Shown here: one piece after another, positions 1 to 32,000 of the stretch
How the letters are laid out: each line of letters begins with the position of its first letter
How positions within the stretch are numbered: position 1 is the first letter of the stretch
Source: Erysipelotrichaceae bacterium
Lineage (GTDB): Bacteria > Bacillota_I > Bacilli_A > Erysipelotrichales > Coprobacillaceae
Assembly: GCA_028698185.1 (NCBI GenBank)
Contig: JAQVDW010000004.1
Location: 1 to 32,000 of the forward strand
Direction of reading: 5' to 3'
Length of the DNA: 32,000 nt
The notes under the pieces: generated by a model
Databases searched by the model: none
The model's input: only the letters and a program-made list of their open reading frames with translations
Told to the model about the DNA's origin: nothing
Program-made: the position numbers and the translations under genes

Positions 1-619
1 GATAATAGCCATGATCGTTGAGTGTAAGAGGAATGATGCGATGGGTTTGCCGGGCCGGATGGTTCAAATTGCCGGCGAATCCGACGTTTTCCTTGCATAG
101 CAGACATTTGGGATAACCGGACGACTTCAAAGATTTTGCCGCGGCAATTTCCTTGGGGTCTTTTTCCGGTTTGGAAAGATTGATTGTTATCTCAAAATTC
201 CCATACTTGTAATTATGCTTGAAGCGGATATTGCGGTCGGTCCGGTTTTTGCGGATATAATTGGATGCGATTGACAGATTGTAGAAGTAATCGGTTGCCA
301 ATACCGGTTCGTCTTGATACAACTCAAAGAAGTTGCGGATTACCTCTGATTGCCGCGGCATGAGACAGTTCATGATTCGTGTATCAAACAAATCGCGCTC
401 GGTGACGTTGTTATCCAAGAGGTGATGGTCAATCGCGTATTCAAGCATGGCGTCGATGATATCGTGGTTTGTAGTGATAGGTTCGTCTATCGCCTGTAAT
501 TCGAAGCTGTCCAATGCAAACAGGTTTAACAATAAGTTGGCGGCATAGTCGATGTCGTATGGCCCAATCAGGCTGTGGTCAAGGCCGTATTTCAGTAATT
601 TGCTTATAAGAAAGTCCAT
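1..619 (-). CDS. galT: galactose-1-phosphate uridylyltransferase (Gram-positive type-2 GalT); N-terminal ~206 codons, continues beyond window start
   Basis: Hand translation of the minus strand from ATG at 619-617 (GGAGAA SD upstream) gives MDFLISKLLKYGLDHSLIGPYDIDYAAN...GNFEITINLSKPEKDPKEIAAAK...YPKCLLCKENVGFAGNLNHPARQTHRIIPLTLNDHGYY. The frame stays open to position 1. The ITINLSKPEKDPKEIAAAK and NHPAR blocks are typical of Firmicutes GalT. It is absent from the ORF track because it is open-ended. Confidence 0.85.
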   Translation of the reverse strand, partial: MDFLISKLLKYGLDHSLIGPYDIDYAANLLLNLFALDSFELQAIDEPITTNHDIIDAMLEYAIDHHLLDNNVTERDLFDTRIMNCLMPRQSEVIRNFFELYQDEPVLATDYFYNLSIASNYIRKNRTDRNIRFKHNYKYGNFEITINLSKPEKDPKEIAAAKSLKSSGYPKCLLCKENVGFAGNLNHPARQTHRIIPLTLNDHGYY

Positions 620-645
620 AATTATTTCTCCTTTTCGTTAACTAT

Positions 646-673
646 ATTCTATCATCATTATAGTTCATGTCAA
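646..673 (-). promoter_or_regulatory. putative sigma-A promoter for galT (TTGACA-16-TAGAAT with TG extension)
   Basis: The minus strand reads TTGACA (668-673), a 16-nt spacer ending in TGA, then TAGAAT (646-651). This lies about 27 nt upstream of the galT start. Confidence 0.5.
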
Positions 674-677
674 TAAG

Positions 678-732
678 TTTTACTAAAATAACGTAATGTT
701 TTTAGTAAATACTTGACTCTGTTTTAGTAAAA
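678..732. promoter_or_regulatory. three copies of the 11-bp palindrome TTTTA(C/G)TAAAA; candidate GalR (LacI-family) operators
   Basis: The copies are TTTTACTAAAA at 678-688, TTTTAGTAAAt at 700-710 and TTTTAGTAAAA at 722-732. Copy 1 abuts the galT -35. Copy 3 fills the spacer of the galE promoter. Confidence 0.5.
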
Positions 733-741
733 TTATATAAT
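713..741 (+). promoter_or_regulatory. putative sigma-A promoter for galE-galR (TTGACT-17-TATAAT)
   Basis: TTGACT at 713-718, a 17-nt spacer, then TATAAT at 736-741, about 27 nt upstream of the galE start. Confidence 0.6.
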
Positions 742-767
742 GGGTGTGTGGAAAGGAGGAAATGAAA

Positions 768-1742
768 ATGAGCATTTTGGTTTTAGGTGGTGCCGGTTAT
801 ATCGGCAGCCACACGGTGTATGCCTTGATTGAACGGGGTGAGGAAGTTGTCATTATAGACAATCTGCAAACCGGGTTCAAGAAACTGATTCATCCGGATG
901 CAAAGTTTTATCTTGGCGATGTCCGCGACAAGGAATTCATGAAGAAGGTCTTCGAACAAGAGGATATAAAAGGTGTGATTCACTTCTGCGCGAATTCCCT
1001 GGTTGGGGTAAGCATGGTCGAACCCCTGGATTATTATGACAACAATCTGTATGGTATGATCTGCCTGTTGGAAATAATGCGGGATTTTGACGTCAAACAC
1101 ATTGTTTTTTCATCAACTGCAGCTGTTTATGGCGAACCGAATCATGTGCCGATATTGGAGGAAGATTCGACTATTCCAACCAATCCTTATGGCGAAACCA
1201 AGCTGGCGATGGAAAAGCTGATGCGGTGGTGTGAAAAAGCCTACGGCATCACCTGGGTAGCCTTGAGATATTTCAATGCTTGCGGGGCCCATGAAAACAA
1301 GTTGATCGGTGAACTCCATGATCCAGAAACGCATCTGATACCAATCGTTCTTCAGGTTGCCCAAGGCAAAAGAGATACTATCAGGGTGTTCGGCGACGAC
1401 TATGACAGTGAAGACGGAACATGCATCAGGGATTATATCCATGTCAACGATCTGGCGGACGCCCATATCAAGGCTTTGAATTACTTGTATGACAAAGGTC
1501 GCAGCGATATCTTCAACCTTGGCAATGGAACTGGATATTCGGTTTTGGAAATCATTGAAGCCGCAAAAAAGATTACAAAGAAACCGATTCATGTTACAAT
1601 GGACGTAAGACGTCCAGGAGATCCGGCAAAACTAGTCGCCAACAGCAATAAAGCCAAGCTGATACTTGGCTGGCAACCTCGATACACCAATATCGAAGAA
1701 ATTATTGAGACTGCTTGGAACTTTTACGTCAATAACCAATAA
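768..1742 (+). CDS. galE: UDP-glucose 4-epimerase
   Basis: The ORF track frame is 744..1742. I prefer ATG 768 (MSILVLGGAGYIGSH), which sits 7 nt after AAGGAGGA (753-760). It has a Rossmann GGAGYIGSH motif, a YGETK catalytic motif and a length typical of GalE. Confidence 0.92.
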   Translation: MSILVLGGAGYIGSHTVYALIERGEEVVIIDNLQTGFKKLIHPDAKFYLGDVRDKEFMKKVFEQEDIKGVIHFCANSLVGVSMVEPLDYYDNNLYGMICLLEIMRDFDVKHIVFSSTAAVYGEPNHVPILEEDSTIPTNPYGETKLAMEKLMRWCEKAYGITWVALRYFNACGAHENKLIGELHDPETHLIPIVLQVAQGKRDTIRVFGDDYDSEDGTCIRDYIHVNDLADAHIKALNYLYDKGRSDIFNLGNGTGYSVLEIIEAAKKITKKPIHVTMDVRRPGDPAKLVANSNKAKLILGWQPRYTNIEEIIETAWNFYVNNQ

Positions 1743-1754
1743 AAAGGAGATTGA

Positions 1755-2756
<1,002 letters not shown>

Positions 2757-2984
2757 TTAAGGCAGCAAGATTTTCTATTTTGAAAAATCATTTTCATTCG
2801 ATACTTTCGTTTTTTATAGCACAATTTGGCCGGGTAGAAAAAATCTTTCGACTTGGGCTAATTGATTATTTTGATCCAATTTTTTTACCATCCATAATTA
2901 GAATGAAAAATGATCCCAAAGCTGGTTTCGATATTTATCGTAATCGGCTTTTTCAAACTCGACGTCGCAGCTCCATCAGATAAA

Positions 2985-3012
2985 TTGAAATTCTGTTGAT
3001 ATTTGATATAAT
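2985..3012 (+). promoter_or_regulatory. putative promoter for the AraC-family gene (TTGAAA-16-TGaTATAAT)
   Basis: TTGAAA at 2985-2990, a 16-nt spacer ending in TGA, then TATAAT at 3007-3012. Confidence 0.5.
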
Positions 3013-3084
3013 TTTGGCAAAGGTATTTTCAAAACGCCTATGTATTCTTCAATTGTCTTTGACCGTATACCTGGAGGAAGTATT

Positions 3085-3948
3085 ATGAATTCGTATTTGG
3101 AAGGTGAGAATATCTCCCTTGACGATCTTTATCTCGAAGTTGAAAACAAATCTTTCGAGGATTTGTATTTGAAATTTTGCGGAATGGAAAAGTGTGAACC
3201 CAATTATTCATACGGTCCGGTAGTCAGGGCATTTCCTTTGATTCATTATTGCCTTGAGGGACAAGGTAAATTTTATTTCAACGACAAGGTTTACCCGATC
3301 AAGAAGGGTGATGCGTTTTTGATAATGCCGGATGTGGTTACATTCTACCAGGCTGACAGTGAGGACCCTTGGACATATCTGTGGATCAGCTTTTCTGGAA
3401 CCAAAACCCAACAATATCTTAGCAGGTGCAACCTCGACGAGAAAAATCCGGTAATCCATTGCGACTATGCCGATGAGCTGGTAGCGGCGACAAAGGCCAT
3501 TATCAAGCACAACAAGCTAAGCTACTCCAATGAGCTTTTTATTCAAGGGCAGATGTTCATATTTTTCAGCTATCTGGCAAAAAGTGCGAATGTCCCTTAT
3601 GACAAATCCGCGACAAAAGATTATAATGTCTACGTCAACAAGGCAATTGAATACATTCAAAACAACTACCAGAACATGGTGACAGTCAAGGAATTGGCCG
3701 ATTACCTGTCGTTGAATCGTAGTTACCTTACCACCTTGTTCAAGAAGCATCTCAATATTTCTCTCCAGGAATTCCTCGTCCAGTACCGAATGGTTCGGGC
3801 TGAGGAACTTCTTCGAAAAACTGACATCCCAATCAGCCAGGTAGCTTATTCATGCGGGTATTCCAACCAACTTTCGTTTTCTAAATCATTCAACAATACC
3901 CACCAGATATCCCCGCGTGACTATCGTAAGAAATTCCGTTCTAAATGA
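3085..3948 (+). CDS. AraC-family transcriptional regulator (N-terminal cupin-type sugar-binding domain plus C-terminal double HTH)
   Basis: The ORF track frame is 3040..3948. ATG 3085 (MNSYLEG) follows GGAGGA by 7 nt. The C-terminus (VKELADYLSLNRSYLTTLFKK...ISQVAYSCGYSNQLSFSKSFNNTHQISPRDYRKKF) is a classical AraC HTH pair. Confidence 0.85.
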   Translation: MNSYLEGENISLDDLYLEVENKSFEDLYLKFCGMEKCEPNYSYGPVVRAFPLIHYCLEGQGKFYFNDKVYPIKKGDAFLIMPDVVTFYQADSEDPWTYLWISFSGTKTQQYLSRCNLDEKNPVIHCDYADELVAATKAIIKHNKLSYSNELFIQGQMFIFFSYLAKSANVPYDKSATKDYNVYVNKAIEYIQNNYQNMVTVKELADYLSLNRSYLTTLFKKHLNISLQEFLVQYRMVRAEELLRKTDIPISQVAYSCGYSNQLSFSKSFNNTHQISPRDYRKKFRSK

Positions 3949-3960
3949 GTGGGCGATGGA

Positions 3961-4000
3961 GTCAACTTAAGAAATTTTTCTTGAGTTGGCTTTTATTTTG
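3961..4000 (+). terminator. rho-independent terminator after the AraC gene
   Basis: GTCAACTTAAG-aaattttt-CTTGAGTTGGC forms a hairpin with two mismatch/wobble positions. It is followed by TTTTATTTTG. Confidence 0.6.
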
Positions 4001-4299
4001 TTTCTGCACCCACCTTATTTCCAAATCGGTTTTGGACATAACTATAGATCCAATACATTAAAAAGAACGGATATAATCTATGACAGATTCTGATTTTTTT
4101 CGATATTTCCATTCATTCAAGGTGGGGTTGTCCTGCTTCGATATGTGGGGCAGGTTGCATGGATCGGTTATTTTTCATTTGAAATTACTGAAGCGCTATG
4201 TTACAAGCCGATTATTTCTTTTGAAATTCCGTTTTGGCGCCTTGTTCCAAATTGGGATTCGCATTATTGTCTCCTATGAAAATACTTATAAAAGAATTG

Positions 4300-4700
4300 A
4301 TTGTCGAGGTCAGGTTAAACGCCTAAGTAGCTTGATTTCGGGGTATTGTTCACGAATTCCATGGCCGGATTGTAGATATCCAGCTCCAGGATGGTGGCAT
4401 CGCAATCCCTGTAAAAGATGCCTGTAATCATTCAACCAAGCTTTTTGCAATGACAATTGCCTGAAGGTTGACTTTTTCAACAAGCTCATATACTGGTTTG
4501 TTCAATTACATTTCCGGATTATGGTGATGTGCGTATTGTCAGCTTTTGATTCCAGACATTCTTTCAAATCCATTTATCGGTTACAATGATCATTATAGAT
4601 GGATATTTGTTACTGACTAAAATCAGTTGCTGTTGTCATAATGTTTTGGGTTGTCGATTTCATGATCGATTTTCCCGAACCCTATGTCATTACAAACGCA
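4300..4700 (-). pseudogene. possible decayed gene(s): short protein-like frames broken by stops and frame changes
   Basis: Minus-strand fragments appear in successive frames. They read ...GFGKIDHEIDNPKHYDNSN*, MDLKECLESKADNTHITIIRKCN*, NKPVYELVEKVNLQAIVIAKSLVE* and TGIFYRDCDATILELDIYNPAMEFVNNTPKSSYLGV*. I do not recognise a family. Confidence 0.2.
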
Positions 4701-4701
4701 G

Positions 4702-4731
4702 CAAAGGCCCTTAATTTTTGAGGGGCCTTTG
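4702..4731. other. GC-rich hairpin (CAAAGGCCC / GGGCCTTTG, 11-12 nt loop); possible terminator
   Basis: Perfect 9-bp stem. It sits 2 nt after the end of the interrupted 75-codon minus-strand frame (4734..4961). The flanking U-tract is weak. Confidence 0.4.
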
Positions 4732-4733
4732 AC

Positions 4734-4961
4734 TTACTGCTTTTTTAGCATCAGTGATCGATTATGTAACGATGGAACTTGCGTGGATCGGCCCATCTTC
4801 TTATTGAGGTATTCGAGAGATTGCAATGCGACCCTGCATGCGTTGACTGCCGAGGCGCATCGATCAGTCCGCTTAAGTTTGCCCCAAACAGCTCGAACCG
4901 ATACAAAGGTTCATCCATAAGCACTGGCAACGAGCTGCGCCACCAACCGTATCATATCCAT
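4734..4961 (-). pseudogene. 75-codon frame with one in-frame TGA, directly downstream of the EIIB gene; possibly a decayed PTS EIIA (lactose/cellobiose type)
   Basis: The frame reads MDMIRLVAQLVASAYG*TFVSVRAVWGKLKRTDRCASAVNACRVALQSLEYLNKKMGRSTQVPSLHNRSLMLKKQ*. Its position, size and helical character fit an EIIA, but I cannot see the phospho-His motif. Confidence 0.15.
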
Positions 4962-5008
4962 ATACGTACCTTGGCATGGGGTTGGTTTGATGCGATTAAA
5001 GTGTTGAC

Positions 5009-5335
5009 TTATCTGGCCTTGCCTTCCAAGAGATCCCAGGCAAAGTTGAATACCTTTTCTCCTTGAAGAGTCGCGTAATCATGGGAATCGATTGATGCGA
5101 CGGGAATGGCGGGCTGCGGTCCGCTTTTTACCGTTTTTTCGATCTTTGTATTGAGATAGCTTAACGCCGGTTCGATCAAAACCAGATCGGCCTGGACTAT
5201 GTCATCACGAAATTGCGAATAGCGGACCGGAACCATCCGGATTGTGACATCACGTTCCCTGGCAAATGGTTCCATCTTTTTTATCAGCAGACCTGCCGAC
5301 ATGCAGTAGGCGCATACGACCGCGATTGTCTTCAT
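5009..5335 (-). CDS. PTS EIIB component, lactose/cellobiose family
   Basis: The ORF track frame is 5009..5362. ATG 5335 (MKTIAVVCAYCMSAGLLIKKME...) follows AAGGAG by 6 nt. The VVCAYCMSAGLL active-site Cys loop and ~108-aa size fit the PTS_IIB family. Confidence 0.75.
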   Translation of the reverse strand: MKTIAVVCAYCMSAGLLIKKMEPFARERDVTIRMVPVRYSQFRDDIVQADLVLIEPALSYLNTKIEKTVKSGPQPAIPVASIDSHDYATLQGEKVFNFAWDLLEGKAR

Positions 5336-5399
5336 TTTGATCTCCTTCATTGGCATCATCACCCCATACTAAGAATTATCCAAGAGTGTTTACAGGTAA

Positions 5400-5428
5400 A
5401 TCGTATTCCCAAAAGCGGATGCTGTCAA
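5400..5428 (-). promoter_or_regulatory. putative promoter for the EIIB gene (TTGACA-17-TACGAT)
   Basis: The minus strand reads TTGACA (5423-5428), a 17-nt spacer, then TACGAT (5400-5405). Confidence 0.45.
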
Positions 5429-5478
5429 CTTTATTAGATGCAAATGGTCGCAAAGTTCAGATTCCGTTTATCTTAATT

Positions 5479-5520
5479 TAAAAAGCACCCGGTCTTCATT
5501 CCAAGGTGCTTTTATTTTTG
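5479..5520 (-). terminator. rho-independent terminator downstream of padR (A/T tracts on both sides)
   Basis: AAAAGCACC...GGTGCTTTT stem flanked by AAAAA and TTTTATTTTT, immediately after the padR stop at 5526. Confidence 0.6.
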
Positions 5521-5525
5521 AATCA

Positions 5526-6080
5526 TTATGGCTTGTTTTTGGCTCCAGCTTCAATATAACCGATGCATTGATCAATCCACTCGATGATGTTTTCCTGTCT
5601 CATGATGGCCCCCTTGAGGACCACGAAGTCACCGAAGCGGTCCGAGTAAAGATCCGGGACTTCAGGGTATTGTTCCGAAGTCTTGACTAAGGTGTTGAGC
5701 CGTTTGAGATGTTGCTGGCGCTGGTTTTCAAGCAGGTGGATCCGGGTCTTGGGATCAAGGTTGTTCGAGAAGTACATCCGAAGCCGGAAAATGTCCTTCT
5801 GGGTCTTGGGAATCTTCTCATCTTTGTGGAGCCATTGGGTGAATTCAAGTTCGCCCTCTTTGGTAATCGAGTAGCGTTTGGCTTCGAGGATGTCGCCACT
5901 TATCTCGATATCGTAAGTCACCAGACCTTCGTCATTTAGTTTTTTTAGTTCGGGGTAAATCTGGCTGTGGCTGGCGTGCCAGAATTCGGCCAACTCGAAG
6001 TTGAATTCCTTGGCTAGTTCATAGCCGGTCATCGGTCTTTTTATCAGCAAGCCAAGGATGGCATATTTGAGTACTCGCAT
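5526..6080 (-). CDS. PadR-family transcriptional regulator (long form with C-terminal domain)
   Basis: The winged-HTH region reads YAILGLLIKRPMTGYELAKEF...SHSQIYPELKKLNDEGLV, over 184 aa. An AGGAGA SD lies upstream. Confidence 0.85.
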   Translation of the reverse strand: MRVLKYAILGLLIKRPMTGYELAKEFNFELAEFWHASHSQIYPELKKLNDEGLVTYDIEISGDILEAKRYSITKEGELEFTQWLHKDEKIPKTQKDIFRLRMYFSNNLDPKTRIHLLENQRQQHLKRLNTLVKTSEQYPEVPDLYSDRFGDFVVLKGAIMRQENIIEWIDQCIGYIEAGAKNKP

Positions 6081-6111
6081 AAATTTCTCCTGATTCCATT
6101 AATATAGTCAT

Positions 6112-6179
6112 ATAATAGTCGGTTTAATAATTAAAATCAACATGTAAATATTGACATGTAAGATTAATCGTGTTATAAC
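6112..6179. promoter_or_regulatory. divergent promoters plus a PadR-type operator (ATGT-N8-ACAT)
   Basis: ACATGTaaatattgACATGT lies at 6140-6159, with ATGT at 6142-6145, an 8-nt gap and ACAT at 6154-6157. The plus-strand promoter is TTGACA (6151-6156)-17-TATAAC (6174-6179). The minus-strand promoter is TTGATT (6135-6140)-17-TATTAT (6112-6117). Confidence 0.65.
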
Positions 6180-6214
6180 TTTGTTATATTTTTAACAAAC
6201 TTGGAGGAAGAGAA

Positions 6215-7444
6215 ATGAGTTTAACGAAGAAAAGGTGGCTGATTCTGGCTGCCTGCTGTTTCATCAACCTGTGCATCGGTTCGCTGTATGCATGGAGCGT
6301 CTTGGCTGGTCCAATGGCGGCTTATCTTGGAGAATTGAACGGAGTGACTTTAACGGCGCGGGATCTGTCGATCGTTTTTGTCATCGCGAACTCGGTCGGA
6401 CCGATCACTATGATCACTGGCGGAAAAATCAACGATACCCTGGGGCCTAAAATGGTTGTCCTTATCGGGGGGATGATGTTCGGGGGCGGAATGTTCCTGT
6501 CTGGTTTTGCAACTTCAATCAGCTTCTTGATCGTTACTTATTCATTGTTGCTAGGTCTTGGTCTTGGAATGGTTTATGGTGCTACCATCTCAACTTGCAT
6601 CAAGTTTTTCCCGGACAAACGCGGTCTTATCGGTGGTCTTACCACTTCGACTTTCGGGATTTCTTCAGTAATCATCCCACCGATTGCCGGAGCAATCATA
6701 ACAATGACCGGACCGACTACGGCTTTTAAAGTCATCGGGGCGGCATTCATCGTCATCATTGCAGTAAGTTCTTTATTCATTGAAAAATGTCCTGATGGAT
6801 TTGTGCCTGAAGGATGGACACCACCGGCAGCCACTGGCAAAAAAGCCGGAGGGGAAAGCAAAAACTGGCTTGGCATGCTTAAATCACCGATCTTCTATGT
6901 AATGATCGTTATGCTTACTTGCGGTGCTTTTGCGGCACTGATGTTCATTCCGATGATTTCGCCAATCGCGCAAAACATGATCGGGATGTCAACGGCAGCG
7001 GCAACTACAGCCGTGTCGACCTTGGCTCTGTTCAATGTTTTCGGTCGTGTCCTGGCGGGAAGTCTTTCAGACAAATTCGGCCGGATCAATGTCCTTGGGG
7101 CAGCTTGTGTCCTGTCAGTCATCGGTCTTGGATTATTGTACATCGCCGACATGGGCGACACTTTGCCGTTCTTTGCGGGAATCTCGATTGTCGGAGCGTG
7201 CTTCGGTTCGTTTATGGGGGTCTTCCCAGGATTCACAGCGGATCAGTTTGGTCCAAAATACAATTCTGTCAACTTCGGAATCATGTTTATCGGTTTTTCG
7301 ATTGCCGGATACGTGGGACCAAGCATCCTCAACAACATTTACGGGGCGCAAGGCAGCTACAATATGGCGTTTGTGACAGCTATGGGATTCTCAGTGGCTG
7401 GTCTGGTATTGACCTTCGCTTATCGTGTCTTGAACAGAAAATAG
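6215..7444 (+). CDS. MFS transporter, oxalate/formate-antiporter-like (OFA/monocarboxylate type)
   Basis: 409 aa with about 12 hydrophobic segments. The N-terminus WLILAACCFINLCIGSLYAWSV is typical of OFA-family MFS proteins. A GGAGGA SD lies upstream. Confidence 0.8.
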   Translation: MSLTKKRWLILAACCFINLCIGSLYAWSVLAGPMAAYLGELNGVTLTARDLSIVFVIANSVGPITMITGGKINDTLGPKMVVLIGGMMFGGGMFLSGFATSISFLIVTYSLLLGLGLGMVYGATISTCIKFFPDKRGLIGGLTTSTFGISSVIIPPIAGAIITMTGPTTAFKVIGAAFIVIIAVSSLFIEKCPDGFVPEGWTPPAATGKKAGGESKNWLGMLKSPIFYVMIVMLTCGAFAALMFIPMISPIAQNMIGMSTAAATTAVSTLALFNVFGRVLAGSLSDKFGRINVLGAACVLSVIGLGLLYIADMGDTLPFFAGISIVGACFGSFMGVFPGFTADQFGPKYNSVNFGIMFIGFSIAGYVGPSILNNIYGAQGSYNMAFVTAMGFSVAGLVLTFAYRVLNRK

Positions 7445-7460
7445 ATCAAGGAGAGAAAGA

Positions 7461-9410
7461 ATGGAAAGAAAATATCCGAATTTATCCAAACCAATCCAGA
7501 TTGGAAATGTGTATTTTAGAAACCGGATGTTCGGTGCGCCTATGGGTGGGACCGACATCACGGCCGACTGCACTATCGGTCCGAAAACTACGGCTTTCTA
7601 TGAGTTAAGAGCCAAAGGTGGGGTGGCCAACGTTACGGTCAGCGAACTGGTTGTCCATCCCAAGACAGAAGCATCGCACATGTACCATCTTGACTTGCAG
7701 ACAGTCAACTCCCTGGCTAGCTTCACCTATACAGCTGATGCGATCCGCCGTCATGGTGCCATCGCTTCGGTCGAACTGTCGCACTCGGGCCAATATGCCG
7801 GGACATATCTTGTCGACAAGGACAAGAAAGAGGGTATGGCCCAATGGGGACCAAGCGCAGGTCTTAGACCTGACGGACGGGAAGTTAAAGAACTTACCAA
7901 AGAACTGATCCAGGAAATCGTTGAAGCGTATGGGGAAAAAGCTGCTCTGGCCAAAAAAGCCGGATTCGAGATGGTCATGATCCACGGTGGTCATGGCTGG
8001 CTGATCAACCAGTTCCTTTCACCTTTTTTCAACAAGCGTACCGATGAATATGGTGGACCGTTGGAAAACCGTGTCCGTTTTGCCATCGAAGTGTTGGAAA
8101 GCGTCCGCAAGGCTGTCGGTCCGGGATTCCCGATCGAATTTAGAATGAGCGGTTCAGAGCTTTTTGAAGGTGGCTACACCCTTGAAGACGGTGTTGAAAT
8201 CGCCAAACTGATCGAAGACAAGATCGACCTGCTTCATGTATCGGCAGGAACATACCAGAAGGGATTCGGTGTCACCCATCCATCGATGTTCTTGGAACAT
8301 GGTCCTAACGTCTATCTTGTAGCTGAAATCAAAAAACATGTAAAAGTTCCAGTTGCCACTATTGGGGCATTGAACGATCCTGAAAAGATGGAAGAGATCA
8401 TCGCTTCAGGAAAAGCCGACATCGTCGAAATGGCCCGGGCTTTGCTTGCCGATCCGGAACTCCCTAGAAAAGTCATGACAAACAATGATCACCTGATCGT
8501 CAAATGCATGCGCTGCTTCACTTGCATGGCTGAACGTGCGGTTACTGGAACAAGACGCTGCACGGTCAATCCAATGATCGGTCGCGAAAGCGATGGTCTG
8601 GAAATCATCCCGGCAGCCAACAAGAAAAAAGTCCTTGTTGTCGGAGCCGGTCCAGGCGGGCTTCAGGCAGCTTACACGGCAGCACGCCGCGGCCATGATG
8701 TTGTCCTTTGCGACAGCAACGATGAAGTGGGAGGAATCCTGATCGGCGAAAAAGCCATTCCGTTCAAATATTCGATGTATGAACTGGGAGTCTCCCTGGG
8801 AAGACTGGCAAAAGAGGCCGGCGTCGACATCCGTCTCAACACAACTGTAGACAAGGCTTATGCCCAAAATGAAAACGCCGATGTGATTATCGTGGCTGCG
8901 GGATCCAAAGCCCTGGTACCTCCAATTCCAGGACTTGACGGTGCCAATGTCATCCAGGCAACCGCATATCATCATAACCAGGACCAAGTAAAAGACAGTG
9001 TCATTGTCCTTGGTGGCGGTCTTTCAGGAACAGAACTGGCTGTCCATCTGGCAAATGAGGGCAAAGCAGTCAAACTTGTGGAAATGGGAAGCGAACTGGC
9101 ACCGGATGCCAATATCCGCCACCGTCCATTGCTCCTCGATGAGGTGAATAAAAAAGGCGTCGAAGTGTTTACCGACCATAAAGGTCTCCAGGTAAATGAT
9201 AACGGCATTGTCTGTCTTGACAAAGAAGGCAATGAAGTAGTCCTTGAAGGCCGAACTGTCATCTGCGCCCTGGGTCAGGTGGCCCGCCGCGATATCGTCG
9301 ATGAACTGATCGACGAAGCGCCAATTGTCAAAACGGTCGGGGACTGTGCTAAAGTCGCGACTATCACGACAGCCATCTATCAGGGCCATCACGCTGCTCT
9401 TGATATCTAA
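7461..9410 (+). CDS. 2-enoate reductase / NADH:flavin oxidoreductase family (OYE-like FMN barrel, 4Fe-4S site and FAD/NAD(P) domain)
   Basis: HGGHGWLINQFLSPFFNKRTDEYGG is an OYE signature. CMRCFTCMAERAVTGTRRCTVNP is a Cys cluster. VLVVGAGPGGLQAA and VIVLGGGLSGTELA are two Rossmann motifs. The 649-aa length matches the enoate-reductase/BaiH/2,4-dienoyl-CoA-reductase architecture. Confidence 0.85.
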   Translation: MERKYPNLSKPIQIGNVYFRNRMFGAPMGGTDITADCTIGPKTTAFYELRAKGGVANVTVSELVVHPKTEASHMYHLDLQTVNSLASFTYTADAIRRHGAIASVELSHSGQYAGTYLVDKDKKEGMAQWGPSAGLRPDGREVKELTKELIQEIVEAYGEKAALAKKAGFEMVMIHGGHGWLINQFLSPFFNKRTDEYGGPLENRVRFAIEVLESVRKAVGPGFPIEFRMSGSELFEGGYTLEDGVEIAKLIEDKIDLLHVSAGTYQKGFGVTHPSMFLEHGPNVYLVAEIKKHVKVPVATIGALNDPEKMEEIIASGKADIVEMARALLADPELPRKVMTNNDHLIVKCMRCFTCMAERAVTGTRRCTVNPMIGRESDGLEIIPAANKKKVLVVGAGPGGLQAAYTAARRGHDVVLCDSNDEVGGILIGEKAIPFKYSMYELGVSLGRLAKEAGVDIRLNTTVDKAYAQNENADVIIVAAGSKALVPPIPGLDGANVIQATAYHHNQDQVKDSVIVLGGGLSGTELAVHLANEGKAVKLVEMGSELAPDANIRHRPLLLDEVNKKGVEVFTDHKGLQVNDNGIVCLDKEGNEVVLEGRTVICALGQVARRDIVDELIDEAPIVKTVGDCAKVATITTAIYQGHHAALDI

Positions 9411-9473
9411 TCATTATCCTTTAGTTTAATCCTTATATAATGCAACCTCACTTATCTTTAATTGTAGACCATA

Positions 9474-9517
9474 GCAAAAACCATGATGACCTTCCATAGG
9501 AATCATGGTTTTTTTCT
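9474..9517 (+). terminator. rho-independent terminator after the reductase gene
   Basis: AAAAACCATGAT (9476-9487) pairs with ATCATGGTTTTT (9502-9513), followed by a T-run. Confidence 0.8.
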
Positions 9518-9611
9518 ACTCGTCCGGTTTTCAAATCCGGGAATTGGCTGGATGTTGTTTACAGATGGATTTGAAAAAAGGTAGAATATAAAGGAAAGCG
9601 AGGAACACATC

Positions 9612-10937
9612 ATGAGACCAAAACTGCATTTCACGCCACCAAGAAACTGGATGAACGATCCCAACGGGCTGATCTATTTCCGGGGAAATTATCATATCTT
9701 TTACCAGCATTTCCCATACACCTGCCAGTGGGGGACGATGCACTGGGGTCACGCCACAACCAAGGACCTGGTCAACTTCGAGCATCTGCCCATCGCCCTC
9801 TATCCTTCCAAGGACTATGACCGCAACGGCTGTTTCTCGGGCAGCGCGATAGTGTACAACGGCAAACTCCACCTTTACTATACCGCCATCAGATATGCCA
9901 AAGAGAATCCGGAGTTCGTCCATGTCCAATACAGTGATGACGACCTGATCGCCTCCCAGGGGCTTGTCATCTCCGATGACGGTTTCACATTCGACAACAA
10001 AAATGCCAAACACAAGGTTGTCGATGTCATCACCGACGGAAAACTTGGAGACATCCGCCATACCCGGGATCCCAAAGTGTGGATTGGAACCAACGGCCAT
10101 GTCTACATGATCATCGGTTCCAAGGTCCAAAGTGAAAAGGGCTATGACGGTGAGGTCCTGTTCTATGAAAGCGAAGATGGGCTGAATTTCAGTTACAAGA
10201 ACCGTTTTATTGATGCCAATATCGGCGACATGTGGGAGTGCCCCGACCTTTTCGCCCTCGATGGCCAGTATTATCTGGTCTTCTCACCCGAAAACATCGA
10301 CCAGCCGCCCAAACCCAATTCCAATGCGGTGATCATGCCGGTCGCCTTTGATGAAACGACCTGCACGATGGCCAAGATGGGCGAATATGTCTATCTCGAC
10401 TATGGTCTTGATTTCTATGCGCCCCAGACCTTTCTCGATGAATCGGGAAGAAGGACGCTGCTGGGCTGGGAACGGATGCGCGAACCGGTCCGAGGCGAAA
10501 ACTGGGTCGGAATGCTGACAATGCCTAGAGTCCTCACCCAGAAGGACGGCCATGTCTACCAGAATGTCCATCCCAACATTGCCGGAATGTTTACCCGGGA
10601 AATGGCCAGATGCGATTTCACCCAGCCGTTCTTGCTCAAGACATCGCTTAAAGAAGGCGAAAAGATCAAACTGGGTGGAATGAAAATGGCCATCAAGGAC
10701 GACTGCCTTTGCGTGGACCGGGCAAGTGTCTCGATAAAAGCGGATAAGGTCTCGAACTACAACTGTACGCCCAAGCTTAATGGCCGCTATGATCTGGAAA
10801 TATATTATGACTTCCAGGTGTTCGAAATATTCATCAATGATGGATTTTATGTTTTAAGTCAGGTTGTCTATGAACTTGGTGAAAACATTCTGTTGCCAGA
10901 ATCGGCTGGAACCATGATCTTCGGTTTGGAAAAATAA
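9612..10937 (+). CDS. glycoside hydrolase family 32 (beta-fructofuranosidase / sucrose-6-phosphate hydrolase-like)
   Basis: It carries the WMNDPNG, RDPKV and WECPDLF catalytic motifs in the canonical order, over 441 aa. Confidence 0.9.
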   Translation: MRPKLHFTPPRNWMNDPNGLIYFRGNYHIFYQHFPYTCQWGTMHWGHATTKDLVNFEHLPIALYPSKDYDRNGCFSGSAIVYNGKLHLYYTAIRYAKENPEFVHVQYSDDDLIASQGLVISDDGFTFDNKNAKHKVVDVITDGKLGDIRHTRDPKVWIGTNGHVYMIIGSKVQSEKGYDGEVLFYESEDGLNFSYKNRFIDANIGDMWECPDLFALDGQYYLVFSPENIDQPPKPNSNAVIMPVAFDETTCTMAKMGEYVYLDYGLDFYAPQTFLDESGRRTLLGWERMREPVRGENWVGMLTMPRVLTQKDGHVYQNVHPNIAGMFTREMARCDFTQPFLLKTSLKEGEKIKLGGMKMAIKDDCLCVDRASVSIKADKVSNYNCTPKLNGRYDLEIYYDFQVFEIFINDGFYVLSQVVYELGENILLPESAGTMIFGLEK

Positions 10938-11324
10938 ATGGCTTGAAAAGTCAGCTACGTGATTGGGAGGGATCTCAGGCAACCTGGTTGGCTGTTTTTT
11001 GAAATCCTGGTAAACAATTTGCCCTCGAACGCCCTTAATGGTTTAGAGTGAATCCAGAAAGGCACCGTTTGAACATTCTCCGTCACTTGCAGTATGTTGA
11101 ACTCTTTTTTTGAGGGCATGTCCATGTCGGTCATGGAATCAGGGGCATCGAAGAAATTGGGGGTCCTGATCAAAAATTATCCGGACGACTTGACTTAAAG
11201 TGAACTTCATGATGTATATTTAAAGGTGTTGCAACTTTTGTTTGAGTTTGCGCGCTTCTCGATTCAACAAGCCAAATCAAGGCAGTCAGTTGTTTTGGCT
11301 GTCAAATTAAGGAGGGTATTTACC

Positions 11325-12341
11325 ATGCATATGGCTGACGCTTTGGTTTCCCCACAAGTCGGGGGAGCTTTGTTTGTCGCTGCGGCTGGTGTGGCGGCCT
11401 ATTCACTAAGGAAAGTAAAAAATGATTTCGCGGAATACAAGGTTCCCCTGATGGGGGTTATGGGAGCGTTTGTTTTTGCGGCCCAGATGATCAACTTCAC
11501 GATTCCCGGGACCGGTTCAAGCGGGCATATCGGGGGAGGGATCCTGCTGGCGATCTTGCTTGGTCCCTATGCGGGATTTTTGACGATGGCCTCGATCCTG
11601 GTAGTCCAGGCCCTGTTTTTCGGGGACGGGGGACTGCTGGCGCTTGGCTGCAATATCATCAATATGGGATTGTTCACCTGTTTTGTTGCCTATCCGTTGA
11701 TCTATAAACCGATAGCGCAAAGGGGTCTGACCCGGAACCGGATCTTCATCGGTGCACTGTTGAGTGTTGTTGTCGGGTTGCAGATGGGGGCCTTCAGCGT
11801 CGTTATGGAAACATTGCTTTCAGGCAAGACTGAGCTGCCGTTTGGCACCTTTGTCATGCTGATGCAGCCGATCCACCTGGCCATCGGAGCCGTCGAGGGG
11901 CTGATCACCGGGTCGGTCGTGGCCTTCATTTACCAGGCCCGGCCGGAACTGCTTGACAGCGCAAATGATGTTGGGCCAGGCCGATCAAAAAGCTTCAGGA
12001 AAGTTTTCGCCACTTTGGCGGTGGTGACATTGATGGTCGGGGGCGTGCTTTCATGGTTTGCTTCAAGCAATCCCGATGGCCTGGAATGGGCGATGGAAAG
12101 AACCGCCGGAACTGCCGAGCTCGAAGATGACGGAACAGTCCATTCCATCATGGGCGAAGTCCAGGAAAAGACGGCATTCCTGCCCGATTATGGTTTTGCC
12201 GGGGATGTCGGCGATAAAATCACCCAGTACTTAGGAACAAGTGTGTCCGGAATTGTCGGTGGTGGACTGACCCTGGGGTTATGTGCTACAATTGGGATGA
12301 CGATAATTCACGTTAAAAACAAAAAGGGTTCCACTTTGTAA
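11325..12341 (+). CDS. cbiM: ECF transporter substrate-capture component CbiM/NikM with a fused C-terminal PDGLE domain
   Basis: The ORF track frame is 11226..12341. ATG 11325 (MHMADALVSP...) follows AAGGAGGG by 7 nt. It has the N-terminal Met-His typical of CbiM, PLMGVMGAFVFAAQMINF, GSSGHIGGG and FFGDGG. The C-terminal NPDGLEW is the PDGLE motif. Confidence 0.85.
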   Translation: MHMADALVSPQVGGALFVAAAGVAAYSLRKVKNDFAEYKVPLMGVMGAFVFAAQMINFTIPGTGSSGHIGGGILLAILLGPYAGFLTMASILVVQALFFGDGGLLALGCNIINMGLFTCFVAYPLIYKPIAQRGLTRNRIFIGALLSVVVGLQMGAFSVVMETLLSGKTELPFGTFVMLMQPIHLAIGAVEGLITGSVVAFIYQARPELLDSANDVGPGRSKSFRKVFATLAVVTLMVGGVLSWFASSNPDGLEWAMERTAGTAELEDDGTVHSIMGEVQEKTAFLPDYGFAGDVGDKITQYLGTSVSGIVGGGLTLGLCATIGMTIIHVKNKKGSTL

Positions 12342-12395
12342 GTGGAGCCTTATTCTTAAACTGACATCAATATCAAACGAGAAGGGGGTGCACCG

Positions 12396-13169
12396 ATGCA
12401 AAAGATACTCTCGGCCATGGACAATATCCGGCTGTTCGACGACCTGGCCCGCAAGAAGTCGGCCATCCATTCGCTTCATCCTGTTGCCAAGCTGATCACG
12501 ACTTTCGCATTTTTGCTGTTCCTGGTTTCCTTCGGGCGTTATGAGATCATCAAGCTGCTGCCTTTTGTGGCTTTTCCACTGTTCATGATCATCAAGGCCG
12601 ACCTGCCCCTGATTCCCCTTGGACAGCGGCTGCTGGTGGTCGAGCCGCTGATCGTCGGGGTCGGGATCCTGAATCCGCTTTTCGATCCGGCGGGGTGGCT
12701 CACCTTCGCTTCAATCATGATCAAAGCCACCTTGACGGTGGTTGCCGCCCTGGTCCTGGTTGGAACAACCGGGATGGACCGGCTGGCCAGTGCCCTGTAC
12801 AAGCTCAAGGTTCCGGATATGTTTGTCTTGCAGCTGACCTTGACCTATCGCTATATTTTCGTGCTCGTCGAGGAGCTGGTGGTGATGATGCGGGCCTATT
12901 CGCTGCGCAGTTACACCCAGAAGGGAATTTCATTCAAGGATGGCGGTCCATTTGTCGGCCAGCTGCTTTTAAGGACGCTGGACCGGGCCCAGCGGGTCCA
13001 TTATGCCATGGGATTGCGCGGGTTTCAGGGCCGATATCCTGACGACGGGCAAACTTCACTAAAAGCGAAGGACCTGGTTTTCGCCCTGGGCTGGATCGGT
13101 TTCTTTCTGCTTTGCCGGTTCTACAATTGGCCGGCATTGCTCGGTCTATTATTGGGAGGTATACAATGA
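12396..13169 (+). CDS. cbiQ: ECF transporter transmembrane (T) component CbiQ
   Basis: 257 aa and polytopic, with a conserved Arg-rich coupling region (AYSLRSY...RTLDRAQRVHYAMGLRG). It sits between cbiM and the ATPase gene. Confidence 0.8.
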   Translation: MQKILSAMDNIRLFDDLARKKSAIHSLHPVAKLITTFAFLLFLVSFGRYEIIKLLPFVAFPLFMIIKADLPLIPLGQRLLVVEPLIVGVGILNPLFDPAGWLTFASIMIKATLTVVAALVLVGTTGMDRLASALYKLKVPDMFVLQLTLTYRYIFVLVEELVVMMRAYSLRSYTQKGISFKDGGPFVGQLLLRTLDRAQRVHYAMGLRGFQGRYPDDGQTSLKAKDLVFALGWIGFFLLCRFYNWPALLGLLLGGIQ

Positions 13170-13933
13170 GTCATCATAAAATTGAAGTGAGGAATCTGGC
13201 GTACAGCTATCCTGATGGCTGCCAGGCAATCAGGGACATATCGTTCACCATCCGCCATGGCGAGTCGGTGGGAATAATCGGGGCCAATGGTTCGGGCAAA
13301 TCGACCTTGTTGATGCTGCTCCTTGGAATCATGTTTCCAAGCAAGGGCCAGGTGCTTGTCGGTGATGTCGCCCTGACAAAAAAGACCCTGGCGATGATCC
13401 GCCAGCGGCTGCAGCTGGTGTTCCAGGATAGCGACGATCAGCTGTTTACGACTTCGGTTTTTGATGACGTCGCCTTTGGACCACGCAACTACAATCTGAG
13501 CCCAACCGAAGTTGATACCCGGGTCGACGAGGCGCTTGAACAGGTTGGCATTGCCCATCTCAAATACAAGGCGCCCTACAAGCTTTCGGGTGGCCAGAAA
13601 AAAGCCGCGGCGATTGCCACGGTATTGGCCATGCATCCCGATGTGCTGATCATGGATGAGCCGACTTCGGGACTTGACCCAAAATCCCGGCGCCGCCTGA
13701 TTGACATTCTCAAGTGCTTCGACCACACCAAGATTATCACAAGCCACGATCTGGATCTGGTTCTGGATACCTGCCAAATCACGATTGTAATCAATGACGG
13801 AACGGTGGCGGCCATCGGTCCCACTGAAGAGGTCCTTTCCAATCGGGAACTGCTCGAAAGGTGCGATCTTGAAGTGCCACTTTCAATCAAACTACGCTCT
13901 CTACAGGGCAATGGAAGGCATGATGCCGATTAA
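13166..13933 (+). CDS. cbiO: ECF transporter ATPase CbiO
   Basis: The ORF track frame is 13112..13933. ATG 13166 (MSHHKIEVRNL) follows GGGAGG and overlaps the cbiQ stop as ATGA. It has Walker A GANGSGKST, signature LSGGQKK and Walker B VLIMDEPTSGLD. Confidence 0.9.
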   Translation: MSHHKIEVRNLAYSYPDGCQAIRDISFTIRHGESVGIIGANGSGKSTLLMLLLGIMFPSKGQVLVGDVALTKKTLAMIRQRLQLVFQDSDDQLFTTSVFDDVAFGPRNYNLSPTEVDTRVDEALEQVGIAHLKYKAPYKLSGGQKKAAAIATVLAMHPDVLIMDEPTSGLDPKSRRRLIDILKCFDHTKIITSHDLDLVLDTCQITIVINDGTVAAIGPTEEVLSNRELLERCDLEVPLSIKLRSLQGNGRHDAD

Positions 13934-14058
13934 ATCTGGCGACAAATAATTATCAGCCAATCCATCTGGATGCGTTATGTGGCGCTGGGGTGGGTTGGCC
14001 TTTTCGCTTTTCCTTTCTTAAATCAAGCTGATTGCAACATGATGACTTGATTGCATGC

Positions 14059-14098
14059 AAAATAAAAACAGTCAGTCCCTGATCTTGGGAGCTGACCG
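14059..14098 (-). terminator. rho-independent terminator of the minus-strand operon
   Basis: The minus strand reads GGTCAGCTCCC-aagatc-AGGGACTGAC, followed by TGTTTTTATTTT. It lies just downstream of the AKR stop at 14112. Confidence 0.75.
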
Positions 14099-14111
14099 TT
14101 AGTGATTCTGG

Positions 14112-14975
14112 CTATTTTCCGCTGAATACTGGCATAATTCGCATCATCCCGTATCCTTTGATTGGGGTGATGTTATTGAGTTTAGCCATATCCAGGTCGC
14201 TGATCTCAAAATCGACGGATGCATTTTCTTTCATATGCTCTGGATTGGCAGTCTTTGGCAGAGCGACCGTTCCAAGTTGCAGGTCATAACGGATGCAAAG
14301 CTGCGCTACGGTGACACCATATTTCGCTGCGATTGCCGCAATTTCCTTGTTTTTCAACACTTTGCCATGCGCGATTGGCGCATAGGCTTCGATCAGAATA
14401 TCCCTTTTATGGCAAAATTCAATCAGTTCGTGAGGCGTGTTGGAGATATGGCAAAGAACCTGGTTGACCATCGGCTTGATTTTGCAACCGGAAAGCAGGC
14501 TTTCGAGGTCGTCGATCAGAAAGTTGGAAACACCAATTGCCCGTAACAGACCCGCCTCATAAGCCTTCTCCATCGCCCGCCAAACCTCTTTGTTCTCCTG
14601 GTAGTAGCGGTTTTTCTTGCTGCGCCACTTGTTCCAGGGCTGGGGCGCGTGGATGATGAGAAGATCAAGATAATCCAGGCCAGTTGCGCTCAGGATATCA
14701 TCGATCGCTTTTTTTGCGGCCTGGTAGCTTTTGGCTTCGGCTGCGATTTTGCTTGTCACAAAAAGCTCTTCGCGAGGCACACCGCAAGTCCGGATTCCTT
14801 CACCGACGCCCGCTTCATTCATGTATGCCTGGGCGGTATCGACAAGCCGATAGCCGTTTGCAACAGCCTGTCTTATTGCTTGGGCTGCTGATTTGTTGTT
14901 GATGAACCACGTTCCAAGACCAAGCCTTGGTATCTCTACACCGTTTGATAGTGTGTATTTTTCTTCTAAAATCAT
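14112..14975 (-). CDS. aldo/keto reductase (2,5-diketo-D-gluconate-reductase-like)
   Basis: Motifs LGLGTW, YRLVDTAQAYMNE and LDYLDLLIIHAP over 287 aa, with a GAGGAGGA SD. Confidence 0.88.
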   Translation of the reverse strand: MILEEKYTLSNGVEIPRLGLGTWFINNKSAAQAIRQAVANGYRLVDTAQAYMNEAGVGEGIRTCGVPREELFVTSKIAAEAKSYQAAKKAIDDILSATGLDYLDLLIIHAPQPWNKWRSKKNRYYQENKEVWRAMEKAYEAGLLRAIGVSNFLIDDLESLLSGCKIKPMVNQVLCHISNTPHELIEFCHKRDILIEAYAPIAHGKVLKNKEIAAIAAKYGVTVAQLCIRYDLQLGTVALPKTANPEHMKENASVDFEISDLDMAKLNNITPIKGYGMMRIMPVFSGK

Positions 14976-14993
14976 CTGAATTCCTCCTCGATT

Positions 14994-15479
14994 TTATTCG
15001 TATAATGACAATATGATTGTCACGTTGCCAGTTCCAAGTATTTCTTTCAATTCATCCTGACTTGTGTCATTGATATGGCCCAGTTTGGTAAAGTTCCAAT
15101 TATTTGGCTCATAATATACCACGAAAGAATTTCCCATAAACAATATAAGATCACCCGGCTTGGTCGTGATATTCTCATCATTGGTCGGCAGACCTTTCCA
15201 GATCATCCCGACCTTTTCCATGCCGCCGTAGTCGCGCATCTGGATTGTTTTGGGCCCGCGCTCGAGCATCTGTCTTAATGCCTGAGCCGAGGAGTTGTTT
15301 TCCATTGTTGCGCCCATCTCATGACCGTTTATGGTCAGTCTTATCTGGTATTCGCCTTGGGGCGAAACTCCCAGGAAGCCAATAGGCGTGAACATGTAGA
15401 GAATCGCCAGGACCGCTATCGTCACAATCACGAATGGAACATACCACATTTTGCACACCTTCTTTTTAGATTTTTTCAT
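14994..15479 (-). CDS. cyclophilin-like-fold protein with an N-terminal membrane anchor or signal sequence
   Basis: The ORF track frame is 14994..15518. The start is ambiguous: GTG 15518 overlaps the cupin gene by 26 nt, ATG 15479 gives MKKSKKKVCKMWYVPFVIV..., and ATG 15452 has a GAAGGTG SD. The domain LTINGHEMGATMENNSSAQAL...GDLILFMGNSFVVYY resembles the small cyclophilin-like family that commonly sits next to cupin, CMD and flavodoxin genes. Confidence 0.6.
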   Translation of the reverse strand: MKKSKKKVCKMWYVPFVIVTIAVLAILYMFTPIGFLGVSPQGEYQIRLTINGHEMGATMENNSSAQALRQMLERGPKTIQMRDYGGMEKVGMIWKGLPTNDENITTKPGDLILFMGNSFVVYYEPNNWNFTKLGHINDTSQDELKEILGTGNVTIILSLYE

Positions 15480-15492
15480 AAAGATAGCTTTT

Positions 15493-15924
15493 TCAAAGAG
15501 CCTGGTAGCTGGATTCACTCACTTCTTCGAGCCATTGGACCGAGCGATCTTCGCCGATCGCATCAATCGCCAAAAGGCTAAAGCAGCTGTTTTTCTTGGT
15601 ACCATGCCAGTGTTTAACTCCAGGGGGGATGTGGACAACATCACCGGGTCCTAGCGGTAGCGCATCTTTTCCTTCTTCCTGGTACCAGCCTTCTCCCGCG
15701 GTGCAGATCAGAATTTGCCCGCCCCCTTTGGTGCTTTTGTGGACATGCCAGAAGCACCGTGAACCTGGTGAGAAGGTTACGTTTGCGAGCATCATTGATC
15801 TGCCCACCAATTTTACTGGTCGAAGATACGTCTTCCCGGTCATGTACCTTGCCAGGAAAAAATTTGGAATCCCGGTTTTGAATGTGTTGACTTTCTTGAA
15901 ATCTTTAAAATTCGCATATTTCAT
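15493..15924 (-). CDS. cupin-domain protein (small Mn-cupin type)
   Basis: VTFSPGSRCFWHVHKSTKGGGQILICTAGEGWYQEEG and GDVVHIPPGVKHWHG are the two cupin motifs, over 143 aa. An AAAGGAGA SD lies upstream. Confidence 0.85.
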   Translation of the reverse strand: MKYANFKDFKKVNTFKTGIPNFFLARYMTGKTYLRPVKLVGRSMMLANVTFSPGSRCFWHVHKSTKGGGQILICTAGEGWYQEEGKDALPLGPGDVVHIPPGVKHWHGTKKNSCFSLLAIDAIGEDRSVQWLEEVSESSYQAL

Positions 15925-15976
15925 GGATCAATCTCCTTTGCGCAAATGGTGATTTGGGTTCTTGTGAGGCAACTGA

Positions 15977-16411
15977 TTACAGCTTGGCGTATTGCTGATC
16001 CAAGACTTCTTCAAGCCATTCGTTTGAGCAGTTTTCACCGGCAACCTCAACTGAAATATGGCTGAACCAGCTGTCGGCCTTGGCCCCATGCCAGTGTTTG
16101 ACATTCGGGGCGATCACGATCACTTTTCCTGGAAGCAACTCCACTGGATCCTGACCCTCTTCCTGGTACCATCCTTCGCCTGCAGTGCAGATCAGGATCT
16201 GTCCGCCACCTGACGTTGATTTGTGGACATGCCAGTTGTTGCGGCATCCCGGTTCAAATGTCACGTTAGCCATGAAAACAGGGTCCTTTCCGGGCGCTGT
16301 CAAAAGGTTAAGATAGCTGTTCCCGATAAAATATTTGGCAAACATGGTATTTGGGATTCCCATTCCAAAACTGTTGACTTGATCGAATTCTTCTTTAGTT
16401 AAATATTTCAT
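15977..16411 (-). CDS. cupin-domain protein, tandem paralogue of 15493..15924
   Basis: VTFEPGCRNNWHVHKSTSGGGQILICTAGEGWYQEEG and GKVIVIAPNVKHWHG, over 144 aa. The block GGGQILICTAGEGWYQEEG is shared exactly with the neighbouring cupin. Confidence 0.85.
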   Translation of the reverse strand: MKYLTKEEFDQVNSFGMGIPNTMFAKYFIGNSYLNLLTAPGKDPVFMANVTFEPGCRNNWHVHKSTSGGGQILICTAGEGWYQEEGQDPVELLPGKVIVIAPNVKHWHGAKADSWFSHISVEVAGENCSNEWLEEVLDQQYAKL

Positions 16412-16437
16412 ATTCTTCTTCTCCTCGTTTGTTCATC

Positions 16438-17220
16438 TTATTTGGCATTTGTATTTTGTTGCTGCATCTGTTCTAAGGTGGAAATTGCATTGTTTATCGC
16501 GCTCATGGCATTCAATGATTTTGGGAAACCGATGTATGGAAGACTTTGGGCCACAGCGGCGTATAATATTTCAGGACCATTACCAATGAAAAGGTTGGCG
16601 ATGGCATGAGAGTTGGCCTGGCTGTCACAGCCACCTAAACATATTATGCATACGAAAGTAAGCAGCTCCCTGGTTTTCAAATCCAAGCCGGCTCTGGTAT
16701 AGGTATCGCCAAAGCAATAAGCGGACAGATAGTCCTGCATGAATTTCTGATTTTCCGGGGCGTTGGCACGCATGGCGTCAATCATCTCCCCGAAAAGCAT
16801 TTTTTGGGCGCTAATTCCCTTTTCCAGGCGGTCCTGTTCGCTGACAGTACATTGTTTTGGAAGCGGCAGTGTCAAACCGGCGTTTGCAAAGACATCCCGC
16901 AGGACTTTCAAACCCTTTTCGACTTTTGGGAAACCGACATACGGCGCCGCTTGATGGAAGACTTCCTGAAGCTCGATGGGATCAAGGCCTTGTCCTAAGG
17001 CGACCTGGAGTATCTCTTCGAGATCATCGGATTCACTTGTCACAAGCGCGGCAATTGTAACAAGTAATTGTGTCTTCGAATCAAGTTCGTGTTTTTGGAA
17101 CACTTCGCCATAAATGAAGTTGTTTTTGATATCGACGTATTCCGGAAAAACCGGAAGAAGATAACTGTCGGTCAAATTCTTTTTTTCCATTGTGCTTTTT
17201 GCCTGTTCAATACGGTTCAT
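16438..17220 (-). CDS. carboxymuconolactone decarboxylase (CMD/AhpD-like) family protein, two-domain form
   Basis: 260 aa with two repeats of the CMD-like helical unit (...LDSKTQLLVTIAALV...PYVGFPK... and ...LDLKTRELLTFVCIICLGGCDSQ...PYIGFPK...). Confidence 0.75.
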   Translation of the reverse strand: MNRIEQAKSTMEKKNLTDSYLLPVFPEYVDIKNNFIYGEVFQKHELDSKTQLLVTIAALVTSESDDLEEILQVALGQGLDPIELQEVFHQAAPYVGFPKVEKGLKVLRDVFANAGLTLPLPKQCTVSEQDRLEKGISAQKMLFGEMIDAMRANAPENQKFMQDYLSAYCFGDTYTRAGLDLKTRELLTFVCIICLGGCDSQANSHAIANLFIGNGPEILYAAVAQSLPYIGFPKSLNAMSAINNAISTLEQMQQQNTNAK

Positions 17221-17232
17221 AAATTAAATCTC

Positions 17233-17598
17233 CTATTCATTTTCTGATGCTATCGTGATTTTTACGGAATCCGGCAATTTCTTAATCTGCTCGATTTGCG
17301 ATTCTTTGAGATGGGCAACTACCATCACGCCACGATAGTTTTCCGATTGCTGCTCCCCATCAAAAAATATTGCAAGCCAGCCCCCTGCGAGGCTGATGTC
17401 GCCGTTTTTCCAACCGATCTGGGTCTGGGCTGGGTCAAACAGGCCACAGGCAACATTGCAGCAATAATCGACTGGGGAACGATATCCCGTCAATTTGAGC
17501 GGCAGCCTTTTTTTAAGATCCTGGGCGGCAACAGTATCATTGAGTTCAGTCGATATCGACAGATGACCTGCTGTCAATCTGATTGGTGTTGGCATCAC
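17233..17598 (-). CDS. cyclophilin-like-fold protein (cytoplasmic paralogue)
   Basis: 121 aa. The sequence IRLTAGHLSISTELNDTVAAQDL...GDISLAGGWLAIFF has the same layout as 14994..15479 but lacks the hydrophobic N-terminus. An AAAGGAGGAG SD lies upstream. Confidence 0.6.
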   Translation of the reverse strand: MMPTPIRLTAGHLSISTELNDTVAAQDLKKRLPLKLTGYRSPVDYCCNVACGLFDPAQTQIGWKNGDISLAGGWLAIFFDGEQQSENYRGVMVVAHLKESQIEQIKKLPDSVKITIASENE

Positions 17599-17625
17599 TC
17601 ACTCCTCCTTTGAAATATCCACGTG

Positions 17626-17675
17626 TTGATTTCTTGGCTCAGGGATATTATAATAAGCGTGATAAACAATTACAA
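17626..17675. promoter_or_regulatory. overlapping divergent promoters sharing a palindromic -10 region
   Basis: The plus-strand promoter is TTGATT (17626-17631)-17-TATAAT (17649-17654). The minus-strand promoter is TTGTAA (17670-17675)-17-TATAAT (17647-17652). Both -10 hexamers lie inside the palindrome TATTATAATA (17646-17655). Confidence 0.4.
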
Positions 17676-17707
17676 TTTCCAGATATGTGAATAATATCGA
17701 TTATACA

Positions 17708-17725
17708 CCACTTTTTCAAAAGTGG
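17708..17725. promoter_or_regulatory. perfect inverted repeat CCACTTTT-TC-AAAAGTGG; candidate TetR operator or 5'-UTR hairpin
   Basis: Two perfect 8-bp arms, about 6 nt upstream of the TetR gene SD (AGGAGGG at 17732-17738). Confidence 0.35.
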
Positions 17726-17745
17726 ATATTCAGGAGGGTGCAACA

Positions 17746-18339
17746 ATGGATTTGCAGCGCAAGACGGATTTACGGGTGATTAAGACAAGAGAAGCCATCA
17801 GGAAGGCCTTTCGGGACATGATCTGCGAAATGGAAGCCGATAAGATAACAGTCAAGGAACTGACCGACAGGGCGAGAATTCACAGGAAGACTTTTTACCT
17901 TCACTACACATGTATCGAGGCCCTTTTCGAAGACATGTTTAAGGAGGGGGCGGAGAGTTATTTCAAGGAAATCGACAAATTGCCGATTCCATTCACGATA
18001 GTGGATTTAAATGAGGTATTCTTCACCTCATTGGCCAAACAGGATTTTTTCATGGAGCGGATAATCTGTTCACAGAGTTATCGGCCTTTTTGCAACAAAA
18101 TGTTCGCGTCAGCAGTGCAGCACAACCGCAAACGCTACAATCCCTATGCGCACCTGTCAAAAGAGAAGCAGGATATCATCAACTACTTTCTGGCCACAAG
18201 TTCATTGGAGTTCTATCGCCAATGGGTTGCAGGCGGCAAGGTGATGCCCCTTGAGGAATTGATGGAGCTGGCTGGAAACCTCTTGAATTTGGGAGTATCA
18301 TCAATTACCGGGGATGTCAATCATGGCGATAAATCATAG
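17746..18339 (+). CDS. TetR/AcrR-family transcriptional regulator
   Basis: The ORF track frame is 17722..18339. ATG 17746 (MDLQRKTDLRVIKTREAIRKAF...ITVKELTDRARIHRKTFYLHY) follows AGGAGGG by 7 nt. It has an N-terminal TetR HTH. Confidence 0.8.
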   Translation: MDLQRKTDLRVIKTREAIRKAFRDMICEMEADKITVKELTDRARIHRKTFYLHYTCIEALFEDMFKEGAESYFKEIDKLPIPFTIVDLNEVFFTSLAKQDFFMERIICSQSYRPFCNKMFASAVQHNRKRYNPYAHLSKEKQDIINYFLATSSLEFYRQWVAGGKVMPLEELMELAGNLLNLGVSSITGDVNHGDKS

Positions 18340-18482
18340 GTTGCGTTTTTTTGATAGCATCAGCCAAGGTCTTGATTCTGGAATCCGAAAAAACACTTGA
18401 CCTAAAGTCGGGTTTAACTTGTAGGATTATTGTATGACCATTATCGAATTTAAAAGTTCAGTCATAAAAAGGAGAAAGAAAA

Positions 18483-19352
18483 ATGGAATATGTTACTTTG
18501 AATAACGAATTGAAAATGCCGATCCTGGGATTCGGGGTATTTCAGGTTCCTGACAAAAAGGAATGCGAGGAATCGGTGTACCAGGCGATAAAAGCCGGAT
18601 ACCGTCTGATCGATACCGCTGCTGCCTATACGAATGAAGATGCCGTCGGTGCCGGTGTCAAAAAGGCGATTAATGAAGGCATCTGCACAAGGGAAGACCT
18701 GTTCATCACTTCCAAAATGTGGGTTCAGGACATGGAAAGCTATGAAACGGCCAAAAAAGCTATCGATGTGTCAATTGAAAAGTGTGGTTTGGAATATCTT
18801 GACCTATACCTCCTGCATCAGGCGATGGGCGATTATTTCGCAGCTTGGCGTGCCATGGAAGACGCTTACCGGGAAGGCAAGTTGAAAGCGATCGGAGTAT
18901 CCAACTTCTATCCTAACATCCTGACTAATTTCTGCGAGACAGTGGCGATCAAGCCGATGGTCAACCAGGTTGAATTGCATCCGTATTTCACCCAGGAAAA
19001 GGCTTTGGAAACGATGAAGCAATACGACGTTATTCCAGAAGCGTGGGCACCGCTTGGAGGGGGACGATACAATCCGTTCGAAGACGGTATGCTTGTGGCC
19101 ATAGCTAAAAGATACAACAAGACAGTGGGTCAGGTGTTGCTTCGCTGGAACATCCAACGGGGCGTGGTAGTCATTCCAAAATCAACCCATGTTGAAAGAA
19201 TAATCGAGAATATTGATGTCTTTGATTTCAGTCTTGATGAAACCGAAATGGCTAAAATAGCCTCATTGGATCAGGGGTACAGCGGTTCTAGGGCCAAGCA
19301 TTTTGAGCCTGATTTCGTCCGTGGCTGCCTGGCAATGAAAATACATGATTAA
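18483..19352 (+). CDS. aldo/keto reductase (second copy, 2,5-didehydrogluconate-reductase-like)
   Basis: Motifs LGFGVFQV, YRLIDTAAAYTNE, LEYLDLYLLHQA and IPKSTHVERIIEN over 289 aa, with an AAAGGAGAAAG SD. Confidence 0.88.
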   Translation: MEYVTLNNELKMPILGFGVFQVPDKKECEESVYQAIKAGYRLIDTAAAYTNEDAVGAGVKKAINEGICTREDLFITSKMWVQDMESYETAKKAIDVSIEKCGLEYLDLYLLHQAMGDYFAAWRAMEDAYREGKLKAIGVSNFYPNILTNFCETVAIKPMVNQVELHPYFTQEKALETMKQYDVIPEAWAPLGGGRYNPFEDGMLVAIAKRYNKTVGQVLLRWNIQRGVVVIPKSTHVERIIENIDVFDFSLDETEMAKIASLDQGYSGSRAKHFEPDFVRGCLAMKIHD

Positions 19353-19810
19353 ATGAGGCAGAATGTTCGTTTGGCTGGAGTTGTAAGATTGCCATTTGAA
19401 CCGGCTTAATCAAACAACTATGTTTTGAAATTGATTGGAATGCAAAAATCAGGGGAATGTCATGGCTTGTAAAAGTTGTGGCATTTTTTTGTTTTAATAA
19501 GTATGATGAGACTGTAAAGGATGAACGGAGCCGTCCCAACTCCAACCGGAGACAATTGGAGACAGAAGCAAAAAAAGACCGGAATCGGCCTTTTTCAAAT
19601 TGTGGATTTATGTTTCCTGAGGGAAATGTAGTAGACATGCAATTTCTTTGCAGATACTCTCAAGTTAGGAATGTCTTCAGTCTGGATTCTATTGACTTGT
19701 TGAGATAAGACTCACAACAAACCATTACTAATCAGCTGAGCCGAAGGTTTTTCAATATAGTTGGCAAATTCATATTATATTTGCTCATATCAAACTGATC
19801 AAGGGGATAT

Positions 19811-19839
19811 GTTGAAAGGATTGATAATTTATGTTACAA
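19811..19839 (+). promoter_or_regulatory. putative promoter upstream of the Fic/VbhA remnants (TTGAAA-17-TACAAT)
   Basis: gTTGAAAggattgataatttatgtTACAATt. Confidence 0.35.
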
Positions 19840-19892
19840 TTTGTTTATAATTTTGAAATTTATGGAGAAATGGTAATGCATGGTATTGGTTG

Positions 19893-20060
19893 GATGAAAT
19901 CAAGAATATAAGAGAAGCAGTTAATAATGCTTTAGGAATTTTACTGACCGCTGCTGAGCTGCCCAACTAAAATTATCTAAGACCGCTTGACGATTTTGTG
20001 CTCGGCAAAATCACAATTGAAGAACGGGATATAAAGGATCATAGGTTGGAGTTATCAATT
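19893..20060 (+). pseudogene. VbhA-like (FicA-type) antitoxin remnant with an in-frame TAA
   Basis: The frame reads DEIKNIREAVNNALGILLTAAELPN*NYLRPLDDFVLGKITIEERDIKDHRLEL. From memory this parallels VbhA (..RRDARNALASQRLEGLEP....VVVGELETSDVIKDLMERI). There is no ATG in frame, a TAA at 19968-19970, and the (S/T)xxxE(G/N) inhibitory motif is shortened to TAAEL. Confidence 0.45.
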
Positions 20061-20539
20061 AGAGACGCCCACTGTTATTATGCTACTCAGGTATTGAAAA
20101 TCAAATATGATATCAAGGATAAGGAGATTCTTGAATAGCGTGAAAGAGTAAGTGCAAAAACAAAAATAATATCTCTAGAATTACGCCCGGGGCAAATCAA
20201 TACTGACGTATCTATAGAATATTTGTATAAATTGAACTTCTTTTTGTTTGACAGCTTGTATGATTGGGTTAAAGTAAGTTGGAAAGACTATTGGAACAAG
20301 CTCGGGGCTATAAGTGGGATGATATCCAAGTCGCGATAAAATTCGCTTATGATTTGTTTGTTGGCCTGTGGGAAATCCATCCGTATCGCAAGGGAAACAC
20401 AGGGACATGTCAAACTTTCATCGGACGGATATTTTCGTGCAAAGGTATGGAATTCAATTCGGATCTATTGAAAAATCATCCTGCATATGCCCAGTCAGTC
20501 TTGGTATGGCGGTGTGTGACAATCCACAATATCTCATGA
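20061..20539 (+). pseudogene. Fic (FIDO) domain toxin remnant with an in-frame TAG, a frameshift and a degenerate active-site motif
   Basis: The first frame reads RDAHCYYATQVLKIKYDIKDKEILE*RERVSAKTKIISLELRPGQINTDVSIEYLYKLNFFLFDSLYDW. This matches the usual short-Fic N-terminus (Y.Y.GT.VLKNKLGI.D...L ... HL..IH..LF.D.Y.WAG). A shift to the frame of ORF 20279..20539 then gives ...WDDIQVAIKFAYDLFVGLWEIHPYRKGNTGTCQTF. Here HPYRKGNTGTCQ replaces the HPFxxGNGRxxR consensus. Confidence 0.6.
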
Positions 20540-20587
20540 ATATATCATCGGACGCTTTTCGAGCTTAATTCAATAATAGATTTCTCA

Positions 20588-20713
20588 ATGAAGAAAGGAA
20601 AGCAAAAGAATAACAGGTTTCAAAGGAAAATTATTATTCCACAAAAAACGCGAGAAATTAGTGAAGACAAAGAGGTTGAAGAACGGTTAAGAAAACGGTT
20701 GATTGTAGAATAA
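20588..20713 (+). CDS. hypothetical small basic protein (41 aa); coding status uncertain
   Basis: It reads MKKGKQKNNRFQRKIIIPQKTREISEDKEVEERLRKRLIVE*. I see no clear SD, and it is below the ORF-track size cut-off. Confidence 0.2.
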   Translation: MKKGKQKNNRFQRKIIIPQKTREISEDKEVEERLRKRLIVE

Positions 20714-20758
20714 TCTGGAGTCAATAGGTTGAAGATGCGATTCTATGGAGGAAGGCAA

Positions 20759-21301
20759 ATGAAAAATATAGTAATACTGTTTGTAATCGGGTTAACGTTG
20801 ACAGGTTGTAGCGGAGATAAATCATCATCACAGATGGTTGAGGAAAACACTAAAGAGCTTTTGACGGTCTTGTTTACTTTGCCAGACGATGATGCGTGCC
20901 AGATCGCCCGGGACCAGGGGCTGGAAACATATGAGCAGCTGATCCAAAGTGAGCAGTTGAACAATGAATATATCCAGGTTTATCTCCCTGGAATGCTTGA
21001 ATCGCTTGAATATGTATGCGATGAGGATGGCTTGGAAAGTGTCCGGAACATTCACTTTTTAAATGAATTTTATTACTGCTGTCTTTTCTCTGGGGCGGCA
21101 TACCCGGAATCGATTGAGATTACCCGGGAAAACGATACATGGTACAAATTCACAATCAATGAGTCCACTTCTTGGAATGATGAAGGTTTCAAGGTCAATG
21201 GCGAGGTTACCCTTAAAGACGGTCTGATTTCCAATATCCATGTCAATGATGGCGATATGAAGAACTTCTTCGATGGTGGGAACGTCAGGCTTGCCGGATA
21301 A
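20759..21301 (+). CDS. lipoprotein of unknown function
   Basis: The ORF track frame is 20729..21301. ATG 20759 follows GGAGGAAGG. MKNIVILFVIGLTLTGCSGDKSSSQ is a signal peptide with an L-T-G-C lipobox. I recognise no domain in the rest. Confidence 0.7.
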   Translation: MKNIVILFVIGLTLTGCSGDKSSSQMVEENTKELLTVLFTLPDDDACQIARDQGLETYEQLIQSEQLNNEYIQVYLPGMLESLEYVCDEDGLESVRNIHFLNEFYYCCLFSGAAYPESIEITRENDTWYKFTINESTSWNDEGFKVNGEVTLKDGLISNIHVNDGDMKNFFDGGNVRLAG

Positions 21302-21350
21302 CGGTCTTCTATCTTGTGAAGTCGAATCTTCGAAAAATATTATGGGACGT

Positions 21351-21375
21351 AAAAAAAGGCCGAAAGGCCTTTTTG
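21351..21375. terminator. bidirectional rho-independent terminator
   Basis: AAAAAAAGGCC-gaa-AGGCCTTTTT lies between the convergent lipoprotein gene and the GGGtGRT gene. Confidence 0.85.
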
Positions 21376-21383
21376 TATTATGA

Positions 21384-22382
21384 TTAGTTGTGCGCTTCTT
21401 GGATAGCAACGGCAACAGCTACTGTAGCTCCTACCATTGGGTTGTTACCCATACCGATCAATCCCATCATTTCAACGTGGGCAGGTACTGATGAAGAACC
21501 AGCGAATTGAGCATCACTGTGCATTCTTCCCATAGTATCTGTCATACCGTATGAAGCAGGACCAGCAGCCATGTTGTCAGGGTGTAATGTACGTCCAGTA
21601 CCACCACCAGATGCTACAGAGAAGTATTTTTTACCTTGTTCCAAACATTCTTTTTTGTATGTTCCGGCAACTGGATGTTGGAAACGAGTTGGGTTAGTTG
21701 AGTTCCCAGTGATTGAGATATCAACGCCTTCACGGTGCATGATAGCTACACCTTCTTGAACGTCGTCAGCACCGTAGCAGTTTACTTTAGCGCGAGGTCC
21801 GTCTGAATATGATTTACGGAAAACTTCTTTCAATTCACCAGTAGCATAGTCATATTGAGTTTCAACGTGAGTGAATCCGTTGATACGTGAGATGATTTTA
21901 GCTGCGTCTTTTCCAAGACCGTCTAAGATTACACGTAAAGGTTCTTTACGAACGCGGTTAGCCGCTTCGGCGATTTTGATTGCTCCTTCAGCTGCAGCGA
22001 AAGATTCGTGTCCAGCCAAGAAAGCGAAACATTTAGTTTCTTCCAATAATAACATTGAACCTAAGTTACCATGTCCCAAACCTACTTTACGTTGGTCAGC
22101 AACTGAACCTGGGATACAGAAAGCTTGTAAACCAACCCCGATCATTTTAGCTGCTTCTACTGCAGAAGTAGCTCCGGTTTTGATTGCGATTGCAGCACCT
22201 GTAATGTATGCCCAACAAGCGTTTTCGAAACAGATTGGTTGAGTTGATTTTACGATATCGTAAACGTTGACACCTTTAGCGTCACAAATAGCTTTAGCTT
22301 CATCCAAATCTTTGATTCCGTATTGAGCTAAAGTTTCGTTGATTGTATTAATTCTGCGGTCATAACTTTCAAATAATGGCAT
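21384..22382 (-). CDS. GGGtGRT-family protein (conserved, function unknown)
   Basis: The ORF track frame is 21384..22430. ATG 22382 (MPLFESYDRRINTINE...) follows TAAGGAGGAG by 7 nt, giving 332 aa. It contains SGGGTGRTLHPDN, the name-giving motif of the uncharacterised GGGtGRT protein family (from memory of Pfam). Confidence 0.8.
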   Translation of the reverse strand: MPLFESYDRRINTINETLAQYGIKDLDEAKAICDAKGVNVYDIVKSTQPICFENACWAYITGAAIAIKTGATSAVEAAKMIGVGLQAFCIPGSVADQRKVGLGHGNLGSMLLLEETKCFAFLAGHESFAAAEGAIKIAEAANRVRKEPLRVILDGLGKDAAKIISRINGFTHVETQYDYATGELKEVFRKSYSDGPRAKVNCYGADDVQEGVAIMHREGVDISITGNSTNPTRFQHPVAGTYKKECLEQGKKYFSVASGGGTGRTLHPDNMAAGPASYGMTDTMGRMHSDAQFAGSSSVPAHVEMMGLIGMGNNPMVGATVAVAVAIQEAHN

Positions 22383-22395
22383 TATCTTCTCCTCC

Positions 22396-23088
22396 TTATT
22401 CGCATCTTGGATCGATGTATTTAGCAGCATCTGCGAATCTACCGTAAGTTTTAGTAGCTTCTTTCATTGCTTCGTTAGCATCCATCCCTTTTTTGATTTT
22501 ATCCATCATGATACCTAGAGAAATAAACTCATATCCACAAGTTTCACCGTCTGCATCCAAACCTAAACGAGTGATGTAACCTTCAGCCAATTCTAAGTAA
22601 CGAGGACCTTTATCTTTAGTAGCATAAGTTGTCCCAACTTGAGATCTTAAACCTTTACCTAAGTCTTCTAAACCAGCACCAATTGGCAATCCTCCTTCAG
22701 AGAATGCAGTTTGGCTGCGACCGTAAACGATTTGTAAGAATAATTCTCTCATTGCTGTATTGATCGCATCGCATACCAAGTCAGTATTTAATGCTTCTAA
22801 AACAGTTCTACCAACGATAGCTTCTGAAGCCATAGCTGCTGAGTGAGTCATCCCTGAACATCCGATTGTTTCAATTAATGCTTCTTCAATGATACCTTCT
22901 TTAACGTTTAATGTTAATTTACAAGCACCCTGTTGAGGAGCACACCAACCAATCCCATGAGTCAATCCTGAAATATCAGTGATTTGTTTTGAGTATACCC
23001 ATTTTCCTTCTTGTGGAATTGGAGCGCAACCATGCGATGCACCAATTTTGACACATTGCATTTGTTCTACTTCGTGTGTGTAATTCAT
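22396..23088 (-). CDS. IscU/NifU-N-like Fe-S scaffold-domain protein with a ~110-aa C-terminal extension
   Basis: The ORF track frame is 22396..23109. I prefer ATG 23088 (MNYTHEVEQMQC...) after AAAGGAG, although the 11-nt spacing makes the start somewhat uncertain. GWCAPQQGACKLTLNVKEGIIEEALIETIGCSGMTHSAAMASEAIVGRTVLEAL parallels the IscU pattern (CGD..L.L.V....I....F...GC....ASSS...E...GK...EA). Its TAA stop is embedded in the SD of the downstream gene. Confidence 0.65.
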   Translation of the reverse strand: MNYTHEVEQMQCVKIGASHGCAPIPQEGKWVYSKQITDISGLTHGIGWCAPQQGACKLTLNVKEGIIEEALIETIGCSGMTHSAAMASEAIVGRTVLEALNTDLVCDAINTAMRELFLQIVYGRSQTAFSEGGLPIGAGLEDLGKGLRSQVGTTYATKDKGPRYLELAEGYITRLGLDADGETCGYEFISLGIMMDKIKKGMDANEAMKEATKTYGRFADAAKYIDPRCE

Positions 23089-23159
23089 CTTTTGAAATAC
23101 TCCTTTCATATTCTTAATGATTGCAACTTTTCTGTAGCGCCATAGCGACCACTTGCTAG

Positions 23160-23188
23160 ATTATAATAAAAATGGGCTTATTAGTCAA
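23160..23188 (-). promoter_or_regulatory. near-consensus sigma-A promoter for the IscU-like/GGGtGRT operon (TTGACT-17-TATAAT)
   Basis: The minus strand reads TTGACT (23183-23188), exactly 17 nt, then TATAAT (23160-23165). This leaves a leader of about 65 nt to the start at 23088. Confidence 0.7.
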
Positions 23189-23261
23189 TGAAGCATTTCA
23201 AATATTATTCATTTTATCTTGCTTATTGCTTGACAAACGTTCAAATGTAAATTTATCGATA

Positions 23262-23290
23262 TTCAAACTTGCTTTTATATATGATATAAT
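23262..23290 (+). promoter_or_regulatory. putative promoter for the CapA-like gene (TTCAAA-17-TGaTATAAT)
   Basis: TTCAAA at 23262-23267, a 17-nt spacer ending in TGA, then TATAAT at 23285-23290. Confidence 0.45.
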
Positions 23291-23311
23291 CAAACAAAAG
23301 AGGGCGATACT

Positions 23312-24394
23312 ATGAAAAAGAGAATAATATTTGTTTTAAGTTTGCTTGTGGTTTTTTTAGGATTATTCGCGATTTATCTGACTTTCAACCCGGATTTGGA
23401 CCGTGGGGAATCGGCTGAGGTGGAAACGGCCGGCGGGACCGGGCAGCAACCAGAGCAGCAACCGGTTGAGGAGAAACCGGAGATTGCCAACACCACGCTT
23501 AGACTGTCGTTTGCCGGGGATGTGACCATGGGCAATTATGCCGGCAGCTATTATGCGGGCACCTTCGATGAGATGGCGGCCAGCCAAAGTGACGATTACT
23601 TCCTTAATAATGTAAAGGATGTTTTTGCATCCGATGATCTTACCATCGTCAACCTCGAAGGACCGCTAACCGACGCTTCGAGCCATCTTGACAAGAAGTT
23701 CGCCTTCAAGGGCGACCCAAGCTATGTCAACATATTGAAACTTGGCAATGTCGATCTTGTATCTTACGCGAACAACCATTCCGAGGACTATTATCAACAA
23801 GGCCTCGACGACACGAAGGCGGCGCTTGATGGGGCAAATATCGGCTATTTTGGCTACGAGACTGCGGCCATCAGGGAAGTCAAAGGGATAAAGATCGGCT
23901 TTCTTGGCTACCGGTCGCTGTCTCTTTCGATGAACACGGCTGAAAAACGGCCCATAATCCAGGCGGCCATTACCGACCTGAAAGAAAATCAGGGTTGCAA
24001 TCTGGTTGTTGTGTACTATCACTGGGGCATTGAAAGCAACTATGACTACAACTCCGACCAGCAGACGCTGGCCCACTTCACAGTCGATGCCGGGGCGGAT
24101 TTAGTCATCGGATCGCATCCCCATGTGCTCCAAGGTACCGAGGTGTACAATGGCAAGCTGATCGCCTATTCGCTTGGCAACTTCTGCTTCGGGGGCAACA
24201 AGAATCCTTCTGACCAGGACACCATGATCTATCAGGTGAATCTCGACTTCGAAAATGGTAGCCTTACCAATATGACCGACACGATCATTCCTTGCACGAT
24301 ATCCTCGTCATCGAGTCGCAACAACTACCAGCCGACTCTTGCAACCGGAGCGAAAAAGGACGCAATCATCGCCAAAATAAAGGCCCATTCGTAG
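23312..24394 (+). CDS. CapA-family protein (poly-gamma-glutamate/capsule-synthesis-like metallophosphatase), membrane-anchored
   Basis: It has an N-terminal TM segment (IIFVLSLLVVFLGLFAIYL). Motifs LSFAGDVTMG, NLEGPLT, ANNHSEDY, YYHWGIE and GSHPHVLQG match the CapA/PGA_cap pattern. Confidence 0.8.
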   Translation: MKKRIIFVLSLLVVFLGLFAIYLTFNPDLDRGESAEVETAGGTGQQPEQQPVEEKPEIANTTLRLSFAGDVTMGNYAGSYYAGTFDEMAASQSDDYFLNNVKDVFASDDLTIVNLEGPLTDASSHLDKKFAFKGDPSYVNILKLGNVDLVSYANNHSEDYYQQGLDDTKAALDGANIGYFGYETAAIREVKGIKIGFLGYRSLSLSMNTAEKRPIIQAAITDLKENQGCNLVVVYYHWGIESNYDYNSDQQTLAHFTVDAGADLVIGSHPHVLQGTEVYNGKLIAYSLGNFCFGGNKNPSDQDTMIYQVNLDFENGSLTNMTDTIIPCTISSSSSRNNYQPTLATGAKKDAIIAKIKAHS

Positions 24395-24417
24395 TCTGAA
24401 ATTACCTAAAAAAATTG

Positions 24418-24446
24418 TTGGAAAAACAATACAACTGTGTTAATAT
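24418..24446 (+). promoter_or_regulatory. putative promoter of the riboswitch-fhs-pur transcript (TTGGAA-17-TAATAT with upstream TG)
   Basis: TTGGAA at 24418-24423, a 17-nt spacer ending in TGT, then TAATAT at 24441-24446. Confidence 0.45.
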
Positions 24447-24453
24447 GTCCTTA

Positions 24454-24522
24454 GTTATACGACTGACGGAAGTGGAATTGACCACATGAAGTATAATCTT
24501 GAGAGCCGACCGTCTGGGCACC
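24454..24522 (+). promoter_or_regulatory. candidate ZTP (pfl-motif) riboswitch aptamer
   Basis: P1 pairs GTTATAC (24454-24460) with GTATAAT (24491-24497). The junction is GACTGACGGAA. P2 pairs GTGG (24472-24475) with CCAC (24482-24485). The 3' subdomain is GCCGACCGTCTGGGCA (24505-24520), against the remembered consensus ..CCGCCUGGGCA. The pseudoknot pairs GACGG (24465-24469) with CCGTC (24510-24514). The genomic context (fhs, purH, purN) is typical for ZTP riboswitches. Confidence 0.65.
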
Positions 24523-24556
24523 TGCCTGGATTTGTTGAGCTCTTTTTTTGTTTTTT
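24499..24556 (+). terminator. probable riboswitch expression platform (terminator overlapping the 3' aptamer strand)
   Basis: An inner hairpin pairs TCTGGG (24513-24518) with CCTGGA (24525-24530). An outer helix pairs GAGAGC (24501-24506) with GCTCTT (24539-24544). These are followed by TTTTTTTGTTTTTT. The exact fold is uncertain. Confidence 0.45.
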
Positions 24557-24631
24557 GACTCATGATGTGACAAATTATTGAGTCTTGCTCGCAAAAATGA
24601 TATTCTAGTGGTAGGTGATTAAGAGGAAAGG

Positions 24632-26308
24632 ATGAATGAAATGTTAAGCGATGTAGAGATTGCACAAAGCACAAAAATGGATCCAATCAAGGACATTGGA
24701 GCCACTGTAGGATTGGCTGAAGACGATCTGGAACTGTATGGAAAATACAAGGCCAAGATCTCTTTGGAGGCGATTGAAAAACTTACTGACAAGCCTGATG
24801 GCAAACTGGTACTGGTGACGGCGATCAACCCGACTCCAGCCGGTGAAGGGAAAACCACAACGATGATCGGTCTGGCCCAAGGATTGAACCAGATCGGGCA
24901 AAAGGCGATTGTCGCGATGCGCGAACCGTCACTTGGTCCATGTTTTGGAATCAAGGGTGGGGCTGCTGGAGGCGGTTATGCCCAAGTTGTCCCGATGGAA
25001 GACATTAACTTACATTTTACCGGTGATATCCATGCGATTTCAACGGCCAACAACCTGATCGCAGCGATGCTTGACAACTCGATCCATCAGGGGAATCCTC
25101 TGAATATCGATGTCCGCCGCATTGTCTGGAAACGGGTGGTCGATCTCAACGACCGCGCCTTGCGCAATATCGTGATCGGACTTGGAGGCGTGCTTCAAGG
25201 TGTACCCCGTGAAGACGGATTCGACATTGCCGTAGCCAGCGAAGTCATGGCGGTATTGTGTCTGGCGACTTCGATGAACGATTTGAAAGAACGTCTGGGA
25301 AAAATGATTGTTGCATACGATTTCAACAAGGAGCCCGTTACCGTGGCCGACCTTAAAGCGACCGGGGCGGTTACGCTTCTTCTAAAGGATGCTTTCAAAC
25401 CGAACCTGGTGCAGACTCTCGACCATTATCCGGTGTTGGTTCATGGTGGTCCGTTTGCGAACATCGCCCATGGCTGCAATTCGATGATCGCAACCAAACT
25501 GGCGCTAAAACTTGGTGATATCGCGATCACTGAAGCGGGATTCGGTGCCGATCTGGGAGCCGAAAAATTCCTCGACATCAAATGCCGTCAGGGAGACTTG
25601 AAACCGGACATGGCCGTGGTCGTGGCGACGATCCGTGCGCTCAAGATGCACGGTGGTGTTGTTAAAGCCGACCTGGCAGGTGAGAACCTCGATGCATTGC
25701 AGGCGGGATTTGCCAACCTGGAAAAACATCTGGAAAACATGAACAAATTCGGATTGCCGGCTGTTGTGGCAATCAACGTATTCCCGACCGACACCCAAGG
25801 GGAAATCGACCTTCTTGAAGCGATGTGCAAAAAAATCGGAGTTGAAGTTTCACTTTCAACCGTATTTGCCAACGGCGGAGATGGAGCCATCGATCTGGCC
25901 AACAAGGTTGTGGCGACCCTGGCAAAACCAAGCAACTACGCGCCGATCTACAAGCTTGAAGACACGATTGAAGCCAAACTGGAAACAATCGCCAAGGAAG
26001 TATACGGGGCTAGCGGTGTCATCCTGAGCCCGAAGGTCAAGACCAAAATCCGTCAGTTCAACGCCCAAGGCCTGAATGAACTGGCAATCTGCATGGCCAA
26101 GACCCAATATTCATTGAGCGATGATCCAGGGAAACTGGGCCGCCCGGAAAATTTCGAGATCACGATTTCGGATCTGATTCCAGCAGCGGGAGCGGGATTC
26201 CTGGTAGCCATCTCCGGTTCGATCATGAGAATGCCAGGCCTGCCAAAAACGCCGGCGGCAGTCAATATGGATATCGACGACAGCGGCAAGATCACCGGAT
26301 TGTTCTAA
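24632..26308 (+). CDS. fhs: formate--tetrahydrofolate ligase
   Basis: 558 aa, with SDVEIAQ near the N-terminus, the P-loop [10 protein letters not shown] and the C-terminus MPGLPK.PAA..IDID..G.I.GLF. The start could be 24632 or 24641. Confidence 0.95.
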
Positions 26309-26350
26309 AATAATACTAATAAACTTTAAGACAAGGAAAAGGAAAATAAT

Positions 26351-27058
26351 ATGTCAGAATTGTTATACGAAGGAAAAGCAAAACAAGTTTATTCAACAGA
26401 CGATAAGGAAGTTTACCTGATTCACTTCAAAGATGATGCGACTGCAGGTAACGGAGCGAAACATGACGTTTTCGCAAACAAGGGAGTATTGAACAACACG
26501 ATTTCGACAATCATCTATGGCATGCTTGAAGAAAACGGAATCAAAACCCACCTGATTTCAAAAGTGAACGACCGCGACATCCTGGTTAAGAAAGTGGAGA
26601 TCCTGCCATTGGAAGTTATCGTCCGCAACGTTTTGGCTGGATCAATCTGTGCTAGACTCGGACTTGAAGAAGGCCGCGTTCTTGAAGAACCGATCTTCGA
26701 ATTGTGCTGGAAAAACGACGAATACCATGATCCGATGATCAATGAAGACCATGCGGTATTGGCGCTGAATGCGGCTACCCGCGAAGAAGTTGCCTACCTT
26801 AAAGACCAAACCCTGAAAATCAACGAATTGCTTAAGAAATTCTTCCTGGAAATCGGCCTTAAACTGGTCGACTTCAAGATCGAGTTCGGTAAAACAAGCG
26901 ACGGGCAAATCATCCTCGCTGATGAAATCTCACCGGACACTTGCCGTCTGTGGGATGTCAAAACCAATGCGAAGTTTGACAAAGATGTCTTCAGAAGAGA
27001 CATGGGTAACTTGATTGACACATATAATGAAGTATTGAACAGATTGAATAGGAGATAA
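26351..27058 (+). CDS. purC: phosphoribosylaminoimidazole-succinocarboxamide (SAICAR) synthase
   Basis: LLYEGKAKQVY...DDATAGNG...LEVIVRN...ILADEISPDTCRLWD over 235 aa. Confidence 0.95.
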   Translation: MSELLYEGKAKQVYSTDDKEVYLIHFKDDATAGNGAKHDVFANKGVLNNTISTIIYGMLEENGIKTHLISKVNDRDILVKKVEILPLEVIVRNVLAGSICARLGLEEGRVLEEPIFELCWKNDEYHDPMINEDHAVLALNAATREEVAYLKDQTLKINELLKKFFLEIGLKLVDFKIEFGKTSDGQIILADEISPDTCRLWDVKTNAKFDKDVFRRDMGNLIDTYNEVLNRLNRR

Positions 27059-27060
27059 CA

Positions 27061-28092
27061 ATGTCACAAAAATATCGCGAAGCCGGTGTGGATCTAGAAG
27101 CCGGATATGAATCAGTAAGATTAATCAAATCACATGTAGCACGTACTAAAATCGCCGGAGCGGTTGACTCGATTGGCGCTTTTGGGGGAATGTTCGACCT
27201 TAGCGTATTGAAAATGGAAGAACCGGTCCTGGTTTCGGGAACTGACGGTGTCGGGACGAAATTGATGGTCGCATTCGACATGGACAAACATGATACTATC
27301 GGAATCGATGCGGTGGCGATGTGTGTCAACGATGTTTTGGTTCAAGGGGCGATGCCGATCTTCTTCCTTGACTACCTGGCAGTCGGGAAAAACGTGCCAA
27401 CCAAAATCGAACAGCTGGTAAAAGGTGTCTCTGACGGTTGCGTCCTTTCGGAGTGTGCCCTGATCGGTGGAGAAACTGCCGAAATGCCTGACATGTACAG
27501 CGAAAACCATTACGATATCGCCGGATTCTGCGTCGGTGCCGTTGACAAGAAAAACCTTCTTGATGGTTCGACAATCGCGGCCAATCAGGTTTTGATCGGA
27601 TTGCCTTCAAGCGGTTGCCATTCAAACGGATACTCATTGATCCGCAAAGTCCTGCTTAAAGACGGTGGACTTGACCTAAACGAATATTATGAAGACTTCA
27701 AAAAGACTTTGGGTGAGGAATTGCTTACTCCAACCAAAATCTACGTCAAAGCGATCAAGCACCTCCTGACTAACGGAATCAGGATCAAAGGGATGAGCCA
27801 CATCACCGGTGGCGGTTTCTACGAAAATCTTCCAAGAATGCTCAAAGACGATCTTGGTGTGGAAATCGATGTCAACACTTTCCCTACTCCTAAGATCTTC
27901 GAATTGATCTCAAAAATCGGAAATATCGACAACAAGGAAATGTACAATGTCTTCAACATGGGGATGGGATTTGTCATGGCTGTTGAAAGCGAAGACGTTG
28001 AAAAGGTGCTGGAAATGTTGGCATCAATCGATGAAAAGGCTTATGTGATCGGTAAAGTTACCAACACACCGGGAGTCGCTCTTAAATGGTAA
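27061..28092 (+). CDS. purM: phosphoribosylformylglycinamidine cyclo-ligase (AIR synthase)
   Basis: YREAGVDLEAG...SGTDGVGTKL...GGETAEMP...SSGCHSNGYSL over 343 aa. Confidence 0.95.
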   Translation: MSQKYREAGVDLEAGYESVRLIKSHVARTKIAGAVDSIGAFGGMFDLSVLKMEEPVLVSGTDGVGTKLMVAFDMDKHDTIGIDAVAMCVNDVLVQGAMPIFFLDYLAVGKNVPTKIEQLVKGVSDGCVLSECALIGGETAEMPDMYSENHYDIAGFCVGAVDKKNLLDGSTIAANQVLIGLPSSGCHSNGYSLIRKVLLKDGGLDLNEYYEDFKKTLGEELLTPTKIYVKAIKHLLTNGIRIKGMSHITGGGFYENLPRMLKDDLGVEIDVNTFPTPKIFELISKIGNIDNKEMYNVFNMGMGFVMAVESEDVEKVLEMLASIDEKAYVIGKVTNTPGVALKW

Positions 28093-28679
28093 ACATCGCT
28101 GTGCTTGTCAGCGGTTCGGGAAGCAATCTCCAATCGCTGATCGACCATCAGAAGACCCATGATTTCGATGGTGAAATCAAGCTGGTCGTCGCCAACAAGA
28201 AAAGCGCCTATGGTCTGGTGCGGGCGGCTGAAAACAACATCGCCAACTACTATGTCCGCAACGATGACCATCGGCTCCTTGAGCTATTGAAAGAGTACAA
28301 GATCGACCTGGTCGTGTTGGCTGGCTATCTGTCGGTCATTTCCGACGAGGTGCTCGAAGAATATGAGAACAAGATGATCAACATCCACCCGTCACTGATT
28401 CCCTCATTTTGCGGGCCGGGATTCTATGGCCATCATGTCCATGATGCGGCATATGCCCGCGGGGTCCATTATTCGGGGGCTACTGTCCATTTCGTTTCAA
28501 AAGTTGTTGACGGCGGGCCGATAATCATGCAGGAAGTTGTCAGTGTCAAGGATGTCAAGAATGCCGATGAGATCGGGGAACGGGTGTTGAAAGTCGAACA
28601 CGCGATTCTCCCTAAGGCAGTTGAATTGTATTGTGATAATAAATTGGAAGTCAAAGAAGGAAGGGTAATAATCAAATGA
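28086..28679 (+). CDS. purN: phosphoribosylglycinamide formyltransferase
   Basis: IAVLVSGSGSNLQ...VLAGYL...NIHPSLIPSF.G...GATVHFV over 197 aa. It overlaps the purM stop by 7 nt. Confidence 0.92.
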   Translation: MVNIAVLVSGSGSNLQSLIDHQKTHDFDGEIKLVVANKKSAYGLVRAAENNIANYYVRNDDHRLLELLKEYKIDLVVLAGYLSVISDEVLEEYENKMINIHPSLIPSFCGPGFYGHHVHDAAYARGVHYSGATVHFVSKVVDGGPIIMQEVVSVKDVKNADEIGERVLKVEHAILPKAVELYCDNKLEVKEGRVIIK

Positions 28680-30202
28680 AAAAACGCGCATTGGTAAGTG
28701 TAACCGATAAAACAGGTGTAGTCGAATTTTGCCAGGAACTGGTGAATCTGGATTTCGAAATTGTTTCGACTGGCGGAACAATGACCAAATTGAAAGAAGC
28801 AAACATTCCTTGTATTGCCATCGATGATGTGACCGGATTCCCGGAAATTCTTGATGGCCGCGTAAAGACGCTTCATCCAAACGTCCATGGCGGATTGCTG
28901 TACCGTCGCGACCTACAAGAACATGTTGATACCGTGGCTAAGATGAACATCGCGCCAATCGATTTGGTTTGCGTCAACCTTTACGAATTCGAAAAAGCAT
29001 TGAAAAACAACGCTCCGATTGAACACATGATCGAAAACATCGATATCGGTGGTCCTTCGATGATCCGTTCGGCAGCTAAAAACTACCAGGATGTATTGGT
29101 TGTCACTGATGTACGTGATTACCCAACTGTAATCGAAAAATTGAAAACCGGAACAGTGGATCTTGCTTACCGTCAAGTTTTGGCGGGAAAAGCTTTCTCT
29201 TTGACTGGTTCTTACGATGCCGTGATCTCACGTTATTTCAACAAGATCAACAATGATGAAATGCCTGAAATCCTGAACATCGCCCTGAAAAAAGACGAAG
29301 AGCTGCGTTACGGGGAAAACTCACACCAACGGGCCAACCGTTATCATGACACTTTCGTCCAAAATTCATTGCTGGACTACGAACAACTTCACGGCAAGGC
29401 AATCTCATTCAACAATGTCAACGACCTTTATGGCGGAGTGGCATTGGTGCGCGAGTTCAAGGATGAAATCGTGACTGTTGCCATCAAGCACTCGACACCT
29501 TGTGGCGTGGCTGTGGGTACAAGCGGATACGATTCTTACATGAAAGCCTATGAAGCCGATCCGACTTCAATCTTCGGGGGAATCGTGGCGGTCAACTACA
29601 AAGTCGATAAAGCTACAGCTGAAAAAATGAATGAAATCTTCCTGGAAATCGTGGCGGCGCCTGATTATGACCAAGACGCTCTGGAAGTTTTGAAGAAGAA
29701 GAAAAACCTGCGCATCCTCAAACTTAAGGATGTATACTGCCAGGAAGCTCTTTATGACATCAAATATCTTGAAGGACAAGTGCTGGTTCAAGACCTGAAC
29801 AAGAAAATGATCGAAGAGCTTAAAACTGTGACCAAAGCTCAACCTTCAGCTCAACAGCTCGCGGATATGGAATTCGGAATGAAAGTTGTCAAATACGTCA
29901 AATCGAACGCCATCTGCATCGTGAAAAACGGGGTAACCCTGGCTATCGGCGGCGGTCAGACATCAAGAATCTGGGCATTGCAAAACGCAATCATCAACAA
30001 CAAGGACAAAGACCTTAGCGATTCAATCCTGGCATCCGATGCCTTCTTCCCTTTTAGCGACTCTGTTGACGCGGCTTACAAGGCAGGGGTACGCGCAGTC
30101 GTGCAACCAGGCGGTTCAATCAAGGACCAGGATACCATTGATTACTGTGATGAAGTGAAAATTCCAATGTGCTTTACTGGAATCCGTCATTTCAGACACT
30201 AG
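28676..30202 (+). CDS. purH: bifunctional AICAR transformylase / IMP cyclohydrolase
   Basis: KRALVSVTDKTG...STGGT...GRVKTLHP.VHGG...YGEN.HQ...FTGIRHFRH over 508 aa. ATGA overlap with purN. Confidence 0.95.
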   Translation: MKKRALVSVTDKTGVVEFCQELVNLDFEIVSTGGTMTKLKEANIPCIAIDDVTGFPEILDGRVKTLHPNVHGGLLYRRDLQEHVDTVAKMNIAPIDLVCVNLYEFEKALKNNAPIEHMIENIDIGGPSMIRSAAKNYQDVLVVTDVRDYPTVIEKLKTGTVDLAYRQVLAGKAFSLTGSYDAVISRYFNKINNDEMPEILNIALKKDEELRYGENSHQRANRYHDTFVQNSLLDYEQLHGKAISFNNVNDLYGGVALVREFKDEIVTVAIKHSTPCGVAVGTSGYDSYMKAYEADPTSIFGGIVAVNYKVDKATAEKMNEIFLEIVAAPDYDQDALEVLKKKKNLRILKLKDVYCQEALYDIKYLEGQVLVQDLNKKMIEELKTVTKAQPSAQQLADMEFGMKVVKYVKSNAICIVKNGVTLAIGGGQTSRIWALQNAIINNKDKDLSDSILASDAFFPFSDSVDAAYKAGVRAVVQPGGSIKDQDTIDYCDEVKIPMCFTGIRHFRH

Positions 30203-30210
30203 GAGGCCAA

Positions 30211-31458
30211 ATGAAAGTACTAGTAGTCGGAAGCGGTGGCCGTGAACATGCCATCTGTTACAAACTGAACCAATCAGCTGATGTTGAAAAAATATATGCG
30301 ATCCCGGGAAATCCGGGAATCGCCCAGCTTGCCACTTGCGTGGCTGGAAGCGTCGAAGATATCGATGCGATCGTTTCCTTTGTCAAGGAGAACGCGATCG
30401 ACCTGACTGTCGTGGGACCGGAAGTGCCTTTGTGCCTGGGTCTTGTCGATGCGATCGAAGATGCCGGTTATCTGGCATTCGGTCCTAAAAAAGCGGCAGC
30501 AGCCCTTGAAGGATCAAAAGCCTTCTCGAAAGATTTCATGGTGCGCCATGGCATCAAGACAGCCAAATATGTGGAAGTCGACACAATCGAGGAAGCCAAG
30601 GCAGCTTTGGCTGGCTTCTGTTATCCGGTGGTGATCAAAGCCGACGGTTTGGCAGCTGGCAAAGGCGTTATCATCTGCGAAGATGAAAAAATGGCAAACG
30701 AAGCCCTTGAGGACCTTATGGTAACCAAGACATTGTCGGACGCCGGAGACAAGGTGGTAATCGAAGAGTTCCTGAAAGGATTCGAATGTTCATTGCTTTG
30801 CTTTGTCGACAACGACACTATCCTGCCGATGGTTTCGGTCAAAGACCACAAACAGATCGGTGAGGGCAATACCGGTCTTAATACCGGAGGGATGGGAACT
30901 GTCAGCCCGAATCCGTTCCTGCCTGCTGCCATCGAAGCCCGCTTCGAACAGGAGATTCTCGACAAATTCATGGCGGGAATCAAGGCCGACAATCTTGACT
31001 ACCGCGGAATCGTCTTTATCGGCCTGATGATTGATGGAGAAGAGATCAACGTATTGGAATTCAATGTCCGTTTCGGAGATCCGGAAACCCAATCGATTTT
31101 GTTACGTCTTGAATCTGATCTGGCCCAAGTGATGAAAGCCTGTGCGACCAACACTCTTGCCACACAGAAACTCGTTTGGAGCGACAAGACAGCGGTGACC
31201 CTGGTTCTTTCAGCACCGGGATATCCAGGAAACTATCCAAAAGGATCGAAGATTTCCAACCTTGACCAATGCGAATGCGTTGTTTTCCATGCCGGAACCA
31301 AGGAAGTTGACGGGGATATTGTGACCAATGGAGGCCGGGTGTTGAATATCTGCGCTTTAGGTGATGACCTCGAAGATGCCCGGGCTAAAGTATACAAAGA
31401 TGCTCAGGTGATTCATTTTGATGGAATGTACTATCGTAAGGATATTGGCTTAATTTAG
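30211..31458 (+). CDS. purD: phosphoribosylamine--glycine ligase (GAR synthetase)
   Basis: The ORF track frame is 30169..31458. ATG 30211 (MKVLVVGSGGREHA) follows AGGAGG by 5 nt. It has an ATP-grasp core (VVIKADGLAAGKGV...EFNVRFGDPE). Confidence 0.93.
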   Translation: MKVLVVGSGGREHAICYKLNQSADVEKIYAIPGNPGIAQLATCVAGSVEDIDAIVSFVKENAIDLTVVGPEVPLCLGLVDAIEDAGYLAFGPKKAAAALEGSKAFSKDFMVRHGIKTAKYVEVDTIEEAKAALAGFCYPVVIKADGLAAGKGVIICEDEKMANEALEDLMVTKTLSDAGDKVVIEEFLKGFECSLLCFVDNDTILPMVSVKDHKQIGEGNTGLNTGGMGTVSPNPFLPAAIEARFEQEILDKFMAGIKADNLDYRGIVFIGLMIDGEEINVLEFNVRFGDPETQSILLRLESDLAQVMKACATNTLATQKLVWSDKTAVTLVLSAPGYPGNYPKGSKISNLDQCECVVFHAGTKEVDGDIVTNGGRVLNICALGDDLEDARAKVYKDAQVIHFDGMYYRKDIGLI

Positions 31459-31467
31459 GAGGGTAAT

Positions 31468-32000
31468 ATGAGCGTCAATCGAATTTATGTTGAGAAAAAA
31501 CCGGGTTTTCGATCTCAGGCCAACAGCTTGAAAGAAGACCTGAATGAACAGTTAAAATTGAATATTAAAGATCTTAGAATCGTCAATTGTTATGACGTTA
31601 CCGGAGTGGATGAAGCCGTTCTTGAAGAAGGGTTGAAAACAATCCTGTCGGAACCGATGGTTGATGACACTTACCAGGAAACATTCCCGATCAAGGCCAA
31701 TGAGCTTGTTTTCGGGGTTGAACCGCTGCCAGGTCAATATGACCAACGTGCCGATTCATGCAAGCAGTGTTTTCAGATTTTGACCGGGGAAGACAAGGTC
31801 AATGTCAAAACAGCTATTTTCTACTGTGCGGAATTGGAAACTGCCAACGACAACGCATTGGAAAGCATGAAAAAATACATCATCAATCCGGTTGATTCAC
31901 GGGAATGCACGACTGAAAAACCGGCTTCTTTGGAAATGGAAGAAGTAGTGGTTGAGGATGTTCCAGTTTTCACTGGCTTCAATGAATTGGATGACGCCGG
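31468..32000 (+). CDS. purL: phosphoribosylformylglycinamidine synthase, single-chain (large PurL) type; N-terminal 177 codons, continues past window end
   Basis: Hand translation from ATG 31468 (AGGAGGG SD) gives MSVNRIYVEKKPGFRSQANSLKEDLNEQL...IVNCYDVTGVDEAVLEEGLKTILSEPMVDD...FGVEPLPGQYDQRADSCKQCFQILTG. This matches the N-terminal domain of clostridial-type FGAM synthase. The frame is open to the window end. Confidence 0.85.
   Translation, partial: MSVNRIYVEKKPGFRSQANSLKEDLNEQLKLNIKDLRIVNCYDVTGVDEAVLEEGLKTILSEPMVDDTYQETFPIKANELVFGVEPLPGQYDQRADSCKQCFQILTGEDKVNVKTAIFYCAELETANDNALESMKKYIINPVDSRECTTEKPASLEMEEVVVEDVPVFTGFNELDDA

Follow-up and report, generated by a model that had tools for sequence, protein, structure and literature searches.

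The Pictet-Spenglerases KslB and McbB require a fused helical bundle, which helps to form their dimeric active site (PMC12012969, PMC12547825). Their barrel domains are the best structural matches to a membrane-anchored protein, CYPm, which is encoded in the 32,000 nucleotides of Erysipelotrichaceae DNA analysed here (the window), but CYPm and its cytoplasmic paralogue CYPc are single-domain proteins. Two small cupins encoded between them resemble the Mn-dependent hydroxynitrile lyase (HNL) GtHNL, although their scores fall below the HNL equivalog cut-off. If the genes are read as a general stress toolbox, they can be likened to the Bacillus YodB/MhqR/CatR regulons. A documented pathway role for this gene set or for homologues of the cluster was not found in the literature, and the earlier note on this DNA had taken the combination for an undescribed functional module. 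We computed the operon anatomy, the families, the conservation of gene set and operator, the fusions and the export signals. The explanation that we favour, with a probability of about 0.55, is a single ligand-derepressed TetR regulon for the conversion or detoxification of a small, probably reactive compound that bears a carbonyl or is aromatic. This substrate class is a weak and generic suggestion, since the families are chemically promiscuous, and the carbonyl, quinone or nitrile of the earlier note is conjectural too.

The operon and its control region

Six genes run on the minus strand from 17595 to 14112, in the order CYPc, CMD, cupin1, cupin2, CYPm and AKR1, and on the sequence evidence they are confirmed as a real operon of small enzymes under a dedicated TetR-type repressor. 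The intergenic gaps are 12, 26, 52, 13 or 43, and 18 nt, and a GGAGG-like Shine-Dalgarno sequence is found 6-10 nt 5' of each gene, with the exception of the CYPm start at 15479. The earlier note had described same-strand genes with gaps of 12-52 nt and a Shine-Dalgarno sequence each, which stands, and a possible overlap, which does not, as it was an artefact of a GTG at 15518.

The operon promoter (17647-17675, minus strand) consists of a -35 TTGTAA (17675-17670), a 17-nt spacer and a -10 TATAAT (17652-17647), and agrees with the consensus at 10 of 12 positions in a consensus scan. Promoter-like matches of such quality are not rarer in the region than chance predicts (11 found, 10.4 expected), but this one is conserved in position in other loci. 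Its spacing is identical in all 11 loci, and the block ATTATAAT is kept in low-GC loci and only partial in three high-GC ones (L094, L085 and L096). At the other end lies an intrinsic terminator (14067-14100, minus strand), a hairpin from 14100 to 14067 followed by the U-run UGUUUUUAUUUU, with a folding energy of -18.3 kcal/mol (z = -4.5) that was equalled by none of 200 shuffles. A promoter and a terminator had been proposed at about these places, and both proposals hold.

The TetR-family regulator is transcribed divergently on the plus strand (17746-18339, 197 aa). An upstream start at GTG 17722 was rejected; ATG 17746 gives the 197 aa that are also called in L090. Its Pfam scores are just under the cut-offs (TetR_C_8 23.8 bits, TetR_N 16.5 bits), the orthologue in L176 passes that for TetR_C_8, and the PDB matches are the TetR regulator 3KKC (E 8e-9) and DhaS (E 3e-4).

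A control region of about 130 nt aligns almost gap-free in all 11 loci with an orthologue of this TetR, the high-GC ones included, and holds AATATCCACGTGTTGMTT and two more copies of AATnTCCA/TGGAnATT, three in total, at fixed spacing. Predicted operator site 1, AATATCCACGTGTTGATT (17614-17631), lies between the -10 and the CYPc Shine-Dalgarno sequence and forms an imperfect palindrome with CACGTG in its middle. It is present in 11 of 11 loci with 0-3 mismatches to the consensus, and in the 2.1 Mb of fetched DNA every match with at most two mismatches falls at a locus that has this TetR; 0.05 matches would be expected by chance in the window. The predicted central element AATTTCCA (17674-17681), the third copy of the AATnTCCA half-site, abuts the operon -35, and in the 11-locus alignment its columns T-C-x-A-T-x-x-C-C-A are invariant. 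Predicted operator site 2, CCAC-N11-GTGGATATT (17708-17730), lies directly 5' of the TetR Shine-Dalgarno sequence; its consensus TTAyGCCACAC-N11-TGGAyATT is recognisable in every one of the 11 loci, and the window contains it just once, where chance would give 0 matches. The distance between the two sites is fixed at 72-73 nt in the 9 loci scored by an automated pattern. In L094 the split-off cupin-AKR unit has a further operator copy directly 5' of it, and in L177 such a copy lies about 75 nt 5' of the CYPc-CMD unit. We predict that TetR binds within 17600-17740, with AATATCCAC/GTGGATATT as elements.

The encoded proteins

The families had been named correctly in the earlier note, and profile and structure matches assign them as a cyclophilin-like PF18050 protein, a double CMD, two HNL-type Mn-cupins (112 and 104 bits, 4BIF), an anchored PF18050 protein and an aldo-keto reductase (AKR). 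CYPc (17233-17595, minus strand, 120 aa; PF18050 E 2.5e-11, Pfam) starts at ATG 17595, and the GTG 17598 chosen by the ORF tool is one codon further 5'. Within its family the motif VDYCC hardly varies, and the second Cys is invariant in 24 sequences. NCBI gives the name 'cyclophilin-like fold protein' to a protein that is 98% identical to CYPc. CMD (16438-17220, minus strand, 260 aa) matches Pfam CMD twice (E 4e-25) and scores 71.5 bits against the PcaC profile, below the cut-off of 155.7. Its AlphaFold2 model (pLDDT 95) finds only CMD/AhpD structures in Foldseek and resembles AhpD and CMD proteins annotated 'antioxidative'. Domain 2 retains E185...C198-x-x-Q201-x-x-x-H205 and C169 is invariant; a CxxC motif is absent from the protein, with Gln at the second Cys position.

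Cupin1 (15977-16411, minus strand, 144 aa; Cupin_2) is a small Mn-cupin of the GtHNL/TM1010 type. It reaches 112.5 bits with NCBIfam MandnitrLy, under the 140-bit cut-off, and its best PDB match is GtHNL 4BIF (E 3.8e-22), together with TM1010 (E 5e-22). Its paralogue cupin2 (15493-15924, minus strand, 143 aa; Cupin_2) is 54% identical and reaches 104 bits. The Mn ligands are intact, HxH...Q...H aligning with the structures. In five relatives (L001, L005, L009, L034 and L035) a 294-aa bicupin takes the position of cupin2, and the halves of the L001 bicupin are 73% and 58% identical to cupin2. The last gene, AKR1 (14112-14975, minus strand, 287 aa; Pfam Aldo_ket_red E 7e-48), is DkgA-like below the cut-off (178 vs 425 bits), and the catalytic tetrad D46, Y51, K76 and H109, as read from the sequence, is intact.

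CYPm (minus strand, PF18050 E 9e-23) is an outward-facing protein with a transmembrane helix at its N-terminus, and comprises 14994-15479 (161 aa) or 14994-15449 (151 aa). We favour the ATG at 15479 because it yields a lysine-rich N-tail (MKKSKKKVCK in the window, MERFKKRGRK in L001) and because homologues are 156-165 aa long; gene callers pick 15449. In the AlphaFold2 model (pLDDT 91) residues 3-25 form an N-terminal helix, after which comes a beta-barrel. This exported paralogue is without the cysteines of CYPc and has DYGxMEKVG instead. About three quarters of its relatives have a signal sequence, a lipoprotein sequence or a cell-surface domain, among them lipoboxes and SLH, Por_Secre_tail or dockerin domains, which lends support to the earlier idea that one step is placed outside the membrane. 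A Flavodoxin_4 fusion is found in 22 of 72 CYPm relatives, and rhodanese domains are joined to some of the PF18050 relatives.

Recurrence of the gene set

Orthologues of the TetR (48-64% identity) adjoin the same enzyme families in nine other lineages (L052, L176, L177, L174, L005, L094, L012, L085 and L096). All nine have a cupin and a CMD, the latter as a weak match in L012; eight have PF18050 and five an AKR, which in L096 is a weak match of 81 aa. The gene order varies and some loci are split. Outside close relatives the full set of six families recurs only in L005 and L176, where the genes stand in different orders. TetR, cupin and CMD make up the constant core, usually together with PF18050; an AKR, a second cupin and the exported paralogue often accompany it. 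Because the gene set and the operator turn up again, in other arrangements, in anaerobic bacteria that are only distantly related, we regard them as a conserved single regulon. Fusion proteins were found that join an HNL-type cupin with a double CMD (the cupin part 53% identical to cupin1), cupin with cupin, and flavodoxin with PF18050. The earlier suggestion of one functional module under TetR is supported by these results: the genes do recur together elsewhere, in differing orders, and the predicted operator marks all TetR-orthologue loci and the split-off sub-operons.

Neighbourhoods were also counted around 79 CYPm relatives (80 loci, of which one duplicates L004). HNL-type cupins have a density of 10.9 per 100 kb within 1.5 kb vs 0.8 per 100 kb at 3-10 kb, on the same strand in 29 of 33 cases, and AKRs 6.4 per 100 kb within 1.5 kb vs 0.5-1.7 further out. 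Immediately nearby there are also FMN reductases, flavodoxin-like proteins, dienelactone-hydrolase-type esterases, Fe-ADH and regulators of the LysR or AraC type, a repertoire for redox chemistry and the handling of electrophiles. About half of the CYPm relatives have no partner family within 3 kb, and a common human-gut double-CMD is solitary; some members of these families work outside this gene context.

A possible function and its alternatives

We infer repression and derepression from the conserved architecture, and from family chemistry that the enzymes cooperate and what kind of substrate they act on. When no inducer is present, one or more TetR dimers would occupy the three related half-sites (AATnTCCA) of a divergent control region of 150 nt. 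Site 1 would cover the operon transcript start, the central element would abut the -35, and site 2 would lie in the TetR leader, so that both the operon and tetR would be repressed until a small ligand in the C-terminal domain of TetR releases the repressor. The Cys-Cys barrel CYPc, the double CMD/AhpD-like protein with its one-cysteine E...C...H site and the HNL-type Mn-cupin(s) would then form a cytoplasmic core acting jointly on the compound, for instance by C-C cleavage or formation, decarboxylation or isomerisation beside a carbonyl. The NADPH-dependent AKR would reduce a carbonyl substrate or product, and the CYPm barrel on the outer face of the membrane may bind or convert this compound, or one related to it, ahead of its entry into the cell. 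The host organisms are anaerobes, and we know of no role there for some of the classical CMD and dienelactone chemistry. The composition varies from locus to locus, which weighs against a single regulon of this kind.

That variation in content and order speaks for a general stress regulon, not a pathway, in which the TetR co-regulates enzymes that each handle their own electrophile, quinone or aldehyde, a reading that we find unlikely. Accessories come and go (FMN reductase, a metallo-beta-lactamase-fold protein, alpha/beta-hydrolase), each family is also found alone, and regulators of the HxlR, LysR, MerR and AraC types, like flavoproteins resembling quinone reductases, often lie next to them. 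The cupin-CMD and cupin-cupin fusions, however, imply that those partners at least cooperate physically, the triad of CYPc, CMD and cupin accompanies the orthologous TetR almost everywhere (8-9 of 9 loci), and such a toolbox has no need for two unassigned barrel paralogues, one inside and one outside the cell. The invariant cysteines of CMD (C169, and C198 with H205 and E185) and of CYPc, the likeness of the CMD model to AhpD, and the loss of the cysteines in the exported paralogue, as expected outside the cytoplasm, could instead point to a thiol relay of CMD and CYPc that reduces organic peroxides, disulfides or S-adducts, with cupin and AKR clearing the resulting aldehydes. We hold this to be improbable, as CMD lacks the CxxC and an AhpC or peroxiredoxin partner is absent from the operon and from most related loci. 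Peroxide sensors are usually of the OhrR, PerR or OxyR type, and control by a small-ligand TetR suits a xenobiotic better than a peroxide.

Just as doubtful is a nutritional route for the catabolism or salvage of one specific compound from the diet or the host, for example a plant cyanohydrin, a lactone or a phenolic aglycone. The HNL type of the cupins, the rhodanese fusions, the recurrence of lactone-related families (CMD, dienelactone hydrolase, metallo-beta-lactamase fold) and a PTS/GH1 aryl-beta-glucoside-type cluster that adjoins the L001 locus all speak for it. Yet the window has no GH1/PTS neighbours, the cupins stay under the HNL equivalog cut-off, no transporter, kinase or link to central metabolism is conserved with the module, and the cluster is too small to feed carbon into central metabolism. 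The match of the CYPm model to KslB (E 1e-6, 20-22% identity, TM-score 0.6) and McbB (PMC12012969) would make the PF18050 barrels condensing enzymes in the biosynthesis of a beta-carboline-type or other alkaloid-like metabolite, which we consider very improbable. TM1367 and AF2241, whose function is unassigned, fit the model about equally well by TM-score, profile searches gave no similarity to KslB or McbB at the sequence level, and amide synthetase or other tailoring genes are absent. The helical bundle needed by KslB and McbB is missing from CYPc and CYPm, and the neighbouring CMD, with its CMD/AhpD fold, is not that domain.

Beyond TetR lies the second AKR gene that had been noted there, AKR2 (18483-19352, plus strand; Pfam E 3.5e-44). 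No plus-strand terminator was found between the two genes, which are possibly co-transcribed, and the membership of AKR2 in the regulon is uncertain. The protein is 38% identical to AKR1, and only the close relative L001 keeps the gene in this position.

The operon and its enzymes

The six genes lie on the minus strand in the order CYPc (a cytoplasmic cyclophilin-like protein of 120 aa, 17233-17595), CMD (260 aa with two CMD domains, 16438-17220), cupin 1 (144 aa, 15977-16411), cupin 2 (143 aa, 15493-15924), CYPm (the membrane-anchored paralogue of CYPc, 161 aa at 14994-15479 or 151 aa at 14994-15449) and AKR1 (a DkgA-like aldo-keto reductase of 287 aa, 14112-14975). They are separated by 12-52 nt, and a GGAGG-type ribosome-binding site is found at every gene. 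The operon promoter has 10/12 consensus positions (-35 TTGTAA at 17675-17670, -10 TATAAT at 17652-17647), the terminator is a hairpin at 14100-14067 (-18.3 kcal/mol, z = -4.5) followed by a U-run, and promoter and terminator consensus matches within the operon are at chance level only. The earlier note, made from the sequence alone, had described six co-directional genes with short gaps, their own Shine-Dalgarno sites, a promoter and a terminator, and the ORFs, the consensus scan and the folding bear this out with small corrections of the coordinates. The divergent TetR gene (197 aa, 17746-18339) and a second aldo-keto reductase gene beyond it, AKR2 (18483-19352, its product 38% identical to AKR1), are also present. 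The overlap between genes that had been considered possible is an artefact of an upstream GTG at 15518. We favour the ATG at 15479 as the start of CYPm because of the lengths of the homologues and because the Lys/Arg-rich N-terminal tail is conserved in both the window and the related locus L001; gene callers choose the ATG at 15449. The family calls made at first sight, PF18050 twice, CMD, cupin twice and AKR, agree with the HMM assignment (Pfam and NCBIfam) for all six proteins.

Both cupins belong to Cupin_2 and match the NCBIfam model of (R)-mandelonitrile lyase, NF049940, with 112.5 bits (cupin 1) and 103.9 bits (cupin 2), below its equivalog cut-off of 140 bits. Like the hydroxynitrile lyases (HNLs) GtHNL and AcHNL and the protein TM1010 (PDB 4BIF, 4UXA, 2F4P) they are monocupins of about 130-145 aa, and 118 residues of a window cupin can be aligned to GtHNL-type structures with E 4e-22. 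When cupin 1 is aligned to 4BIF, WHvH...GQ...KHWH is kept, and the same motifs are found in cupin 2; the His-x-His...Gln...His manganese ligands, which in GtHNL we take to be His53, His55, Gln59 and His94 (GtHNL numbering), are kept in both. They differ from GtHNL in a 4-residue insertion (KSTSGGG) after the HxH motif, and in that cupins of the window type come from strict anaerobes, where CMD proteins are their neighbours or fusion partners. We know of no clear physiological role even for the characterised HNLs.

CMD reaches 71.5 bits against PcaC (TIGR02425), where the equivalog cut-off is 155.7 bits, and pca (beta-ketoadipate) genes are found neither in the window nor in the related loci. 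Its predicted structure (pLDDT 95) resembles the double-CMD protein 4G9Q and AhpD; the all-helical CMD fold of PcaC and Mycobacterium tuberculosis AhpD is duplicated in one chain as in 4G9Q. The second domain contains E185...C198-x-x-Q201-x-x-x-H205 (C198-D-S-Q201), a one-cysteine variant of the AhpD motif, and the Glu...Cys...His constellation is found at the position of the AhpD active site; the CxxC(xxxH) motif of AhpD is however replaced by C-x-x-Q, with an invariant Gln. C169, D172, Y174 and R176 are likewise invariant in the homologue alignment.

AKR1 matches PF00248 with 163.6 bits, and its catalytic tetrad Asp46-Tyr51-Lys76-His109, as read from the translation, is complete. The best NCBIfam match is DkgA (NF008598), with 178.5 bits for AKR1 and 234.6 bits for AKR2 against a cut-off of 425. 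AKR1 shares superfamily and full tetrad with the DkgA/DkgB/YvgN-type reductases of 2,5-diketogluconate and methylglyoxal, but it lies far under the equivalog cut-off, and their substrate specificity is not transferable. A link to ascorbate or diketogulonate catabolism, considered on account of the DkgA-like AKR and the lactone-type families, was dropped after a literature search that yielded nothing usable.

Conservation of the gene set and the predicted operator

The identical operon is present in several metagenome assemblies and in the samples SRR24962750 and SRR22315505, and the NCBI annotation of an Erysipelotrichaceae MAG includes a CYPc with 98% identity. One relative, whose CYPm is 82% identical, has the same gene order and flanks, with a 294-aa bicupin replacing cupin 2. 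Among species-representative genomes a Candidatus Limiplasma MAG is closest (67% identity), and the window probably stems from an uncultured anaerobe of the gut. Relatives of CYPm were found in more than 591 genomes in a scan with one genome per species, and these belong to Bacillota, Bacteroidota, Spirochaetota, Actinomycetota and Desulfobacterota. The neighbourhood counts rest on 80 examined loci of CYPm relatives; HNL-type cupins are found within 3 kb at 32 of them, AKRs at 16 and a second PF18050 gene at 9. The density of cupins is 10.9 per 100 kb closer than 1.5 kb to the CYPm relative and 0.8 per 100 kb at 3-10 kb, and 29/33 of the nearby cupins are on the same strand. Other direct neighbours are FMN reductases, flavodoxin-like proteins, CMD proteins, dienelactone-hydrolase-type esterases, Fe-ADH and LysR/AraC regulators.

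Orthologues of the TetR regulator (48-64% identity) adjoin the same enzyme families in nine further lineages. The regulator gene is divergent from CYPc-FMN reductase-cupin-CMD-PF18050 (192 aa)-AKR-esterase in L176, from CMD-CYPc-cupin-esterase, followed by cupin-AKR, in L094, from cupin-CMD-PF18050-AKR in L052, from cupin-MBL fold, followed by CYPc-CMD, in L177, from CMD-cupin-CYPc in L174 and from CYPc-CMD-cupin in L085. In the Candidatus Limiplasma locus (L005), CMD, CYPc, cupin and esterase lead away from the operators in one direction and TetR, bicupin, CYPm and AKR in the other. A cupin is present in 9/9 of the lineages, CMD in 9/9 (weak in L012), PF18050 in 8/9 and an AKR in 5/9, counting an 81-aa weak match in L096. 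The earlier note had taken the genes for one functional module, and this held in the neighbourhood check: the families recur around the orthologous regulator while their order is shuffled. Since conserved content with shuffled order is a classical signature of it, we consider the gene set to be functionally coupled. Fusion proteins point the same way as the gene neighbourhoods; many double-CMD homologues (55-59% identity) begin with a cupin domain sharing 53% identity with cupin 1, and bicupins stand in place of cupin 2 at several loci.

A metagenome scan with the CMD profile was used qualitatively, since most of its matches came from a single common species of the human gut in which a CMD of 252 aa stands alone. 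The idea of a plasmid-borne module found no support, as plasmids carry only distant CMD homologues with less than 45% identity. On Priestia plasmids, for example, CMD-AKR is divergent from an AraC gene, and Parabacteroides has a CMD-family protein of 384 aa that is likely a CMD-cupin fusion.

The regulator scores slightly below the Pfam cut-offs for both TetR_N (16.5 bits) and TetR_C_8 (23.8 bits), and its orthologue in L176 exceeds the cut-off for TetR_C_8. It matches the solved TetR regulator PDB 3KKC over residues 9-175 with E 8e-9, and DhaS with E 3e-4. The predicted N-terminal helix-turn-helix and C-terminal ligand-binding helical domain are those of the TetR family.

About 130 nt of control region separating tetR from the first of the enzyme genes can be aligned almost without gaps in 11/11 loci, three of them high-GC. 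Apart from the operon -10, the conserved blocks are site 1 (AATATCCACGTGTTGMTT, 17614-17631) between the -10 and the CYPc Shine-Dalgarno site, a central element (AATTTCCA, 17674-17681) that abuts the operon -35, and site 2 (TTAyGCCACAC-N11-TGGAyATT, 17708-17730) directly before the tetR Shine-Dalgarno site. The element of site 1, AATATCCAC, is at 17614 and that of site 2, GTGGATATT, at 17722. AATATCCACGTGTTGMTT and two further copies of AATnTCCA/TGGAnATT are kept in 11/11 orthologous loci and are specific to these. The distance between sites 1 and 2 is constant, 72-73 nt, in the nine loci where site 2 was scored by an automated pattern. Both sites are sequences far too rare in the window to be expected by chance, and matches to site 1 with at most two mismatches are confined, in 2.1 Mb of fetched DNA, to loci with this TetR. 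In L094 extra copies directly precede the split-off pair of cupin and AKR genes, and in L177 they come about 75 nt before the CYPc-CMD unit. A palindromic operator is in this way predicted, by its conservation, between the regulator and its target. We regard this as strong in-silico evidence that TetR controls both the enzymes and itself, and that the enzymes belong to a single regulon also at loci with a divided operon.

The arrangement resembles TetR/tetA and QacR/qacA in its divergent regulator gene, in the predicted small-molecule ligand domain of the regulator and in an imperfectly palindromic predicted operator that overlaps the target promoter or transcript start; also shared is a second site within the leader of the regulator gene, and this implies autoregulation. 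In contrast to these systems, soluble enzymes and an exported barrel protein are controlled here and not a pump, the predicted binding involves three AATnTCCA half-sites with fixed spacing over about 115 nt, and the regulator comes from a poorly characterised TetR_C_8/DhaS-like branch. In Bacillus subtilis the repressors YodB, CatR and MhqR control small reductases, esterases and proteins of dioxygenase- or cupin-like type, which are induced by reactive electrophiles. FMN reductases, dienelactone-hydrolase-type esterases and HxlR-type regulators in the module neighbourhoods recall these sets, but the regulator here is a TetR and not a MarR/DUF24 protein, and the enzymes are PF18050, double-CMD and HNL-type cupin proteins with an extracytoplasmic component. 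A literature search for PF18050 or "cyclophilin-like fold protein", this gene combination or this operator gave nothing relevant. In kind this is an ordinary TetR-repressed enzyme operon, and in content it links three abundant families without assigned function.

The cyclophilin-like barrels

CYPc (E 2.5e-11, 44.1 bits) and CYPm (E 9e-23, 81.0 bits) both exceed the 22.7-bit cut-off of PF18050 (Cyclophil_like2), and a profile of this type matches 4,676 clusters at 50% identity. The CYPc family is highly conserved with a nearly invariant VDYCC motif, and the exported paralogue CYPm has DYGxMEKVG at its place. Among the relatives of CYPm, the N-terminus carries a hydrophobic signal in 53/72 and a lipobox in at least 25, 22/72 are fused to Flavodoxin_4, and others have SLH, Por_Secre_tail, dockerin or Big_2 domains. 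These export signals and cell-surface domains argue that the CYPm subfamily works outside the cytoplasm, in line with the early suggestion that one step would take place outside the membrane.

The flavodoxin fusions (L013, L016, L017, L020, L021 and others) are large predicted lipoproteins or secreted proteins with Flavodoxin_4 and a C-terminal PF18050, some also with SLH or Por_Secre_tail, and a flavodoxin-like domain outside the cell is unusual. PF18050 is also found fused to a rhodanese domain or as a tandem double-PF18050 (P0100, P0102, P0314 and other two-stretch matches); given the hydroxynitrile-lyase-type cupins, the fusion to rhodanese hints faintly at chemistry with sulfur or cyanide. 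In Vibrio porteresiae (L175, 4394-5357) a lone CYPc orthologue with 53% identity and the Cys-Cys motif, without CMD or cupin, adjoins a MerR-family regulator and an RND efflux pump, which hints that CYPc can act by itself, binding a soft metal or an electrophile through its thiols.

The CYPm model (pLDDT 91) has an N-terminal helix and a beta-barrel, and its best Foldseek matches are the Pictet-Spenglerases KslB and McbB (9NS6, 9K0A and 9NST, the last being KslB with product, at E 1e-6 to 1e-5, with 20-22% identity and a query TM-score of 0.60-0.62; 3X27 with E 2e-4). In the model the barrel superposes on the catalytic barrel domain of these enzymes with a TM-score of about 0.6, and comparably on TM1367, AF2241 and 3KOP, the next matches, which are cyclophilin-like with no assigned function. 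True cyclophilins are weak structural matches (E >= 8e-3), and neither CYPc nor CYPm matches Pro_isomerase (PF00160) at E <= 0.01. No similarity of PF18050 to solved structures was found at the sequence level, with profiles from A1 and A3 and with CYPc alone against PDB at E <= 10. KslB and McbB consist of a beta-barrel with a catalytic Glu (KslB Glu274, McbB Glu97) and a helical bundle in one chain of about 300 aa (PMC12012969, PMC12547825), with a swapped order of the domains (PMC12012969). The idea that CYPc and CMD might be a split McbB/KslB found no support, since among the best 50 matches listed the CMD model has CMD/AhpD structures only; KslB and McbB are absent from these, and the adjacent CMD is hence taken not to be the missing helical domain. 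The kinship to KslB and McbB is a lead and not a family assignment, and judging from the CYPm model the PF18050 barrel is more likely a domain for binding or catalysis of small molecules than a prolyl isomerase.

Proposed function and the surrounding genes

The computed features are one operon with intact catalytic residues, a predicted multi-site operator over both promoters or leaders, a dedicated TetR and a component exposed outside the membrane. We hypothesize, with a probability of roughly 0.55, that they make up one TetR-controlled regulon acting on a reactive carbonyl-bearing or aromatic compound, for which we infer the substrate, the ligand release and the enzyme roles. A small ligand would release TetR, the cytoplasmic core of CYPc, CMD and cupins would act on the compound, AKR1 would reduce a carbonyl with NADPH, and CYPm would bind or convert the compound on the outside of the membrane. 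The accessory families, i.e. quinone-type FMN reductases, esterases, MBL-fold hydrolases and Fe-ADH, fit the handling of electrophiles or xenobiotics.

The genes could instead be a co-regulated toolbox without a shared pathway, which would suit the varying accessory families and an AKR found in only some lineages; the constant cupin and CMD content and the fusions speak for closer coupling, and we hold this to be possible but unlikely. A thiol or peroxide defence relay would draw on the AhpD-like fold of CMD and the cysteines of CYPc, but CMD has the one-cysteine motif and the operon contains no AhpC/peroxiredoxin partner, and this explanation appears doubtful. Much the same can be said of a specific catabolic route, e.g. 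for cyanohydrins or lactones: the cupins have the HNL-type ligands and remain under the lyase cut-off. Biosynthesis through a Pictet-Spengler-type condensation would follow the best structural matches, but CYPc (120 aa) and CYPm (151-161 aa) are single-domain proteins without the helical bundle of KslB and McbB, which makes it very improbable. A wider and rather unlikely idea is that the PF18050 barrels make up a large class, so far unrecognised, of small single enzymes or catalysts that bind small molecules, related to the KslB/McbB barrel and performing carbonyl-amine or carbonyl-thiol chemistry on reactive metabolites, with a cytoplasmic Cys-Cys form that has a CMD-cupin partner and an exported, often flavodoxin-fused form at the surface of anaerobes.

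The locus is of wider interest because it joins PF18050, the small HNL-type cupins and the double-CMD proteins, three groups that abound in anaerobes of the gut and elsewhere, as one regulon. The dedicated repressor and its precisely predicted operator are an experimental handle on the natural substrate; if the ligand that releases TetR were found, the compound acted on by the enzymes would be identified. The exported paralogue, often fused to a secreted flavodoxin-like domain, points to undescribed chemistry at the outer membrane face, and the kinship with Pictet-Spenglerase barrels suggests small-molecule catalysis over prolyl isomerisation. The module would be relevant to the xenobiotic metabolism of gut bacteria if its substrate were an electrophile from the diet or the host.

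Convergent with the operon are CbiM(-PDGLE), CbiQ and CbiO genes for ECF-type cobalt/nickel uptake (11226-13933, plus strand), with no cobalamin riboswitch detected upstream. The transporter was rejected as a part of the module; it is conserved in close relatives only (L001 and the same-species contigs L090-L092), which we treat as synteny. At 5526-9410 a PadR-type regulator (5526-6080, minus strand) is divergent from an MFS transporter (6215-7444), which is followed by a 649-aa Old-Yellow-Enzyme/FAD-pyridine-nucleotide reductase of the enoate or 2,4-dienoyl-reductase type (7461-9410); a reductase of this type is also found near the L001 locus. The set resembles a second unit for responding to small molecules or phenolics. 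In the PadR/MFS intergenic region AATATTTACATGTTGATT (6135-6152, minus strand) is weakly like site 1, with 3 mismatches to the window site and 4 to the consensus; it is without conservation support and may be chance or a PadR site. About 1 kb at 19700-20700 has no long ORF, a low GC content (0.39) and a strong GC skew. A fragmentary ORF there (20279-20539) contains HPYRKGNTG, like a degenerate Fic motif (HPFx[D/E]GNGR), and may be a decayed Fic/Doc gene. It is followed by a gene for a 190-aa predicted lipoprotein (20729-21301, plus strand) with the lipobox LTLTGCSG and no Pfam match, and by a GGGtGRT-family gene (21384-22430, minus strand; PF14057, E 1e-192), which is overlapped upstream by a 237-aa ORF without Pfam match (22396-23109, minus strand). 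A ZMP/ZTP (pfl) riboswitch (RF01750, 24449-24526, plus strand) exceeds the gathering score with 52.8 bits, and lies upstream of the genes for formate-tetrahydrofolate ligase (24632-26308) and purC-purM-purN-purH (26351-30202), which is a known arrangement.

What the first reader, a model, noticed from the sequence alone, without database searches (positions are those of the whole stretch)
21384..23188. Tightly coupled IscU-like scaffold and GGGtGRT protein pair with a consensus promoter and high-expression-type codon usage: a conserved system of unknown function
**Seen in sequence:**
- The pair forms a two-gene minus-strand operon.
- The upstream 230-aa protein starts with an IscU/NifU-N-like Cys-containing domain (GWC..QGAC..IGCSGMTHSAAMASE). 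It continues into a ~110-aa extension ending in DPRCE.
- Its TAA stop is part of the TAAGGAGG SD of the 332-aa downstream protein, which carries SGGGTGRTLHPDN.
- The operon has a TTGACT-17-TATAAT promoter and a strong bidirectional terminator.
- Codon usage differs sharply from that of the neighbours. In the C-terminal ~75 codons read by hand, Gly is 8 GGT, 4 GGA and no GGC or GGG, and Ala is GCT in 8 of 12 cases. Arg is mostly CGT, Thr is ACT/ACA and Leu is TTA/TTG. The adjacent fhs and capA-like genes mix all four Gly codons and favour CTG, GCC and ATC.

**Established knowledge (from memory):** the GGGtGRT family is a conserved domain family with no assigned function.

**Inference:**
- This T/A-ending optimal-codon pattern, together with the consensus promoter, predicts very high expression. 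The alternative explanation is foreign origin.
- Coupling to a scaffold-like partner suggests a metallocluster-dependent enzyme, or a maturation pair, central to anaerobic metabolism.
Basis: partly seen in the sequence, partly recalled or inferred. Interest (0 to 1): 0.75.

Follow-up and report, generated by a model that had tools for sequence, protein, structure and literature searches.

The report
Conserved GGGtGRT and IscU-like protein pair
This is a real two-gene operon for a very conserved, highly expressed iron-linked protein pair of anaerobic microbes; its job is still unknown, and gene neighbours hint at a link to the lower part of glycolysis.

Summary
On the minus strand, a 230-aa IscU-like gene (22396-23088) is translationally coupled to a 332-aa GGGtGRT gene (21384-22382). 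A TTGACT-17-TATAAT promoter and a hairpin terminator flank them.

- **Pairing:** in 157 of 157 testable loci from many phyla, the IscU-like gene sits directly upstream of GGGtGRT. A diverged branch (~52% identity) keeps the pairing too.
- **Conservation:** identity between phyla plateaus near 80%, above pgk, tpiA and gpmI from the same genomes.
- **Codon usage:** the odd usage is real. It reflects selection for expression, not foreign origin. The pair is syntenic in a relative whose neighbouring genes have drifted in GC3 while the pair has not. Two-fold C-ending codons are enriched.
- **Published data:** high abundance, iron-dependent expression, and a hit in a Bacteroides glucose-signalling screen. 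No function has been published.
- **Structure:** the GGGtGRT model matches no solved structure.
- **Small protein:** it has four invariant cysteines and lacks scaffold hallmarks. I read it as a permanent cluster-holding subunit, not an assembly scaffold.
- **New lead:** phosphoglycerate mutase genes recur next to the pair.

This locus is an ordinary member of a catalogued but uncharacterised family.

The parts
23160..23188 (-). Sigma-70-type promoter, TTGACT (23188-23183), 17-nt spacer, TATAAT (23165-23160)
   Evidence: 11 of 12 matches, the best site in the 4.2-kb scan. Sequence read.
23100..23107 (-). Ribosome-binding site GAAAGGAG for the first gene, 11 nt before the ATG at 23088
   Evidence: Sequence read. 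The start at 23088 is fixed by alignment with homologues.
22396..23088 (-). Small subunit, 230 aa. It has an IscU-fold core (about residues 45-125) with invariant C49, C56, C77 and C106, plus a family-specific C-terminal half ending DPRxE.
   Evidence: NifU_N 23.5 bits; below all NCBIfam scaffold cutoffs; PDB IscU hits, E~3e-3; invariant columns in 21 diverse sequences; exact match MDD3027918.1, Erysipelotrichaceae MAG.
22391..22398 (-). Coupling junction: the TAA stop of gene 1 overlaps the AAGGAGG ribosome-binding site of gene 2, 8 nt before its ATG
   Evidence: Sequence read. The median gap between the two genes is about 21 nt in 157 loci, and the genes overlap by 8-11 nt in the diverged branch.
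21384..22382 (-). Large subunit, GGGtGRT protein of 332 aa. It has an N-terminal helical domain (1-112), an alpha/beta domain (118-257), a glycine-rich invariant segment SGGGTGRTLHPDN...GRMHSD (258-289) and a C-terminal helix.
   Evidence: PF14057, E=9e-193; invariant residues; AF2 pLDDT 83.9, pTM 0.87; residues 259-288 below 50; no relative in the PDB by sequence, fold or profile.
21346..21374 (.). Bidirectional intrinsic terminator: a 9-bp stem (AAAAAGGCC/GGCCUUUUU) with a 4-nt loop and U-runs on both strands. It is shared with the convergent 190-aa gene (20729-21301, +).
   Evidence: dG -11.6 kcal/mol, z = -4.38, 0 of 200 shuffles fold as well.

Best explanation
The two genes encode the two subunits of one obligate, abundant, iron-dependent protein complex of anaerobes. 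It is most likely an iron-sulfur enzyme.

- **Stoichiometry:** translational coupling makes the subunits in matched amounts.
- **Small subunit:** it has the IscU fold but has been converted from a transient scaffold into a permanent cluster holder. It has four invariant cysteines, no labile Asp ligand and no chaperone-docking LPPVK motif.
- **Large subunit:** GGGtGRT supplies the ligand site. Invariant glycine-rich loops follow the strands of a Rossmann-like alpha/beta domain (GLGKD, TGNSTNP, SGGGTGRTxHPDN). A 30-residue invariant segment rich in His, Asp and Ser cannot be placed in the model of the subunit alone, and probably orders only against the partner, the cluster or the substrate.
- **Substrate:** probably a small phosphorylated three-carbon acid at the 3-phosphoglycerate/2-phosphoglycerate node of lower glycolysis, or a side product of that node.

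**Shown:** the pairing, the coupling, the conservation, the cysteine pattern, the codon selection, the published abundance and iron response, and the gene neighbourhoods.

**Inferred:** the heteromer, the permanent cluster, enzymatic activity and the identity of the substrate.
For: - **Pairing:** 78 of 78 testable GTDB loci and 79 of 79 testable metagenome loci have the IscU-like gene directly upstream on the same strand, with a median gap of 21 nt.
- **Co-divergence:** the diverged branch keeps the pair. GGGtGRT is 54% identical there and the partner 51%.
- **Self-contained unit:** no third gene recurs among 247 neighbours.
- **Cysteines:** C49, C56, C77 and C106 are invariant in 21 diverse sequences, diverged branch included. 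HMMER places Q53-G54-A55 opposite IscU C37-G38-D39.
- **Conservation:** median pairwise identity is 0.80, and 242 of 568 columns are invariant in 78 species. Between L057 and L068 the pair is 79% identical, against 62%, 49% and 54% for pgk, tpiA and gpmI.
- **Expression, computed:** C-ending two-fold codons are enriched over the flanks in 68 of 70 hosts, and pair GC3 tracks host GC3 with r=0.91. Codon identity at conserved residues is 71-76% for the pair against 43-55% for neighbours in the syntenic relative L081.
- **Expression, published:** the protein is highly expressed in chicken caecum across phyla (PMC11204068).
- **Iron:** BT0173-74 drops 11-13 fold in iron depletion (PMC10434189). The C. 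pasteurianum homologue is listed among proteins whose abundance changed with iron availability (PMC5395762).
- **Glycolysis link, diverged branch:** four lineages share apgM, partner, GGGtGRT, a ~320-aa protein and His_Phos_1, plus gpmI in L087.
- **Glycolysis link, main branch:** L057 and L167 read pgk-tpiA-gpmI-pair with a 31-nt gap. L068 reads pgk-tpiA-gpmI-x-pair. L130 and L146-150 have gpmI about 2 kb upstream. L069 has His_Phos_1 directly upstream.
- **Genetics:** BT0173-4 transposon mutants came out of the same glucose-signalling screen as pfkA (bioRxiv 10.64898/2026.04.10.717545).
Against: - No cluster, complex or activity has been shown for any member.
- The complex model failed. The partner half had pLDDT below 50.
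- GGGtGRT has only one invariant Cys (C202), so any catalytic metal site is conjectural.
- The glycolytic adjacency covers only about 3-4 independent main-branch lineages out of about 157 loci. Clustering of highly expressed genes could explain it.
- In L130 and L146, two unrelated genes lie between gpmI and the pair.
- B. thetaiotaomicron mutants grow normally on glucose and change the reporter only 2-fold. This argues against an essential glycolytic step.
- The diverged branch may have a different function from the main family.
Confidence: 0.45

Rival explanations
1. This is a dedicated Fe-S assembly or maturation pair. The IscU-like protein transiently builds a cluster and hands it to GGGtGRT or to other client proteins.
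For: There is IscU-family similarity around the GCSG..SAAMASE core. NCBI and JGI name the protein a scaffold. Expression depends on iron (PMC10434189).
Against: - The protein scores 22-27 bits against equivalog cutoffs of 92-192.
- It has four invariant Cys, no Asp39 equivalent in register and no LPPVK motif.
- No cysteine desulfurase recurs among 247 neighbouring genes.
- The two genes are made in matched amounts and both are abundant in proteomes (PMC11204068, PMC7035244). That is unusual for a maturation factor.
- The C-terminal ~105 residues are as conserved as the core.
Confidence: 0.15
2. This is an abundant non-enzymatic iron, sulfur or redox-buffer protein of anaerobes. It could be an iron or cluster reservoir, or protect against oxygen, peroxide or NO, in the manner of rubrerythrin or ferritin.
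For: It is very abundant, repressed in iron starvation and dispensable for growth in vitro (PMC10434189; bioRxiv 10.64898/2026.04.10.717545). It was reported alongside rubrerythrins among proteins expressed in vivo (PMC11204068). The only profile hit in the PDB is a short stretch of plant ferritin, and it is not significant (E=0.35).
Against: - The invariant glycine-rich loops on a Rossmann-like domain look like a small-molecule site.
- The neighbourhood link is to phosphoglycerate mutases rather than to stress genes.
- No fold similarity to ferritin or rubrerythrin was found.
Confidence: 0.2
3. The atypical codon usage marks a recently acquired foreign gene pair from a low-GC donor, not high expression.
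For: Pair GC3 is about 0.27 below the flanks. That is a larger gap than in any of 70 other hosts, where the largest is 0.15. The nearest outside homologues are from low-GC Erysipelotrichales. Transfer does occur in this family: there is an archaeal copy at about 80% identity with archaeal neighbours, and MAG contigs whose copy clusters with another phylum.
Against: - The pair has the same position next to PGA_cap-fhs-pur in a relative with 94-96% identical proteins.
- Between the two genomes the flanks differ in GC3 by 0.11-0.25, but the pair differs by only 0.03-0.07. Its synonymous sites are more conserved.
- Two-fold C-ending codons (TAC, CAC, TTC, AAC) are enriched in the pair (0.68) despite low GC3. 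This exceeds the low-GC relatives (0.38-0.53).
- The nearest homologues belong to the host's own family.
Confidence: 0.05
4. This is a metabolic or iron sensor rather than an enzyme. The complex would bind a glycolytic intermediate and a redox-sensitive cluster, and modulate other proteins.
For: B. thetaiotaomicron insertions raise Cur-dependent Roc about 2-fold in glucose without a growth defect (bioRxiv 10.64898/2026.04.10.717545).
Against: Regulators are rarely among the most abundant proteins (PMC11204068). No DNA-binding or signalling domain was found. The 2-fold effect can be an indirect result of altered metabolite pools.
Confidence: 0.1

Closest known systems
Pfam PF14057 'GGGtGRT protein' family, for example B. 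thetaiotaomicron BT0173 and C. pasteurianum F502_05012
   Same: The match is full length (E=9e-193). All family motifs are present. Identity to members from other phyla is 75-86%. The operon partner is the same as BT0174 (PMC10434189).
   Different: Nothing differs materially. This is a typical member from an Erysipelotrichaceae MAG. The family itself has no assigned function.
IscU/NifU-N/SufU Fe-S scaffold proteins (PF01592; TIGR01999, TIGR03419, TIGR01994; PDB 2kqk, 4eb5, 6w1d)
   Same: The core is shared: beta-hairpin, then GC(S/G)G..S(A/S)..(A/S)SE helix, then a Cys at the start of the last helix. C77 and C106 are in register with IscU C63 and C106.
   Different: - It is 230 aa rather than about 130, with a conserved 45-aa N-terminal lead and a 105-aa C-terminal half.
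- Two invariant Cys (C49, C56) flank the loop where IscU has C37 and D39.
- The LPPVK segment is deleted.
- It scores far below the scaffold cutoffs.
- It is never beside a cysteine desulfurase, and always beside GGGtGRT.
Two-subunit Fe-S (de)hydratases of anaerobes (L-serine dehydratase alpha/beta, class I fumarate hydratase alpha/beta)
   Same: The resemblance is in organisation only: adjacent small and large genes, oxygen-sensitive lifestyle, high expression and iron dependence.
   Different: No sequence or fold similarity was detected. The best Foldseek hit against the PDB has E=7.5e-3 and TM <= 0.28, with no dehydratase among the hits. Profile search of the PDB was empty. This is an analogy, not membership.

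Membership tests
PF14057 GGGtGRT | Full-length match to the family HMM above the gathering score | tested here: met
   639.9 bits against a cutoff of 27; residues 4-330 cover profile positions 1-327 of 327.
PF14057 GGGtGRT | The eponymous GGGtGRT motif | tested here: met
   S258-G-G-G-T-G-R-T265 is invariant in 42 sequences, including the diverged branch.
IscU/NifU-N scaffold (PF01592) | Domain-level HMM match | tested here: inconclusive
   23.5 bits against a cutoff of 22, covering only profile positions 38-95 of 127. The diverged-branch partner scores 18.5 bits, below the cutoff.
IscU / clostridial NifU / SufU equivalogs (TIGR01999, TIGR03419, TIGR01994) | Score above the curated equivalog cutoff | tested here: not met
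   22.1, 27.2 and 22.7 bits against cutoffs of 192.4, 187.9 and 92.5.
IscU-type scaffold | Three cluster-ligand Cys (C37, C63, C106) plus the labile Asp39 | tested here: not met
   C77 and C106 correspond to IscU C63 and C106. HMMER puts Q53-G54-A55 opposite C37-G38-D39. Invariant C49 and C56 flank the loop instead.
IscU-type scaffold | LPPVK motif for HscA/Hsc66 docking | tested here: not met
   The 230-aa sequence holds no LPPVK-like string. NTDL is followed directly by VCDAIN. The role of the motif is from established knowledge.
IscU-type scaffold | Genomic association with a cysteine desulfurase (IscS/NifS/SufS) | tested here: not met
   Aminotran_5 is not among the recurrent families in 130 upstream and 117 downstream neighbours. 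There is none in the window next to the pair.
Fe-S protein (general) | Bound iron-sulfur cluster | not testable with these tools
   This needs anaerobic purification with UV-vis, EPR or Moessbauer spectroscopy. Only the four invariant Cys and iron-dependent expression are available (PMC10434189).
Any family with a solved structure | Sequence, profile or fold similarity of GGGtGRT to a PDB chain | tested here: not met
   phmmer found 0 hits at E<=10. The best profile hit has E=0.35. Foldseek found 0 hits at E<=1e-3, with TM <= 0.28.

The most novel reading that the evidence does not exclude
GGGtGRT and its IscU-fold partner form a previously unrecognised iron-sulfur enzyme with a fold not seen in the PDB. 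It would act on a phosphorylated three-carbon acid next to phosphoglycerate mutase. That would be a hidden, iron-dependent reaction or repair step of lower glycolysis, shared by most strict anaerobes and some methanogens.
Probability: 0.2. Interest if true: 0.85.

Novelty: new member of a known kind. Interest (0 to 1): 0.6.

Why it matters
- **A prominent unknown:** the pair is among the most conserved and most abundant proteins of gut, rumen and sediment anaerobes. It is about 80% identical across phyla. Yet it has no function, no structure and no solved-structure relative.
- **What a function would explain:** assigning one would close a visible gap in anaerobe physiology. It could explain an iron-dependent link to sugar sensing in Bacteroides. 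It would also show how an assembly scaffold fold was recruited as a permanent enzyme subunit.
- **What this work adds:** the pairing rule, the four-Cys signature and the phosphoglycerate mutase neighbourhood give concrete experiments to run.

Tried and rejected
- **Complex modelling:** I used the 569-aa read-through fusion P0192 as a single-chain proxy for the heterodimer. MAFFT mis-registered the two homologue blocks in A4, A5, A6, A8 and A9, and partly in A10. Only A7 was clean, with three close partner sequences. Its model gave pLDDT below 50 for the whole partner half. No interface can be read from it, and both prediction jobs are used.
- **Fold search:** Foldseek of the GGGtGRT model against the PDB returned only weak Rossmann-type noise.
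- **Sequence searches of the PDB:** phmmer and profile searches gave nothing. A ferritin stretch at E=0.35 was rejected as chance.
- **RNA elements:** Rfam found no riboswitch or leader upstream of the pair in the window or in 11 loci. The T-box in L001 belongs to a divergent Cys/Met gene.
- **Third gene:** BLAST clustering and Pfam on 247 neighbours found only lineage-specific synteny, such as Hexapep and topoisomerase in Lachnospiraceae.
- **Remote relatives:** in the library clustered at 50% identity the family is essentially one full-length cluster plus fragments. P0359 proved to be a frameshifted sequence.
- **Operator sites:** I compared the promoter region by eye with Fur, Rex and cre consensus sequences. 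Nothing was convincing, and I ran no tool on it.
- **Enolase replacement:** I considered that the pair might be an alternative enolase, because it sits where eno usually follows gpmI. I rejected this as a simple replacement because B. thetaiotaomicron mutants grow normally on glucose.
- **Codon adaptation index:** scoring against ribosomal-protein genes of the same genome was not possible. The window has none, and the tools cannot walk along the source genome.
Full report
**What is in the window**

On the minus strand, a 230-aa gene (22396-23088) and a 332-aa gene (21384-22382) form a compact operon.
- The promoter TTGACT-17-TATAAT lies at 23188-23160. It is the best match in the region (11 of 12).
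- The first gene starts at the ATG at 23088, because all homologues begin MxYxxEV.
- Its TAA stop overlaps the AAGGAGG ribosome-binding site of the second gene, 8 nt before that gene's ATG.
- A 9-bp hairpin at 21353-21374 has U-runs on both strands (dG -11.6 kcal/mol, z = -4.4). It terminates this operon and the convergent 190-aa gene.
- The large protein is a full-length PF14057 GGGtGRT protein (E=9e-193).
- The small protein has only a marginal NifU_N match (23.5 bits against a cutoff of 22). It lies far below every NCBIfam scaffold cutoff.
- Exact copies of both proteins are on record from Erysipelotrichaceae MAGs.
- The neighbours are unrelated to the pair: a lipoprotein-like gene, PGA_cap, and a ZTP-riboswitch-controlled fhs-purCMNHD operon.

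**Codon usage**

- Pair GC3 is 0.25-0.30, against 0.47-0.71 for all 26 other genes. The pair almost exclusively uses GGT/GGA, GCT/GCA, CGT/AGA, ACT/ACA, TTA/TTG, AAA, GAA and CAA.
- Despite the low GC3, C-ending two-fold codons are more frequent in the pair than in the neighbours (TAC 70% against 42%, CAC 69% against 33%, TTC 87% against 63%, AAC 79% against 58%). From established knowledge, this is the signature of translational selection, not of AT-rich foreign DNA.
- Across 70 loci from very different hosts, pair GC3 tracks host GC3 (r=0.91, range 0.13-0.91). The two-fold C enrichment recurs in 68 of 70.
- A relative with 94-96% identical proteins has the pair in the same place beside PGA_cap-fhs-pur. 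Between the two genomes the flanking genes differ in GC3 by 0.11-0.25, while the pair differs by 0.03-0.07. Codon identity at conserved residues is 71-76% for the pair against 43-55% for the flanks.
- Foreign origin is therefore disfavoured, and selection on synonymous sites is supported.
- I could not compute a codon adaptation index against ribosomal-protein genes of the same genome.

**A strict pair**

They span Erysipelotrichales, Clostridia, Bacteroidales, Treponema, Geobacter, Desulfobacteraceae, Syntrophorhabdus, a Polyangiaceae MAG and Methanobacteriaceae.
- In 78 of 80 kept loci the IscU-like gene lies directly upstream on the same strand. The other two are cut by a contig end.
- A metagenome scan gave 79 of 80, again with the one exception at a contig end.
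- The median gap between the genes is 21 nt.
- No third gene recurs.
- A small diverged branch (GGGtGRT 54% identical, partner 51%) keeps the pairing, with overlapping genes.

**Conservation**

- Median pairwise identity of the concatenated pair is 0.80, and 242 of 568 columns are invariant in 78 species. Sequences mostly cluster by taxonomic family, and identity between phyla plateaus at 0.77-0.82.
- Between two Clostridia genomes the pair is 79% identical, while pgk, tpiA and gpmI from the same contigs are 62%, 49% and 54%.
- In a library clustered at 50% identity the family collapses to essentially one full-length cluster.
- Some transfer occurs. A Methanobacteriaceae contig with archaeal neighbours carries the pair. 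Two contigs labelled Bacteroides carry Lachnospiraceae-like copies.

**The proteins**

- The small protein has four invariant cysteines, C49, C56, C77 and C106, plus H44.
- C77 and C106 match IscU C63 and C106. The IscU C37-G38-D39 triplet aligns to Q53-G54-A55, and C49 and C56 flank that loop instead.
- The LPPVK segment is absent. The cysteine of the terminal DPRCE is not conserved.
- I infer a permanent all-Cys cluster site rather than a labile scaffold site.
- The AF2 model of GGGtGRT is confident (pLDDT 83.9, pTM 0.87). It shows a helical domain and a Rossmann-like alpha/beta domain. The most conserved segment, residues 259-288 including GGGTGRT, is not placed.
- No solved structure resembles the model.
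- An attempt to model the complex through a read-through fusion failed.

**Published data**

No paper in the library assigns a function.
- The pair BT0173-74 falls 11-13 fold in iron-depleted B. thetaiotaomicron (PMC10434189).
- The C. pasteurianum protein is listed among those whose abundance changed with iron availability (PMC5395762).
- It is highly expressed in vivo across phyla (PMC11204068).
- It is prominent in rumen metaproteomes (PMC7035244, PMC12643325).
- An antibody against S. copri recognises it (PMC12078515).
- Transposon insertions in BT0173-4 were recovered, together with pfkA, in a screen for loss of glucose-dependent Cur inhibition. They gave a 2-fold effect and no growth defect (bioRxiv 10.64898/2026.04.10.717545).

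**A new lead**

- In four lineages of the diverged branch the operon reads apgM, partner, GGGtGRT, a ~320-aa membrane-anchored unknown protein and His_Phos_1. One lineage has an extra gpmI.
- In the main family, L057 and L167 read pgk-tpiA-gpmI-partner-GGGtGRT with a 31-nt gap. L068 reads pgk-tpiA-gpmI-x-pair.
- A third lineage has gpmI about 2 kb upstream, and L069 has His_Phos_1 directly upstream.
- This is more than I would expect by chance. My rough estimate is under one gpmI neighbour in about 157 loci, but I did not test it formally.
- Together with the Bacteroides screen, it points to the 3-PG/2-PG node.

**Verdict**

This locus is an ordinary member of a catalogued but uncharacterised family. 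I read it as a two-subunit iron-sulfur enzyme with a recruited IscU fold, possibly tied to lower glycolysis. The first part carries moderate confidence and the second low confidence.

Noticed in passing
window 24449-24526 (+): A ZMP/ZTP riboswitch (RF01750, 52.8 bits against a gathering score of 39) lies just upstream of fhs (24632-26308) and purC-purM-purN-purH-purD. This is a known type of association.
   Followed up: partly
window 26308-26351 compared with L081 5566-6057: The close relative has purE between fhs and purC. The window goes straight from fhs to purC, so purE is missing or elsewhere in this genome.
   Followed up: no
window 19352-20729: This stretch of about 1.4 kb has no long ORF. 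The short ORF 20279-20539 contains 'IHPYRKGNTGT', which recalls a degraded Fic/DOC motif. It may be a pseudogene remnant; I did not test it.
   Followed up: no
window 3948-5526: This stretch of about 1.6 kb has no ORF of 120 aa or more. It lies between an AraC-type regulator and a PadR-type regulator. Rfam found nothing there at gathering threshold.
   Followed up: no
window 14112-17598 (-): A tight minus-strand cluster of small enzymes of unclear role: aldo/keto reductase, cyclophilin-like-2, two cupins, CMD (carboxymuconolactone decarboxylase family) and a second cyclophilin-like-2.
   Followed up: no
P0192, P0121, P0125, P0002 (metagenome proteins): Some database entries are read-through fusions of the two genes (P0192, 569 aa). 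Others carry tandem duplications of the last ~90 residues (P0121, P0125) or of the IscU-like core (P0002). These look like assembly or gene-calling artefacts rather than natural fusions.
   Followed up: partly
L171 (Methanobacteriaceae MAG contig JAUNXS010000028.1), also L079: The pair sits among archaeal-type genes (ATP-dependent DNA ligase, ThiC, rubredoxin, DUF2099) at about 80% identity to bacterial copies. This implies transfer between bacteria and archaea.
   Followed up: partly
L032 and L056 (contigs labelled Bacteroidaceae/Bacteroides MAGs): Their copies of the pair are 93-95% identical to Lachnospiraceae copies and far from other Bacteroidales copies. The contigs are either mis-binned or reflect recent transfer.
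   Followed up: no
L082 9005-9958, L085 6992-7972, L087 2067-3065, L089 3808-4770: A conserved protein of about 320 aa follows GGGtGRT in every diverged-branch operon. The four copies are 44-59% identical to each other. It has an N-terminal membrane anchor and no Pfam, NCBIfam or PDB match.
   Followed up: partly
bioRxiv 10.1101/2022.06.29.498201: A C. innocuum survey lists GGGtGRT among its top-scoring 'virulence factor' hits. This is probably a database labelling artefact for a very conserved housekeeping protein.
   Followed up: no
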